NCBI RefSeq assembly: GCF_013297935.1
Contig: NZ_JAAFIX010000004.1
Span: forward strand, 154,168-218,167
DNA length: 64,000 bases
Reading direction: 5' to 3'
Source: Rhodoferax sp.
GTDB taxonomy: Bacteria; Pseudomonadota; Gammaproteobacteria; Burkholderiales; Burkholderiaceae_C
Shown here: piece by piece, positions 1-64,000 of the stretch
Layout of the letters: each line of letters begins with the position of its first letter
How positions within the stretch are numbered: the first letter of the stretch is position 1
Notes under the pieces: generated by a model
Databases searched by the model: none
What the model was told of the DNA's origin: nothing
The model's input: the letters and a program-made list of their open reading frames with translations, nothing else
Made by a program: the position numbers and the translations under genes

Positions 1-136
1 GTCGGTAGCCTGCAAAAGCCCATCGCCGCCACGCTTGGGCGTTGGCAGACAGAGGCGCGTCTGCGGCGCTGGTCGCGCTTGCGCCATCACCTTGTCGCGG
101 CTGCTGGTGGGGAATTGCATTGGATGCGTAGGACAT
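1..136 (-). CDS. Possible 5' end of a gene running off the window edge (MSYASNAIPHQQ...)
   Basis: ATG at 136 preceded by GAGG; frame open to the edge; co-oriented with the upstream genes; no recognisable domain. Confidence 0.3.
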   Translation of the reverse strand, partial: MSYASNAIPHQQPRQGDGASATSAADAPLSANAQAWRRWAFAGYR

Positions 137-228
137 GGGCCTCAGAATAGACCTGCCCGCAGTGGATGTCAGCCGGTTTTACATTGCTTTACCAGACTGG
201 TTCCGGCGTTTACATGTTGGAAATATGT

Positions 229-1122
229 TTAGTTGCGCACGCCGCTGGCCACGTGCCCGCTCGGGACATGGCGGGCTGCGGACTCAATATGACCGGTCTG
301 GTCATCAAAAAAGAAGTCCGGCTCGAACTCGCGCAAGAACTCGCCCTTGTCCAGCCCGCCCAGAAACATGGCCTGGTCGACATCGATGTTCCAGTTCATG
401 AGCGTCAGGATCGCGCGCTCGTGGGCCGGGGCGCTACGTGCGGTGACCAGCGCCGTGCGGATGCGGATGTGCGGGATACGCGCCTGCTGCAGGCGGTGCA
501 AGGCCACCAGCAAAGGCTTAAACGGGCCGTCCGGCAGGGGCTGCGCGACCTTGTCCATCTCGTGCTGTTGGAATGCGGTCAGCCCGCTGGTCTGGTAGAC
601 CTGCTCGGCTTCATCGCTGAAGAGTACCGCGTCACCGTCGAAGGCAATACGCACTTCGTTGGGGTGCTCGGCGCTGGCGTGGGCGCTGTGGGGGTAAACC
701 TGCGCGGCCGGCACACCGGCGGCCAGTGCGGCACGCACATCGCTCAGGTGGGTGCTGAGAAACAAGTTGGCGTGCAAGGGTTTCAGGTAGCGCCAGGGCG
801 CCTCCCCGCGGGTGAAATTGCCGCGCTGTATGGCCAGGCCGTAGTGCTGCGCCGAGCGGAACACCCGCATGCCCGACACCGGGTCGTTGCGCGACAGGAT
901 GACGACCTCCACCCGTTGGTTGTCGGGTTCGTTAAAGGCCAGCAGTTTTTTGACGAGCGAGAACGCCACGCCGGGCTTGGCCGGCACATCGAGCCGCTGG
1001 CGTTGCAGCTGCATATAGGCGTGGTCGTCGTTTTGCTCGAAGACCTGGTTTTCTTCTTCAAAATCAAACAGAGCACGGCTGGAAATGGCCACCACCAGCT
1101 TGCCGTCGAGGGTCAGTCCCAT
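229..1122 (-). CDS. 5'-nucleotidase (cytosolic cN-I-like family)
   Basis: LVVAISSRALFD N-terminus, RIAFDGDAVLFSDE motif and FFDDQ C-terminal motif. Confidence 0.85.
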   Translation of the reverse strand: MGLTLDGKLVVAISSRALFDFEEENQVFEQNDDHAYMQLQRQRLDVPAKPGVAFSLVKKLLAFNEPDNQRVEVVILSRNDPVSGMRVFRSAQHYGLAIQRGNFTRGEAPWRYLKPLHANLFLSTHLSDVRAALAAGVPAAQVYPHSAHASAEHPNEVRIAFDGDAVLFSDEAEQVYQTSGLTAFQQHEMDKVAQPLPDGPFKPLLVALHRLQQARIPHIRIRTALVTARSAPAHERAILTLMNWNIDVDQAMFLGGLDKGEFLREFEPDFFFDDQTGHIESAARHVPSGHVASGVRN

Positions 1123-1131
1123 GAGAGATCC

Positions 1132-1944
1132 TTATTTCGCATTCACGATGCCCTTGAAGTCATAGGGCACCACAATGGTTTGCACTTTGCCGTTGGCCAC
1201 GCCTTCAGCAATTTTGAGGTTGGCCATGGCGTTCATGTAGCCGATGGCGCCGGCATTGGCGTTCAGCGCAGCAATGCGCTCGGCCTCTTTCTTGGCGGTT
1301 TGCACTTCCACTTCTTTGGTCTTGAGTTCGTTTTGGGCGCGCACCAGTTCGTTGGCGCTTTGCACAATCACGTCCGCCGGGGTGATAGCGCGCACCTGCA
1401 CCTGGGACACGGTGATTTTGTCGCCCAGCTTTTCTTCGGTCAGGGTTCTGATGATGTTTTCGCGGATCTGCTGCTCCATGAGCGGGCGGTTGTCTGCCAT
1501 CTTGAGCGACTCGTAGCCGCGTGCCACTTTGTAGGCGGCATTGCGGGCACTGAGTGCCACATAGTTCTGCATCAACAAAATGTCACCACCCTTGTCAGAG
1601 AGCCCGTGGAAGGTGCGGTTTTTGGTGGTCCACAGTTCCGACACGGCAGAGGGGTTGACGTTGTAGACCACGGTCATGTCGAAGTCTTTGACGGTGGAGT
1701 TGTCAGAGGCCAGGGGCGTCATGTTGTCCACGCCGACCGCCACATCCTGAATCTTGAAGGTGAGTATTTCGCCCACCACCGTCTGGTTGAACGAGCCGGG
1801 CAGCCGCTCGGTGGGGTCGACGGTCTTGTCGAAATTCACGCGCAGGCCCACTTCGCCGGTTTCAATCCGGGTGCACGCGGTCAGGCTCAAGGTCAGGGTG
1901 CCGGCGGCCAGCAACAGGGGTAAGGAGAGAGTTCGTAAAGACAC
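1132..1944 (-). CDS. SPFH/band-7 (prohibitin-like) protein, probable lipoprotein
   Basis: Lipobox-like LTAC followed by RIETGEVGL; C-terminal coiled coil (AQNELKTKEVEVQTAKKEAER). Confidence 0.8.
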   Translation of the reverse strand: MSLRTLSLPLLLAAGTLTLSLTACTRIETGEVGLRVNFDKTVDPTERLPGSFNQTVVGEILTFKIQDVAVGVDNMTPLASDNSTVKDFDMTVVYNVNPSAVSELWTTKNRTFHGLSDKGGDILLMQNYVALSARNAAYKVARGYESLKMADNRPLMEQQIRENIIRTLTEEKLGDKITVSQVQVRAITPADVIVQSANELVRAQNELKTKEVEVQTAKKEAERIAALNANAGAIGYMNAMANLKIAEGVANGKVQTIVVPYDFKGIVNAK

Positions 1945-1959
1945 AGTGCCTCCAGGGGG

Positions 1960-3177
1960 TTATTTGACGAGCTGGTTGAGTTGAATGATAGGCATGAGCA
2001 CGGCCAGCACGATCAGCATGACGACTAGGCCCATGGCCACAATCAGCAAAGGCTCCAGCAGGGTGGCCAATTGCAGTGCGCGGCGCTGCACCTCGGTGCG
2101 CAGCTGCACCGCAGCGCGGTCCAGCATGTGGGGCAGGCGGCCGGTTTGTTCGCCCAGTCGGGCAAACATGCTCAAGAGCGCGGGAAAGCGCTGGTTGCGC
2201 GCCAACGCGCTGGCCAGCGGCGCACCTTCGCGCACCAGGGTCAGGGCTTCGAGGGCGTCGTCCCGCATCGCATGGTTGCTCAAGGTTTCAGCGGCGGCCT
2301 GCAGCGCTTTGAGAATAGGAACACCGGCCGCAGCCAACATGGCCAGGGTGCTGGCAAACCGGGCAGCGTTGTAGCTGCGGGACATGCGGCCCAGCACCGG
2401 CAGGCGCAGCCAAGCAGCATCCGCTTTAGAGCGAAAAGCGGCGTTAGCCCAGGCAATACGTGCGCCTATAGCTCCTAAAACAATAGCAATCAGCACCAGC
2501 CAGCCATAGGACCGCACAGCCTCGCTCAGTGCCAACATGATCCTGGTGAGCAGGGGCAGCGCCTGTTTGGAACCGGCAAACACGTTGGCAATCTGCGGCA
2601 CCACATAAGCCAGCAGAAACAACACAATGGCCAAAGCCACCAGGCTCACGATGGCCGGGTAAAGCGCCGCGCCCAGCAGTTTGGCAGACAGGTTCTGCTG
2701 CTCTTCGAGGTCGTCCGCCAAGCGCTCCAGCACCAGCCCGAGTTGGCCGCTTTGTTCTCCGGCGCTGACCACCGCGACATAGATGGCAGAAAACTCTTTG
2801 GGGTGCTGGGCCAGCGAGCTGCCCAAGGGCTTTCCCCCGTTGACCTCGGCACGAATGGTGGCGACTACATCGCGCTGAGCCGGGGTTTCTGCCTCATCGG
2901 CCAACGAGCTCAGCGCCCGCTCCAGGGGCAGGCCCGCACTGACCAAGCCGGCCAATTGGCGGGTCCAGACCGCGCGTTGCGTGGGACTGAACGCGCGTGC
3001 GCTCCAAGCGCTGCGTGGGGCATCGGTTGCCGCTTCTCCGCTCAGCGCCTGCACCTTTAACGGCACGAGTTGCTGGGCCCGCAAGAGACCGCGAGCGGAC
3101 TTGGCCGCGTCTGCCTCCACCACCCCGGTGCGGGTTTTTCCATCGGCATCGAGAGCTTGGTAAGAGAAGGCGGGCAT
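1960..3177 (-). CDS. gspF: T2SS inner-membrane platform protein F
   Basis: MPAFSYQALDADG start; TRQLAGLVSAGLPL and GEQSGQL motifs; terminal LLEPLLIV..MPIIQLN. Confidence 0.93.
   Translation of the reverse strand: MPAFSYQALDADGKTRTGVVEADAAKSARGLLRAQQLVPLKVQALSGEAATDAPRSAWSARAFSPTQRAVWTRQLAGLVSAGLPLERALSSLADEAETPAQRDVVATIRAEVNGGKPLGSSLAQHPKEFSAIYVAVVSAGEQSGQLGLVLERLADDLEEQQNLSAKLLGAALYPAIVSLVALAIVLFLLAYVVPQIANVFAGSKQALPLLTRIMLALSEAVRSYGWLVLIAIVLGAIGARIAWANAAFRSKADAAWLRLPVLGRMSRSYNAARFASTLAMLAAAGVPILKALQAAAETLSNHAMRDDALEALTLVREGAPLASALARNQRFPALLSMFARLGEQTGRLPHMLDRAAVQLRTEVQRRALQLATLLEPLLIVAMGLVVMLIVLAVLMPIIQLNQLVK
2434..2487 (+). repeat. 54-bp element, copy 1 (inside gspF)
   Basis: aaaagcggcgtTAGCCCaggcaatacgTGCGCctatAGCTcctaaaacaatAGC; encodes AIVLGAIGARIAWANAAF on the minus strand. 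Confidence 0.75.
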
Positions 3178-3278
3178 GACCCAATGGTAGCGGTGCACCG
3201 GTTCACACGGGTTTTCCACCATGACAAAAAAAGCGCTCGCCGTCATACTTCAATAAAAGCACGACCGTGCTATTTTGA

Positions 3279-4348
<1,070 letters not shown>

Positions 4349-4349
<1 letters not shown>

Positions 4350-5341
4350 TGCCTTTGCGCAGAAATGTGCGTACCGGCCTGGCCGGCATGGCACTGGCGC
4401 TCAGTGTGGCCGCGGTGTGGTTCGTGGTGCCCGGGCCGGAGGCCTCCGAGCCGCCGCAGTCAGGGCAGGTACCGGGCACCGGCCTCGGTGCACGGTCTCT
4501 GGAGGGCACGGTGCCCGACGGGCTCGCCGCACTCCAGGCCGGTGCACTGAATGCCCTTCCCACCGGCTGCCGGGAGACCGGTTGCGGCACCTTGGCCTAT
4601 GGTGAGCTCAAGCGCCTGTTTGACTACTACCTCAGCACCGTGGGGGAGCAAAGTATTGCGGCTATTACGGCTGAAATTCAGCAAGTCTTGACCCGCAACC
4701 TGAGTGCCGGGCAGCTGCCGCAGGCACTGCGCCTGTTGGACCGCTACATCGCCTTCAAGCAAGATATTTTGCGTCTGGAACAGGGGTTCGCGGCCAAAGC
4801 GAGTGCAGACCGCACTTTGCGCGCACGCTTTCAAGCCATGCTGGAAATTCGGGCGCGCCATTTCAGTGCAGAAGAGGCACAGGCCATGTTCGGTCTGGAG
4901 GACGCACAAGACCTCGATGCGCTGGCGCGCCTGGATGTTGCCAACGACGCGAGCTTGAGCGCCGCTGAGCGCCAGTCGCGATTGCAAGCCATAGACCAGC
5001 AGATGCCGAAGACCCTGCGCGAAGAGCGAGATGCTCCGCGCGGCGTGATGCTGTTGGAAGAGCGGGTGGCGGCACTGCGTGGGCAAGGCGCCGGGGATGA
5101 CGAGATATTCCGCACCCGCGCCAAAGCGCTGGACACGGCCGCGGCATCTCGATTGGCGGCGGTCGATCAGGAAGAGCGTGCATGGCGCTCACGCATGGAT
5201 GCCTATCTGGCCGAGCGCGCCCGACTGCTGGCGCGCCTAGACAACGCGCCCGAGTCAGAAAAAACCACCGCGCTGGCTGCACTCCAAACCGAGAACTTCA
5301 GCGAACTGGAGCGCAAGCGACTGGCAGCCTACGAGCCATAA
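4349..5341 (+). CDS. Lipase-specific foldase (Lif/LipH-type chaperone)
   Basis: Overlaps the lipase stop (TAATG); N-terminal membrane anchor; RLFDYYLSTVGE resembles the Lif RxxFDY(F/C)L(S/T)A motif. Confidence 0.85.
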
Positions 5342-5375
5342 AAAAAGCCCTCCGGCCCGGGAGGGCGGAGGGCTT
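5340..5375. terminator. Probable bidirectional intrinsic terminator between lif and gspE
   Basis: A-tract followed by stem aagccctcc...ggagggctt with inner gccc/gggc, between convergent genes. Confidence 0.7.
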
Positions 5376-5438
5376 AAGCAGGACACCTGGTGCTTAGTTC
5401 ACGCGGGTGGCACCCGCTGCTGAGCAGGCGATAGCCGC

Positions 5439-6827
5439 TCAGTCGCGCACGACGCGCAAAAGCTCTTCGCGGCTGGTCAAGCCGCTGCTGACCAGTCGTT
5501 CCCCATCCTCACGCAGCGGCACCATGCCTTGCTGCGTGGCAGCCGCGCGGATGTCGGCCTCCGAGGCGTTGTGGTGAATCAGCTCGGCAATTGCATCGTC
5601 GGCCACCAGCAGTTCAAACACCCCGGTGCGGCCCAGGTAACCTGTGTGCCCGCACGCCTCACAACCCTTGCCCGCGCAGGTCTTGCAGGTTTTTCGCACG
5701 AGGCGTTGTGCCAGCACACCGCGCAATGAGGAGCTCAGCAAAAACGGCTCCACGCCCATGTCGATCAAGCGCGTTACGGCGCTGGCCGAGTCGTTGGTGT
5801 GCAGGGTGGCCAGCACCAAGTGACCGGTGAGCGAGGCCTGGATGGCGATCTGCGCCGTCTCAAAGTCGCGGATCTCGCCGATCATGATCACGTCCGGGTC
5901 CTGGCGCAGGATGGCGCGCAAGGCTTTCGCAAAGGTGAGTTCAATTTTCGGGTTGACCTGGGTTTGCCCCACGCCGGGCAGCTCGTATTCAATGGGGTCC
6001 TCCACCGTCATGATGTTCTGGCGCGCAGCATCCAGCCGGCCCAGAGACGCATACAGCGTGGTCGATTTACCCGAACCCGTGGGGCCGGTCACCAGAATAA
6101 TGCCGTGCGGCTGGCCTATCAGGCCCTCAAAGCGCCGCAACACATCACCCTGCATACCCACCGCTTCCAGGCTGCGCTGGTCCTGGCTCTTGTCGAGCAA
6201 GCGCAGCACCGCGCGCTCGCCGTGGGCGCTGGGCAGGGTGCTGACCCGCACATCCACCGCGCGGGTGCCAATGCGCAGGCTGATGCGGCCGTCCTGTGGC
6301 AGGCGCTTTTCTGAAATGTCGAGGTCGGCCATGATCTTGAGCCGCGAAATCAGCGCCGCATGCAGTGCGCGGTGGGCCTGCACCACTTCGCGCAAGGTGC
6401 CGTCCACCCGGAAACGCACCGACGAATTGCGCTCATAGGGCTCGATGTGGATGTCGCTGGCGCCATCGCGCGCGGCCTGGGTCAGCAGGGCGTTGAGCAT
6501 GCGGATGATGGGCGCATCGTCCGCCGTTTCCAGCAAGTCCTCCACGGCGGGCAGCTCTTGCATCATGCGGCTCAGGTCCGCTTCGCCCTGCACCTCGTTC
6601 ATCACCGTGGCGGCGCTGGACTCGCCCTGGGCATAGGCGGCGCTGATGCGCTGCTCCAGCGACCCGGCTTCCTGCGTTTGCAGGTTGTCGATGCGGTGCT
6701 TGCGCATGACCTCCGAAATGGCGGAGGCCGGCGTGCGGCTGTGAACCCACAGGCAGAGGCGACCGGCGTCGTCTTCCAGCAGCAACTGCTGGGTGCGCGC
6801 AAAAGCGTAGGGCAGCGGGTAGCGCAT
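5439..6827 (-). CDS. gspE: T2SS ATPase E
   Basis: ASDIHIEP; Walker A GPTGSGKS; LRQDPDVIMIGEIRD; CxxC...CxxC zinc motif. Confidence 0.95.
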   Translation of the reverse strand: MRYPLPYAFARTQQLLLEDDAGRLCLWVHSRTPASAISEVMRKHRIDNLQTQEAGSLEQRISAAYAQGESSAATVMNEVQGEADLSRMMQELPAVEDLLETADDAPIIRMLNALLTQAARDGASDIHIEPYERNSSVRFRVDGTLREVVQAHRALHAALISRLKIMADLDISEKRLPQDGRISLRIGTRAVDVRVSTLPSAHGERAVLRLLDKSQDQRSLEAVGMQGDVLRRFEGLIGQPHGIILVTGPTGSGKSTTLYASLGRLDAARQNIMTVEDPIEYELPGVGQTQVNPKIELTFAKALRAILRQDPDVIMIGEIRDFETAQIAIQASLTGHLVLATLHTNDSASAVTRLIDMGVEPFLLSSSLRGVLAQRLVRKTCKTCAGKGCEACGHTGYLGRTGVFELLVADDAIAELIHHNASEADIRAAATQQGMVPLREDGERLVSSGLTSREELLRVVRD

Positions 6828-6835
6828 GAGCCGGT

Positions 6836-8941
6836 TCAGGGCGTGGACGGCGCAGGCGCAGACGGTGGCTTGGGCGACAGGGCAGGCAACACCGGCGCTT
6901 CATTGATCGGCACCACGGTGCTCACCTCGGGCTGGCCATTTTGCTGGGTGCCGCGCATGAGTTCGTAGCGCTCGTTCGACAGGGCTTGGGTGGCGGTGGC
7001 ATCGCGCACCACCACCGGCCGCAAGAACACCATGAGGTTGGTCTTTTTGCGGCTGCGCGCCTCGCTCTTGAACAGGTTGCCGAAGAAGGGCACATCGGAA
7101 AGGCCGGGCACTTTTTCCTGATTGCCGCCATATTCGTCCTGCAGCAGTCCGCCCAGCACGACGACCGCACCGTCTTCCACCAGCACGTTGGATTCAATGG
7201 TGCGCTTGTTGGTGGTCGGCCCGTTGGCCGCATTGACGGTAGAGGCCAGCACGCTGGAGACCTCCTGGAAGATGGCCAGCTTGACCGTGCCGTTTTCGCT
7301 GATCTGGGGCTTGACCTTGAGCGTCAACCCCACGTCTTTGCGCTCTATGGTCTGGAACGGGTTCACGCTGCCGGTGCTCGCGCCGGTATTGGTGAACTGG
7401 CCGGTGACAAAAGGCACGTTCTGGCCGATCACGATCTTGGCCTCTTCGTTGTCCAGCGTGAGAAGGTTGGGCGTGGACAGCACATTGCCGGCGCCGGTGG
7501 CTTCTAAAAAGCGGGCCAGAAATCCGAGCACATAGACGCCGTTGGTCTTGTTGGCCACGCCCAGGTTCAAGCCCTTACCCGGTGTGGCCGTGCCCGAGGC
7601 GCCGGCCGTGGCAAGGCTGATGATGTTGTTGCCCCCGCTGCCGAAGTTGGTGCCCAGCAGGCCCACGGCGCTGTCTCCGGCATTGCCCAGCGCGCCTTGC
7701 CACTGAATACCGAATTCGGCCGCCTTGTCGGCGCTCACTTCGGCAATCAGGCTTTCTACAAAGACCTGTGCACGGCGGGCATCGAGCTTGTCAATGACGG
7801 CGCGCAGCTGGCGGTATTGGGGCTCGCTGGCGGTAATGATGAGCGAGTTGGTGGTCGGGTCGGCCTGAATTTGTCCACCCGTGCTCGGAGCGGCCGCAGC
7901 ACCCAAGGTCGAGCCACCGGCGGCTGCGGGCGCTGCCGCGCTGGGGGCCGCGCTGGCTGCCCCGCTACCGGACGCACTCATCGCCGCCCGCAGGGTGGTT
8001 GCAAGCTGGGTCGCGTTGGCATTCTTCAGGTACACCACATAAATGTTGCCGGCCGCACCATTGCCGCCCGGTGTGGGCTGGTCGAGCTTGTCGATCAGGT
8101 TGCGCGCCAGGGCCAGCCGCGCCTGATTGGCCGCCCGCACGATCAAGGTGTTGCTGCGGGGCTCGGCCACCACAGTGGTTTTGAAGCTGCTGTCCACCCC
8201 GCCGGCAGCACCGGCCGCAGAGTTTTCCAACAAGCGCAACACCAAGGGCGCGAGGTCGCTGGCGCTGGCATTTTTCAGCGCGATGATTTCCACATCTGTG
8301 GCGTTAGGAACATCCAGCGCCGTCACGATGCGGGCCAGGCGCCGCAGGTTGTCGGCGTAATCGGTGATCACCAGTGAGTTGGTGGCCGGATTCACGTTGA
8401 TGGGGTTGTTGGGGTTGATCAGCGGTCGCAGCACCGCCACCAGGTTGTTGGCGTTCTCAAACTGGAGCTTGATGATCTGCGTCACCAGCTGGTTGCCGGG
8501 CGCGTTGGCCATGCCGTTGTCGCTGGAGGCAACACTGCCGCCTATCAGTTTGGCATCAGCCTCGGGCACCACTTTGTCCAGGCCGTCGGATTGCACCACG
8601 GCGTAGCCCATAGTGCGCAACACGGCCAGAAAGTGGTTGTAAGCGCGGGCGGGAGACATGGGGCTGTCGGACACCAGCGTCATGGTGCCTTTGACCCGGG
8701 GGTCGACCACTACATTGCGCCCGGTCAGGGTGGCCATGGTGCGGGCCACGGCCTCGATCTCGGCGTTGCTGAAGTTCAGGGTGATCGGCTCTCCCCGCTT
8801 GGCGGCGGAAGCGGCTACCGGAGCCTGCGCCCAGGCATTCATGCCAAAAGGGCCGTTGGCGCCCGCAAACATTGCGCCAGCAGCTATGAATTGCATAGCA
8901 ATTGTTTTGGTGCGACGTTGGCGGTGATGTGGATGTGGCAT
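6836..8941 (-). CDS. gspD: T2SS secretin D
   Basis: ITLNFSNAEIEAV N0 domain; N-domain repeats; VLSTPNLLTLDNEEA and VPGLSDVPFFGNLF secretin motifs; RBS TAAGGA before the ATG. Confidence 0.93.
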   Translation of the reverse strand: MPHPHHRQRRTKTIAMQFIAAGAMFAGANGPFGMNAWAQAPVAASAAKRGEPITLNFSNAEIEAVARTMATLTGRNVVVDPRVKGTMTLVSDSPMSPARAYNHFLAVLRTMGYAVVQSDGLDKVVPEADAKLIGGSVASSDNGMANAPGNQLVTQIIKLQFENANNLVAVLRPLINPNNPINVNPATNSLVITDYADNLRRLARIVTALDVPNATDVEIIALKNASASDLAPLVLRLLENSAAGAAGGVDSSFKTTVVAEPRSNTLIVRAANQARLALARNLIDKLDQPTPGGNGAAGNIYVVYLKNANATQLATTLRAAMSASGSGAASAAPSAAAPAAAGGSTLGAAAAPSTGGQIQADPTTNSLIITASEPQYRQLRAVIDKLDARRAQVFVESLIAEVSADKAAEFGIQWQGALGNAGDSAVGLLGTNFGSGGNNIISLATAGASGTATPGKGLNLGVANKTNGVYVLGFLARFLEATGAGNVLSTPNLLTLDNEEAKIVIGQNVPFVTGQFTNTGASTGSVNPFQTIERKDVGLTLKVKPQISENGTVKLAIFQEVSSVLASTVNAANGPTTNKRTIESNVLVEDGAVVVLGGLLQDEYGGNQEKVPGLSDVPFFGNLFKSEARSRKKTNLMVFLRPVVVRDATATQALSNERYELMRGTQQNGQPEVSTVVPINEAPVLPALSPKPPSAPAPSTP
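8846..8899 (+). repeat. 54-bp element, copy 2 (gspD N-terminus)
   Basis: aaaagggccgtTGGCGCccgcaaacatTGCGCcagcAGCTatgaattgcatAGC; encodes AMQFIAAGAMFAGANGPF. Confidence 0.7.
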
Positions 8942-8944
8942 TCC

Positions 8945-9739
8945 TTAACCCAGGTGAATCAGAGACCTTGCGCCTTGGCGCTGCCCAATGATATTCAGCA
9001 AATTGGAAAGCGCCTCCTCGCGGCCTTCTGCGGCGCGGGCTTCCCCGTCAAAAACAAGGCGTCCGGGACTTAGTTCGCCCGTCCCGCTGAGTTGTAAAGC
9101 GCCTTCCTGCGTGGTCAGTGTGAGCCGGGTCGACGTGCCCCCGCGCAAGGCCACACGGTAACTGCCCAGCGGCTTCAGGGTGGACAGGCTGGTGCTCAGG
9201 CGCAGCGCGTCCAGCACTACTTCGCCTTCCAGCCGTGCGCTCCCGGCGCTGGCCAGGAGCTGCAGGCTGCGGGTCTCCAGGACGAGCTGCCCGTCGAGCT
9301 GCAAGGTGTTCCAAGGGGTGCCCAGGCCCACCAGCAAGGCCGCGGGTAAGCGCAGCCCCCGCCCGGCCGGCAGGTCGCTGAGGCGCAATTCCACCGACTG
9401 CAGGCCACCGGTGGCATGCCAGATCCAAGGGGCATCGAGGCAGCAGTCGGCCTGCCACGCCATGCGCAAACCGGGTGAGCGGTCCTGCCATGCGGGGCGG
9501 ATATTCCACCGAACCCGACCGGGCAGGGCGGTCTGCTCCTGGGCCTGGCTGCGCAGCACGAGTTGGGCGTCGCCCTGCCAGACGGTGCCGGAGGGGTTGA
9601 GAAGCTGCACTGGCGCATCGGCCCAGACCAGAGCGCCTGCCAACCAGCGCGCAGGCGCGTAGACCAGGCCACCGGCCAGTGCGCCCACTAGCAGTCCGGC
9701 AGACGCCCAAGCCCATGGACTGCGGCGCGCAGCCATCAT
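8945..9739 (-). CDS. gspN: T2SS protein N
   Basis: ATGA-type overlap with gspM; N-terminal TM followed by APARWLA; GTVWQGDAQL; LGTPWNTL. Confidence 0.8.
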   Translation of the reverse strand: MMAARRSPWAWASAGLLVGALAGGLVYAPARWLAGALVWADAPVQLLNPSGTVWQGDAQLVLRSQAQEQTALPGRVRWNIRPAWQDRSPGLRMAWQADCCLDAPWIWHATGGLQSVELRLSDLPAGRGLRLPAALLVGLGTPWNTLQLDGQLVLETRSLQLLASAGSARLEGEVVLDALRLSTSLSTLKPLGSYRVALRGGTSTRLTLTTQEGALQLSGTGELSPGRLVFDGEARAAEGREEALSNLLNIIGQRQGARSLIHLG

Positions 9740-10224
9740 TCCGCAGGCAGGGTGAATTGCACCGTGCCGCTCCAGGTGTTGCCGGTGCGCTTCCACTGCG
9801 CCTGGCTGGGGAGCAAGCGGGCTTCGGTGCGCACCAGAGCCAGCCAGCCGGCCAGGGCAGCGCCATCCAGACCTTGCAGGGTCACGGTGGCTTGTTGGTT
9901 GATGACCTGCAGGCTGGCTTTCGGGCCCAGGCCTGCCACGGCGGCTTGCAAGCCGGCCCGCATGGCCTGCGCCGTCAAGGCCGGACGGCTCTGCAGAGCC
10001 CGTGCCCGGGCCTCCAGGGTCAACATACTGGTGAGTTGGGTGTCCAGCGCGGCCCGCTGCACCGGGTAGGCTTTGACGGTGCGCCAAGCCGGCGCCAGAG
10101 CCAAGCTCCAGAGCAAGGCACCGGCCACCAACAGCGCGGCCGCAGTCAGCAAACCTTGTTCGCGCGCAGGGCGGCGAGCCCACCATGCGGCCCACGCAGA
10201 CAGGGGGCGTTTGGACGTGTTCAT
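9736..10224 (-). CDS. gspM: T2SS protein M
   Basis: W..R.AREQGLL TM motif; ATGA overlap with gspL; operon position. Confidence 0.8.
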   Translation of the reverse strand: MNTSKRPLSAWAAWWARRPAREQGLLTAAALLVAGALLWSLALAPAWRTVKAYPVQRAALDTQLTSMLTLEARARALQSRPALTAQAMRAGLQAAVAGLGPKASLQVINQQATVTLQGLDGAALAGWLALVRTEARLLPSQAQWKRTGNTWSGTVQFTLPAE

Positions 10225-11429
10225 GGACTGAGCACCCACACGGTGCCTTCGGTGCGCAAGCGGTAGCCACGCGACTGCAGGCTGTCGCGCACCGTTTCGG
10301 GTGGTGTCTCTTGGCCGCTTGGGGGGGTAATACGCAACTCGCCTGCTATGAATTCAATAGCTTGTGGCGCAGTATTTGCGGGGGCTAAGGCCCCAAATGA
10401 TTCCAAAAGTCGCTCCAGGTCGCGGGCCTGGGACTGGCCACCGGTCTGGCCCAGGGCGTCGACCGCGCGTTGCATTTGCAGTGGCGCGTCCACCACCACG
10501 GTGGTGGCCGGGAAGGTGCGCAGCAAGATGTCTTGGAGGGCGCTGCGTTGTTCTTTCAGGGCCTGCCGGGCTTGCCAGGCTTGGGCATTCAGTCCGACCA
10601 ACTGCACGACGGCTAAGAGGCCTAAGGCCCACCGTGCCGGCCGCCAGGCAGGGGCTTGCCAGAGTGCCTTTGCGGCGTCGGTGGCCCGCGCTGTCCAGTG
10701 GCTGCGGCTGGTGAACTCGCCTTGGGCGAGGCTCCACGGGGCGCTGGCTGCTGCGCGCAAGCGGTCTGCCCGGTGTTGCACCACGACCTCACGGTGCAGC
10801 AGTTGCTCCGCCAGCTCGGCACAGGCCGGCTCGGCGAACACGTTGCGGATGGGGGCCGGTGGCGGGTTGCTGCGGTGTCGCTGGTGCACACCGTCGGCAT
10901 CGAACCACGTCCAGACAGCGTCTTCAGGCTCACCGGTCATCCAGAGTGTGTCGGGGGTGGCCGAATCCGCGGGGGCCCACTCGGGGACGATGCCGTCCAG
11001 CCCATGCCCCGCCTGCCGGACCGCGTCTACCGCGCCTTGCAGCCATGCGCGCTGGCACACGGCGACCCAACAGGGGCCGGCGTCTGCGCTGCGCGCTTGG
11101 AGTGCGAAGTGGAGCTGGGCGGGGTCGTCGAGGAGCTGGTCTTCCAGCAGGCTCTCTAGCACGGCGCGCAGCCGCACGGCTTGCCGCGCCTGCCCGTCCC
11201 GCCCTAGCAGGCCCGGTGGCAAAGTGACCCGGTGCCATGACAGTGCCGAGGCCGGCACGATCAGGACCACGCTGGTCTGGCTGGCCGTAGCGGGCGGAAC
11301 CCCCGGCGTGCGTTGGCTAGTCTGCGCGGCGTCGCCGTGAACCCACTCCCATGCGGCGGAGTCCGTGGCATGGGGGGCGGGGGGCATCACAAGGTGGTGG
11401 GGCATGGCCGGGTCATTGTACGAAGGCAT
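10221..11429 (-). CDS. gspL: T2SS protein L (start may be 11405)
   Basis: LLEDQLLDDPAQLHFAL cytoplasmic-domain motif; TM; FPATTVVVDAPLQMQR. Confidence 0.85.
   Translation of the reverse strand: MPSYNDPAMPHHLVMPPAPHATDSAAWEWVHGDAAQTSQRTPGVPPATASQTSVVLIVPASALSWHRVTLPPGLLGRDGQARQAVRLRAVLESLLEDQLLDDPAQLHFALQARSADAGPCWVAVCQRAWLQGAVDAVRQAGHGLDGIVPEWAPADSATPDTLWMTGEPEDAVWTWFDADGVHQRHRSNPPPAPIRNVFAEPACAELAEQLLHREVVVQHRADRLRAAASAPWSLAQGEFTSRSHWTARATDAAKALWQAPAWRPARWALGLLAVVQLVGLNAQAWQARQALKEQRSALQDILLRTFPATTVVVDAPLQMQRAVDALGQTGGQSQARDLERLLESFGALAPANTAPQAIEFIAGELRITPPSGQETPPETVRDSLQSRGYRLRTEGTVWVLSP
10345..10398 (-). repeat. 54-bp element, copy 3 (inside gspL)
   Basis: Reverse complement atttggggcctTAGCCCccgcaaatacTGCGCcacaAGCTattgaattcatAGC; encodes FGALAPANTAPQAIEFIA. 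Confidence 0.8.
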
Positions 11430-12381
11430 CCACAGGCGCTTCGCGTTCTTTCCAGAGGGGTTTCACCAGTAGACCTTCGCGCTGCAGGGTGGTGCGCTCC
11501 TGGGTGGCAAAGCCGCCCAGCCGCAGTCGCGTGCGCACCTCAAAAAAACGGGAGTTCACGCTCAGCTGGGTCTGTGGCAGTGCCGTCTCGGGCAGCCCGG
11601 TGGCGGTCTGCACTTCAGCCATGCTGCGCAGGGGGCTCTGGGCGCGGCGCTCCAGCAGGCGCTGAGCCGTGGCACTGTCCATGCCCGGTATGCTGGCTTG
11701 TAGCACCAGCGCCGACGCGGTGTTGACGTTGACGGTGCTGCGGTCGGGCAGCACCACGATGTGGGGGCTGAGCCGGGCGAGCGTGCGCTCGGACAAGCCC
11801 AGCCAGAGCAGCTGCTCCCGACTGCGCGGCAGCAGGGGTGTGCCGGTAGCGGTCTGCTGCGCCGCAGGCTTGGCGGACGGGGCTTGCAAGCCCGCGCGTA
11901 AGTTGCTGACCAGGAGCTGCAGTTCCGCCGGAGGCAGCTGCAGCAAGTCGAACAGACGGTTAAAGGCCTGCAGCGTCGGGGCGTGAATGTCGGCGTCCAG
12001 CACCAGGTTGGTGGTGTTCAGCCGGGCTTGCAGGTCGCTGATGCCGCCGGACAGGAAGGCGCTTTGCAGCACATCGGCAGGTAGCGTGTCGTCGATGGCA
12101 GCGCCGTTGGCTAAAAAAGAGCTGAGCTTGGCTTCTTGCAGCGTGATCGCCCAGGGTTCGCCCAGGTGGTCGACGGCGGCAGTGCGCGCATCTTCCCGCA
12201 GGATCAGGCGTGCCCAGTCGGTCGCGCCTTGCAAGATCCACTGGGCCTGAACCCGGGCCCGCTCACTGGCTTCAAGGTCCAGGGCGCGCGCCTGTTGCCA
12301 CAGCGCGGCGGTGCTGAGGGTGGCGACCAGCGCCATCAGCAGGAGCGCTGTCAGGATGGCTGCGCCGCGTTGCGGCCTCAT
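11413..12381 (-). CDS. gspK: T2SS minor pseudopilin K
   Basis: QRGAAILTALL prepilin-like start; DHLGEPWA; ISDLQARLNTTNL; VNVNTAS. Confidence 0.9.
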   Translation of the reverse strand: MRPQRGAAILTALLLMALVATLSTAALWQQARALDLEASERARVQAQWILQGATDWARLILREDARTAAVDHLGEPWAITLQEAKLSSFLANGAAIDDTLPADVLQSAFLSGGISDLQARLNTTNLVLDADIHAPTLQAFNRLFDLLQLPPAELQLLVSNLRAGLQAPSAKPAAQQTATGTPLLPRSREQLLWLGLSERTLARLSPHIVVLPDRSTVNVNTASALVLQASIPGMDSATAQRLLERRAQSPLRSMAEVQTATGLPETALPQTQLSVNSRFFEVRTRLRLGGFATQERTTLQREGLLVKPLWKEREAPVDAFVQ

Positions 12382-13055
12382 GGCGCATCTCCGGTCAGGG
12401 TCGGGCGAGCCCAGTCCCGCACCAGGGTGCCGCCTAGCGGGTGCACAGGCGGCAGGGTCAAGATCAGCCGGATGCCGTCGGGTTGCGCCGAAGTCTCGGG
12501 GGTTCCCGCGCTGGCGCCGGCACTGGAGAGCGGGTTACTCCAGGCACCCCCGCGGTTGAAAAACAGTTGCCAGCCCGTGAGCGCGACGATGCGCACCTCG
12601 GTGCCGCGGGTGGCGCTGGTGGGGGCACCTTGTGTCCACGCGGCAGCAGTGGCCCAGGCTGCCTGCCAGCCTTCCCGCGTGGTGACCGGGCCCGACTGCC
12701 ATCGCAGCCAGTAGGCAATGCCATCCCGCTCGGCGCGCGTCCACGCCACCACGCGTGCACCGGCACCCGCCTCGGGGGCGCGGCGGGTCAGCCGCAAAGC
12801 CCGGCCATCCCACTCCAGGCTGCGGGTCTGCGGAATGTCTTGCACTGCGTCCAGGTCGGCGGCCCATTGGTTCAAGCCCGCTTCGGTGGTGAGCACGGCA
12901 TCGTTGTGACGCTGGTTGACCTCCATGGCGGTCTGCATGCCTGCCAGCGCTTGCCACCCGACGGTGGCCATCAAGGCCATGATGGCCAAGGCCACCAGAA
13001 GCTCAATCAGAGTGAATCCGCCCGCCCGGCGGCTCGTTATGCGCGTCGCCATCAA
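12378..13055 (-). CDS. gspJ: T2SS minor pseudopilin J
   Basis: GGFTLIELLVALAIMA prepilin cleavage/methylation motif; operon position. Confidence 0.88.
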   Translation of the reverse strand: MMATRITSRRAGGFTLIELLVALAIMALMATVGWQALAGMQTAMEVNQRHNDAVLTTEAGLNQWAADLDAVQDIPQTRSLEWDGRALRLTRRAPEAGAGARVVAWTRAERDGIAYWLRWQSGPVTTREGWQAAWATAAAWTQGAPTSATRGTEVRIVALTGWQLFFNRGGAWSNPLSSAGASAGTPETSAQPDGIRLILTLPPVHPLGGTLVRDWARPTLTGDAP

Positions 13056-13429
13056 TACCGCCCCATGACGGTACTGAGCAGTAGCAGGGGGCTCCCGCCA
13101 AGCGCGACCCGGGCTTCGATCCGCCGGAAATTGGGGTTAGGGGTTGGCTGCACTAGCAGCCGCAGCTCGAACACTTGCCCGGCTTGCGTGCATTCCTCGG
13201 CCGTGTCGCCCACGTCGGGCAACTGCCGGCCCAAGCGGTATTGGACGAGGGCATTTTCAGCGCACAGCTGTGCCAACACGCGGTTGCTCTGGCGCTCGGT
13301 ACTGCGTGTCATGGTGGCGCTGGCGCGCAGCCCGGCGATCAAGGTGACGGCAACGATGGCCAGCGCCACCAGAACTTCGATCAGGGTGAATCCGCGGGGC
13401 TGGCGGCCTGCGTGCAGTGGCGCGCTCAC
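13052..13429 (-). CDS. gspI: T2SS minor pseudopilin I
   Basis: RGFTLIEVLVALAIVA; GTG start overlapping the gspH stop. Confidence 0.88.
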   Translation of the reverse strand: MSAPLHAGRQPRGFTLIEVLVALAIVAVTLIAGLRASATMTRSTERQSNRVLAQLCAENALVQYRLGRQLPDVGDTAEECTQAGQVFELRLLVQPTPNPNFRRIEARVALGGSPLLLLSTVMGRY

Positions 13430-13908
13430 GGCGTGGGTCCTTGGGGCGGGCTGTTGGTAACCTGAAAGGCCCGGAGTCCGTCGCTGGTGATCCATCGCCT
13501 GCTATCGGCGTTTTCGCGGTTGCTCAGCCGAATGGTTTGGGGCCCGATGACCGGCTCCGGCCCGAGGGGAACCGGTGCCTCGCTCGCGGCTTGCAGCTCC
13601 GGGGTTTCCCAGCGCTGCGCGCGCACCAGGCTGCCTTGCCGGATTTCAAAGCCCGTGGGCGTGGCGCGCCACTCCAGTCGCACACCGGTTGCGCGCGATT
13701 CGGCACGGGCGGCTTCCAGTACTGCCACCAGGCGCTGAGCTTCGCGGTCTATCTGCGTCTGGGCGCTGTCGCGCAGTGCCAGCACGACGGTGGCCGATGC
13801 CATGCCCACGATGGCAAGCACGACCATCAGCTCCAGCAAGGTAAACCCACGCGCGGGCCTGCGCGGACAGGGGGCCGGGCCTGCGTTACCAGTTGCCGAA
13901 GTCGGCAT
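13426..13908 (-). CDS. gspH: T2SS minor pseudopilin H
   Basis: RGFTLLELMVVLAIVG; REAQRLVAVLE helix. Confidence 0.85.
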   Translation of the reverse strand: MPTSATGNAGPAPCPRRPARGFTLLELMVVLAIVGMASATVVLALRDSAQTQIDREAQRLVAVLEAARAESRATGVRLEWRATPTGFEIRQGSLVRAQRWETPELQAASEAPVPLGPEPVIGPQTIRLSNRENADSRRWITSDGLRAFQVTNSPPQGPTP

Positions 13909-14320
13909 CTTTACCTTCGCCACCGGCTTGGCCGTCTGCGCCGAACGACATCACATCGACCTCTCCTTTGATACCGGGGTTGATGTAGAGATAGGCGCGG
14001 TTCCAGGGGTCCGTGGGCAGCTTGTCGATGTAGGGGCGCCAGTTGGGCGGGACGGTGCCGGTGGTCGGCTTGGTGACCAGTGCCTGCAGGCCCTGTTCGC
14101 CCGAGGGGAAGCGCTGGTTGTCGAGTTTGTAGAGTTTGAGCGCCTGTGTCAGGTTGGCAATATCGGTTTTGGCTGCGGTGACCCGCGCGTCATCGGCACG
14201 GTCGAGCACGTTGGGCACGATCAATGCAGCGAGCACGCCAATGATGACCAGCACCACCATCAGTTCAATCAGGGTGAAGCCGCGCTGGGCGCTACGTTGC
14301 ATGCGGTTGATGAGTTTCAT
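13886..14320 (-). CDS. gspG: T2SS major pseudopilin G
   Basis: QRGFTLIELMVVLVIIGVLAALIVPN; LYKLDNQRFPSGEQGLQALV; LPTDPW; YINPG. Confidence 0.95.
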   Translation of the reverse strand: MKLINRMQRSAQRGFTLIELMVVLVIIGVLAALIVPNVLDRADDARVTAAKTDIANLTQALKLYKLDNQRFPSGEQGLQALVTKPTTGTVPPNWRPYIDKLPTDPWNRAYLYINPGIKGEVDVMSFGADGQAGGEGKDADFGNW

Positions 14321-14377
14321 GGTGCGGGTGGTGCAGGTGGTTGTACGGGGGGTGTGCCGGAGCTTGTGTCCATCATA

Positions 14378-14866
14378 ATGCGGCCCATGTTGAGCACAGC
14401 TTCCCTTTGGCCCCCGCGACTTGCTGCCTTGCTGTTGTCTGCCCTGGCGGCAGTCAGTGGTGTGTACTGGGTTTTGCACTGGCGTTTGCCGGTGCAGGTT
14501 GCCCGTGCGGGTGTGGTGGCAGACAGCGGGCCCGCGGTCGATGTTGCGTCCGTAGCCCGGGCATTGGGTGCGGTACCTGGCAATGTCGCAAGTCCCACGC
14601 TTGCATTGGCAGCGCCGGGTGCAGATGCTGCCCGTTTTGCGTTGCAAGGAGTATTGGGTGGGGCCCAAGCGGGGACCGCCCTGATTGCCATCGACGGCAA
14701 GGCCGCCAAGCCCTATGCCTTAGGGGCGGAACTGGTAGAGGGCTGGAGCCTGCTCCGGGTGGCAGGTCGCACGGCGGTGCTGGGCCGCCAAGGCACCGAG
14801 CTGGAACTGGCCTTGCCACCTTTGCCCCAAGCGGCTACAGGTAAAAAGACGCTCCAACCCTTATAA
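14378..14866 (+). CDS. GspC-like T2SS accessory protein
   Basis: Divergent from gspG; N-terminal TM; LQGVLGG..ALIAIDGKAAKPYALG HR-domain-like segment. Confidence 0.65.
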   Translation: MRPMLSTASLWPPRLAALLLSALAAVSGVYWVLHWRLPVQVARAGVVADSGPAVDVASVARALGAVPGNVASPTLALAAPGADAARFALQGVLGGAQAGTALIAIDGKAAKPYALGAELVEGWSLLRVAGRTAVLGRQGTELELALPPLPQAATGKKTLQPL

Positions 14867-14897
14867 ATAAAGGGCGACTAGCTATCATTTTTGCAAA
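14844..14897 (+). repeat. 54-bp element, copy 4 (degenerate; spans the stops of gspC-like and ilvA)
   Basis: aaaagacgctcCAACCCttataaataaAGGGCgactAGCTatcatttttgcAAA; same spacing as the other copies. Confidence 0.55.
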
Positions 14898-16531
14898 AAC
14901 ATGCGGTAGACCGGGTTGTGGGTTTCTTCCACATACGGGTAGGCCAGTGTCTGCAAAAACGTTGCAAACGCTTTGTCATCCGCTGCGGGAACCTGCAGCC
15001 CGACCAGAATGCGGCCGTAGTCGGCGCCTTGGTTGCGGTAGTGGAAGAGGCTGATGTTCCAGCCCGGGCGCATGAGGCTTAAGAACTTCATTAGCGCGCC
15101 CGGCCGCTCGGGGAACACAAACCGCAGCAGCCGCTCGTCTTGCGCCAGGCTGGAGATGCCGCCCACCATGTGGCGGATGTGCTCTTTGGCCAGTTCGTCA
15201 TGCGTCAAGTCCAGTGTCTTGAAGCCGTTTTTCTCAAAATTCTTGGCTACCTTGGTCGATTCGCCCTTGCTCTGGGTGGTCAGGCCCACAAACACGTGGG
15301 CTTTGGCTGCGTCGCTGATGCGGTAGTTGAACTCGGTCACGTTGCGCGTGCCGCCGGGTAGCTCGCCGATCAGCTCGCAAAAGCGCTTGAAGCTGCCTCG
15401 CTCTTCAGGAATGGTGACGGCAAACAAGGCTTCTCGCTCCTCGCCCACTTCGGCCCGCTCGGCCACAAAGCGCAGGCGGTCGAAGTTCATATTGGCACCG
15501 CACAAAATGGCGGCATAGGTTTCGCCCTTGGTTTTGTGTTCGGCCACGTATTGTTTGATGGCAGCCACCGCCAGAGCGCCAGCCGGCTCGACGATGCAGC
15601 GGGTGTCCACAAAAATATCTTTGATGGCGGCGCACACCGCATCGGTGTCGACCGTCACATAGCTGTCGACCAGCTCGCTGGCCACGCGGAAGGTCTCTGC
15701 GCCTACCAGTTTCACGGCAGTGCCGTCAGAGAACAAGCCCACGTCGCCCAAGGTGACACGCTCCTCCGCCTCAACCGACTGAATCATGGCGTTGGAGTCG
15801 TTCATTTGCACACCAATGACCTTGACGCCCGGCGCCACTGCCTTGATGTAGTTGGCCACACCCGAAATCAGCCCGCCTCCGCCAATGGCCACAAACACCG
15901 CATCAATGCCGGGTCCGGTTTTGCTCCCGGTTTTGTGGCCGGACTTGGCCGCCTTGTCGGCACCCAGTGTCTGCACCTGGCGCATGATTTCCATGGCCAC
16001 GGTGCCTTGGCCCGCTATCACGTCCGGGTCGTCAAACGGGTGCACAAAGGTCAGCCCTTCTTTCTTTTGCAGGGCGACCGCGTGGTCATAGGCGTCTGAA
16101 TAGCTTTCTCCTGCCAACACGACCTCGCCGCCGAATCCGCGCACAGCGTCCACCTTGAGCTGAGGGGTGGTGGTGGGCATCACGATCACGGCGCGCACGC
16201 CCATGCGGCTGGCGGACAAAGCGACGCCTTGGGCATGGTTGCCGGCAGATGCGCAAATGACGCCCTTGGCGATTTGCTCGGCGGGCATTTGGGCCATTTT
16301 GTTATAGGCGCCACGCAGCTTGAAACTGCGCACCGGCTGCTGGTCTTCCCGCTTGAACAGCACGGTGTTGTGGAGGCGCCGGCTCAGGGTGCGAGCAGGT
16401 TCGAGCGCGGTCTCAATCGCCACGTCGTACACACGGGCGGTCAAGATTTTTTTCAGGTAATCCGCAGGAGTGAGCGGGGTGGCAGTCGGGGCTGCAGGGA
16501 ATTCGGAGGAGGAAGAGGGCTTGGTGCTCAC
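14885..16531 (-). CDS. ilvA: Threonine ammonia-lyase, biosynthetic (start uncertain, GTG chosen)
   Basis: KREDQQPVRSFKLRGAYN (PLP Lys); SAGNHAQG; C-terminal regulatory domain FPERPGAL. Confidence 0.95.
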   Translation of the reverse strand: MSTKPSSSSEFPAAPTATPLTPADYLKKILTARVYDVAIETALEPARTLSRRLHNTVLFKREDQQPVRSFKLRGAYNKMAQMPAEQIAKGVICASAGNHAQGVALSASRMGVRAVIVMPTTTPQLKVDAVRGFGGEVVLAGESYSDAYDHAVALQKKEGLTFVHPFDDPDVIAGQGTVAMEIMRQVQTLGADKAAKSGHKTGSKTGPGIDAVFVAIGGGGLISGVANYIKAVAPGVKVIGVQMNDSNAMIQSVEAEERVTLGDVGLFSDGTAVKLVGAETFRVASELVDSYVTVDTDAVCAAIKDIFVDTRCIVEPAGALAVAAIKQYVAEHKTKGETYAAILCGANMNFDRLRFVAERAEVGEEREALFAVTIPEERGSFKRFCELIGELPGGTRNVTEFNYRISDAAKAHVFVGLTTQSKGESTKVAKNFEKNGFKTLDLTHDELAKEHIRHMVGGISSLAQDERLLRFVFPERPGALMKFLSLMRPGWNISLFHYRNQGADYGRILVGLQVPAADDKAFATFLQTLAYPYVEETHNPVYRMFLQK

Positions 16532-16644
16532 AGGGCTACACTCCGGTAGGTGAAAAAGGCAGTCAGGTAGCTCCGCGCGGAGCATTGCCTGGCATTGTAT
16601 CGATTTAGAGAGTTGCCCCGCGCGGGGCTTGAGAAGGAAACACC

Positions 16645-17094
16645 ATGGAATGCACAGTCAGTTGGACCGGCGGCCTCAACACCCGCTCCGGTATGGGTTT
16701 TGTGGCTGAAACCGGCAGTGGTCACACCTTGATGATGGACGGCGCGCCCGACGCAGCCAAGCCGGAAAACGGCGGCCAAAACCTGGCACCCCGCCCCCTG
16801 GAAACTGTCTTGGCCGGTACCGGTGGCTGCACGGCCTATGACGTGGTGCTGATTTTGAAGCGCGGTCGCCACGATGTGCAGGGCTGCACCGTCAAGCTCA
16901 CCGCTGAGCGTGCCGAGGTGGATCCCAAGGTGTTCACCAAGATCCATATGCAATTCACCGTGACCGGCAAAGGCATACCTGCCGGAGCGGTGGAGCGGGC
17001 TATTGCCATGAGCCACGACAAATACTGCTCCGCCAGCATCATGCTGGGAAAAACAGCGGAGATCACCACAGGATTTGACCTGATAGAGGTCTGA
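16645..17094 (+). CDS. OsmC/YhfA family protein
   Basis: APRPLETVLAGTGGCTAYDVV and KYCSAS motifs. Confidence 0.85.
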   Translation: MECTVSWTGGLNTRSGMGFVAETGSGHTLMMDGAPDAAKPENGGQNLAPRPLETVLAGTGGCTAYDVVLILKRGRHDVQGCTVKLTAERAEVDPKVFTKIHMQFTVTGKGIPAGAVERAIAMSHDKYCSASIMLGKTAEITTGFDLIEV

Positions 17095-17150
17095 AGTCCG
17101 CGCAGTGTCGGCCTTTCGCGGCGACGCCGGTTGCCGCTGGGTTTGCCTGC

Positions 17151-17768
17151 CTAAATGCGCGCGGCCACCGTCGTCATGACCTTGGCGGCTGCACGCATCA
17201 GCGACTTGACCGGAGCCGGTAAATCAACAGCGCCGGCCGCTGTTGCCTCATCGGCGTGTCGCAACTCGTCAGTGCGCATTTGCGAAACAATGGCGCGCGA
17301 CTCGTGATCCGTGTCGGGTAGCAGGCTGAGGTGACTCTCCAGATGGGCGCCCACCTGGCGTTCGGTTTCCACCACAAAGCCCAGGCTGGCAGCGTCGCCC
17401 AACCGTCCGGCCAGTAGGCCCAGCCCGAAAGCGCCTGCGTACCACAGCGGGTTCAATAAAGAGGGGCGGGAGCCCAAGGCCTCCAGCCTTTGGGCTGTCC
17501 AGGCCAAATGGTCCGTTTCTTCGGCACACGCTTGTGTGAAGTGCGCGCGCAGAGCCTTGTTGGGAGTCGCCAACGCCTGCGCTGTGTATAAAGCCTGAGC
17601 ACAGACTTCTCCCACATGATTCACACGCATCAGGCCAGCAGCTCTCTTTTTGTCTGCATCGCTCAGCACGGTGGCTCTATCGGGCAGTGTGGGGCATGCC
17701 TGAGAGGCGCGCGGGGTGGCAAACAAGGTGCGCAAGGCGGTATCGGCAGCGTTTAATAGGGAATCCAT
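17151..17768 (-). CDS. coq7: Demethoxyubiquinone hydroxylase (di-iron)
   Basis: [15 protein letters not shown]; EETDH; [13 protein letters not shown]; DELRH. Confidence 0.92.
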
Positions 17769-17956
17769 ACAAGTGGGATAAAAAATCTAACGTTGCGTCT
17801 TGACAACAGTTCATTGTAAAACGGATCAGTAATAACCCGTTGACACATTGGTGTGCGGTACCTCTGATGTAATCTCGACATCTCCTTGACCGAGGAGGTC
17901 ATTAATCAGGTAACCAAACGGTGCCAGATTCTTGTTTAACTTTGGAGCCACCCCTC

Positions 17957-18943
17957 ATGAAAAAAACCCTCATTGCATTGGCAGTTTTGTCTGCAACCAG
18001 CGCATTTGCCCAAGTGACACTCACTGGTACTGTTCGCGCTGCTTACCAAAAAACCAACTCCTCTGATTTCACTGAAAATCAATCCGGCTTGGCTTTGACC
18101 GACGCCACCATCGGCGTTGCAGCTACCGAAGACCTCGGCAGCGGCATGAAGGCCAGCGCTGGCATCACTTTGGACCAGAACAGCTCCGCTTTCCCCGCAG
18201 GTTCTGCACCTGCTGGCACCGCCGCTGCGTTGAACACCAACGGAAGCCGCGCTAGCACTGGTTCTATCAATCGTCGTAATACTTTCGTTCAAGTGCAAGG
18301 TGACTTCGGCTTGGTTCGTTTTGACCAAACTCGCTCCGGCGATCTGATCACACGCGCTTGGGTTGCTCCTTCTAACCTGGACCAAGGCATTTACGACGGT
18401 TCTAACATTGTTGCCCGTGCTGGCATTGATGCATTGACTTACGGTATGGCTTTTGGCCCTGTGACCGCTAGCTTGCAGTACGTTGAAACCGGCGCTGATG
18501 GCGTTTCTACTCCTAACGTCAACGTGACTGTCTTGAACCTGGGTTACGCTAATGGCCCCTTGGCCGCTGGCTTCTCCATCAAGAGCTCTGCGGGTGCCGG
18601 TACCACTAATTTCGCTCGCACTATCAACAACGAAGCATTTGTAACTTATGACTTCGGTGTGGCTCGTGTGGGTCTGGGCTGGGACGGCGCCATGGCTGCT
18701 GCCTCTAGCGCAAACGCAGATGCGAATGCACTGGCCTTCGGTGTTGCTGTTCCTGTGACTTCCGCTCTGACACTGGGTGCCAACTACGCTACTCGTGATG
18801 TGAACAACACTACTGAGTTCGCTGCTGCCTACTCCCTGAGCAAGCGCACTGTGTTCAACGCCAGCTACGGCCGTCAAACCGCTAAAGAAACTGCAACGCG
18901 CACAGCGGACCAGTTCCGCATTTCTTTGGCTCACAACTTCTGA
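17957..18943 (+). CDS. Outer-membrane porin (Gram-negative general porin family)
   Basis: MKKTLIALAVL signal; ATEDLGSGMKA; YSLSKRT; C-terminal HNF; codon bias typical of highly expressed genes. Confidence 0.88.
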   Translation: MKKTLIALAVLSATSAFAQVTLTGTVRAAYQKTNSSDFTENQSGLALTDATIGVAATEDLGSGMKASAGITLDQNSSAFPAGSAPAGTAAALNTNGSRASTGSINRRNTFVQVQGDFGLVRFDQTRSGDLITRAWVAPSNLDQGIYDGSNIVARAGIDALTYGMAFGPVTASLQYVETGADGVSTPNVNVTVLNLGYANGPLAAGFSIKSSAGAGTTNFARTINNEAFVTYDFGVARVGLGWDGAMAAASSANADANALAFGVAVPVTSALTLGANYATRDVNNTTEFAAAYSLSKRTVFNASYGRQTAKETATRTADQFRISLAHNF

Positions 18944-18981
18944 TCGGATGAGCGCCTAGCGCGCTTTCTCTCGTAAAGATT

Positions 18982-19013
18982 AAAAACCCGCCACGCTGTG
19001 GCGGGTTTTTTTT
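18982..19013 (+). terminator. Intrinsic terminator after porin 1
   Basis: aaaaacccgccac-gct-gtggcgggtttttttt. Confidence 0.9.
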
Positions 19014-19259
19014 GGTCTATATCTTTTAGCTTTAAAAGCAGGCGAAACACAACGGGGACCGGCTTAAATGCCCTTGCCGAAGTGTTGTTTATTGGCCTCA
19101 GAGCAGCATGTAATCCGAATGTAATAAAGACATCTGCCTATCTTTTTCAAGTGTTTCCCTACAATCAAGTTTGCCTTGTTGGCTATTCAGGTTCCGGTTG
19201 AGCACGTGACATTTGTCCTGTAACAGCGGAATTTTTATTTTTTTCTATTGGAGTAATCT

Positions 19260-20186
19260 ATGCGTTCACAATTCAAATTGGCTCTGATTGCCGGTGCTTG
19301 CTTGGTGGCAACTGCTGCTTCCGCTCAAGTGGCTTTCGATGCAAACTACGAAAATGACACCACTTACACTGACGCTAAGCCCGCTACGACCACTAACGAA
19401 GGCCGCGCGGAATTGAACGCTACTGCTATGGCCAAGAATGGCAGCAATTTTGTTTCCGCCAAGGGCACTATTCGTCTGAAGCAAGACGGAACCAATAGCA
19501 TTGAAGATGCTTGGATCAAAGCTGGTACTTCTGCAGTGGACGTCACACTCGGCCGCTTCGAAGCTGCTGACTTGTTCCCCACGGGCCAAGACACTCTGGT
19601 ATCTAAGGCCCAAAATGGCGGAAGTGACGCTGTTGCCGGATATACAGCTAGCGCCTTGCGTGGCCGTACTACTGCTAACAACGGCACAAACCCATTGCAT
19701 GCTGTGGTGGGTGTAAATGCTGGCGCTCTGCGCGCTGAATTGGGCTTGTTTGCTGCTACTGGCGCTGCGAATACTACCCAAACTTACGGTCTGCGCCCCA
19801 CATTGGTATACACCGCTGGCGCGTTGACTCTGCGCGGTGGTTTCGAAAACATCAAGGCAACAAACGCAGCTGACCAAAACGGTTACGGCTTGTCCGTGGG
19901 TTACGCTCTGTCTTCCAGCAGCAATGTGAACGTGAACTACGCTAGCAACACCGACAGCAAGAACTCTTCTGTGGGTGCTAACGCTACCTTCGGCGGCTTG
20001 GGCTTGGGCGTCATTCAAGACAAGAACAACACCAACTCCACCACTACCTTCTACGCATCTTACGCAATGCCTTTGTTGGGTGTGAAGGGTGCAACTCTGA
20101 CTCCTGCTATCAGCAACTCCACTACTGATGTTGCCGGTGTTGCTTCTGTGACTGCCCTGCGCGCTCGCATCAACTACGCTTTCTAA
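19260..20186 (+). CDS. Outer-membrane beta-barrel/porin of a divergent family
   Basis: Signal peptide ending ASA; amphipathic beta-strand pattern; C-terminal RINYAF. Confidence 0.75.
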   Translation: MRSQFKLALIAGACLVATAASAQVAFDANYENDTTYTDAKPATTTNEGRAELNATAMAKNGSNFVSAKGTIRLKQDGTNSIEDAWIKAGTSAVDVTLGRFEAADLFPTGQDTLVSKAQNGGSDAVAGYTASALRGRTTANNGTNPLHAVVGVNAGALRAELGLFAATGAANTTQTYGLRPTLVYTAGALTLRGGFENIKATNAADQNGYGLSVGYALSSSSNVNVNYASNTDSKNSSVGANATFGGLGLGVIQDKNNTNSTTTFYASYAMPLLGVKGATLTPAISNSTTDVAGVASVTALRARINYAF

Positions 20187-20210
20187 TCTGATTAGATTAG
20201 CTTAGTGAAT

Positions 20211-20237
20211 AAAAAGCCCGCTTCGGCGGGCTTTTTT
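20211..20237 (+). terminator. Intrinsic terminator after porin 2
   Basis: aaaaagcccgc-ttcg-gcgggctttttt. Confidence 0.9.
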
Positions 20238-20341
20238 ACGATCCAATGATCGACTGACGATGACTGAAGGCGGGTGTTGTGGCCTTACCCCAGCAGGGGT
20301 GAGGCCGAAAAAAGGCGGTCACTGCAACTTGTGCCGCGTTC

Positions 20342-21190
20342 TCATGCGTAGCGCTTGTTCCTTAGGTTGTGCTTCATCTCGCTGAGCAAAGGTTGCAACT
20401 TGCCGCCACCGATGCGCAAGGCCACGCAGGTGGCCAGGATGTCGATGATCATCAAATGCAGCAAGCGGGACACCATGGGGCTGTAGCGGTCGAAGCCTTC
20501 GGGGTGGTCTGCGCTCAGGTGGATGTGACCGGCGCTGGCCAAGGGTGAGCCGCTGGCGGTGATGACGATGGTGGTCGCGCCGTTTTTGCGGGCAATGTCG
20601 CAGGCGTCCATCAGGTCACGGGTGCGGCCCGAGTTGCTGATCACCACTACACAGTCGCCGGCACCCAGAATCGAGGCGCTCATGACTTGCATATGCCCGT
20701 CGCTGTAGGCTGTGGTGTTGATGCCCAAACGGAAGAACTTGTGTTGCGCGTCTTGCGCCACGATGCCAGAGTTACCCACTCCGAAGAACTGGATCTGACG
20801 GCCTGCACCATAGGCCTCTACCAGCGCCACCACGGCTTTTTCAATGGCCATGGTGGAGGCGTCGTTACGGTAGCGCAAGAAGGCCGCCACGGTGTTGTCG
20901 ATCACCTTGACCATCACATCACCGGTCTTGTCGTCTGCGTCCACGCTGCGGTGGATAAAGGGCACGCCTTCATTGACCGTGCCTGCCAGCTTAAGCTTGA
21001 AATCCGACAGGCCGTCGTAGCCCACACTGCGGCAAAACCGCACCACGGTGGGTTTGCTGACGTGCGCACGGTCTGCCAGCTCACTCACCGGCAATTTGGC
21101 AAATGCGCGCGGGTCCGCCAGGCAGAGCTTGCCCACGCGCTGTTCTGCCGGGGCCAAAGAGGGCAGGGAGGCTTTGATTCGATCCAACAT
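20342..21190 (-). CDS. hexR: RpiR-family regulator (HTH plus SIS domain)
   Basis: VSKPTVVRFCRSVGYDGLSDFKLKL; SIS domain ISNSGRT; directly downstream of zwf. Confidence 0.85.
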   Translation of the reverse strand: MLDRIKASLPSLAPAEQRVGKLCLADPRAFAKLPVSELADRAHVSKPTVVRFCRSVGYDGLSDFKLKLAGTVNEGVPFIHRSVDADDKTGDVMVKVIDNTVAAFLRYRNDASTMAIEKAVVALVEAYGAGRQIQFFGVGNSGIVAQDAQHKFFRLGINTTAYSDGHMQVMSASILGAGDCVVVISNSGRTRDLMDACDIARKNGATTIVITASGSPLASAGHIHLSADHPEGFDRYSPMVSRLLHLMIIDILATCVALRIGGGKLQPLLSEMKHNLRNKRYA

Positions 21191-21251
21191 GGTCGGTACT
21201 TCCAGGTGGACGCAGTGGCAGCTCTGAGGCGGCCCCTGCGTCGTCAGCACA

Positions 21252-22718
21252 TCAAGATTCTTCTGACCAGCAGAAGCCGTCGCGGGCAATCATGGCGCTG
21301 GAGGCGCTCGGCCCCCAGGTACCGGCGGCATACAGGCGCGGGCCCGACGCGTCGGCGGCCCAGTGTTCCAGCATGGGTTCGACCCAGCTCCAGGCTTCTT
21401 CTTGCTCATCGCTGCGCACAAAGAGGTTGAGGCGGCCGTCGATCACATCGAGCAGCAGGCGCTCGTAAGCGCCTACACGCTCGGAGCCGAAGCGCTTGTC
21501 GAAATCAAGGTCCAGCTGCACCGGTGCCAGCGTTTGGGAGGCCGATGCGCGGCTCTGGCGGTTGTCCTGGCCCTGAGCCAGCAGGTGGAGTTCCAGGCCG
21601 TCTTTGGGCTGCAGGTTGATGACTAGGCGGTTGCCCACACCCACGTTGGAGTTGTAGATGGCGTGTGGCGTCGGGCGGAAGTTGATGACGATGCGTGCAT
21701 CGCGGCCCGAGAGACGTTTGCCGGTGCGGATGTAGAAAGGTACGCCGGCCCAACGCCAGTTGGCGATTTCGGTGCGCAGGGCCACAAAGGTTTCGGTGTT
21801 GCTCTGGGGGCTGACACCGGTTTCTTCGCGGTAACCGGGCACCTTGGCGCCGCCGCTGGTGCCGGCAGAATACTGACCGCGCACCACGTCTTGCTTCAGG
21901 GTTTCGGCGGTCCAAGGCTTCAGGGAGCGCAGTACCTTGAGCTTTTCGTCGCGGATGGCGTCCGCGCCGGCGTTGATAGGCGGCTCCATGGCAATTGCGC
22001 AGAGCAGCTGCAAGGCGTGGTTCTGCACCATATCGCGCAGGGCGCCGGTGGTTTCGTAAAACGCGCCACGGCTCTCCACGCCCAGATCTTCGGCGATGGT
22101 GATTTGGATATTGGCGATGTGCTCACGGCGCCAGAGCGGCTCAAACAAGGCATTGCCAAAGCGCATGGCAAACAGGTTTTGCACCGAAGGTTTGCCGAGG
22201 TAATGGTCGATGCGGTAGACCTGATCTTCGGCAAAGAAGCGGCGCACGGTGGCGTTGATGGCGCGGTTGGAGGCAAGGTCATGGCCCAGCGGCTTTTCGA
22301 GCACCACGCGAGTTTTGGCGGTGTTCAGGCCGCTGGCGGCCAGCTGCTCGCACACATTGGTAAACAAGCTGGGCGCTGTCGCTACATACATGACCACGCT
22401 GTCGGCGTTGCGGGCGTTCAGGGTCTCGGCCAAGCGGGCATAGTCTTCGGCCTTGGACAAGTCCATGCGCACGAATTCAAGGATGGCGGCAAAGCGGGCA
22501 AATTCTTCGGCACTGGGGCGCTTGGCCAGCTCCACTTTTTCAAAGCGGGACTGGATGAGTGCGCGGTACTGGTCATGGCTCAGGTCATCACGGCCCACGC
22601 CGATGATGCGGCCGCCCTCCGGCAAAGTGCCATGGCGGAAGGCCTGAAACAGGGCGGGCATGAGTTTGCGCCAGGCCAAATCGCCTGTGCCGCCGAACAT
22701 GACTAAATCAAAGCTCAT
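21252..22718 (-). CDS. zwf: Glucose-6-phosphate 1-dehydrogenase
   Basis: GGTGDLA; EKPLG; YRIDHYLGK; MVQNH; RWAGVPFYIRTGK. Confidence 0.97.
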   Translation of the reverse strand: MSFDLVMFGGTGDLAWRKLMPALFQAFRHGTLPEGGRIIGVGRDDLSHDQYRALIQSRFEKVELAKRPSAEEFARFAAILEFVRMDLSKAEDYARLAETLNARNADSVVMYVATAPSLFTNVCEQLAASGLNTAKTRVVLEKPLGHDLASNRAINATVRRFFAEDQVYRIDHYLGKPSVQNLFAMRFGNALFEPLWRREHIANIQITIAEDLGVESRGAFYETTGALRDMVQNHALQLLCAIAMEPPINAGADAIRDEKLKVLRSLKPWTAETLKQDVVRGQYSAGTSGGAKVPGYREETGVSPQSNTETFVALRTEIANWRWAGVPFYIRTGKRLSGRDARIVINFRPTPHAIYNSNVGVGNRLVINLQPKDGLELHLLAQGQDNRQSRASASQTLAPVQLDLDFDKRFGSERVGAYERLLLDVIDGRLNLFVRSDEQEEAWSWVEPMLEHWAADASGPRLYAAGTWGPSASSAMIARDGFCWSEES

Positions 22719-22740
22719 AAGACTGGTGGTACGTTTAAGA

Positions 22741-22774
22741 GTTACATGAAAGCTGACGTTGTAATGTAACTTTG
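22741..22774. promoter_or_regulatory. Putative HexR operator half-sites between divergent zwf and tal
   Basis: GTTACA and TGTAATGTAACT resemble the TGTA(A/G)...(T/C)TACA HexR box; imperfect match. Confidence 0.4.
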
Positions 22775-22860
22775 TTTCATTGATAATTCAAGGGGACAAA
22801 GCGCAACTCTCTGCGCGTTTACCCTTAGTTTTAACCCTCCGGCCTCGCGGCCTGCGCCCC

Positions 22861-23808
22861 ATGAACCAACTCGACGCACTCAAACAATTCACCACCGTGG
22901 TGGCCGACACTGGCGACTTCAAGCAGCTCGACGCTTTCAAGCCTCAGGATGCGACTACCAACCCCTCGCTCATCCTCAAGGCCGTGCAAAAGGCCGAATA
23001 CGCGCCCTTGGTCAAAGACACGGTGAACCAGTTCCGTGGCCGCACCATGGACGAAATTGTGGATCGTTTGCTGGTGCGTTTCGGTTGCGAAATCCTGTCC
23101 ATCATTCCCGGCCGCGTGTCGACTGAAGTGGACGCCCGCCTGAGCTTTGACACCGCCGCCACCGTGGCCCGTGGCGAGCGCCTCATTGAGCTGTACCAGG
23201 CCCAAGGCATTCACTCCGACCGTGTGTTGATCAAGGTGGCCTCTACCTGGGAAGGCATCAAAGCGGCCGAGCAGTTAGAGCGCAAAGGCATTCACACCAA
23301 CCTGACCCTGTTGTTCGCGTTCTGCCAGGCCGTGGCGTGCGGGCAGGCCAAGGTGCAGCTGATTTCTCCCTTCGTCGGTCGCATTTACGACTGGTACAAG
23401 AAGAATGCAGGCGCTGCCTGGGTCGAAGCGGACAACGCTGAGCTGAACGACCCGGGCGTCAAGTCCGTGGCCCAGATCTACAACTACTACAAGAAGTTCG
23501 GCATCGCCACTGAAGTCATGGGCGCGAGCTTCCGCAACGTGGGCCAGATCACCGCACTCGCCGGCTGCGACCTGCTGACCATCAGCCCCGATCTGCTGGC
23601 CCTGATGGCAGCCTCCGAAACCCCCATCAGCCAGGCCCTGAATGCAAACACGGCCAAGACGGCAGCCATTGAACACGTGAGCTACGACGAAGCCGGCTTC
23701 CGCCTGGCACTCAACAACGACGCCATGGCCACCGAGAAGCTGGCCGAAGGCATCCGCGCTTTCTGTGTGGACGCCGTCAAGCTCGAACAGTTGCTGCTGG
23801 CAGCCTGA
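22861..23808 (+). CDS. tal: Transaldolase
   Basis: DATTNPSL; [11 protein letters not shown]; VMGASFR. Confidence 0.97.
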
Positions 23809-23829
23809 CCGGAAAAGGAGCCCGCGACC

Positions 23830-25398
23830 ATGGCACGTACCCGTTGTGACCGCACGCCCGCTTGGGGCGCCCTGCAGGCGGCCTATGCCGCATCCGGCCA
23901 GGCATTCGATGTGCGCGAGGCCTTTGAGGCCGACGCCCAGCGTTTTGCCCGCTTCAGCCAGGAGGCGCCCTATGTGTTTGCGGACTTGTCCAAAAACCGC
24001 ATCGACGCCGCCACCGAAGCGCTGTTGCTGGACCTGGCCCGCCAGAGCGGCGTGCAGGAGCACCGCGATGGCATGTTCGCCGGCCAAAAGATCAACCACA
24101 CCGAGCAGCGCGAGGTGTGGCATGTTTTGTTGCGAAATCCGCCTCTAGCCCCCGTGGAATATGCGGGAGCAGCTCCTGAAATCGTAGCGGCAGAGCAAAC
24201 CAAGGTGCACGCCACCCTGGACGCGATGCTGACCTATGCCGAGCAGCTGCGGGCTGACAGCAGGATTACCGATGTGGTGAACATCGGCATCGGCGGCTCC
24301 GACCTCGGCCCGCAGATGGCGGTGCTGGCGCTGGACGCCTTTGCCACCACGGGAAAGCGCCTGCACTTTGTGAGCAATGTGGACGGCCACGAACTCGCCG
24401 CCAAGCTGCCGCACCTGAAGGCTGAGACCACGGTCTTCCTGATTGCCAGCAAGACTTTCACCACCATTGAGACCATGACCAACGCGGCCTCCGCCAAGGC
24501 CTGGTTTCTGGCGCAGGGCGGCACCGACATCGGCCGCCACTTCGCGGCGCTGACCACCAACGTGGCTGCGGCCAACGCCTTTGGCATCACCACCACCTTC
24601 GGTTTTTGGGACTGGGTGGGCGGGCGCTACTCCATGTGGTCGGCCATTGGCTTGCCGATTGCCATTGCCATTGGCGCAGCAGGTTTCCGCGAGTTTCTCG
24701 CGGGTGCCCACGCCATGGACGAGCACTTCCGCACCGCGCCGCTGGAGAGCAATTTGCCGGTGCGCTTAGGTCTGTTGGACGTGTGGTACCGCAACTTCCA
24801 TGGCTACATCAGCCGCAGCATTGCGCCGTACCACAGCGCCTTGCGCCGCGTGCCTGCCTACTTGCAGCAGTTGGAAATGGAAAGCAACGGCAAGCGGGTC
24901 GATGCCGCTGGCGAAGCGCTGCCCTTTGACACCTGCCCGGTGCTCTGGGGCGAGCCTGGCACCAATGGCCAGCATGCGTATTTCCAGATGCTGCACCAGG
25001 GGACCGATGTAGTGCCGGTGGAGTTCATCGCCGTCAAAAAGGCGCGTCACGCGCTGCCCGGCCACCACCCCATGCTGCTGGCCAATGTGCTGGCGCAGGC
25101 GCAGGCACTCATGCAGGGCAAAGTGGATGCGGGCGGCCACAAGCATTTCACTGGCAACCGCCCCAGCACCTTCTTGTTGCTAGACGATTTGACGCCCGCT
25201 TCGCTGGGCGCGCTGATTGCGTTGCAGGAGCACCGTGTGTTTGTGAGTGGTTCGTTGTGGGGCATCAACAGCTTTGACCAATGGGGCGTGGAGTTGGGCA
25301 AGGTGTTGGCCAAAGACATTGAGCCGCGGCTGGCTTCTGGGGACGTTGCTGGGTTGGATGGGTCCACAGCCGGTTTGTTGGCGCGCTTGCGGGACTGA
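23830..25398 (+). CDS. pgi: Glucose-6-phosphate isomerase
   Basis: GIGGSDLGP; WVGGRYSMWSAIG; QQLEMESNGK; FDQWGVELGK. Confidence 0.97.
   Translation: MARTRCDRTPAWGALQAAYAASGQAFDVREAFEADAQRFARFSQEAPYVFADLSKNRIDAATEALLLDLARQSGVQEHRDGMFAGQKINHTEQREVWHVLLRNPPLAPVEYAGAAPEIVAAEQTKVHATLDAMLTYAEQLRADSRITDVVNIGIGGSDLGPQMAVLALDAFATTGKRLHFVSNVDGHELAAKLPHLKAETTVFLIASKTFTTIETMTNAASAKAWFLAQGGTDIGRHFAALTTNVAAANAFGITTTFGFWDWVGGRYSMWSAIGLPIAIAIGAAGFREFLAGAHAMDEHFRTAPLESNLPVRLGLLDVWYRNFHGYISRSIAPYHSALRRVPAYLQQLEMESNGKRVDAAGEALPFDTCPVLWGEPGTNGQHAYFQMLHQGTDVVPVEFIAVKKARHALPGHHPMLLANVLAQAQALMQGKVDAGGHKHFTGNRPSTFLLLDDLTPASLGALIALQEHRVFVSGSLWGINSFDQWGVELGKVLAKDIEPRLASGDVAGLDGSTAGLLARLRD
24135..24188 (+). repeat. 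54-bp element, copy 5 (inside pgi)
   Basis: aaatccgcctcTAGCCCccgtggaataTGCGGgagcAGCTcctgaaatcgtAGC; encodes NPPLAPVEYAGAAPEIVA. Confidence 0.8.
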
Positions 25399-25455
25399 CT
25401 TCGTGGTGGGCGGCGCAACGTCCCACTGCGCCGCCTTGCTTCCGAAGCATTTCCA

Positions 25456-26676
25456 ATGATCACGCTGCAGCAAGCCCGTAACCTGCACTTGGCTGCGCAG
25501 GGCTTGCTGCAAGCACCCACGCGGGTGGCGCAGTTCGGCGATGTCGCCGCCTGCATCGAGCGCATGGCGCTGCTGCAGATTGACACCATCCATGTGGTGT
25601 CGCGCAGCCCTTATCTCGTGTTGCATTCGCGTCTGGGGGACTACCCGCGCGAATGGCTGGAGGACACGCTGGCCGGCGGCGCCATGTTCGAGACATGGGC
25701 CCACGAGGCGTGCTTTGCACCTGCGGCCGACTTGCATCTGCACCGCGCCTACAACCGCCATGCGCGACGCCATTGGGGCTTGGCCAAGGGTGAGAAGACG
25801 GCCGCTGCGCAGCGCCCCCATCTCGACAAGCTGTTGGACCACATCCGCACCCACGGGCCGGTGAAGTCGTCCGACTTTGAGCGACCCGAAGGCACTGGCG
25901 GTGCCTGGTGGGGCTGGAAGGACGAGAAGCGCTGGCTGGAGGCGCTGTTTGCCCTGGGCGAGCTCATGATTGCGCGGCGCGAGAATTTTCACCGTGTGTA
26001 CGACCTGAGCGAGCGCGTGGCACCGCAGCTCTTGCACCCCGCGCCCGAGCTGGACCCAGCTACGCTTGACGCGGCTTTGATCGAAAAAGCGATTGCCGCC
26101 CTGGGCCTGACGCAGGCGCGCTGGGTGAACGATTACTTTCGCACCAAGCCCCGCCTCAAAGACGCCGATTTAGACGCCTTGCTGGCGCAGGGCAGGGTTT
26201 CGCGCGTGGCGGTGCAGGGCTGGGACGCGCCGGGCTATGTGCATGCCTGCCATGCGGATAGCTTGCAGCAGGCGCTGGCCGGCACACTGGTAGCCACGCA
26301 CACTGCATTGCTGTCCCCGTTTGACCCCGTGGTGTGGGACCGCGAGCGGGCCTCCACGTTTTTTGGCTTTGACTACCGGCTGGAGTGCTACACCCCCGAA
26401 GAAAAGCGGGTGTACGGCTACTTCGTGTTGCCCATTTTGTGTTGCGGCGAGCTCATAGGCCGCTTGGATGCGAAGGCGCACCGTGCCGAGGGGGTGTTTG
26501 AAGTCAAAGCGCTCTACACCCAGCCCGGCACCCGCTGGACCGAGCAGCAGCTGCACGCTGTGGCGGCCACGCTTCGCGCCACCGCCGCTTGGCATGGCAC
26601 GCCCAAAGTGCAGATCAGCCGCACCCGCCCGGCCACACTGGCAGCCGCCCTTCGCCGCGCCCTGCGACAGGCTTAG
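25456..26676 (+). CDS. YcaQ/AlkZ-like winged-helix DNA glycosylase
   Basis: LQIDTIHVV (QxD motif); LSPFDPVVWDRER; YGYFVLPIL; GRLDAKA. Confidence 0.85.
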   Translation: MITLQQARNLHLAAQGLLQAPTRVAQFGDVAACIERMALLQIDTIHVVSRSPYLVLHSRLGDYPREWLEDTLAGGAMFETWAHEACFAPAADLHLHRAYNRHARRHWGLAKGEKTAAAQRPHLDKLLDHIRTHGPVKSSDFERPEGTGGAWWGWKDEKRWLEALFALGELMIARRENFHRVYDLSERVAPQLLHPAPELDPATLDAALIEKAIAALGLTQARWVNDYFRTKPRLKDADLDALLAQGRVSRVAVQGWDAPGYVHACHADSLQQALAGTLVATHTALLSPFDPVVWDRERASTFFGFDYRLECYTPEEKRVYGYFVLPILCCGELIGRLDAKAHRAEGVFEVKALYTQPGTRWTEQQLHAVAATLRATAAWHGTPKVQISRTRPATLAAALRRALRQA

Positions 26677-26797
26677 CGCTGCTACGGGGCAATCGCTATC
26701 GATAACCCTCTTTCCATAGCGGACAAACCGCCTCGCAGTTGCACCAATGGGTAGTAATTGCGACTATCTGGTTTTTATTCAAACTCCGGAGGCTTTT

Positions 26798-27769
26798 ATG
26801 GTGACTCGTCGCGATTTCTTTGTGGGTGGCGGTGCAGCGGTGGCCGCGTACGCAGCAGGCTCTTTTTTGCCACTGGGTGCCCAGTCGGCCCCTAACTTTG
26901 GCGCCCCCAGCGTGGTGCAAGTGGGCTTTCGCAAGCAAAAGGTTGGGGACTTTGAAGTCATCGCCCTGAACGATGGCGTGACCCGCCGCCCCTTGGCCGC
27001 CGAGTTTGTGCGCAACGCCCCCTTGGGCGAAGTGCAAGAGCTGCTGAAATCGCAAAACCTGCCCACCGAGTACCTCGATGTGCCTTACACCGCGTTTCTG
27101 GTGATTGCCGGCAACCGCAAAGTGCTGCTCGACACCGGTTTCTCAGACAACGGCGGCCCCACCACCGGCCGCCTCGTCGCCAATTTGAATGCTGCGGGCT
27201 ACAAGGTAGAAGACATTGACACCGTCATCCTGAGCCACTTCCATGGCGACCACATTTTGGGCGTGCGCAACAAGGCGGGCCAGCTGGTGTACCCCAACGC
27301 CAAAATCATGGTGCCCTCGGTGGAGCACGCGTTCTGGATGGACGATGCCCGCATGGCCGCCGCCCCGGATGCCATGAAGGGCGCTTTCCAAACCGTGCGC
27401 CGCATGCTGGGTGGCCTGAACGACAGCCAGATGGTCAAGTTTGAGGCCGGTACCGAAATCGTGCCCGGCATCAAGAGCGTGGCAGCCTACGGCCACACCC
27501 CGGGCCACACGCTGTTTATGGTGGAGAGCAAGGGAGAAAAGTTTGCCTATGTGGCCGACATCACCAACGTGCCCCAGCTGTTTGCGCGCAACCCTGACTG
27601 GGCGGTGCAATTCGACATGAATGCCGAAGAGGCCCGCGTGGCCCGCCGCAAGGTGTTTGACATGATCGTCAACGACAAAGTCATGGCCGGTGGCTTCCAC
27701 TTCCCGTTCCCGGCGTTCGGCCGGGTCGAGAAGCTGGGCAACGGTTTTGAATTCAAGCCGGTGGCTTGA
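26798..27769 (+). CDS. Tat-exported metallo-beta-lactamase-fold hydrolase
   Basis: TRRDFF twin-arginine signal; HFHGDH; GHTPGH; terminal HFPFP. Confidence 0.85.
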   Translation: MVTRRDFFVGGGAAVAAYAAGSFLPLGAQSAPNFGAPSVVQVGFRKQKVGDFEVIALNDGVTRRPLAAEFVRNAPLGEVQELLKSQNLPTEYLDVPYTAFLVIAGNRKVLLDTGFSDNGGPTTGRLVANLNAAGYKVEDIDTVILSHFHGDHILGVRNKAGQLVYPNAKIMVPSVEHAFWMDDARMAAAPDAMKGAFQTVRRMLGGLNDSQMVKFEAGTEIVPGIKSVAAYGHTPGHTLFMVESKGEKFAYVADITNVPQLFARNPDWAVQFDMNAEEARVARRKVFDMIVNDKVMAGGFHFPFPAFGRVEKLGNGFEFKPVA

Positions 27770-27820
27770 TAGTCTGATCGACCCTGGATTGCTGCAACAG
27801 CGGCTCACTGGAGTCGCACC

Positions 27821-27854
27821 AAGCCCCGCCGGCGCTATGCTGGCGGGGCTTTTT
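27821..27854 (+). terminator. Intrinsic terminator
   Basis: aagccccgcc...ggcggggcttttt. Confidence 0.8.
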
Positions 27855-27872
27855 CTCTTGGAAATCTGAAAT

Positions 27873-28523
27873 ATGAATGTGGTGTTTGACTTTGGCGCGG
27901 TGCTGTTCACCTGGCGCCCGGTGGATTTGATGATGGAGTGCTTTCCGCAGCGCGCTGCGACCCGTGCAGAGGCCGGGCATTTGGCCCATGAGGTGTTCGG
28001 GCACGCCGAATGGCAGGCCTTTGACCGCGGCACGATCGCCATGCAAGACGTTATTGCGCAGGTCGCGGATCGGGTAGGGGTGGACGCAAGCACTCTGGGC
28101 GCGCTGGTGGAAAGCATTGGCGAGCGCCTGACGCCCATGCCGGAGTCGGTAGCCCTGTTCAAGCGCTTAGTTGCCCTGCGTGCGCAGCGCGTGGCCGAGG
28201 GCGCTGAGCCCCTGCGGCTCTACTACCTCTCCAACATGCCCGTGCCTTACGCCCGCGACTTGGAGCGCATGAATGCCTTTCTGAGCGAGTTCGACGGCGG
28301 CATCTTCTCGGGCGACGAACTGCTCATCAAGCCCGAGCCCGCCATCTACCAACGCCTGCAAACCCGCTACGCCCTGGACCCGGCCAAGACGGTCTTTCTG
28401 GACGACCTGCTCCCCAACATCGCAGCCGCCCAAGCCGAAGGCTGGCACGGCATCCACTTCCACACCGCCCAGCAGGCCACGCAAGAGTTGCAAGCCCTGG
28501 GTTTGAAAGAAATCGACCTCTAG
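27873..28523 (+). CDS. HAD-family hydrolase
   Basis: VVFDFGAVL motif I; LSN motif II; KPEPAIY; FLDDLLPNI motif IV. Confidence 0.8.
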   Translation: MNVVFDFGAVLFTWRPVDLMMECFPQRAATRAEAGHLAHEVFGHAEWQAFDRGTIAMQDVIAQVADRVGVDASTLGALVESIGERLTPMPESVALFKRLVALRAQRVAEGAEPLRLYYLSNMPVPYARDLERMNAFLSEFDGGIFSGDELLIKPEPAIYQRLQTRYALDPAKTVFLDDLLPNIAAAQAEGWHGIHFHTAQQATQELQALGLKEIDL

Positions 28524-28563
28524 CCCCTGCCGATATTGCGTAAGAAGCTATCAAAAGCATAGT
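28510..28563 (+). repeat. 54-bp element, copy 6 (supplies the HAD stop codon)
   Basis: aaatcgacctcTAGCCCctgccgatatTGCGTaagaAGCTatcaaaagcatAGT. Confidence 0.75.
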
Positions 28564-28574
28564 AACGCAGACGT

Positions 28575-28610
28575 AAAAAAGCCCCGCAAGGCAAAACCTT
28601 GCGGGGCTTT
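28575..28610. terminator. Bidirectional terminator between HAD and groEL
   Basis: aaaaaagccccgcaagg-caaaa-ccttgcggggcttt. Confidence 0.85.
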
Positions 28611-28767
28611 CAATTGGGTTTTTGTTCGGGTGAGCGAACTTCAAGCGGCGTAGCGAGCAGGTGCCAGGCTAGGCGCACGGAGCACAGCAACCGGAACGTA
28701 CTTGCGGTACGTGAGGATTGCGAGCACCGCACAACGACGCATGGCGCCTGCGCAGTAGCCGTCGAAA

Positions 28768-30429
<1,662 letters not shown>

Positions 30430-30436
30430 TTAAGTG

Positions 30437-30490
30437 AAATATGCCGCTAGCCCGCACAAAATGTGCGCGACTAGCTATTTATTTGATAGC
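30437..30490 (+). repeat. 54-bp element, copy 7 (groES-groEL spacer)
   Basis: aaatatgccgcTAGCCCgcacaaaatgTGCGCgactAGCTatttatttgatAGC. Confidence 0.85.
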
Positions 30491-30498
30491 GAAGTGGA

Positions 30499-30789
30499 TT
30501 ACTTCTCGACGACTGCGAACAGGTCGTCTTCTTTCATGACCAGCAGCTCGTCGCCATTGACCTTGACGGTCTGGCCGGAGTACTTGCCGAACAAAACGCG
30601 GTCGCCAACCTTCACGGTCAAGGCCTTGGTTTCGCCCTTGTCGTTGGTCTTGCCGGGGCCGACAGCCAACACTTCACCTTGGTCAGGCTTCTCAGCAGCG
30701 TTGTCAGGAATGTAGATGCCGGAGGCAGTCTTAGTTTCAGTTTCAACGCGCTTAACAATCACGCGATCTGCCAGAGGACGCAGGTTCAT
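30499..30789 (-). CDS. groES: Co-chaperonin GroES
   Basis: [12 protein letters not shown]; [10 protein letters not shown]; [11 protein letters not shown]. Confidence 0.98.
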
Positions 30790-30873
30790 GAGAAATCTCC
30801 TAAATAGGGAAACAAGAAACACCAGAAGCCGCCCACCAGGGCCGACTCCCGAGAACTAACGCGGCCGGTGCTG

Positions 30874-30900
30874 TTAGCACTCAAGTCCGACGAGTGCTAA
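30874..30900. promoter_or_regulatory. CIRCE element (HrcA operator)
   Basis: Exact TTAGCACTC-N9-GAGTGCTAA upstream of groES. Confidence 0.95.
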
Positions 30901-30902
30901 TG

Positions 30903-30930
30903 ATAAGGGGTTTTGGCCAGGTTTCAAGGG
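30903..30930 (-). promoter_or_regulatory. Sigma-32-like promoter for groESL
   Basis: Minus strand CCCTTGAA-12 nt-CCCCTTAT, directly upstream of CIRCE; spacing slightly short. Confidence 0.55.
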
Positions 30931-31023
30931 CTGGCCTTGAACCGGAAAGGGCTATCAGAAGTCTACGGCCCCTCAGATGCGGCATGATCGGGGGCTTTTT
31001 TGCACGAATTCCTGACTACTGAT

Positions 31024-31701
31024 ATGACCGAAACCTTGCCTTTGCCACCGGAAGCGCCTGTTGCTGACACGGCGGCGGCCCCTAAGGCGCGTGCGCCCAA
31101 GCCAGATGTTTTGCCGGTGCTCGACAAAATGGCGGCGCTGTATCCCCACCTGTTCGGCGCGGTTTTCCGGCCCATGAAGCGGGGTATTTTTCAAGAATTG
31201 TTGGACGCGCACCCCACCGAGTTCGAGCCAGTGAGTCTGAAGGCTGCGCTGTCCATGCATGCGCGCTCCCTGCGCTACCTGACCGCCGTGGCGTCGGGTG
31301 AGCAGCGCCATGATTTGCAAGGCCAGCCGGTGGAGCCGATGGCGCCTGAGCATGTGTTTCACGCGCTGCTGGAGGTGTTCCGCCGCCGGCAGTTCCGCAC
31401 AAAAGAAGACTTGCGTCCGAAGCTGGTGCAGCGGGTAGTGGCCGCCTGGGAGGCCTCGGGCCTCACGCCCCAAGCCTACCGCGAGCTGGTGACCAGCCGC
31501 GATGCCGCCGCCAACGCGGTGTTGGACGACGCCATGTCCGAGGCCGATGCCCGTGCTGCCAAGGCCGAGGCCCTGCGGGCGGCCTTCCAGTCCAGCGGTG
31601 CCACGGTCGAGGCGTTTGCCGACATGTATGGCCTGGACCCCCGTGCCGTGGGCCGCATGTTGCGAGGCTCGGGCGCGGACGCTGCTCCGGCAGCGGGCTG
31701 A
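31024..31701 (+). CDS. ProQ/FinO-domain protein with a C-terminal extension
   Basis: YPHLF..FRPMKRGIFQEL; ARSLRYL..VASGEQRHDLQGQP. Confidence 0.75.
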   Translation: MTETLPLPPEAPVADTAAAPKARAPKPDVLPVLDKMAALYPHLFGAVFRPMKRGIFQELLDAHPTEFEPVSLKAALSMHARSLRYLTAVASGEQRHDLQGQPVEPMAPEHVFHALLEVFRRRQFRTKEDLRPKLVQRVVAAWEASGLTPQAYRELVTSRDAAANAVLDDAMSEADARAAKAEALRAAFQSSGATVEAFADMYGLDPRAVGRMLRGSGADAAPAAG

Positions 31702-31903
31702 CCACCGGCACTGGCGCAGTGCGCGCCGCTCCTTTATAGTTCGGGCGCGCGCCCCGAAACCGGTGCGCGGGCAAACCTGCCGAGAGGCAGGGACGCAAAG
31801 CCTCCGGTCCTCCCTGCGCAGCAGGCGGATAGCGGGGTTGCTTCTACCAGAGTCTCTGGAGAAACGCGTCTTGCCCTTGTGTGCAACGACCGGACTCCAC
31901 GCG

Positions 31904-32341
31904 ATGAAGCAAACCAAACCTTTCGGGCGCGCCTACCTCACTGCAGCAGACTCTGCCGCAGCGCCTTCTCCCACGACCATTCCAGCAGCCCTGGCGGCAA
32001 CGGCCAGCTCGCAGCTGGGTGATCTTTTCTCCCTCCATGGGGCGGCGCTGCCGGCCCAAGACCAGGCGCCAGCGCCCCTGTGGCAGCAGAAGCTGCGGGA
32101 GTGGTGCGTGTTGGCGGCCACGGTCGCCGCGCTGCTGAGCGCCTATGTGATGCTGCGCGACAGCATGCTGCTGGCCAACTGGCTGCAGCAGGTCACCACC
32201 GACGAGACCGTCATGGTCTGCAAAGACGGCAAGATGGTGTACCCCGACTACAGCATCGTCGACCGCCTGCTCAACAACGGCCATTTCATGTGTACCGAGT
32301 GGAAGGTGCAGCGCGGATATTTAAGTCTTCCGCGCCGCTAG
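31904..32341 (+). CDS. Hypothetical single-TM protein (145 aa)
   Basis: Hydrophobic segment WCVLAATVAALLSAYVML followed by a short domain with two Cys; no family recognised. Confidence 0.5.
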   Translation: MKQTKPFGRAYLTAADSAAAPSPTTIPAALAATASSQLGDLFSLHGAALPAQDQAPAPLWQQKLREWCVLAATVAALLSAYVMLRDSMLLANWLQQVTTDETVMVCKDGKMVYPDYSIVDRLLNNGHFMCTEWKVQRGYLSLPRR

Positions 32342-32366
32342 GGCCGGTGTACCGGCCCGCTTGTGC

Positions 32367-34301
32367 TCAGAACCCGACGGTGGGTTGCATTTGCGAAGGG
32401 GGCAGGTAGCGCCAGCGCTTGACCAGCGTGGCCAGCATCAAGGCCACGGCACCGGCTGCAGCGACCAAAGTCAGTGGTTGTATCCACTCACCACCGTAGG
32501 CGCCGAACATGGCAGCCCGCACGGCGCGCACGGTCCAGGTCATGGGCATCCACGGGCTGATGGCCTCGTACAGGCCACCACTCAGCTCCACCGGCAGCAC
32601 ACCGCCGGAGGCAGACAGTTGCACCGCCAGAAACACCATGGCAAACACCTTGCCAGCATCCCCCATGGCACGGGAGAGGAAAAGCACGATCATCAAAAAC
32701 GCCATGCCCGCCACGCCGAGGCAGGTGGCAAAGGCCGCTGCATCGTGCACCGGCACCTTCAGGCCCCAGGTCACCATGGCACCCAACAGGGCGGCCTGCA
32801 GGGCCACCACGATCACCGGCACCGTAATTTTGCCCAACAGTTTGGCGGGCGACGAGAAGCGCTTGGCATGCCGCGGCAACACGCGCAAATGAATCAAAAA
32901 TGCCGCCACACCGGCACCCAGCCAGAGTGCGGCGGGAATCACGTTGGGGGCAAACCCGCTGCCGCTGTTGCCGACAACAGCGTCGATTTCCATGATGGGC
33001 TTGACCGAGTTGGCCAGGCCCTCCGGGCTGCCTTCCGGGGTGTCAATAGACGCCGGCAAGGAGTTGGCCAACAGGTCCAACCCGGCTGACAAAGACTGGC
33101 TGCCAGCCTTGAGCTTTTGCAGCCCGTCTGCGAGTTCACCGGCCCCGTGGCTGAGCTGTGTGCTGCCGCTGGCCAGCTCATCGAGTTGGCTGTCTTCGGG
33201 CAACTTGCTCACGGCCTGGCGCACCGCGCCATTCATGGTGCGCATGCCGCTGGTCAGGGTGTTGACCCCGGCGCTCAGCCGCGTGGCACCGTCGGCCAGC
33301 TTTTTCTGCCCATCGGCTGCGATGTGCAGAGCGTCGTCCAGCTGGTTGATGCCACCGGCCAGCTGGCCCACGCCGTCTTTGACGCGACCTGGCAGCAGCA
33401 GGCTGTCGTCGGCCTCGGCTTTGAAGCCGGTGGCGCCTTCCAGTAGTTTGCGGCTTCCGGCTTGGAGCTCGTCCATGCCTTTGATGAGGTCGGTGTGGCC
33501 GCTGACTAAGGCGGCGGCACCCGCGTTGAGCCGGTTGAGCTCGGAGTTGGGGGCGCGTTTGGAATCCAGGGTGCGCAGGCCGTTGCCGAGTTGCTTGAAA
33601 CCGTCTGTGGCCTGGCCTACACCGGTTTGCAGTTTGACGGATCCGCTGGACAAGGCCCGCCCGGCATTGGCCGCTTTGGTGGTGCCGGTGTGGAGCTCTT
33701 CAGCGCCTGAGCGCAACGAGGCGACGCCCGCGCGCAAGGCGTCGACACTGCGTTGGGAGCCTGCTGCATCGGTCAGCACCATGGACCATCGCCGCTCGTT
33801 GAGGCTTTCGTTGACTTCGTGGCCCAGCTCGTTGGCAAACTGCTTGGCAAGTGCTGCTGTCTGGAAGTTGTTGCCCTCCGAGGCGTACACCACGAGCTTG
33901 CCGCCTCCGGGTTGCGCGCCGGGGATGGCGTTGGAGCTGAAATCTTTGGGAATGATCAGCGCAAAGGCGCGTTTGCCCATGCGCACGTCCTGGCGGGCCT
34001 GCTCGGAGTCGTCGTATTGCACATAACCGAAGCGCGCACTGCGGTTCAAATTAAAAACAACCTGCGACCCCACGTTGAACACATGGTCGCGGTACTGCAC
34101 GCCTTCATCCAGGTTCACTAGGGCCACCGTCAAGGCCTGGCTGTGCGAGCCCGGGTCCCACACGCTGGTGAGGTAAATGGCGGCGTAGACCGATGGCAGC
34201 AAGGCCACCACCACCACGGCGAGCAGCATCTTGGGGTAGCGCAGCAGGATTTGCACCTCATGCCGTGCGACATAGCGCACCTGGTTGGCGAAATTTCTCA
34301 T
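32367..34301 (-). CDS. YhgE/Pip-family membrane protein
   Basis: YLTSVWDP..LTVALVNLDEG N-domain; xxxLxxG heptad repeats; C-terminal TM bundle with SASGGVLPVEL and WMPMTW. Confidence 0.85.
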   Translation of the reverse strand: MRNFANQVRYVARHEVQILLRYPKMLLAVVVVALLPSVYAAIYLTSVWDPGSHSQALTVALVNLDEGVQYRDHVFNVGSQVVFNLNRSARFGYVQYDDSEQARQDVRMGKRAFALIIPKDFSSNAIPGAQPGGGKLVVYASEGNNFQTAALAKQFANELGHEVNESLNERRWSMVLTDAAGSQRSVDALRAGVASLRSGAEELHTGTTKAANAGRALSSGSVKLQTGVGQATDGFKQLGNGLRTLDSKRAPNSELNRLNAGAAALVSGHTDLIKGMDELQAGSRKLLEGATGFKAEADDSLLLPGRVKDGVGQLAGGINQLDDALHIAADGQKKLADGATRLSAGVNTLTSGMRTMNGAVRQAVSKLPEDSQLDELASGSTQLSHGAGELADGLQKLKAGSQSLSAGLDLLANSLPASIDTPEGSPEGLANSVKPIMEIDAVVGNSGSGFAPNVIPAALWLGAGVAAFLIHLRVLPRHAKRFSSPAKLLGKITVPVIVVALQAALLGAMVTWGLKVPVHDAAAFATCLGVAGMAFLMIVLFLSRAMGDAGKVFAMVFLAVQLSASGGVLPVELSGGLYEAISPWMPMTWTVRAVRAAMFGAYGGEWIQPLTLVAAAGAVALMLATLVKRWRYLPPSQMQPTVGF

Positions 34302-35947
34302 GGCTGCTCCGGTGAATGCGGGCGCGCCGGCGGTGGAGCCCATTGCGCGGGCGGCACCGTCTTCGCCACGGCCGGGTCGGCAATGTATTGGGGCGACATG
34401 ATCTGTACCCCGAAGGTGTTGAACACGTCTTGAATATTGGCGTGCAAAGCGCTCAACACCTCAGCCCGCGGACGCGGTTCGTGCGGAATGGCCTGACACA
34501 CCAGGCGGTACACCGGGTACCAGTCGGAAAGTGCCGTCTGGAAGACTTGAGGCGCGGGGTGGGCCTGAATGCCCTCGGTGCGCAGCGCCGCATCGATCAG
34601 CATGGCGTGGACCTGGCGCCAAGGTGTGTCGTAACCGATGGTGACGGTGGTGTCGACCACATAGCCCGGGCCGTTCACCGTGCGGGAGTAGTTTTTGGTG
34701 GTGCTGGCCAGCACACTGCTGTTGGAGATGGTGAGCTCTTCACCCAGCCCGGTGCGGATGCGGGTGGCGAACATGCCGATCTCGGTCACCGTGCCTTCCT
34801 GGTCGGCAATGCGCACGTATTCTCCTTTGCGGTAGACCCGGCCGTAGGTCAGTATCAGACCACTGGCGGCTTGCCCCACCAGGTTGGAGGCCCCGAGCGA
34901 AATCATCAAACCCACCAGCACCGACAAGCCTTTAAAGGCCTCGGTGCCGGCACCCGGCAAATAGGGGTAGGCCATGGCCAGAGCAAAAAGCCAGATCAGC
35001 ACTTTGGCGATGCGGCGGGTGGGCACGGCGACATCGGCATCCAGCCAGGCGAGGGTGTGCTCGTCTTCCAGTACCCGCTCAAAAAACCGGTCCATGCTGC
35101 GGCTGAGCAGGCGCGCTAAGTAGAAGATCACGCCCGCAGTAAACAGGCCCGGCACAGCCCCTGCGATGGCGCTGCCCGCCTGCGCTGCAAAGTTGAGCAA
35201 GTAGCCGTTGAGCGCCTCGCCCCAGGCGCGGGTGTACGGAAAGCGGCTCAACACAAAGCTCAGCCACTCGTATACCAGCAGGGCCTGCAGCAGCCTGAGC
35301 ACGGTGTTGATCCCGCGGCGCACCAAGCTCACGGCCCGGTTGCGGTTGAGCAGGCTGATGCCGCCGAGTTGCAGCCGGGCGGCTTGTTCTGCGGAGAACT
35401 GCAACAGGCGTTTGCCCAAGGCACTGTGCATGCGCTGCAAAGCCATCCACACGCCCAGCGCCACCACCGTGGCACCGGCCACCCAAGCCAGCGCTTTGGC
35501 GATGGCATCCAGGTCGCGGCTCTCGCGGCTTTCGGCAATGGCCATCTCCAGGGCCGACTGCACTTGGGCTGCTGTGGCGTCCAGGGTGTCCTGGGCGCTG
35601 GCATCGACTTCAGCGGCAGTCACTACAAAGGTGGTGGCACCGTCTATCTGGATCAGCATGCCCATGGCATCAGGCTTGCGGCTGACGCGGTGCGGGCCGC
35701 TCTGGTCGAGCTGGGCGTGCAGGCGGGTGCGGGCGCGTTGCGCCCGGTCGGCGGCAGAAACCCCGCCCAAATCGCCGCGGAAAGTGATGACCGGCCGGTT
35801 GTAAAACGAGAGGGTAGCAGCGGCAGGCACCGGGGCCGCTGCGGCTGCCGCCAGCGCGGCAGGGGGTAGCGTCGTCTCGGTGGGTTGCGCAGTTGCGCTC
35901 CCGGTCCACACCGACAGCACAAGCCAAAGAGCCAAAAAGAATTTCAT
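34298..35947 (-). CDS. MscS-family mechanosensitive channel with periplasmic N-terminal extension
   Basis: Signal peptide; TMs; GEYVRIADQEGTVTEIGMFATRI; VTIGYD; NIQDVFNTFGVQIMSP. Confidence 0.85.
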   Translation of the reverse strand: MKFFLALWLVLSVWTGSATAQPTETTLPPAALAAAAAAPVPAAATLSFYNRPVITFRGDLGGVSAADRAQRARTRLHAQLDQSGPHRVSRKPDAMGMLIQIDGATTFVVTAAEVDASAQDTLDATAAQVQSALEMAIAESRESRDLDAIAKALAWVAGATVVALGVWMALQRMHSALGKRLLQFSAEQAARLQLGGISLLNRNRAVSLVRRGINTVLRLLQALLVYEWLSFVLSRFPYTRAWGEALNGYLLNFAAQAGSAIAGAVPGLFTAGVIFYLARLLSRSMDRFFERVLEDEHTLAWLDADVAVPTRRIAKVLIWLFALAMAYPYLPGAGTEAFKGLSVLVGLMISLGASNLVGQAASGLILTYGRVYRKGEYVRIADQEGTVTEIGMFATRIRTGLGEELTISNSSVLASTTKNYSRTVNGPGYVVDTTVTIGYDTPWRQVHAMLIDAALRTEGIQAHPAPQVFQTALSDWYPVYRLVCQAIPHEPRPRAEVLSALHANIQDVFNTFGVQIMSPQYIADPAVAKTVPPAQWAPPPARPHSPEQP

Positions 35948-36015
35948 GGGGGCATTAGGACAGAGTCCTGCCCACTATACCCACTCAGCGCAGGGGCTAA
36001 CGCGCGGCGCCCGCC

Positions 36016-37140
36016 TCAGGCATTGTGTTGGGTGTAACGGGCGATATGCCGCCGGTCGCTCCAGTCTTTGAGCCAGCGCCAAGGCCGGCCGGTGGCGCAG
36101 TAGCTGCCCCAGCCCGCCACCGCTTGCTGGCCGCTGTAAAGCAGGTGCAGGGCTTGCCCGCCGGCCGGTGCCGCATGGAGGCTGTCGCCGGCTGCCGCCG
36201 CGGGCAGGTTGCGCGCCAGCATAGGGTTGCCATCTGCCACCGCAAACACCTGGGGGTGATTGGTGCTGCGCTGGTAGGCATCGGTGGCAATGCGGCCGTG
36301 GGCATCGAGGGCCAGGCCACTGTTTTCCAACCAGACCGGAGACTGGGATTGCAAGGCAATCAAGGGCACGTCGCAGGCGAGCTGCGCGCCACAGCCCAGG
36401 TGCACCGCGTCGGCACGGATCGCGACCGCCACATCTTGCAGGACCGTGATGCGCTGCGCTTTCATGGCGGCGACCAGACGGGCGTTCACCGGGTGGTCGA
36501 GTTGCACGCCGCCCTCGCCGGGTTGGATCACTAGCGTGACGGCACTGTGCGCAAGCCGCTGGCGCACCGCCAAGGCCAGCTCCAGCGCGGCCGTGTGGTC
36601 GCCGATCACGGTAATCCGCAGCGATTTGCTGTGCGCCAGTTCGCAGACCCTGGGCCACAGCTGGGCAAAGGTTTCCAGCGGGTGCGCAAACAAACCGAAC
36701 TCGCGCGCACCGGGAATGTCGCGCTCCAACTGCTCGCGGTTTTGCACGGGCCCGGTGTTCACCGACAACCAGTCGTAATGCTGGCTGCTGCCGTCGTCGA
36801 GCTGCAGGGTTTGCTGGGTGGCGTCGAGCGCCTTGACATGGCGCTGCAGCCAGCGGATGCCGGCGCGGCGCACCAGCGGCTCCAGGGGAATGGCGCACTC
36901 TTCCAGGCTGTAGCGGCCCGCTACCAGACCGGGCAGCATGCCGGGGTAGATGGTCCGCGGGAAAGGGGCCACCAGGGTGACGCGCATCTCGGCCAGCGGC
37001 TTGGCGGCCAGCGCGCTGAGCACGTTGAGGTTGGCCATGCCGGCACCCAGCAACACCAGTTGGCGGGGTTGGTAACCCCGCGCATCGGTGCCATGGGTGG
37101 AGTCCACAGAGTCTTGGAGATGCGCGGCCAGAGCGTTCAT
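36016..37140 (-). CDS. Pyridine nucleotide-disulfide oxidoreductase-like protein, paralogous to the N-terminal domain of the SelD fusion
   Basis: LVLLGAG; YPGMLPGLVAGRY..IPLEPL; YDWLSVNTG. Confidence 0.75.
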   Translation of the reverse strand: MNALAAHLQDSVDSTHGTDARGYQPRQLVLLGAGMANLNVLSALAAKPLAEMRVTLVAPFPRTIYPGMLPGLVAGRYSLEECAIPLEPLVRRAGIRWLQRHVKALDATQQTLQLDDGSSQHYDWLSVNTGPVQNREQLERDIPGAREFGLFAHPLETFAQLWPRVCELAHSKSLRITVIGDHTAALELALAVRQRLAHSAVTLVIQPGEGGVQLDHPVNARLVAAMKAQRITVLQDVAVAIRADAVHLGCGAQLACDVPLIALQSQSPVWLENSGLALDAHGRIATDAYQRSTNHPQVFAVADGNPMLARNLPAAAAGDSLHAAPAGGQALHLLYSGQQAVAGWGSYCATGRPWRWLKDWSDRRHIARYTQHNA

Positions 37141-37143
37141 GGT

Positions 37144-37197
37144 GCTATTGTTTCATGAGCTGCAGGGCGTTGACAAATCCGAGGCTACTGCCGCCCG
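37144..37197 (-). repeat. 54-bp element, copy 8 (degenerate; supplies the DUF3047 stop)
   Basis: Reverse complement ...cagTAGCCTcggatttgtcaacgccctgcAGCTcatgaaacaatAGC; spacer is 1 nt longer. Confidence 0.55.
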
Positions 37198-37936
37198 AGT
37201 TGTCCGAATCCGCACCCACCACGATGGCCAGCAGCGGCGGCACGGTGGTGGTTTCGTTGCCGAAGGCTTCCAGGAAGTCGGCCTGCAGGTCCCGCTTCTG
37301 GGCCACCCAGCGGCCTAGCGGTTCGCCGCTGCCGCGTAGCACACGCAAGCGCACCCTAGCGGTGTAGGCGTTGTTGAGCGCCGTGCCGCTCGGCAAAACA
37401 CTGTCCCACAGGTAGCACAGGGTGGCGCCGGGCAGCGCCTCGCCACTCACCCGGCGGGCCAGACGCAAGAGGTTGCGCTCCACAAAAGGGATGTTCTCCA
37501 GCGGCATGTCAAACAGAGCGCAGACCTTCAGGGCCGCATCGTCCCCAGTTTTGCGGCGCAGATCGGCGCCCGCCAGCGGCTGGTCCAGGCGCCACTGCCA
37601 TTGCAAAAAGCGCGCCTCGCTCCCGCCGGGTACCGCGTGGCTGAGGGCGCCGTAGCTCTTGTCGCTGCGCAGGCGCAGCACTTGCTGGCCGTCCAGCGCA
37701 GCTATGTCCGGTGCGAGCAGAGGCACTTTGCCGCCGGGCAGCCCGATCACCCGCCAAGGTGCCGGGGGTGTGCCGTCTGCCGCGTGGGCCCAGCTTTGCA
37801 GCACACCGGCCGGCTCGGAGCCGCTGGTCTGCGCCCGGGCACTCCCGCAGGCCAGGAGCATGAAAAGCAAGCAAAAAGTGCCTGTAGCCCACACAGAATA
37901 TGCGCGACCAGCTATCAATTCAGGAGCGTTTCTCAT
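37145..37936 (-). CDS. DUF3047-family exported protein
   Basis: LQWQWRLD; GDDAALKVCALFD; LCYLWD; WVAQKRDLQADF; GADSDNSG. Confidence 0.75.
   Translation of the reverse strand: MRNAPELIAGRAYSVWATGTFCLLFMLLACGSARAQTSGSEPAGVLQSWAHAADGTPPAPWRVIGLPGGKVPLLAPDIAALDGQQVLRLRSDKSYGALSHAVPGGSEARFLQWQWRLDQPLAGADLRRKTGDDAALKVCALFDMPLENIPFVERNLLRLARRVSGEALPGATLCYLWDSVLPSGTALNNAYTARVRLRVLRGSGEPLGRWVAQKRDLQADFLEAFGNETTTVPPLLAIVVGADSDNSGGSSLGFVNALQLMKQ
37874..37927 (+). repeat. 54-bp element, copy 9 (selD-DUF3047 junction)
   Basis: aaaagtgcctgTAGCCCacacagaataTGCGCgaccAGCTatcaattcaggAGC; encodes APELIAGRAYSVWATGTF and contains the selD stop. Confidence 0.85.
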
Positions 37937-40244
37937 GCTTCACCTCTATATAAACCGGCGCGTCTCCAGTGTGCGCCGCGCGTACGTGACCGATGGCGCA
38001 CGCGGCGTCGTAGCCCTGTGCGTGCAGTGCCGCCAGACACGCGGCGGCCTGGTCGGCGGGCACGCTGGCCAGCAGCCCACCGGCTGTTTGCGGGTCTACC
38101 AGCAGCGGCCATAGCGGCTGGGCCATGGCCTCGGCGGCGTTGTGTACGCCATGTTGTTGGCGCGCATTGGCGCTGTGCAAGGAGCTGAGCAGGCCCTGCT
38201 GCACACACTCCAGCGCGCCGTCCAGCAGGGGCAGCTGGTCAGCTTGCAGCACCACCTGTACAGCGCTGGGGCGGGCCATTTCTACCGTGTGGCCAATCAG
38301 CCCGAAGCCGGTTACGTCGGTGCAGGCGGTGGCGCCATGCTGCTGCAGCACGGCGGCGGCGGCCTGGTTGCTGTGCTGCATGCTGCGCAGTGCTGCCTGC
38401 ACCCAGCGGCCGGTCGCGGCAGCGCGGCCGTGGGCGGCAAACAGGGCGCCGGTGCCCAGCGGCTTGGTGAGCAGCAGCACATCGCCGGGCTGCATGCCGC
38501 TTTTGCGCAGCACGCCGGTCAGGTGGCCGTGGGCGTCCACATCTACCAGGCCGTTGACTGCAAAGCCCAACGCAAGCTCGGCGCCTTCGCCGCTGTGCCC
38601 ACCGACCAGCGTGCAACCCGCCGCGTTGAGCACCTCGACGGCACCCTGCATCATCTGGCGCAGGGTGGCTTCTACCTGCCGGTCCACGCCCGGCGGCACG
38701 GTGGCAATGGCAGTGGCTGTGTGGGGCCGGGCGCCCATGGCAAACAAGTCGCCCAGTGCGTGGTTGGCGGCTATGCGGCCGAACACATAGGGGTCGTCCA
38801 CGAAGGCCCGGAAAAAATCGACGCTGTGCACCAGCGCTTTGCCTGGCGGCACCCGCACCACGGCGGCGTCGTCCGGGCTGTCCAGGCCCAGCAGCACATC
38901 GGGGTTGGGTTGCACCCACAGGGTTTGCAGGGCACGCGAGAGCACGCTGGCCCCCACCTTGGCACCACAGCCGCCACAGCGCATGGCGACTGCGGCTTGC
39001 GCCTGTTGGGCTTCATCAGCGTTTAGTTGAATGGATGCATTGGCGGATGTCCTGGCCGGAGTCATATTTGAGAGGCCGGCGAGCCCATTCGCGCCCTGCA
39101 CGCTGAAGCGTTGCATAAAGCGGCGGTCTATCCAGTCCTTCCAGCGCCAGACCCAAGCACCTGCAAAGCCGAGTGCGCCGCGTGAGGCTACGGCGTATTG
39201 GTCGCCGGTGCTGATGAGCGCGAGCCAGCGGCGCTGCGGGTGGTAGGGCTGCAAGGGCAGGCCCTGCACCGCGCGCTGCAAATTGATGGCCAGCGGCATG
39301 CCCATGCGCACCGCAAACACACCGGCCTTCTCCAGCGCAAAGTTCTCCATGGCCGCCACATCGCCCGCCGCAAACACGCGCGGGTCGGTGATGCTTTGCA
39401 GGGTGTCGTGCAGGCGGATGCAACGGTTGTCTGTGAGCGCCAAGCCCATGGTTTGCAGCCAAGTACCGCCACCGGCTTGGGTGACCCAGAGCACCTCGTC
39501 GGCCTCAAACCACGTGCCCTGCGCGCTGCGCAAGCGGTCCGGTTGCACTTCTGCGACCGGCGTTTGCAAGTGCACTTGCACGCCGCGTGCCGCCAGCACC
39601 TGGGCAAAACGAGCCTGCACGCCGGGGTTGTGGGTGGGCAGCAGGCCGTCGGAGGTGAACAGGTGGAACCGGGGTGCCAAGTCCCCGCGCCCTGCCGCGC
39701 GGGCCTCGGCCATCAGCCGGTGCTGCATGGCCAGGCACAGTTCTACCCCGCCCGCGCCACCGCCCACGATGGCAATCGACAGCGGCCGCGTGGCGTGCGC
39801 TGCCTTGTCCAGCAACTGCAGCCAGCGCTGATTGAAGCCGGTGATGGGTTTGACCGGCACGGCGTGTTCCGGGGCCCCCACCGCGCGCATTTGCGGGGTG
39901 GAGCCGGTGTTGATGGAGACCACGTCGTAGTCAATGTCCGGCCGGCCGCGCAGTTGCACTGTGCGGGCTTCGCGGTCGAGGCCGATGACTTCAGCCTGGA
40001 TGAACCGGGCGCCGGTGGCTGCGCACAAACGGCACAGGTCAATGTGCACCTCGTCATACGTGTAGTGCCCCGCCACATAGCCCGGCAGCATGCCTGAGTA
40101 GGGCGTGTGCGCGTCGGTGCAGATCAGGGTGATGCGCACACCCGGCAGCGGGTGCATGGCGAAGTAGCGCAGCGCCACCACATGGCTGTGGCCGCCGCCC
40201 ACCAACACGATGTCTCTGACGATGGGCGTGGCTTTTGTTTGCAT
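37920..40244 (-). CDS. selD: Fusion of an N-terminal FAD oxidoreductase domain and selenide,water dikinase
   Basis: VLVGGGHSH, YSGMLPG and VFAAGD in the N-part; MRCGGCGAK (Cys/Lys matching E. coli C17/K20), DDAAV, SVDFF, LGDLFAMG, GGHS, TDVTGFGL, DPQTAGGLL in the C-part. Confidence 0.88.
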   Translation of the reverse strand: MQTKATPIVRDIVLVGGGHSHVVALRYFAMHPLPGVRITLICTDAHTPYSGMLPGYVAGHYTYDEVHIDLCRLCAATGARFIQAEVIGLDREARTVQLRGRPDIDYDVVSINTGSTPQMRAVGAPEHAVPVKPITGFNQRWLQLLDKAAHATRPLSIAIVGGGAGGVELCLAMQHRLMAEARAAGRGDLAPRFHLFTSDGLLPTHNPGVQARFAQVLAARGVQVHLQTPVAEVQPDRLRSAQGTWFEADEVLWVTQAGGGTWLQTMGLALTDNRCIRLHDTLQSITDPRVFAAGDVAAMENFALEKAGVFAVRMGMPLAINLQRAVQGLPLQPYHPQRRWLALISTGDQYAVASRGALGFAGAWVWRWKDWIDRRFMQRFSVQGANGLAGLSNMTPARTSANASIQLNADEAQQAQAAVAMRCGGCGAKVGASVLSRALQTLWVQPNPDVLLGLDSPDDAAVVRVPPGKALVHSVDFFRAFVDDPYVFGRIAANHALGDLFAMGARPHTATAIATVPPGVDRQVEATLRQMMQGAVEVLNAAGCTLVGGHSGEGAELALGFAVNGLVDVDAHGHLTGVLRKSGMQPGDVLLLTKPLGTGALFAAHGRAAATGRWVQAALRSMQHSNQAAAAVLQQHGATACTDVTGFGLIGHTVEMARPSAVQVVLQADQLPLLDGALECVQQGLLSSLHSANARQQHGVHNAAEAMAQPLWPLLVDPQTAGGLLASVPADQAAACLAALHAQGYDAACAIGHVRAAHTGDAPVYIEVKHEKRS

Positions 40245-40296
40245 AGGCGTGAATTGTGCTGCGACCCGCAAAGCGGCGGAGCGTGGGGGCACTATT

Positions 40297-42480
40297 TCAG
40301 CCGCGTTTCCAGTCGTGGAACTTGCGCACCCACTCCAATAGTTTGTGGGGCTGGTGCGCGCGCTTCCATTCACCTGCCGCGTATTTGTTCGCTTCAGCTA
40401 GCGTGGGGTAGGTGTGGATGGTGCCCAAAATCTTGTTCAGGCCCAGCCCGTGTTTCATGGCCAGCACGTACTCAGCCAGTAGGTCGCCCGCGTGGGTGCC
40501 GACGATGGTCACGCCCAGAATCTTGTCTTTGCCCGGCACGGTCAGCACCTTCACAAAGCCGTGGGCCTCGCTGTCCGCAATCGCGCGGTCCAGGTCGTCA
40601 ATGCCGTACTTGGTGACCTCGTAAGCAATGCCTTGGTCTTTGGCGTCCTGCTCGTTCAGGCCTACGCGCGCCACCTCGGGGTCGATGAAGGTGGCCCACG
40701 GGATGACCGAGTAGTCGGCCTTGAACTTTTTGAAGTCACCGAACAGCGCATTCACTGCCGCATACCAGGCCTGGTGCGCCGCCACATGGGTGAACTGGTA
40801 GGGCCCGGCCACATCGCCCGCCGCAAAAATGTTGGGGTAGATGGTCTGCAGGTACTCATTGGTGTGCACCGTTTTGTGGGTGGGAATGCCCAAGTCTTCG
40901 AGGCCATAGCCCGTGAGCCGCGCCGTGCGGCCCACGGCACACAGCAGCTGGTCGAAGGCAATGCGCTTCTCCACGCCTGCGTGTTCCACCACCAGCACCT
41001 TTTCGCCATCCACCAACTCGCAGCGCAAGGCCTTGTGGCTGGTGAGCAGGTCCACGCCATCGGCGCGCAGGGATGCCGCGGCAAGTTCCGACACCTCCAT
41101 GTCTTCCCGCGCCATGATGCGCGGCGCCATTTCCACCTGAGTGACGGCGGAGCCCAGCCGCGCAAAGCTCTGCGCCAGCTCGCAACCAATCGGCCCGCCG
41201 CCCAGCACCACGAGGCGCTTTGGCACTTCGTCGAGCTTGGCAAATTCATCCCACAGCGTGTCGCTGGTGACATAGCCCACCGCGTCCAGCCCGGGCAGGG
41301 GCGGCACAAAGGGGCGCGCACCGGCGGCGATGACGATGCTGCGCGTGGTCAGCGTCTGTGTGCCGCCGCCGTTGAGCGCGATCTCTACTGTCCAGGGGTT
41401 GATGATCTTGGCGTAGCCCTGCAGCACCTCAACACCGAGGCCGGTGTAGCGCTCCACGCTGTCGTGCGGCTCGATGGCAGCAATCACCTCGTGAATGCGC
41501 TGCATCACCGTTTTGAACGAAAACAGGCTCTGGCCCTCGCCGGATATGCGCGATGCGCTATGTAAACCATAGCGCTCTGCATGTTGCATCTGGTGAGCGA
41601 GCTTGGCGCTTTTGATCAAGGCTTTGCTGGGCACGCAGCCGTAGTTCAGGCAGTCGCCGCCCATTTTGTGGGCCTCCACCAGCGTGACCTTGGCCTTGAC
41701 CGCGGCCGCAATATAGGCCGACACCAGCCCGCCCGCACCACCGCCGATGACAACCAGGTTGCGGTCAAAAGTCTTGGGGCGCACGGTGTTCCAGCGGGCG
41801 TACACCTTGCGTTGTTGGATGAAATTCATCAGCGCCTTCGCGATCAAGGGAAACACGCCTAGCAGCACAAACGCACCCAGCAGCTGGGGGCTGGCGACGT
41901 CTTTGAGCGACTGCAGCTCTGCCAGCCGGGTGCCGGCGTTCACATACACCGCCGTGCCGGCCAACATGCCGAGCTGGCTCACCCAATAAAACGTGCGGGT
42001 GCGCATGGTAGTCAGGCCCATGAGCAGGTTGATCACGAAAAACGGCACCACCGGAATCAAGCGCAGGCTGAAGAGGTAGAGCGCGCCGTCGCGGGCCACG
42101 CCGGCATTGATGTCTGCCAGGCGGGCGCCGAAGCGGGCCTGCACCACATCGCGCAGCACAAAACGGGCGGTCAGAAACGACAGTGTGGCGCCGATGCTGG
42201 ACGCAAACGACACCAGCAGCAGCCCCCAGCCCAGCCCGAAGACGCCACCACCGGCCAAAGTCAGAATTGCCGCGCCGGGCAAGGAGAGGGAGGCCACCGC
42301 CACATACACCCCGAAAAACGCCGCACGCAGGGTCCACGGGTTCTCGGCGTAGTACTGAGCCAAAGCGGCCTGGCTTTGGCGTAAAGCGTCCAGGCTCAAA
42401 AAGCGCCCCAGGTCCAGCGCCACAAACGCGGCAATGGCCAATGCCACCACGCCCACTACCAACCATTTGGAAGCCTTCAT
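40297..42480 (-). CDS. DedA/TVP38 membrane domain fused to a class-I flavoprotein disulfide reductase
   Basis: LSLPGA, LRLIPVVPFFVIN (DedA); GGGAGG, GGDCLNYGCVPSK, GGGPIGCE, FAAGD, HTYPTLAE. Confidence 0.88.
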   Translation of the reverse strand: MKASKWLVVGVVALAIAAFVALDLGRFLSLDALRQSQAALAQYYAENPWTLRAAFFGVYVAVASLSLPGAAILTLAGGGVFGLGWGLLLVSFASSIGATLSFLTARFVLRDVVQARFGARLADINAGVARDGALYLFSLRLIPVVPFFVINLLMGLTTMRTRTFYWVSQLGMLAGTAVYVNAGTRLAELQSLKDVASPQLLGAFVLLGVFPLIAKALMNFIQQRKVYARWNTVRPKTFDRNLVVIGGGAGGLVSAYIAAAVKAKVTLVEAHKMGGDCLNYGCVPSKALIKSAKLAHQMQHAERYGLHSASRISGEGQSLFSFKTVMQRIHEVIAAIEPHDSVERYTGLGVEVLQGYAKIINPWTVEIALNGGGTQTLTTRSIVIAAGARPFVPPLPGLDAVGYVTSDTLWDEFAKLDEVPKRLVVLGGGPIGCELAQSFARLGSAVTQVEMAPRIMAREDMEVSELAAASLRADGVDLLTSHKALRCELVDGEKVLVVEHAGVEKRIAFDQLLCAVGRTARLTGYGLEDLGIPTHKTVHTNEYLQTIYPNIFAAGDVAGPYQFTHVAAHQAWYAAVNALFGDFKKFKADYSVIPWATFIDPEVARVGLNEQDAKDQGIAYEVTKYGIDDLDRAIADSEAHGFVKVLTVPGKDKILGVTIVGTHAGDLLAEYVLAMKHGLGLNKILGTIHTYPTLAEANKYAAGEWKRAHQPHKLLEWVRKFHDWKRG

Positions 42481-42490
42481 GGCAACCCTT

Positions 42491-43096
42491 TCAAGAAAAT
42501 GCGCGCCATCCCCACCAAATGCGGGTGGCGGTGGTCACGGCACAGAGCGCCGCAAAGGTGTAGGCCAGTGGCGCGAAATGCGCAGGCCACAGGCACATGG
42601 CCACAAAGAAGGCCAGCGTCTCGGTGGCCTCGGTCAGCCCGCCCAAAAAATAAAACGATTTGTCGGGGTAGGCCAGGTTGTCCATGCCGCGCTTGGCCGC
42701 GAGGGCGGCAAAAGCCAGAAAGCTGCTGCCAGTGCCAATAAATGCGGCCAGCAAGGCGGCGGCAGGTAGCGCGTGCCCGGCCGGGTTGGCCACTGCAAAC
42801 GCCAATGGAATGCTGGCGTAAAACACAAAGTCCAGCGAAATGTCGAGGAATCCGCCTGCGTCTGTGGGCTGTGTTTCGCGGGCGACGGCGCCGTCCAGTC
42901 CATCGAGCAATCTAGAGCCTAAAAGGGCTATAGCCCCCGCAAAATATGCGCCGGTAGCTATCAAAATTGCAGCAAACATGCCGACGCCAAAGCCCGTCAA
43001 GGTGACGGTGTTGGCTCCGACGCCGGCGCGCACCAGCACGCGTGCCACGGCCCGCAGGGGCGGGCGCAACAAGGGGGTCGCGAATCGGTCGAGCAT
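42491..43096 (-). CDS. ynjF: CDP-alcohol phosphatidyltransferase family protein
   Basis: DGLDGAVAR...GGFLDISLD CDP-OH motif; FIGTGSSFLAFAAL and KSFYFLGGLTE. Confidence 0.85.
   Translation of the reverse strand: MLDRFATPLLRPPLRAVARVLVRAGVGANTVTLTGFGVGMFAAILIATGAYFAGAIALLGSRLLDGLDGAVARETQPTDAGGFLDISLDFVFYASIPLAFAVANPAGHALPAAALLAAFIGTGSSFLAFAALAAKRGMDNLAYPDKSFYFLGGLTEATETLAFFVAMCLWPAHFAPLAYTFAALCAVTTATRIWWGWRAFS
42920..42973 (+). repeat. 54-bp element, copy 10 (inside ynjF)
   Basis: taaaagggctaTAGCCCccgcaaaataTGCGCcggtAGCTatcaaaattgcAGC; encodes AAILIATGAYFAGAIALL. Confidence 0.85.
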
Positions 43097-43102
43097 GGCG
43101 GG

Positions 43103-43657
43103 TCAGGGCAGCAGGTCGGCCACGCTGTCCCACACCTCGGGGGCGAGGCGGCCTTCAAAGCGCTGCACTATCTGGCCCCTGGTGTCGATCAGCAGGGTCA
43201 GCGGGAGGCGGGTGCCGGCGGGCAGCTCACCGTCCAGGCGCACCGAGAGCAGGCCTTTGGCGTTCATCTGAGTCTGGTTGACTAGCTTTTCGTAGGTCTG
43301 CCAGTCGCTGGCTTTGCGGTCCAGGTTCACCAGCAGCAGGCTGAAGGGCTTGGTTTTCCAACCGGCCAGGTTGGCGCGCAGCTCAGGCAGGCTGTCGCGG
43401 CAGACGGCGCAGTTGCTGTTCCAGAAAAATGCCACGGTCACATTGCCGTCGAGGGCGCTGGCCGCGAAGCGCTGCCCGTTGGCGTAGGTGGCAGGCAGCT
43501 GCAGGCGGTTGCCCTTGCCCAGCGCCGTGCCGGTGTCCTCCGCGGTTGCGGTGGCCGACTGCGCTGCGGCGCCGCCTGCCAGGCCCGCCGTCAGGGCGAG
43601 GGTCAGCAAGCCGCACCAGGAAGCGCGTTGCCAGAGGTGTGGGAGTGGGTTGTGCAT
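43103..43657 (-). CDS. Exported TlpA/ResA-like thioredoxin
   Basis: Signal peptide; FWNSNCAVC (CxxC); LPLTLLIDTRG. Confidence 0.75.
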   Translation of the reverse strand: MHNPLPHLWQRASWCGLLTLALTAGLAGGAAAQSATATAEDTGTALGKGNRLQLPATYANGQRFAASALDGNVTVAFFWNSNCAVCRDSLPELRANLAGWKTKPFSLLLVNLDRKASDWQTYEKLVNQTQMNAKGLLSVRLDGELPAGTRLPLTLLIDTRGQIVQRFEGRLAPEVWDSVADLLP

Positions 43658-43712
43658 GGGGCGAGTCTAAGGGGGCTTGGCTTTTCCCTTGGTCGCTCAC
43701 GTGCACTGTTTC

Positions 43713-44351
43713 TTACACAGCAGGCTCTGAGCCGAGCAGGGTGAGGTGCGCGGTGTCCGCGATATCTGCCGCATCGTGGGTGACCAGCAGGGCAGGTATG
43801 GCGCGCCGGGCCACCAGGCCGAAGACCAGCGCACGCATGCGCCCGCGCAGCGCCGCGTCGAGTTTGGAGAAGGGCTCGTCGAGCAGCAGGGCTCTGGGTT
43901 GCGCCAGGAGCGCGCGGGCCAGGGCCACACGGGCCCGCTGTCCGCCGGAAAGGCGGGCGGGGTCGGCGTGCAGGTGGTCTTGCATTTCTACATCGCGCAG
44001 GGCGGCTTGCACTGCGTCTTCGCGCTCAGCGCGCGCGCCGGCGGGCACGGCAAATAGCAGGTTTTCGCGGACGGTCATGTGGGCGAACAGCAGGTCGTCC
44101 TGAAACAGCAGACCGACGCGGCGGGCGCGTACCGGGAGCGTGTCGATGCGCTCACTGTTCAGGTTGATGCGGCCTTCCCATTGCATGCCGGCCTCCAGGG
44201 TGCCGCACACGGCGGCCAGCACACTGCTTTTGCCGCAGCCGCTGGGGCCCATCAGGGTGTGCACGGTGCCTGCCGGCAGGTGCAGGTGGAGCTTTTGCAC
44301 CAGCAGACCCGCGGGGCTGGCGAGGCGGTCTATGTGAATATCGAGGCTCAT
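43713..44351 (-). CDS. ABC transporter ATPase, YnjD-like
   Basis: GPSGCGKS; LSGGQRAR; LLLDEPF; lacks a C-terminal regulatory domain. Confidence 0.88.
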   Translation of the reverse strand: MSLDIHIDRLASPAGLLVQKLHLHLPAGTVHTLMGPSGCGKSSVLAAVCGTLEAGMQWEGRINLNSERIDTLPVRARRVGLLFQDDLLFAHMTVRENLLFAVPAGARAEREDAVQAALRDVEMQDHLHADPARLSGGQRARVALARALLAQPRALLLDEPFSKLDAALRGRMRALVFGLVARRAIPALLVTHDAADIADTAHLTLLGSEPAV

Positions 44352-44785
44352 GAGGCGACCCGCACCGTGCCGTCGGCCTCCACCACCACCGGGATGGGCA
44401 GCAGCGACTCCCCCTCGCAATCGCCGGAGGTGCACAGGCCATCGCTCCAGCGGTAGTGGGCGTAGTGCACATTGCAAGTGATGCGCTTATGGGGTACGAA
44501 TTGCAGCAAGTCCTGGCGCGCGGCCAGCGGCACGCCGAAATGGGCGCAACGGTTCACAAACGCCAGGACCCCGCTGCCGCTGCGCAGCAAGAGGTAGCGG
44601 AACACAGCCCCGGGGGCCGAGGCCGTGTCACTGCCGGAAGCCAGCTCATGCAGCGTGGCACTGCCGTCGGGCAGGGTGTTGCGCTGGCCCAGCACCGCCC
44701 CGGGCGCCGGAGCATGGGCGATCTGGTGCCAGTGTCGGGGCTCGGCCGGGTCTTGGGGCAGGGGCAGAGAGGGGGGCGAAGTCAT
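44348..44785 (-). CDS. Rieske [2Fe-2S] ferredoxin-like protein
   Basis: NRCAHFGVPL ... ITCNVHYA (CxH...CxxH). Confidence 0.8.
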   Translation of the reverse strand: MTSPPSLPLPQDPAEPRHWHQIAHAPAPGAVLGQRNTLPDGSATLHELASGSDTASAPGAVFRYLLLRSGSGVLAFVNRCAHFGVPLAARQDLLQFVPHKRITCNVHYAHYRWSDGLCTSGDCEGESLLPIPVVVEADGTVRVAS

Positions 44786-44789
44786 GGCT

Positions 44790-46463
44790 TTATTGTGCCG
44801 CCGCAGGCCAGCGCCGCGGGCGGCCCCACCAGGCGGCCAGGCCGAACATCAGCATCGGCAACAGCCACTGCAACCAGGCGAAGGCGGCGGTCAGGGCGCG
44901 CTGGCCGCCGGAGGCTAGTGTTACTGCCTCGGTGGTGACTGTCTGAAACCGCCCGGCGCCCACGTACAAGGTGGGCAAATACTGCGCCACGCTCACCGCA
45001 AAGCCCACGGCAAGCGCTGCAGCCAGCGCGCTGCGCAGCAAAGGCCACTTCACGTGCCACAAAAAGGCGGCGCGGCTGCGCCCGAGGGTGGCACTTACCC
45101 GGGCCAGTCGCCCATCGACCGCGCCATAGGGGCCTTGCAGTGCGATCAGCACATAGGGCAGTGCACTCAAGGTGTGGGCTAACCAGAGGCCTATGGCCCG
45201 GCCGTCCAGACCCCAGGCGATGCTGAGCCGGTGCAGGCCCACCACCCAGAGCACAGCTGGCAGCACCAAAGGCAACATCCAAAGAGGGCGCAGGCGCTGC
45301 TGCCAGCGGGGTGGCACCCATTCCAGCCAGGCGACCACCCAGACCAGCGCGGCCGCCGCACTGCACAGCCCGAGGCCCAAGGTCGTCCAGACCGTGCCGC
45401 TGCTCTGCAACACACCGGTCCAGGCCTGCAGGGTCCACACCTCAGGCAGCAGCTTCGGAAACGGCCACGGCCCCGAAACGCTACCCAGTGCCAGCGCGCC
45501 GAGCACCGCGGCGTAAATGCCCAGCAACACCGACAAGGGGCGGCGTGATGCCGAAGGCTTGGCCGCCTTGCTGACCCCGGGAGAGAAGCGGACTCCGCGC
45601 ACCTGGCGTTGACGCCATAGCGGCCAGGCCCGCCACCCGGCCCAGCCAGCCGCCGTCACCAGCAGGAGCAAGGTGAGCAGCCAAGCGGCACTTGCGCCCA
45701 CGGCGTTGGTCGCCGGGTCGGCGTCTTGCAGCCATTGCCACGTCAACATGGCCAAGGTAGGCGGGGTGGTGGGGCCGATGATGAGCGCCATATCTACCAC
45801 CGTGAGGCTGTAGGCCAGCACCGCCAACAAGGGGGCCCGGAGGGCGCGCACCAGCTGCGGCCAGCCGATGCGCCACCAAGCCTGCGCATCGGTGTAGCCC
45901 CAGAGGGCGGCAAGGCGCAGGGATTGCCGCAATTGCGCCTGCACACCGGGTTGCTGCACATGGGCCCAGGCGGCCCAGAGCAGAAACGGTATTTCTTTGA
46001 GCACCAGCGCGGCGATCAGCCCCAAGCCCCACGGGTCCTGGGTGGTTGACCATGCGGGGGGCAACTCCAGCCCGCTGGGCCAAGGAGACACCAGGCGCAA
46101 CAGCCAGCCGCCGGGTGCGATCAACGCCACCATGCCGATGGCAAATGCTGCATGGGGCACAGAGAGCAAGGGTGAGAGCCAACGGGCCCAATCGCCAGAC
46201 AGATGCCCGGTCCCGGGTGCGGCAAGCCAGCGCCCCAGCATGAAAGCCGTGATTCCGGTCGAGATCAAGGTGGCACAAAGCCCGGTCCAGAGCGTCATGC
46301 CCAGTGCGGGCAGGGTTTGCGGGTGCTGCCAGAGTGCGGCCCAGGCGGCGGTCTGCGCCCAATCGGTGAAGGTGCTGCCCAAGGCCCAGAGCAGTGGTGT
46401 GCCCGCTAGGAGCAGGAGAAGGGTCGCGCCGACGGGGAAACGGGGTGCAGGAGCGGCAGGCAT
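44790..46463 (-). CDS. ABC transporter permease (two fused permease domains), YnjC-like
   Basis: LSVPHAAFAIG; KEIPFLLW; YSLTVVDMA..GPTTPPTL; SVAQYLPT..GAGRF.T.TTEAV. Confidence 0.82.
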   Translation of the reverse strand: MPAAPAPRFPVGATLLLLLAGTPLLWALGSTFTDWAQTAAWAALWQHPQTLPALGMTLWTGLCATLISTGITAFMLGRWLAAPGTGHLSGDWARWLSPLLSVPHAAFAIGMVALIAPGGWLLRLVSPWPSGLELPPAWSTTQDPWGLGLIAALVLKEIPFLLWAAWAHVQQPGVQAQLRQSLRLAALWGYTDAQAWWRIGWPQLVRALRAPLLAVLAYSLTVVDMALIIGPTTPPTLAMLTWQWLQDADPATNAVGASAAWLLTLLLLVTAAGWAGWRAWPLWRQRQVRGVRFSPGVSKAAKPSASRRPLSVLLGIYAAVLGALALGSVSGPWPFPKLLPEVWTLQAWTGVLQSSGTVWTTLGLGLCSAAAALVWVVAWLEWVPPRWQQRLRPLWMLPLVLPAVLWVVGLHRLSIAWGLDGRAIGLWLAHTLSALPYVLIALQGPYGAVDGRLARVSATLGRSRAAFLWHVKWPLLRSALAAALAVGFAVSVAQYLPTLYVGAGRFQTVTTEAVTLASGGQRALTAAFAWLQWLLPMLMFGLAAWWGRPRRWPAAAQ

Positions 46464-46491
46464 GCGCGGATGTTAATCACTTTGCCGGCCG

Positions 46492-46854
46492 TTAATCTTC
46501 CCAGTCCATCGCTCCTTTGGCCCACTCATAGGCAAAACCGATACACAGAATGCCGAGGAACACCATGCCGGCCATGAAGCCGGGAAACCCGATGTCCTTG
46601 AGAGCCAGCGCCCAAGGAAACAGGAAGGCAATTTCCAGGTCAAAAATAATGAAGAGGATGGCAACCAGATAGAAGCGCACGTTGAATTGCATGCGCGCAT
46701 CGCCAAAGGGCTCAAACCCACATTCGTAGGCTGAGCCCTTGGCGGGGTCCGGCCGGTTGGGACCCAGAAGGTACCCCGCCAGCTGGGGGAGCACCCCCAC
46801 TGCAATTCCCACTGCAATAAACAGCAGGACCGGCAGGTAATGCTCCAGGTTCAT
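46492..46854 (-). CDS. nuoA: Stand-alone NADH:quinone oxidoreductase subunit A paralog
   Basis: AYECGFEPF; [15 protein letters not shown]; EWAKGAMDW; no nuoB follows. Confidence 0.85.
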
Positions 46855-47780
46855 CAGGCTTGCTGGATACCAGCCAACACCCAACCGCCTTGGCCTTGGC
46901 GGGACTTAGTGAGGTGCCAGATTTCGTCGAAGGTTTCGTCGTCGGAACCTGCGCCGAAGCGGATGAAGCCGGTGAACTTGACGCTCACTACATAGCGCTG
47001 GGCTTCTTCCGCCACTTCAAGCACGGTGGTGTCGATGCGGACCACTTCGCCAGGCTGTGCCGAGGTTTCGCGCTCTGCAAAGTCGAGCTTGATTTCCGCG
47101 AACATTTCTGGCGTGGTGAACTCACGGATGTCATCGAGGTTGCCAGCGTCGTAGGCAGCTTGCAAACGGATGAAGTTCACTTTGGCATTGCGCTCGAAGG
47201 CAGCACGGTCAAAGTCAGCTGGAATGGCAGCCGCTACGGGCTGGCCACCAATGTCGGCACCGATCAACGAGCCGGAGGACGAACCGCCCATGCCGGACGC
47301 TGCTGGTGTCGCCATTTTGTAGGCCTGTTGGGGCATTCCTGCACCACCTTGGCCAGCCGACGCGCCGGCTGGCATCAAGCCACCTGCACCGGCCATACCG
47401 CCTTGGCGTGCCATGGCCCGCTTGCGCAAAATGAAGCCGATGACCGCCATGACGGCAAATGCCACCAGGGCCATGGTCATCATGGACGCCAGCTCATCGC
47501 CAAAACCGAAGTGCGATGCCAATGCGGCGATACCCAGGCCCGCTGCGATACCAGCGACTGGCCCCATCCAAGAGGGTTTGGAAGCTGCAGCTGCGCCTGC
47601 ACCGGCGGCCGGTGCCGCGTTTTGTGCGGTGGGGGCTGCAGGCGCTTTGTCTTGGGTGGCTTGCCGCTGGGTGCCCATGGACTTGCCGCCGCCCAGCCGC
47701 TTGGCCGCTTCGGCGTCCACAGAAACGCTGGCAATGCCCAGCGAGAACACTACCGCAAGGACGGAAAGAAGTCTTTTCAT
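46854..47780 (-). CDS. Tim44-like domain protein
   Basis: Signal peptide; [10 protein letters not shown]; [13 protein letters not shown]; [18 protein letters not shown]; EIWHL; WVLAGIQQ. Confidence 0.85.
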
Positions 47781-47858
47781 GTCGATCTCCTGAAAAATGA
47801 ATGACAAGCGGAGATTACGGGGAAAAAGAACCATTAAAAACCAGTGCTTATGAGAAGA

Positions 47859-47877
47859 ACATTCTGTAAAAAACTGA
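47859..47877 (-). promoter_or_regulatory. Putative NhaR operator upstream of the Tim44-like gene
   Basis: Minus strand TCAGTTTTTTACAGAATGT; its 14-nt core is identical to that at 48807-48820. Confidence 0.6.
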
Positions 47878-47882
47878 AGGTT

Positions 47883-48767
47883 TCACGCAATTCCCTGCAA
47901 CACGCGTTGTACCAGCGGGTGTTGCACCCTCTTTTCAGTGCCCACGGCGAAGAAATGCTCCGCCACCCCCTCGCAGGCCGCGAGTCGTTTCACGCCGTAG
48001 TGGGCCAGCAGGTCTTCTTCAGCCCATTCGGCCGCCGGAAAAATCCCCATGCCGCTGGCGCCAAAGGTGTTGAGCAGCGCACTGTCTTCAAACTCCCCCA
48101 CGATGCGCGGCCGGATGCCCTGCTGTTCAAACCAGTGGTCCAGGCGGGCGCGCACGGCTGTGTGGGCGGTGGGTAGCAACACGGGGGTGCTGGCCAGGCA
48201 CTGCGGGAACTGGCGGGCAGCGCCCCGCACCAGGGCCGGCGTGCCGTACCAGGCCATGGGCGACTGCCCCATGGCGTGGCTGTAGAGCTTGATGTTGGGG
48301 TTGGCCGGGGCCGGTCGATCCGAAAACACCACATCCAGGCGGTGCAGGGCCAGGTCGCCCAGCAAGTCGTCGAGCTCACCCTCGTGGCAAATCAAGCGCA
48401 GCGTAGGTTCGCTGATCACGGGTTGCAAAAGCCGCCGCGCCACCAATTTGGGCAATCCATCAGATATGCCCACCGCCAAGCGCATGGAAGGCGCGCTGGC
48501 CGACTCGCGCACCCGCTCCGGCAGGTTTTCACCGATTTGGAAAATCTGGTCTGCCAGCTGCATGGCCGTCAGGCCGGCATCGGTGAGCACCAGCCCGCGG
48601 CCTGCGGGTTTGAGCAAGGCGTAGCCCAGTGAGCGCTCCAGCTCGCGCACTTGCGCGCTCACGGTTTGCACCGCCATGTCGAGCTTGTCCGCGGCCCGCG
48701 ACATGCCGCCTTCTTTAGCGACCACCCAGAAGTAGTAGAGGTGCTTGTAATTGAAAGTGGTGCTCAT
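47883..48767 (-). CDS. nhaR: LysR-family activator NhaR
   Basis: NYKHLYYFWVVAKEG; LGDLALHRLDVV; VGEFEDSALL..FG. Confidence 0.8.
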   Translation of the reverse strand: MSTTFNYKHLYYFWVVAKEGGMSRAADKLDMAVQTVSAQVRELERSLGYALLKPAGRGLVLTDAGLTAMQLADQIFQIGENLPERVRESASAPSMRLAVGISDGLPKLVARRLLQPVISEPTLRLICHEGELDDLLGDLALHRLDVVFSDRPAPANPNIKLYSHAMGQSPMAWYGTPALVRGAARQFPQCLASTPVLLPTAHTAVRARLDHWFEQQGIRPRIVGEFEDSALLNTFGASGMGIFPAAEWAEEDLLAHYGVKRLAACEGVAEHFFAVGTEKRVQHPLVQRVLQGIA

Positions 48768-48801
48768 GTTCTGTATTTACAGGAATTTGGATCAGAAATT
48801 A

Positions 48802-48820
48802 TCTGCTTTTTACAGAATGT
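48802..48820 (+). promoter_or_regulatory. Putative NhaR operator upstream of the HPF-like gene
   Basis: TCTGCTTTTTACAGAATGT, a TCTG-N7-CAGA dyad; a related dyad TCTGTATTTACAG lies at 48770-48782. Confidence 0.6.
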
Positions 48821-48866
48821 CTGCGGCCCTAAGGTGGAGGCTCATTCACAGCACGGAGAAATTTCT

Positions 48867-49220
48867 ATGCACGTTATCGTTGAATCCCGCCAGGCTACGG
48901 AGACCACTTTGCGCGAAGAAGCGCACGCCCGGGTGCGCTTTGCCTTGCGCCGACTGGGCGCGGCGATTCCCCGCGCGCGGGTCATGTTTACCGACATCAA
49001 CGGCCCCCGCGGCGGTGTGGACAAGCACTGCCTGCTGGAGGTGAAAACCGACAAATCCGGCGTGCTGGTGATTTCGACCCTGGCCAGCGACTGGCGCTCC
49101 GCCTTGGACGAAGGCCTGGACCGCCTGGTTCGTGCGCTCACACGCACCTTGCAGCGCCAGAGCAAGCCAGTGCGCAGGCGCCAGGCCGTGGCCTTCTCGC
49201 AGCCTGACGCTGCTCTCTAA
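48867..49220 (+). CDS. HPF/RaiA-like protein
   Basis: RVMFTDINGPRGGVDKHC motif; RBS GGAG. Confidence 0.7.
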   Translation: MHVIVESRQATETTLREEAHARVRFALRRLGAAIPRARVMFTDINGPRGGVDKHCLLEVKTDKSGVLVISTLASDWRSALDEGLDRLVRALTRTLQRQSKPVRRRQAVAFSQPDAAL

Positions 49221-49234
49221 CGCAGGAGCCTCCT

Positions 49235-49513
49235 ATGAAATGCCCCCATTGCCCCGATAGCACCCTGGTCATGACCGACCGCCAAGGAGTGGAGATTGAC
49301 TATTGCCCGACTTGCCGCGGCATCTGGCTTGACCGTGGCGAGCTCGACAAGCTGCTCGACAAAGCCGCCGGCTCGCCCGCAGCGAGTGCGATGCCGGCCT
49401 CACGTGCGGCGCCGCCTCCACGGCACCGCGATTTCGAGGACTCGGACTACCACGAGCACAAGCGCTACCCGCAGGGGCGCAAAAAGTCGTGGCTGCACGA
49501 GATCTTTGATTAG
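49235..49513 (+). CDS. zf-TFIIB-like zinc-ribbon protein
   Basis: MKCPHC..VEIDYCPTCRGIWLDRGELDKL; C-terminal KKSWLHEIFD. Confidence 0.8.
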   Translation: MKCPHCPDSTLVMTDRQGVEIDYCPTCRGIWLDRGELDKLLDKAAGSPAASAMPASRAAPPPRHRDFEDSDYHEHKRYPQGRKKSWLHEIFD

Positions 49514-50466
49514 GGCTCGCCAGCCCCTTTGTCGCTGTGTTCCGGTAAGCGGTACACGAGCACTTTGAGTGCCCGCTCCGGCGCACTGTCTGCAAAGGCC
49601 GCGGGGTTGGGCAGGCGCTGGACAAACTCCAGCGCCGGTGCCTGCTCTTGCACATGGTTTTTCAGAAACGCGGTGTCGAGCTCCGGTGCGTTCAGGCACA
49701 CCAGTGCGTGACCACCGGGGGCCAGCAGCTCCGGCAGGCGGCGCACCAGACGGGCGTAGTCTTTGGTGGCGACAAAGCTGCCCTTTTGGTAGCTGGGCGG
49801 GTCCAGCACCACCAGGTCATAGGGGCCGCCGCGGGTGATCTTGCCCCAGGTTTTGAAAATATCGTGCCCCAGAAAACTCACACCGCTCTCGATGCCGTTG
49901 AGCCGGTGGTTTTGCTGCCCGGTGGCCAGCGCGCCCTGGCTCATGTCCACATTCACCACATGCCGCGCGCCCGCCTGCAGCGCCACGACCGAAAACGAGC
50001 AGGTGTAGGCAAACAGGTTCAGCACCCGGAATGCATAGGTCTTGGGGTGTGCCGCCACGTAGTCGCGCACCCAGCGCCGGCCCTGGGCCATGTCCAGAAA
50101 CAAGCCGTGGTTCTGCCCCCGCAGCACGTGGACCTTGTACTTCGCCCCCGCTTCGGTGACGACATGGGAGTCGGGTACCGCGCCCGCCATCAGGCGGGTG
50201 TCGGCCTGGCCCTCGGCGCGGCATTGGTACACCCAGTTCAGGGCTTCGCCGGGCGCCAGCACCTCATAGCGGGCGGCCAAAGCGGCGCCCAGTGTGGCCA
50301 GGGTGTCTTCTTCCACGGGCTTGAAACTGGTGAGCACCAGCACGGGGGCATACCAGTCCAGCGACCACTGCTCGCAACCGGGGTGTAGACCGCCCCGGCC
50401 ATGGAACAGGCGGCAGGCATCGGGGGGGAGTTCCATCGTGGCGATGGTGGAAAGCAAGGCTTGCAA
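49510..50466 (-). CDS. Class I SAM-dependent methyltransferase (RlmI/RlmK-like); TTG start inferred
   Basis: GLFLDM; VLNLFAYTCSFS; YDLVVLDPPSY. Confidence 0.8.
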   Translation of the reverse strand: MQALLSTIATMELPPDACRLFHGRGGLHPGCEQWSLDWYAPVLVLTSFKPVEEDTLATLGAALAARYEVLAPGEALNWVYQCRAEGQADTRLMAGAVPDSHVVTEAGAKYKVHVLRGQNHGLFLDMAQGRRWVRDYVAAHPKTYAFRVLNLFAYTCSFSVVALQAGARHVVNVDMSQGALATGQQNHRLNGIESGVSFLGHDIFKTWGKITRGGPYDLVVLDPPSYQKGSFVATKDYARLVRRLPELLAPGGHALVCLNAPELDTAFLKNHVQEQAPALEFVQRLPNPAAFADSAPERALKVLVYRLPEHSDKGAGEP

Positions 50467-50515
50467 GGTGGACTCAGTCAGTAGAGGATGTGGGGAGTGT
50501 ATGCAGCGCGCCGGC

Positions 50516-52832
<2,317 letters not shown>

Positions 52833-52874
52833 TCATGACTAGGTGATGGCCCCGGCGTGACTGCCGGAGCTTTC

Positions 52875-52919
52875 GGCCCTGCCCGGCGCTGTCCCCCAGC
52901 GCGGAGCGGGGCCTTTTTG
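52875..52919 (+). terminator. Probable terminator after katG
   Basis: GC stem ggccc..gcgctg/cagcgc..ggggcc followed by ttttt. Confidence 0.5.
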
Positions 52920-53036
52920 TTGGGGGAAGGACGGTAACTGCTTCGTCAAAAGCGTCCGGAACTGGCGGAGCACGCGCTACTATGCGTTGATGCGCAACTC
53001 CACTTCTATCTTGAAACGCATGGAACCGCCCTCAGC

Positions 53037-55298
53037 ATGAATAATGAAAATTGGCTCGGTGCTAAACAACTCAGTCTGGCCACATCGTTACGCTTGTTGT
53101 CCACTGCGTCTTTGGTGATCTGTGGCGTGGTGTTTGTTCTTCCGCCTGCCTTGTATTTCGAATGGGCGATGGATGTTGATGCGCGGACTCTGCGGACTGA
53201 AGCGCTCCTCAATGCGCAGTCGGTGTTGGCCTTATCGACCCAGCAGCCGGACAGTTGGAGCACCGACCTCAGCTTGCTCCAAGAACTTTTTTCTTCTGAA
53301 AACGATGTGGACGATGACGAGGAGCGGCGCTCGGTGTTCTCGGCTAGCGGTCAATTGCTTTTGGAGCAAAGCGCACAAGAACTGGATGCTCCAAGATTGA
53401 CTGAGCTCGTTCTAATTGGAGACCCGGAAAGTCCCATCGGAAGCGTTGCGGTCACTCGTTCTGTGCGGCATGTTTGGTTGGAATCGGCTTCGGTAGCGGT
53501 GGGAAGTCTGGTGTTTTCTGGTTTGCTTTTGTGGTTTATGCGTGGCGTATTGCTGAGTGCTTTGCGTCAGGCCATCGAGAAGCTGCAAGAAGAGAAAGAG
53601 CGGGCTCTGATAACGCTCCGGTCTATCGGCGATGCTGTCATCACCACAGATTCAGAGATGCGCGTGCAGTATCTCAATCCGGTCGCTGAGTCTTTGACGG
53701 GATGGACCACGGAAGAGGCGCAAGGCCTCTTGATGGACGAGGTTTTTTTCATCGTCCAGGAGGAAAGTCGGGCTCCCGCAGTGAATCCCATCAAGGAGTG
53801 CTTACAAAGCCTTCAGATCGTGGAAATGGAAAACCATACGGTGTTGGTTCGCCGTGGCGATGGTCAAGAGTTCCACATTGAAGATTCTGCAGCGCCTATC
53901 CTCCACTCTGACGGTCGGGCCATCGGCGCAGTGATGGTTTTTCATGACGTCACCGAGCGCAAAGCTTCTCAGCAACAGCTGAAGCACACCGCCTTTCACG
54001 ACACCCTCACAGGGCTACCCAATCGCCAGCTGTTTCGCAATCGGATATTGACGGCCACTGAGGCTTCGCGCGCAGACGGGACGATCACTGCTGTTCTGTT
54101 CCTGGATCTGGATCGCTTCAAGGGTATTAACGACAGCTTAGGGCACAGTGTGGGCGATGAGTTACTGATTTTGGTGGCGAAACGCCTGCGTCAGTGTGTA
54201 CGCGAGTCCGACACCGTCGCACGAATGGGGGGTGACGAATTCACCGCTGTCCTGGGCGGCATACATTCCGTGGACAACGTCCGCTTGATTGGCGAAAAGA
54301 TGTTGGCATCTTTGGCGAATCCGTTTCACATCGAAGGCCAACATCTGCGTATTTCCACGAGCATCGGCGTTTCACTGTTCCCGCAGGATGCAGACAATCT
54401 GGAGGACCTGCTGAAACTCGCAGATAGTGCGATGTACCAGGCCAAAGATTCAGGACGCAACAACGTTCAGTTCTACACACCGGACTTGAATACCCGGGCC
54501 ACGGAGAAGTTGCAATTGGAGTACGCGCTGCATACCGCGCTCGAAAACAATGAATATGCGCTGGTCTATCAGCCCAAGTTGGACCTGACAACGGGAAAGA
54601 TTCTGGGCGTTGAGGCTTTGTTGCGATGGGTGAGTCCGGAGCGAGGAATCGTGATGCCCGGGGACTTTATCGACCGCCTCGAAGAAACGGGCCGCATCGT
54701 ACAAGTGGGCCTCTGGGTGCTGAAGACCGCTATTCAACAAGCAAAGCATTGGTTGGATGCAGGTTGCCCCAAGGTGGTCTCGGTCAACGTGTCGGCTTAT
54801 CAATTGCGCCAATCCGGGCTGGTGGCGGACATTGCAGGAATGTTGGATGCAGCTTCCTTGCCAGCGAAATGGTTGCAGATTGAACTCACTGAGTCCCTGT
54901 TGATGAACGACGCTGATCGAAGTGATTTTTTGTTTGCCGATCTACTGGGTATTGGCGTGGGTATCGCATTAGATGACTTCGGCACGGGCTACTCTTCGCT
55001 CGGGTACTTGCGCAAGTTTCCGATTCAAGAATTGAAGATTGACCGGTCTTTTGTCACGGATATCGATTCGAGCGAAACGGCGGAGCGAGTTGTCAAAACC
55101 GTGGTCGAGTTGGGCCAAGCGTTAAACATGTACGTAACCGCTGAAGGTGTCGAAACGGCAGAGCAGTTGCTGCGTTTGCGGGCCATGGGCTGTGATGCCG
55201 TTCAGGGCTTCCATTTGGCCCGTCCTATGGACTCTGAAGCGTTAGACGTGTGGTTAACTGAGTTTCAACCCAGTGCTGACATCAGTTTTGAGATCTGA
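53037..55298 (+). CDS. Membrane PAS-GGDEF-EAL diguanylate cyclase/phosphodiesterase
   Basis: Two TMs; PAS (LRSIGDAVITTD..NPVAESLTGW); RESD I-site and GGDEF; EALLRW; DDFGTGYSSL. Confidence 0.92.
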   Translation: MNNENWLGAKQLSLATSLRLLSTASLVICGVVFVLPPALYFEWAMDVDARTLRTEALLNAQSVLALSTQQPDSWSTDLSLLQELFSSENDVDDDEERRSVFSASGQLLLEQSAQELDAPRLTELVLIGDPESPIGSVAVTRSVRHVWLESASVAVGSLVFSGLLLWFMRGVLLSALRQAIEKLQEEKERALITLRSIGDAVITTDSEMRVQYLNPVAESLTGWTTEEAQGLLMDEVFFIVQEESRAPAVNPIKECLQSLQIVEMENHTVLVRRGDGQEFHIEDSAAPILHSDGRAIGAVMVFHDVTERKASQQQLKHTAFHDTLTGLPNRQLFRNRILTATEASRADGTITAVLFLDLDRFKGINDSLGHSVGDELLILVAKRLRQCVRESDTVARMGGDEFTAVLGGIHSVDNVRLIGEKMLASLANPFHIEGQHLRISTSIGVSLFPQDADNLEDLLKLADSAMYQAKDSGRNNVQFYTPDLNTRATEKLQLEYALHTALENNEYALVYQPKLDLTTGKILGVEALLRWVSPERGIVMPGDFIDRLEETGRIVQVGLWVLKTAIQQAKHWLDAGCPKVVSVNVSAYQLRQSGLVADIAGMLDAASLPAKWLQIELTESLLMNDADRSDFLFADLLGIGVGIALDDFGTGYSSLGYLRKFPIQELKIDRSFVTDIDSSETAERVVKTVVELGQALNMYVTAEGVETAEQLLRLRAMGCDAVQGFHLARPMDSEALDVWLTEFQPSADISFEI

Positions 55299-55301
55299 GG
55301 C

Positions 55302-56420
55302 CTAAGCAGCAGGCGGTACCCGCAAGTCATCCAGGTAGTCGGCGGCGATGTTGATGCTGCACTCCACACCTATCGATGCAATGTGCTTGCGCAGCCAGCG
55401 CTTTGCACATGTTCGCCCGAGGTCCCGCAGCGTGTGTATCAATTTGGAGTCGGTGTCCGATTTGCTGGAGGCGGGGTACTCCTCCAGCGCGCCGCCGCCA
55501 TCGATACGGTGCATCAACACATTTTTGTAGCGAGCCGGGTCCAACTTGCCTTCGACCAGCAGGCGCTTCACAAAGTCGATGGCGCGCATCTCTGCCATGA
55601 GCGCCGAGTTGAAAGTGATTTCATTGAGCCGGTCCAGAATGCCCGCCGCCGTGGTGGGCAATGCGTTGCGGTGGATGGGGTTGATCTGCACCAGCAGCAC
55701 ATCGGGGCTGGTGCATTCGTAAATCAGCGGGTGAATGGCGGGGTTACCGGCGTAGCCACCATCCCAGTAGTGCTCGCCTTCGATCTCTACCGCCTGAAAC
55801 ACCGTGGGCAGGCAGGCCGAGGCCATGACTGCATCGGCAGTAAGTCGCTTGCCCGAAAAAATCTCGGCTTTGCCACTGCGCACTTGGGTGGCCACCACAA
55901 ACACCTTGAGCGGCTGGTAGGCGGCCAGGCGCTCAAAGTCTATTTGCCGCTCCAGGAAGGTGCGTAGGGGGTTGATGTCCAGCGGGTTGCTTTGGTAGGG
56001 GGACACTGCCTGCGTCCAGAAACTGGTGACCGCGTCCGAGAGAATCTGGCTGGGCGATGCCGAGCCGGTCAGGGCGGAGAGCCCGCCGAACAGCAAATCG
56101 AACGGCACCTTGTGCGCCCCGGCCAGTGTGTTGCTGAGCGCGCCCATGCTGACCACGCCCTCCCAAAAGTCGGCCAGCGACTGCCGGGCGCTGTCCCGGG
56201 CCGCCGCAGGCGGTGCGCCTTCAGCTTGCGCAAAGCCATGGGCCAGTGCCACCGCATTCATGGCGCCGGCACTGGTGCCGCTGATGCCCTCAAAGTCCAA
56301 GCGACCATCTTCCAGCAAAGCGTCCAGCACGCCCCAGGTGAACGCCCCATGCGAGCCCCCGCCTTGGAGGGCGAGGTTGACGATGGGGGGCGTCGTAGCG
56401 GAGCGTTTGGCGTCAGTCAT
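55302..56420 (-). CDS. Patatin-like phospholipase
   Basis: GGGSHG; GTSAG; DGG. Confidence 0.85.
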   Translation of the reverse strand: MTDAKRSATTPPIVNLALQGGGSHGAFTWGVLDALLEDGRLDFEGISGTSAGAMNAVALAHGFAQAEGAPPAAARDSARQSLADFWEGVVSMGALSNTLAGAHKVPFDLLFGGLSALTGSASPSQILSDAVTSFWTQAVSPYQSNPLDINPLRTFLERQIDFERLAAYQPLKVFVVATQVRSGKAEIFSGKRLTADAVMASACLPTVFQAVEIEGEHYWDGGYAGNPAIHPLIYECTSPDVLLVQINPIHRNALPTTAAGILDRLNEITFNSALMAEMRAIDFVKRLLVEGKLDPARYKNVLMHRIDGGGALEEYPASSKSDTDSKLIHTLRDLGRTCAKRWLRKHIASIGVECSINIAADYLDDLRVPPAA

Positions 56421-56446
56421 GGCCCAAGCTTAGGGCAAAGAGTCAT

Positions 56447-57310
56447 TCAGGCGGCTGACGGGGTGCCCAAAACCCCATCCCGGAAATCACTCAGCGCCTG
56501 GTAAATCTCCTGCTGCGAGTTCATGACGAAGGGGCCGTATTGCACGATGGGCTCTTTCAGGGGCTTGCCAGCAATCAATAGCAACTTGGCATCCGCGCTG
56601 GTAGTGATGGTCACGCCGTCGCTGGCGGCATCGTTCGTGAAGATCGCCATGCGTTGGGTGGGCACAGTCTTTTCGCCCACCTGCACCTCGCCACGGTACA
56701 CATAGATGAACGCGTTGTGCGTGGCGGCTAGCGCCTGGCTGAAACTGCTGCCCGCGGGCATGTGCACATCGAGGTACAGCGGCTGGGTTTTTTCGCGCTG
56801 CACGGCACCTGCGGTGCCCTGGCTTTCGCCGGCGATCACGGTCACTTGCACGCCTTGGTCGCTAGTTACCGTGGGTAGGTCGGTGGCCTGGATGTCGCGG
56901 TACCACGGCGCGCCCATCTTTTCGCTGCTGTGCAGGTTCAGCCAAAGCTGAAAGCCTTCCATGCGGCCTTCGGTCTGCTGCGGGATCTCGGAGTGGATCA
57001 CGCCGCGCCCAGCGGTCATCCACTGCACGCCGCCGTCGGTCACCAGGCCTTCGTGGCCGGCGCTGTCGCGGTGGCGCATGCGCCCACTGAGCATGTAAGA
57101 CACGGTCTCAAATCCGCGGTGCGGATGCTCGGGGAAGCCTGCAAGGTAGTCGTCCGGGTTGTCGCTGCCGAATGCATCCAGCATCAGGAAGGGGTCGAGG
57201 CGGTGCTGCAAGTTTTGCGTCAACACCCGGGTGAGCTTGACGCCCGCGCCATCCGAGGTGGCCTGACCGGCCACTAGGCGCTCGATGGTGCGAGAGTGTT
57301 GAACGGTCAT
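56447..57310 (-). CDS. Pirin-family protein
   Basis: FPEHPHRGFETVSY; MTAGRGVIHSE; QLWLNL; GPFVMN. Confidence 0.92.
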   Translation of the reverse strand: MTVQHSRTIERLVAGQATSDGAGVKLTRVLTQNLQHRLDPFLMLDAFGSDNPDDYLAGFPEHPHRGFETVSYMLSGRMRHRDSAGHEGLVTDGGVQWMTAGRGVIHSEIPQQTEGRMEGFQLWLNLHSSEKMGAPWYRDIQATDLPTVTSDQGVQVTVIAGESQGTAGAVQREKTQPLYLDVHMPAGSSFSQALAATHNAFIYVYRGEVQVGEKTVPTQRMAIFTNDAASDGVTITTSADAKLLLIAGKPLKEPIVQYGPFVMNSQQEIYQALSDFRDGVLGTPSAA

Positions 57311-57319
57311 GGGAGCTCC

Positions 57320-57742
57320 TTAAGCGCGGCGAGCGTCCAAGCTCCAGCCACCAGCACCGTTGGCAGCCAGGGCCAACAAGCCACCGACCACAGCCACGTT
57401 CTTGAAGAACAGCAACTGCACCACCATCACTTGGTCAGCAGGCACCGCCCAAAACGCGTGAAAGAAGAAGCTGGCCACCAGCGTGAACGCCGCCAACACC
57501 ACAGCGGCGATGCGGGTGCCGAAGCCTGCAATCAGCGCCACGCTGCCGACAATTTCAACCAGCAGTGCCAGCACAGCGCCCACCGCAGGCAGTGGCAAAC
57601 CGACGGAGGCGATGTAGCCCACGGTGCCTTCAAAGCCGGTCAGCTTACTGATGCCGGCGGGCAGAAACAGGGCGGCCAGGAGTACGCGACCTGCGAGGTT
57701 GATTGCGTTTTGGGCGGTATTGGAAGTGTGGCTGGAGGACAT
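57320..57742 (-). CDS. DoxX-family membrane protein
   Basis: GRVLLAALF..GISK; FFKNVAVVGGLL; GAGGWSLD. Confidence 0.88.
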   Translation of the reverse strand: MSSSHTSNTAQNAINLAGRVLLAALFLPAGISKLTGFEGTVGYIASVGLPLPAVGAVLALLVEIVGSVALIAGFGTRIAAVVLAAFTLVASFFFHAFWAVPADQVMVVQLLFFKNVAVVGGLLALAANGAGGWSLDARRA

Positions 57743-57842
57743 GAGGGTTTCCTTTCAAGGGAGAAGTTGTTTGCGATGGGTGAACTGTATTCCTCATCAA
57801 TCGGCCGGAGAATCCCTTGGAATGGATATGATTGTTGTCCCT

Positions 57843-58772
57843 ATGGAACAATCTAGCGCGCTCCACACTACGGCTATAGATCCGAATGACTTGCTCATCT
57901 TTGCCCGTGTGGCCGAGCTGGGCAGCTTTAGCCGCGCGGCCGACAAGGTGGGCTTGCCCAAGTCCAGCGTGTCGCGCCGGCTTGCGGCGCTGGAGCAGCG
58001 CTTGGGCGAGCGCTTGCTGCTGCGCACCACCCGCCGCCAGACCCTCACCGAGTTCGGCCAGCAACTGTTGGAGCACGCACGGCAAGTGGTGCTGGAGGTC
58101 GAGGCCGTAGCCGCCCTGAGCGAGCGCCGCCAGGCCACGCCCACCGGGCGACTGCGCGTCTCCATGCCCTCAGACATTGCCAACTTGTTGCTGGCCGACA
58201 TGCTGGGGGCATTTGTGGCCATGTACCCCGACATTTCGCTGGAGCTGGACCTGTCGGCCCGACGCGTAGACCTGTTGGGCGAAGGTTTTGACGTGGCCTT
58301 GCGCATCGGCGCTTTGCCGGACGACAGCCTGCTCGCTGCACGGCGCTTGCGCCTGATGTCCACCGGGTTGTATGCCTCGCCCCGGTACCTGGCGGAACAC
58401 GGCACACCGCAAGCGCCGCAAGACCTACTGCAGCACCAGGTGGTGCGCTTGCTGGGCGGCAACGGGGAGCCCGTGCCCTGGCGCTTGGTAAATGGCGATC
58501 AAGAGTGGACTGCGCTACCGCCCGGCCGGTTTGCCGCCAACGCACCCGACCTGCTGCTGCGCATGGTGTTGGCGGGCGCTGGCATAGGCGCAGTCCCCGA
58601 CGTGTTTGCCCAGCCCGATGTGCGCCGCCATGCCTTGGTGCGCATCCTGCCCGACTGGTGTTTTCCCCGCATGCCCGTATCCGCCGTCTTCCCCGGTCGC
58701 AAGCTCATGCCGCCCAAGACGCGGGTGTTTATTGAGATGCTACAGGCGGCTTTGGGGGAGTCGGCCCAATGA
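57843..58772 (+). CDS. LysR-family regulator (start uncertain)
   Basis: GSFSRAA..SSVSRRLAALEQRLGERLLLRTTR HTH; divergent from doxX-pirin; ATTGTT-N10-AACAAT dyad at 57831-57852. Confidence 0.9.
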   Translation: MEQSSALHTTAIDPNDLLIFARVAELGSFSRAADKVGLPKSSVSRRLAALEQRLGERLLLRTTRRQTLTEFGQQLLEHARQVVLEVEAVAALSERRQATPTGRLRVSMPSDIANLLLADMLGAFVAMYPDISLELDLSARRVDLLGEGFDVALRIGALPDDSLLAARRLRLMSTGLYASPRYLAEHGTPQAPQDLLQHQVVRLLGGNGEPVPWRLVNGDQEWTALPPGRFAANAPDLLLRMVLAGAGIGAVPDVFAQPDVRRHALVRILPDWCFPRMPVSAVFPGRKLMPPKTRVFIEMLQAALGESAQ

Positions 58773-58777
58773 GCATC

Positions 58778-58831
58778 AAAAGTGCACCCAGCCCTTGTGG
58801 AGTGTCCGCGAGTAGCTACTAAATCAAAAGC
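58778..58831 (+). repeat. 54-bp element, copy 11 (intergenic)
   Basis: aaaagtgcaccCAGCCCttgtggagtgTCCGCgagtAGCTactaaatcaaaAGC. Confidence 0.75.
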
Positions 58832-58856
58832 AGATCAGTAGCAAGTCAGTAGCAAA

Positions 58857-60122
58857 TCAATACGGGTGTACTGCCCCCGCCCACGCCAGCCCGGCGGCTA
58901 CACCGCCAAAACGGTTGCCTTCTACCAGCGTGGCTTCGGGCATGGCTTGGCGCAGCGCCTCGATCAGGGTGCGCAGTGCGGACGAACCGCCGGTGAGGTA
59001 CACCGCGTCCACCGCTTGCAGCCCGGCTGCGGCCACGCAGTCCTGGGCGCACTGCACCACCTGCGCCAGCGAGGAGTGCAAGGCGCTTTCCATGTTCACC
59101 GCGTCCACGGTGGGGGCCAGGCGGCGGTCCAGAAAGTCGAGGTCCACCAACGCACTGTCACCGCTGATGGAGCAGGCAATCTTGGCCGCCTCCACACTGG
59201 CGAGCATGCGGTGGCCGTGCTGCTCTTCCAGCGCGTCCATCAGGCGGCGGTGCAGGGCCTGGTCGGTGTAGTCCGTCCACAGCTCTTTGGCAAAGTGCAT
59301 GGACTTGCGGGTGTACGCCTGATGAATCAGGTGCCAGGTGCTCAGGTCAAAAAACACGCTGTTGGGCACAATGCGCCCGCCGGTGCCCACGTGCTTGTAG
59401 CCCAAGTAGGGCATCACGGTGGCAAGGTCCAGCAAGCGGTCAAAGTCGGTGCCGCCAATGTGCACGCCGGTGGTGGCCAGAATGTCTGCCGTGCGGTCGC
59501 CCTGCGCGCTGCGCTCGGGGTTCAGGCGGATGACCGTAAAGTCCGAGGTGCCGCCGCCAATGTCCACCACGAGTGCGGTGGTTTCGGTGGCCACGCGCTG
59601 CTCGTAGTCCAGCGCGGCGGCAATGGGTTCGAGCTGGTAAGCGATGTGGGTGAAGCCGGCCTCTGTGGCGGCACGGCCCAGCGTCTCTTGGGCCAGCAGG
59701 TCGCGCTCAGCGTTGTCGTCCACAAAGTGCACCGGGCGGCCCAACATGGCGTGGGTCAGGGGCTGGCCCACATGGGCTTCGCAGCGGCGCTTGAGCTCTT
59801 TAAAGAACAGCACCACGATGTCAAAGAAGCGGATGCTCTTGTCGCCCACCGCGGTGTACTCGTCCATCAGGCCACTGCCCAGCAGGCTTTTGAGCGAGCG
59901 CAGCAGCCGGCCTTCGGTGCCATTCAGGTAAGCCTGCATGGCCTCTGCGCCATAGAGCACGGTGTGGGTTTCGCTGGCAAAAAACAGTGCGGTCGGCATT
60001 TCTGACTTGGCACCGTCCAGCGGGATTACTTGCAACGCGCCTTGCGCGTCAATCAGTGCGCAGGCGGAATTCGAGGTGCCGAAGTCAATGCCGAGCACCA
60101 GAGGGTGAGCAGTCTCCATCAC
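58857..60122 (-). CDS. Hsp70-family protein (YegD-like, ATPase domain only)
   Basis: GIDFGTSNS; VDIGGGTSD; IGGTDFD; YLTGGSS; no substrate-binding domain. Confidence 0.85.
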   Translation of the reverse strand: MMETAHPLVLGIDFGTSNSACALIDAQGALQVIPLDGAKSEMPTALFFASETHTVLYGAEAMQAYLNGTEGRLLRSLKSLLGSGLMDEYTAVGDKSIRFFDIVVLFFKELKRRCEAHVGQPLTHAMLGRPVHFVDDNAERDLLAQETLGRAATEAGFTHIAYQLEPIAAALDYEQRVATETTALVVDIGGGTSDFTVIRLNPERSAQGDRTADILATTGVHIGGTDFDRLLDLATVMPYLGYKHVGTGGRIVPNSVFFDLSTWHLIHQAYTRKSMHFAKELWTDYTDQALHRRLMDALEEQHGHRMLASVEAAKIACSISGDSALVDLDFLDRRLAPTVDAVNMESALHSSLAQVVQCAQDCVAAAGLQAVDAVYLTGGSSALRTLIEALRQAMPEATLVEGNRFGGVAAGLAWAGAVHPY

Positions 60123-60790
60123 GCGGGCAACACTTGTTTCAGAAACGCCGCAATGTCGGCCACCTCACGCGGGTGCACGCTGTGTGGCATGGGGTAGGTG
60201 TGCCACTGCACGGGGTGGCCCAGGGCGGCCAGCGCATCGCGCGAGTCTTCACCGCGCTTCAAGATCACCACCGGGTCCTGGGTGCCGTGGGCCATGAAGA
60301 TGGGGGTGGTGGCGTTGGCGGTGTGGCGCTCGGCGGCAAAGCGGTCTGCCAGCGGCAGGTAACCCGACAAGGCCATGACGCCGGCAATCTTGTGCGGCAG
60401 GCGCAGCCCGGTGTGCAGGGCCATAGCGCAGCCCTGGCTGAAGCCCGCCAGCACAATGCGCTCCGCCGCAATGCCACGCGCCACTTCGCGCTCCACCAGC
60501 GCCGCAATGGCGGCCTCAGAGCGCTGAATGCCCGCTGCATCCTGCTTGCTCACCAGGTCCATGCCGTACAGGTCGTACCAGCCGGGCATGACGTAGCCGC
60601 CGTTGATGCTGATCGGGATGCTGGGTGCCTGCGGAAACACAAAGCGAATGGGCTGGCAGCCCTCCAGGTCCAGCTCGGGCACCAGGCCTGCAAAGTCATC
60701 GCTGGTAGCGCCCAGCCCGTGCATCCAGATGACGGCGGCGGTAGGGTGGGGGGCGGATTCGAGTTCGATGCAGTCGAGCAGGGCAGTCAT
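60119..60790 (-). CDS. Carboxylesterase/phospholipase (alpha/beta hydrolase)
   Basis: WMHGLGA; GFSQG; HGTQDPVV; MPHSV. Confidence 0.9.
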   Translation of the reverse strand: MTALLDCIELESAPHPTAAVIWMHGLGATSDDFAGLVPELDLEGCQPIRFVFPQAPSIPISINGGYVMPGWYDLYGMDLVSKQDAAGIQRSEAAIAALVEREVARGIAAERIVLAGFSQGCAMALHTGLRLPHKIAGVMALSGYLPLADRFAAERHTANATTPIFMAHGTQDPVVILKRGEDSRDALAALGHPVQWHTYPMPHSVHPREVADIAAFLKQVLPA

Positions 60791-60858
60791 GGCGCGGGCC
60801 TTGGTTTTCAATTTGGGAGACGGGTTTATACCTGAGTTGGAGCGGTTATCGTCAAGGC

Positions 60859-61743
60859 ATGTCGTCACATCGTTTTCATCATGTGCTGCCGTTGCTGGCA
60901 GTTTTGGGCTCTGTCACTGCCTTGGGGCTGGGCACGTCATTGGCCAAACAGTTGTTTCCAGTGGTGGGCTCCCTGGGCACCACGGCCTTGCGGGTGGGGT
61001 TTTCGGCGGTGATATTGCTGTTGCTGTGGCGGCCCTGGCGCTGGGCACTCTCGCCTGCTGACCGCATGTCGCTGCTGCGCTATGGCGTGGCGCTGGGGCT
61101 CATGAACTTATTGTTCTACATGTCGCTGCGCACCATTCCGTTTGGTATTGCGGTGGCGATTGAGTTTTCCGGGCCCTTGGCGGTAGCGCTGTACTCGTCG
61201 CGAAAGCCGGTGGACTTTGTGTGGCTGGCATTGGCGATTGCGGGGCTGGGTTTGCTGCTGCCTTTCGGTGGCGATGTGCAGTCGCTCGACGTGACCGGTG
61301 TGCTCTATGCACTGGCTGCCGCCGCATTCTGGGGGGCTTACATCGTGTTCGGCAAGCGGGTGGGGCACTTGCATGCGGGCCACTCGGTGGCGCTGGGTCT
61401 CACCGTGGCGGCCATGACGGTGGTGCCCTTTGGCGTCTGGCACGCGGGCGCTGCCCTGCTGGAGCCACACACTTTGCTGATCGGGCTGGTGGTGGCTGCG
61501 ATCTCCAGCGCCATTCCTATCTCGCTGGAGATGGTGGCTTTGAAGCGCCTGCCGCAAGAGGCCTTCGGCATCATGACCAGCATGGAGCCAGCGGTGGCGG
61601 CCTTGCTGGGCTTGTTGTTTCTCCATGAGCAGCTCACAGTGCCGCAATGGTGGGCGATTGTGTGCATCATGGGTGCCGCCGCGGGCAGCGCGGCTACCGC
61701 CCGCCGTGAGCCCGCAGCGCTAGCCACCAGCACCCCGGCTTAA
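60859..61743 (+). CDS. EamA/DMT exporter, RhtA-like
   Basis: GTSLAKQLF; IPFGIAVAIEFSGPL; SMEPAVAAL. Confidence 0.85.
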   Translation: MSSHRFHHVLPLLAVLGSVTALGLGTSLAKQLFPVVGSLGTTALRVGFSAVILLLLWRPWRWALSPADRMSLLRYGVALGLMNLLFYMSLRTIPFGIAVAIEFSGPLAVALYSSRKPVDFVWLALAIAGLGLLLPFGGDVQSLDVTGVLYALAAAAFWGAYIVFGKRVGHLHAGHSVALGLTVAAMTVVPFGVWHAGAALLEPHTLLIGLVVAAISSAIPISLEMVALKRLPQEAFGIMTSMEPAVAALLGLLFLHEQLTVPQWWAIVCIMGAAAGSAATARREPAALATSTPA

Positions 61744-61791
61744 AGCATGTGGGGGTGAAGGGGCCGCACCCGCTGAGGGTACGCGGCGTTT

Positions 61792-63129
61792 TCAGGTCTT
61801 GCTATCACTTGCGCGAGCCTGCGCTTCGAGTTGGGCCACGCGCTTTTCGAGCTGGTTGCTGCGTTGGTGGTGGTGCATGACCTGGTCTCGCCGGTCGATG
61901 GCGGCGCGGGCCGCTCGGTCAAACCAGGGTTGCCAGAGTGCCGGCGCCTTGGGCGGGCGTTTGATATTGGGGCCCTCGGCGTTTTGCACATAGTCGGCCA
62001 GTTGCAGCGCGGGCAAGGCAAAGCGCCGGGTTACCCAGAGTGCTGTGCCGGCGGTGGCCAGCAAGCCGATCAATCCGGTCAGCAGTACCGGCAAGGCTTG
62101 GGTCACAGCCCGGGTGCCCACCACGCTGGCAGGTGCATAAATGACCAGGCTGAACGGCGAGCCCCGCAAGGCATAGCGCATCCACCCGTTCTCGGTGGTG
62201 TAGGGCCCGGCCGGTAGGGTGGCCCGGCTGTCGCTCGCGGCCAGGGCGCGGCCCTCGGTGTCGACCACCCAGGCTTGCCCCAAAGGGAGCGGGTGTTGCT
62301 GCATCACTGCGGTCAATGCGTCCAGGGCCAGGTCGGCCCCCATCACCCCCACATAGGTGTCTGACAGGTACACCGGCACCAACACGGACACCACAGGCGT
62401 CTTTTTGACCGGATCCGCATGCATGGCCGTCCACACCGGCTCTTTCTGGAGGTTGCGCTGGGGACCGGCGGCCAGCAGCGGGGTGGTTCCTGCGCTGTCC
62501 CACAAAGTGGCCAGTGCGGCGCCCATGTCGCCCTTGCCGGTTGCTGCCAGCAGCTCGTCGCGGGCTTGCGCGGGATATACCCAGCGCCAGCGCTGGGATG
62601 CGTCGTAAAAATAGCTCCACACCAAACGCTGTTGCTGGGTGTGGGCCGCTACGGCCTGGCCCAGAGCGCCCAGAGGGGCATTGAGCTCCCGGCGGTAGTC
62701 GCCGCCGGAGGCCGGGTTCACATGCACCGAGCCCATGTCTTTGGCCAGGTCCTGGGGTATGCGGTCCCAGGGGGCGTCGCGCAGCGGTGCCAGGTTGCGG
62801 CGCTCCAGGCGCTCGGCAAGGCCTGCGTCGTTGAAGGCGGGTTGGCGCAGGTTGCGCTCTGCGCTCTGGCGCATGCCCATGACGTGCTGCCGGGCGGCGT
62901 CCAGCGGGGTGTTGAGGGCAATCTGCAATTGCTCACCCTGTGCACTCAAGGCCCATTGCAGCGCAGATTTTTGGCGGCTGTAGACACTCCACCCGCCCAG
63001 CAGCAGGGCAAGCGTCAGCCCGCCCAGGACCAGCGCGAGGCTGGTGCGCTGTGCGCGCAACAGCGTGGTGGCACCGGCGGGCGGCGCGGAGGATGAAGGA
63101 GAGGGGGAAGGTGGGGCGGTGAGCGGCAT
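61792..63129 (-). CDS. Cache-domain membrane sensor lacking an output domain
   Basis: TM; WSYFY, PVWTAMHAD and YVGVMGADL dCache motifs; TM; short coiled-coil tail then stop. Confidence 0.7.
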   Translation of the reverse strand: MPLTAPPSPSPSSSAPPAGATTLLRAQRTSLALVLGGLTLALLLGGWSVYSRQKSALQWALSAQGEQLQIALNTPLDAARQHVMGMRQSAERNLRQPAFNDAGLAERLERRNLAPLRDAPWDRIPQDLAKDMGSVHVNPASGGDYRRELNAPLGALGQAVAAHTQQQRLVWSYFYDASQRWRWVYPAQARDELLAATGKGDMGAALATLWDSAGTTPLLAAGPQRNLQKEPVWTAMHADPVKKTPVVSVLVPVYLSDTYVGVMGADLALDALTAVMQQHPLPLGQAWVVDTEGRALAASDSRATLPAGPYTTENGWMRYALRGSPFSLVIYAPASVVGTRAVTQALPVLLTGLIGLLATAGTALWVTRRFALPALQLADYVQNAEGPNIKRPPKAPALWQPWFDRAARAAIDRRDQVMHHHQRSNQLEKRVAQLEAQARASDSKT

Positions 63130-63204
63130 AGCGCTATTGTGGCCCCGCAAGCGCGCCTGCCGCCAGTTGCTTTCGCAAGCGGCGGCGGTGGCGCGCCAGC
63201 CGGT

Positions 63205-64000
63205 TTACTTGCCCTTGGCGGCGAGTGGGATCTTGAGCTTCAGCTCTGCCAGAGCGGAGCGCCCTGCCACGTAGCCGGCCTGAATCAAGTCTTTGCGGGC
63301 GGCAAAGTCGGTGCTGCTGAAGCGCGAAGTGTCCGGCCGGATCACCATGTCGGCCTCTTTGGACTCCAAAGCGGTGAGTGCGCGGCCCATGATTTCAAAC
63401 GATTGCAAAATGACTTCGTACAAGCCATTGCCCACATTGTTCTGGGGTTTGGTGCCGACGTCGATGGCAATCACCTGGGTGGCGCCCAAGGTGCGCGCAA
63501 AGCGCACCGGCAAGGGGCTGACCAAGCCGCCATCCACCAGCTCCATGCCGCCGACCAAGGCAGGCACAAAAACTCCCGGAATAGCGCTGGAGGCCCGAAC
63601 GGCCTGCCCGGTGTCACCGGAGCGCAAAAGCACCGCTTCGCCGCTCTGCAGGTTGGTGGCAACCGCGCCAAACGTGAGCTTGAGCTTTTCGATGGGCTGG
63701 TTGCGCACGTACTCATTCACAAGTTTTTGCAGTGCCTCGCCGGCAAACATTCCGCGTTTGTTGGCGGAGTTGAGGTCTGCGACATCAATATCGCGCACCT
63801 TGAGTGCTACCTCTTCCATTTGCCACGGGCTGAAGCCGGCGGCATAAAACGCGCCGACCAAAGAGCCCGCGCTGGTGCCTACCACCACGTCTGGCTTGTA
63901 GCCGCTTTCTTCCAAGGCTTTGAGCACCCCGATGTGGGCGAAACCACGGGCAGAGCCTCCGCCCAGCACCACACCCAGTTTGCCGGGGCGCTTGGGGCTG
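63205..64000 (-). CDS. Patatin-like phospholipase (RssA/NTE-like); 5' end lies beyond the window
   Basis: LGVVLGGGSARGFAHIG; GTSAG; DGG; frame open to the window edge. Confidence 0.85.
   Translation of the reverse strand, partial: SPKRPGKLGVVLGGGSARGFAHIGVLKALEESGYKPDVVVGTSAGSLVGAFYAAGFSPWQMEEVALKVRDIDVADLNSANKRGMFAGEALQKLVNEYVRNQPIEKLKLTFGAVATNLQSGEAVLLRSGDTGQAVRASSAIPGVFVPALVGGMELVDGGLVSPLPVRFARTLGATQVIAIDVGTKPQNNVGNGLYEVILQSFEIMGRALTALESKEADMVIRPDTSRFSSTDFAARKDLIQAGYVAGRSALAELKLKIPLAAKGK

Follow-up and report, generated by a model that had tools for sequence, protein, structure and literature searches.

The nine-gene array at positions 36016-46463 (minus strand) of the window, meaning the whole stretch of 64,000 nucleotides analysed, is best explained as a merger of three parts. 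These are the known fusion of an Ndh-like flavoprotein with selenophosphate synthetase (Ndh-SelD), a YnjC-YnjD-YnjF unit from the ydjXYZ-ynjABCDEF module of E. coli type, itself uncharacterised, and a trio of widespread, also uncharacterised genes, those for DedA::disulfide reductase, DUF3047 protein and TIGR03169-like flavoprotein. The array neighbours of SelD are non-random. Judged from sequence, a conventional client for SelD is already encoded at another site in the genome, the tRNA 2-selenouridine synthase MnmH/SelU, and a supply system for selenium or a metalloid therefore seems a better fit for the neighbours than a new pathway to a selenium product.

The array, its domains and its gaps of at most 55 nt were found as first described in the earlier note, and nine co-directional genes were confirmed (Table 1). 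The order is YnjC, Rieske, YnjD, TlpA-like, YnjF, DedA::disulfide reductase, Ndh::SelD, DUF3047 and a second Ndh-like flavoprotein; once the starts are corrected, the gaps counted from the YnjC end are +4, -7, +55, +6, +10, +52, -17 and +4 nt. The start of YnjD is probably 44354, its reading frame being open from 44477, and that of SelD is probably 40244 rather than the GTG at 40373. The co-directional run extends beyond the nine genes on both sides, upstream into a NuoA paralogue, a Tim44-like gene and an NhaR-like LysR regulator and downstream into an MscS-like and a YhgE/Pip gene; a KatG gene also lies in the neighbourhood. The host is a freshwater betaproteobacterium.

Table 1. Genes of the array and its immediate flanks, with positions in the window
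Feature	Position	Strand	Basis of assignment
YhgE/Pip-family membrane protein	32367..34343	-	TIGR03061 and TIGR03062, both above cut-offs
MscS-like channel	34298..35947	-	Pfam MS_channel domains
Stand-alone paralogue of the Ndh-like (TIGR03169) domain	36016..37140	-	NCBIfam
DUF3047 exported beta-jelly-roll protein	37145..37936	-	Pfam PF11249, 160 bits
Ndh-like flavoprotein (TIGR03169) fused to selenophosphate synthetase SelD, Cys form	37920..40244	-	NCBIfam
DedA (TVP38/YdjX-type) membrane domain fused to class-I FAD/NAD(P)H disulfide reductase	40297..42480	-	Pfam
YnjF orthologue, CDP-alcohol phosphatidyltransferase	42491..43096	-	E. coli YnjF similarity and family motif
TlpA/redoxin-like exported thiol:disulfide oxidoreductase	43103..43657	-	Pfam AhpC-TSA/Redoxin, NCBIfam TlpA
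YnjD-type ABC ATPase	43713..44354	-	Pfam ABC_tran; E. coli YnjD similarity
Small cytoplasmic Rieske [2Fe-2S] protein	44348..44785	-	Pfam Rieske and motif
YnjC-type double-domain ABC permease, 557 aa	44790..46463	-	blastp to E. coli YnjC
Orphan NuoA paralogue	46492..46884	-	Pfam Oxidored_q4, 132 bits

The selenium genes of the whole genome were searched. The Ndh-SelD protein scored 476 bits on TIGR03169 and 298 bits on TIGR00476 (cut-off 125), while its match to TIGR04369 fell below the cut-off of that model (all NCBIfam). Its N-terminal domain has NDH-2 and SQR as nearest PDB sequences, and homologues at 59-89% identity carry the SelD annotation. The fusion itself is already known and, with its CxxC motif, has been in print since 2008 (PMC2398784, PMC2432076, PMC4561486). 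The catalytic Cys and Lys are kept (CGGCGAK), as had been stated. The protein is the sole SelD of the genome. The remark that genes using selenophosphate are not visible is correct as far as the window goes, yet the genome as a whole encodes an intact MnmH/SelU on a different contig (TIGR03167, 351 bits; NF008752, 474 bits), and both the catalytic CWRGGQRS motif and the P-loop are present. The premise of an orphan SelD is thereby lost, and a sole SelD in a genome with an SeU enzyme is what the earlier note itself had named as speaking against its proposal. Among the other genes looked for in this genome (completeness 99.98%), selA, tRNA-Sec, yqeC, SenB, ArsS and YedE/YedF were not found. SelU is therefore the only known SelD client here, and no other recognised selenium importer is present.

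At 35-55% identity over their full length, YnjC, YnjD and YnjF are, on sequence grounds, true orthologues of their E. coli counterparts. The permease showed 35% identity to YnjC by blastp, besides weak ModB/CysT-type matches (NCBIfam), and the ATPase 49% to YnjD. YnjF showed 55% identity across 197 of 201 aa and the complete family motif D-x2-DG-x2-AR...G-x3-D-x3-D. The binding-protein gene ynjB lies outside the array, about 18.7 kb off and just past the window edge. YnjC is kept upstream of YnjD/YnjF in loci L006-L010, L016, L024 and L048, and ynjF directly follows ynjD in eight genomes of several families. In E. coli, ydjXYZ-ynjABCD form one FNR-activated operon (PMC3688515), and a transcriptome analysis placed them with ynjE and the putative selenium transporter genes yedEF in one iModulon, for which its authors proposed a link to molybdenum/selenium usage (PMC7888660). 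The E. coli ynjF gene is not adjacent to selD. A literature search on YnjF function returned no paper.

The DedA part of the reductase fusion has 31-39% identity to YdjX/YdjZ, a type that groups closest with the eukaryotic TMEM41/Tvp38 family (10.1101/2020.12.18.423352), and selenite uptake is linked to a DedA protein in work cited in PMC11422209. The fusion matched VTT_dom, Pyr_redox_2 and Pyr_redox_dim in Pfam and carries a CLNYGC redox motif and an HxxPTLxE His-Glu dyad; the C-terminal Cys pair of MerA is absent from its sequence. The nearest PDB sequences of the reductase domain are the MerA core and LpdA, equally close. The full-length fusion was found in 105 of 400 genomes drawn evenly from the class, the sample used for the genome-wide associations given below.

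The remaining members differ in constancy. The Rieske protein, with a weak Pfam score (25.7 bits) and a CAH...CNVH motif, is a lineage-specific insert between ynjC and ynjD seen only in L007-L010 and absent from the G149 and G101 versions of the array. The TlpA-like protein (signal-like N-terminus, CAVC motif) is a variable accessory of L006, L008 and L009. The DUF3047 protein has a lipobox-like LLAC in a lipoprotein-type signal, and its AF2 model (pLDDT 90.2) gave only weak GH11/GH12/CBM/lectin-type matches in Foldseek. The Ndh-like paralogue scored 204 bits on TIGR03169, under the cut-off of 310, and shares 30% identity with the N-terminal domain of the fused SelD protein; the second of its dinucleotide-binding motifs seems degenerate, and the paralogue is kept downstream of SelD in 13 loci.

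A lineage-specific rearrangement could have brought selD together with membrane and redox genes unrelated to it. The complete nine-gene order is confined to close Rhodoferax-like relatives (L006-L010), the TlpA-like and Rieske genes are inconstant, ynjB is split off from ynjCD, and in sampled genomes with both DedA-reductase and SelD the two are mostly far apart or on separate contigs. Such mere adjacency is nevertheless very improbable. Co-conservation of the neighbours, which the earlier note had expected, was observed: the order DedA-reductase, YnjF, YnjD, YnjC is retained in an 11-member, 100%-supported SelD clade, with synteny to Ndh-SelD extending to members at about 63% identity. Of 42 loci with full flanks, 17 (40%) have the DedA-reductase no more than 10 kb from Ndh-SelD, compared with a rough estimate of less than 1% of genomes for a single gene by chance. 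At least three arrangements and several orientations occur, and the SelD tree shows 12 or more changes of state. Genome-wide, the odds ratios range from 4 to 9; these and all other odds ratios and p values given here carry no correction for phylogeny, genome size or habitat. The value was 6.4 for DedA-reductase with Ndh-SelD (p=2e-7, 18 families), 6.1 for YnjF with Ndh-SelD and 9.1 for DedA-reductase with DUF3047. Independent evidence comes from E. coli, where the operon is co-expressed with yedEF; together with the co-conserved neighbours this keeps the importer-plus-reductases half of the original proposal plausible, namely the supply of reduced selenium (or sulfur/arsenic).

A chalcogen/metalloid uptake and reduction module that feeds SelD, which in turn feeds SelU, is the tentatively preferred reading, at a little under an even chance. 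YnjB with YnjCD, the DedA domain, or both would carry some form of chalcogen, a selenium oxyanion or Se-thiol adduct being the likeliest, up to the inner membrane or through it. Reduction of this cargo with NAD(P)H, as far as selenide/perselenide, would fall to the cytoplasmic GR/LpdA-type reductase domain and the NDH-2/SQR-like domain of the SelD fusion, with the Rieske protein as a possible electron carrier, and the exported TlpA-like protein and DUF3047 lipoprotein may work on the periplasmic side. The intact SelD domain would then make selenophosphate, from which MnmH/SelU, the only recognisable consumer, is predicted to make 2-selenouridine in tRNA. This reading is favoured by the gene content and intact catalytic motifs, the single SelD with SelU as its only client, the Ynj orthology with the E. 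coli operon and iModulon, the synteny, adjacency and odds ratios above, the presence of SelD in seven of the eight genomes with the YnjBCDF unit, and the DedA link to selenite uptake as cited.

Several findings count against the supply reading. SelD is absent from 70 of 105 DedA-reductase genomes and 63 of 89 DUF3047 genomes, and ArsS is present in 83-84% of these genomes, so selenium cannot be the general substrate. Since the trio accompanies ArsS in most genomes and is not selenium-specific, it is best seen as a general module for uptake, reduction and hand-over of a metalloid or chalcogen, and in this genome the module is connected to SelD. Genomes G062 and G127 hold YnjF, reductase and DUF3047 with neither SelD nor ArsS, and five small genomes have YnjF without DedA-reductase, DUF3047 or a nearby YnjBCD. 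Ten genes are hardly needed for the trace selenium demand of SeU, and the supply reading gives no job to YnjF, a lipid/head-group transferase tightly coupled to ynjD. The TMEM41/Tvp38-like DedA is also a better match for a lipid function than for oxyanion transport, because members of that family are presumably lipid scramblases.

An envelope-lipid or lipid-carrier pathway is rather unlikely. YnjBCD would import a head-group alcohol, YnjF would join it to CDP-diacylglycerol or use a CDP-alcohol, the DedA domain would flip the product, and the fused reductase, exported DUF3047 and TlpA would act on the head group, selenium or arsenic being the cargo of the carrier or unrelated. The full YnjF motif, the ynjD-ynjF coupling, the kinship of the DedA type with the presumed scramblases of the TMEM41/Tvp38 family, the lectin/glucanase-type jelly roll of DUF3047 with its lipoprotein-type signal, and G062 and G127 agree with it. 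YnjF and ArsS occurred together in 0 of 14 genomes (p=1.3e-4), which fits alternative routes to one kind of conjugate. However, E. coli YnjF has no known lipid product, the head group is not identifiable from sequence, YnjF occurs alone in the five small genomes, and the Ndh-SelD enrichment is not accounted for by a lipid role itself.

The narrower proposal of the earlier note, a new selenophosphate-consuming pathway with YnjF coupling a product derived from SelD to a lipid or head group, is disfavoured and must be called unlikely, with a very small probability. The embedding of selD between DedA-reductase and DUF3047, with a 17 nt overlap of its stop with the DUF3047 ORF, and the apparently intact YnjF motif would suit it, and the sen cluster is a precedent for an overlooked SelD-dependent small-molecule pathway (10.1101/2022.04.13.486033). 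Against this stand the ordinary client SelU, the SelD-less genomes (G062 and G127 among them), YnjF alone in five genomes, the separation of ynjF from selD in E. coli, and the YnjBCDF unit unlinked to SelD in G101, G111, G291, G353 and G079.

The caveat that arsenic might be involved was apt: DedA-reductase and DUF3047 track ArsS (odds ratios 9-12) more strongly than Ndh-SelD and adjoin it in 6 of 20 loci taken from separate families. A general arsenic/selenium/tellurium oxyanion detoxification module, near SelD only because both answer to the same elements and not feeding it, would explain this, as well as the SelD-less majority of carriers, the closeness of the reductase to MerA as much as to LpdA, and the nearby KatG. 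It too has a low probability. This genome has no ArsS and the window no visible ars genes, an ABC importer is an odd component for such a system, and the tie is to Ndh-fused rather than stand-alone SelD (odds ratio 1.2 for the latter with DedA-reductase), which suggests that the link is one of function, not of ecology.

Membership of the flanking genes was also considered. The NuoA paralogue lies 28 nt upstream of ynjC, has a second, 70% identical copy elsewhere on contig C1 and was not detected in locus L006, and its place in the array is doubtful. Equally doubtful is the co-directional MscS-like gene, 68 nt after the array and kept only in the closest relatives (L006, L007, L009, L010). The YhgE/Pip gene is a possible array member, being conserved beside the Ndh-like paralogue and found downstream in nine loci, including the more distant L013, L021, L022 and L024.

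The organisation of the array was analysed by ORF listing together with Pfam and NCBIfam scans in a host genome of 3.6 Mb that is 99.98% complete. The analysis revealed nine genes running in one direction, which confirmed the tightly linked minus-strand array described in the earlier note. With the likely true starts of the SelD and ATPase genes the intergenic gaps ranged from -17 to +55 nt, and this spacing suggests that the array is co-transcribed. A consensus scan of the array for promoters and terminators gave no signal exceeding shuffle level. In the same direction as the array, genes for a NuoA paralogue, a Tim44-like protein and a LysR regulator lie upstream, while genes for an MscS-like channel and a YhgE/Pip protein lie downstream. 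The LysR gene was considered as a dedicated regulator of the array and rejected; as it is NhaR-like, it is probably unrelated to the array. The features are summarized in the following table.

Location of the array genes (numbered in gene order) and of the other features discussed; positions are those of the window (G000:C25:154168-218167) unless a contig is named, and G000 is the genome that carries the array
Feature	Position	Strand	Detail
Whole array, nine genes	36016-46463	-	
1, double-domain ABC permease (YnjC)		-	
2, small Rieske protein		-	CAH...CNVH intact
3, ABC ATPase (YnjD)	start 44354	-	
4, exported TlpA/redoxin protein		-	CAVC intact
5, CDP-alcohol phosphatidyltransferase (YnjF)		-	complete CDP-alcohol transferase motif
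6, DedA/VTT::class-I flavoprotein disulfide reductase	40297-42480	-	CLNYGC and LpdA/GR-type HxxPTLxE dyad intact
7, TIGR03169::SelD (Ndh-SelD)	37920-40244	-	start 40244
8, DUF3047 protein		-	lipoprotein-like signal peptide (LLAC)
9, second TIGR03169-like flavoprotein (Ndh-like paralogue)	36016-37140	-	
Orphan NuoA paralogue	46492-46884	-	Pfam Oxidored_q4, 132 bits
Tim44-like membrane protein	46854-47834	-	
Catalase-peroxidase, KatG-type	50592-52832	+	746 aa
c-di-GMP-I aptamer, RF01051	31760-31845	+	59.7 bits, gathering score 35
GGDEF-EAL-PAS protein	53037-55298		
YnjB	G000:C25:219019-220128		NF008633, 527 bits
MnmH/SelU, full length	G000:C26:207411-208319		TIGR03167, 351 bits; NF008752, 474 bits
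Second NuoA copy	G000:C1:559701-560057		
Possibly related second island (L117)	G000:C1:634200-646805		
Mixed island in a 1.7-Mb genome (L104)	G317:C1:1051002-1070919		

The SelD domain is a predicted selenophosphate synthetase. It covers the whole AIRS/AIRS_C core (TIGR00476, 298 bits against a cut-off of 125, model positions 6-310) and keeps the catalytic Cys and Lys in the motif CGGCGAK at residues 423-429, which is invariant in nine homologues. At 87-89% identity its homologues were from members of the Comamonadaceae, including Rhodoferax and Curvibacter. The domain fused upstream matched TIGR03169 with 476 bits against a cut-off of 310 and, with the CxxC present, the protein is of the Ndh-SelD type; the look-alike identity TIGR04369 ('fusion_not_SelD') was rejected at 453 bits against a cut-off of 700. 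Among solved structures the Ndh domain is closest by sequence to type-II NADH dehydrogenases and sulfide:quinone reductase. This central fusion is already known from the literature, having been described by Zhang et al. 2008 (PMC2398784, PMC2432076) and Mariotti et al. 2015 (PMC4561486), and the NCBIfam name of the N-terminal model is 'Nterm_to_SelD'. Zhang et al. found the CxxC active-site motif in all Ndh-SelD fusions, which were frequent in aquatic bacteria and made up ~40% of the Cys-SelDs in ocean metagenomes (PMC2398784), and Mariotti et al. reported the fusion as by far the commonest of SelD (PMC4561486). The window protein has the same architecture in the Cys form, its close relatives are annotated as SelD, and the protein itself does not differ from the published ones; the neighbourhood of DedA-reductase, DUF3047 and YnjCDF is not described in those papers.

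The selenium traits of the genome were set against the candidate uncharacterised selenium (or metalloid) pathway of the earlier note. The genome encodes an intact MnmH/SelU on another contig, with the rhodanese Cys (CWRGGQRS) and the P-loop (GPTGSGKT) preserved, and together with SelD it gives the 2-selenouridine trait. The selenophosphate therefore has an ordinary destination, and an orphan SelD or a fourth selenium trait was rejected. The note had itself named a sole SelD copy beside a full 2-selenouridine system as a ground against its proposal, and the fusion gene is indeed the only SelD of the genome. Searches of the genome for the other traits were negative: selA gave no match and no tRNA-Sec occurred among 41 tRNAs (Aragorn), which leaves the selenocysteine trait absent; tblastn with E. 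coli queries found no YqeC and for YqeB merely a partial XdhC-like match (27%), so that the selenium-dependent molybdenum hydroxylase trait is likewise lacking. The best genome scores for SenB (TIGR04348, 33.7 bits) and for the radical SAM arsenic enzyme ArsS (TIGR04167, 21.4 bits) were far below their cut-offs of 300, and neither a sen cluster nor an arsenosugar-type cluster was recovered. An EgtB/EgtD-like pair is present elsewhere in the genome, on contig C1. The second island on that contig encodes a DUF547 protein followed by DUF3179, and the former is 68% identical to a DUF547 protein located beside DedA-reductase and DUF3047 in another locus (L054). About 10 kb further the island has EgtD-like and EgtB/SenA-like genes and another class-I disulfide reductase; as there is no SenB, it is probably an ergothioneine-type cluster.

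The remaining genes of the array were compared with the E. coli K-12 locus ydjX-ydjY-ydjZ-ynjA-ynjB-ynjC-ynjD-ynjE-ynjF. Identities to the E. coli proteins were 55% over the full length for YnjF, 49% for YnjD, 35% over the full length for YnjC and 50% for YnjB, and the DedA part of the fusion was nearest to YdjX/YdjZ (31-39%). YnjB is encoded ~1-2 kb past the right end of the window, ~18.7 kb from ynjCD, flanked by ftsY and by OmpA-like and patatin genes; in four other genomes (G149, G101, G291, G079) ynjB stands immediately before ynjC. Orthologues of YnjB, YnjC, YnjD and YnjF are thus all present, with the TlpA-like gene intervening between ynjD and ynjF. The two loci also share a DedA domain of the YdjX/YdjZ type as well as an Fe-S and a thiol-redox protein. 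In contrast to E. coli, the array has a single DedA copy fused to a flavoprotein disulfide reductase, Rieske and TlpA-like proteins in place of YdjY (ferredoxin-type lipoprotein) and YnjA (AhpD-like), no homologue of these two or of the YnjE rhodanese, a displaced ynjB, and selD, DUF3047 and the Ndh-like paralogue embedded within it. Judged from this orthology, the array is a betaproteobacterial version of the ydj/ynj module with other redox partners, in a host which we take to be an aerobic freshwater betaproteobacterium. The E. coli ydjXYZ-ynjABCD genes form a single operon activated by FNR (PMC3688515). Independent-component analysis of the transcriptome placed them in one uncharacterised iModulon with yjiLM, ynjE and yedEF, encoding a putative selenium transporter and a sulfurtransferase, for which molybdenum and selenium usage was proposed (PMC7888660). 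YedE/YedF would have the same role as that proposed here for the array, the supply of selenium to SelD, and are co-expressed with the ynj operon in E. coli; they bear no sequence relationship to the array and a search found them absent from its genome. No functional study of ynjF, DUF3047 or TVP38/DedA::oxidoreductase fusions was found in the literature.

The neighbourhoods of Ndh-SelD relatives were compared in 80 loci (tblastn and ORF clustering), and neighbours were counted in the 42 with at least 5 kb on each side. A SenB-like glycosyltransferase was near Ndh-SelD in 20 of the 42 loci, DedA-reductase in 17, DUF3047, YnjF and the Ndh-like paralogue in 10 each, and an ArsS-like radical SAM gene in four. 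The SenB-like gene is usually accompanied by SenA-like, EgtD-like and PhnCDE-like (importer) genes; this set is the selenoneine cluster described by Kayrouz et al. (10.1101/2022.04.13.486033). Adjoining the SenB-like gene, Ndh-SelD appears to act there as SenC, and in nine of the loci with this gene DedA-reductase is present as well. The window differs from them, as its genome has no SenB and its SelD belongs to a clade of 11 members (100% support, down to ~63% identity) without SenB nearby; eight of the 11 keep DedA-reductase and YnjF beside SelD. Across the loci DedA-reductase was placed upstream or downstream on the same strand or downstream on the opposite strand, and its adjacency to SelD changed state at least 12 times on the SelD tree. 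The genes for the TlpA-like and Rieske proteins are accessories that vary between loci, and in nine loci the YhgE/Pip gene comes after the Ndh-like paralogue. One locus in a 1.7-Mb genome (L104) carries DedA-reductase, ArsS, SenA-like, SenB-like and Ndh-SelD genes within ~10.5 kb, uniting arsenic-type and selenium-type genes in one island.

Co-occurrence, proposed in the earlier note as a check of the operon, was profiled in 400 genomes spread evenly over the families of the class; the statistics ignore phylogeny, genome size and habitat, and family spread was counted by hand. The full-length DedA-reductase fusion was present in 105 genomes, roughly one in four of the Gammaproteobacteria sampled, DUF3047 in 89, SelD of any form in 75, the Ndh-SelD type in 37 and YnjF in 14. 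The neighbours were associated with Ndh-SelD: uncorrected for phylogeny, the odds ratio was 6.4 (p=2e-7) for DedA-reductase and 6.1 (p=0.006) for YnjF, while DedA-reductase with stand-alone SelD gave a non-significant 1.2. DedA-reductase occurred in 24 of the 37 Ndh-SelD genomes, from 18 families, and was also associated with DUF3047 (odds ratio 9.1, p=3e-17, likewise uncorrected). A functional tie of the accessory genes to Ndh-SelD is well supported by the repeated adjacency in differing arrangements, the link specific to the Ndh-fused form and the stable synteny in the clade of the window, by the E. coli co-expression with yedEF as independent evidence, and by the absence of YedE/YedF from the genome. 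That the genes merely adjoin each other is highly improbable.

The interpretation in the earlier note was partly supported. Besides the presence of SelU as a client, no SelD was found in 70 of the 105 DedA-reductase genomes and in 63 of the 89 DUF3047 genomes, and YnjF, the reductase and DUF3047 occur together in two genomes (G062, G127) that lack both SelD and ArsS. A new selenophosphate-consuming pathway is thus poorly supported, no new selenium product is indicated, and the proposed selenolipid pathway, in which YnjF would attach the product to a lipid or head group, has only a very slight likelihood. The frequency of the accessory genes in SelD-free genomes speaks for a general detoxification role and their link to the Ndh-fused SelD against it; this role is considered unlikely. 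The most economical reading, held tentatively and at a little under even likelihood, is an upstream role in chalcogen or metalloid uptake and reduction which supplies SelD. A chalcogen or metalloid species would be taken up by the ABC transporter and/or the DedA domain. The reductase fusion and the Ndh domain, possibly with the Rieske protein, would then reduce it close to the membrane in an NAD(P)H-dependent manner, and the reduced product would be received by SelD in this genome and by ArsS or SenB systems in others. This supply reading gives YnjF no role.

The distribution of ArsS gave further insight into the shared genes. ArsS was surprisingly common (183 of 389 genomes, a background of 47%), and its share rose to 83% of DedA-reductase, 84% of DUF3047 and 84% of Ndh-SelD genomes (odds ratios 7-12). 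It lay at most 9 kb from DedA-reductase in 6 of 20 loci drawn from different families. The arsenosugar-type clusters with ArsS share the DedA::reductase and DUF3047 families with the array, whereas the genome of the array is without ArsS. In the 14 YnjF genomes, from 11 families, ArsS was never found (p=1.3e-4, uncorrected for phylogeny), although YnjF and ArsS each co-occur with DedA-reductase and DUF3047. As the two exclude each other in the sample, the YnjBCDF unit appears to be the substitute for ArsS alongside the module they have in common. YnjF directly follows YnjB-C-D in eight genomes, seven of which have SelD, and stands alone in five small genomes. In a genome of another family (G101) YnjF-YnjD-YnjC-YnjB, DedA-reductase, the Ndh-like paralogue and DUF3047 form one cluster with SelD elsewhere, and in a member of the family of the window (G149) SenA-SenB-SelD, the Ndh-like paralogue, DUF3047 and DedA-reductase are followed by YnjF-D-C-B.

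This complementarity, the missing role of YnjF and the kinship of YdjX-type DedA proteins, which are closest to the eukaryotic TMEM41/Tvp38 family (10.1101/2020.12.18.423352), keep alive a reading with a lipid carrier, which is nevertheless judged rather improbable. A bolder version was drawn from the absence of ArsS in all 14 YnjF genomes, the shared partners and the embedded selD. YnjBCDF and ArsS would then be alternative front ends of one DedA::reductase/DUF3047/TIGR03169-like machine handling a membrane-bound metalloid or chalcogen conjugate, and the array would be a lipid-linked selenium shuttle. In this version YnjF would build a carrier phospholipid from a head group imported via YnjBCD, the TMEM41-type DedA domain would flip it, and the fused reductase would free reduced selenium straight to Ndh-SelD. 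Such a delivery route is not known to have been described for any chemical element, and this version is regarded as quite unlikely.

The locus unites the Ndh domain of the fused SelD, the ynj genes, DedA::reductase and DUF3047 in one operon, and connects four uncharacterised families with the handling of selenium and metalloids. The only known selenium use of the genome is selenouridine in tRNA, which is easily assayed; one operon with a single selenium output offers a clean genetic system for the proposed selenium-supply role and a suitable starting point for experiments. The tracking of ArsS by the accessory genes and its exclusion by YnjF suggest a shared metalloid-handling logic.

The individual proteins were also inspected for their motifs and folds. 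The DedA-reductase was compared with the mercuric reductase MerA and this identity was rejected, the TIGR02053 score being 354 bits against a cut-off of 454 and the C-terminus, ...FHDWKRG, having no vicinal Cys pair. The AlphaFold2 model of DUF3047 from 15 homologues (pLDDT 90.2, pTM 0.88) revealed a beta-jelly roll. Foldseek against the PDB returned weak, generic matches to GH11/GH12 glycosidases, carbohydrate-binding modules and lectins (TM 0.3-0.57), so no function is transferable. The invariant acidic and aromatic residues W80, D98, Y140, W175, R180, D185, D208 and D210 suggest a candidate binding or hydrolytic site. In the Ndh-like paralogue the second dinucleotide-binding motif, judged by eye, reads VIGDHTAA against VGGGAGG in the SelD-fused domain; the paralogue may be unable to bind NAD(P)H and may depend on a different electron donor, e.g. 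the Rieske protein.

The surroundings of the array showed some additional features. The orphan NuoA paralogue lies 28 nt upstream of ynjC, preceded by the Tim44-like gene, and is 70% identical to the second genomic copy; a single complex-I subunit A beside an ABC permease is odd. The catalase-peroxidase gene, encoded on the other strand, stands ~4 kb upstream of the array. The Rfam scan of 30-52 kb gave as its sole match the c-di-GMP-I riboswitch, which lies outside the array just past the YhgE/Pip gene, and the window also encodes a GGDEF-EAL-PAS protein.
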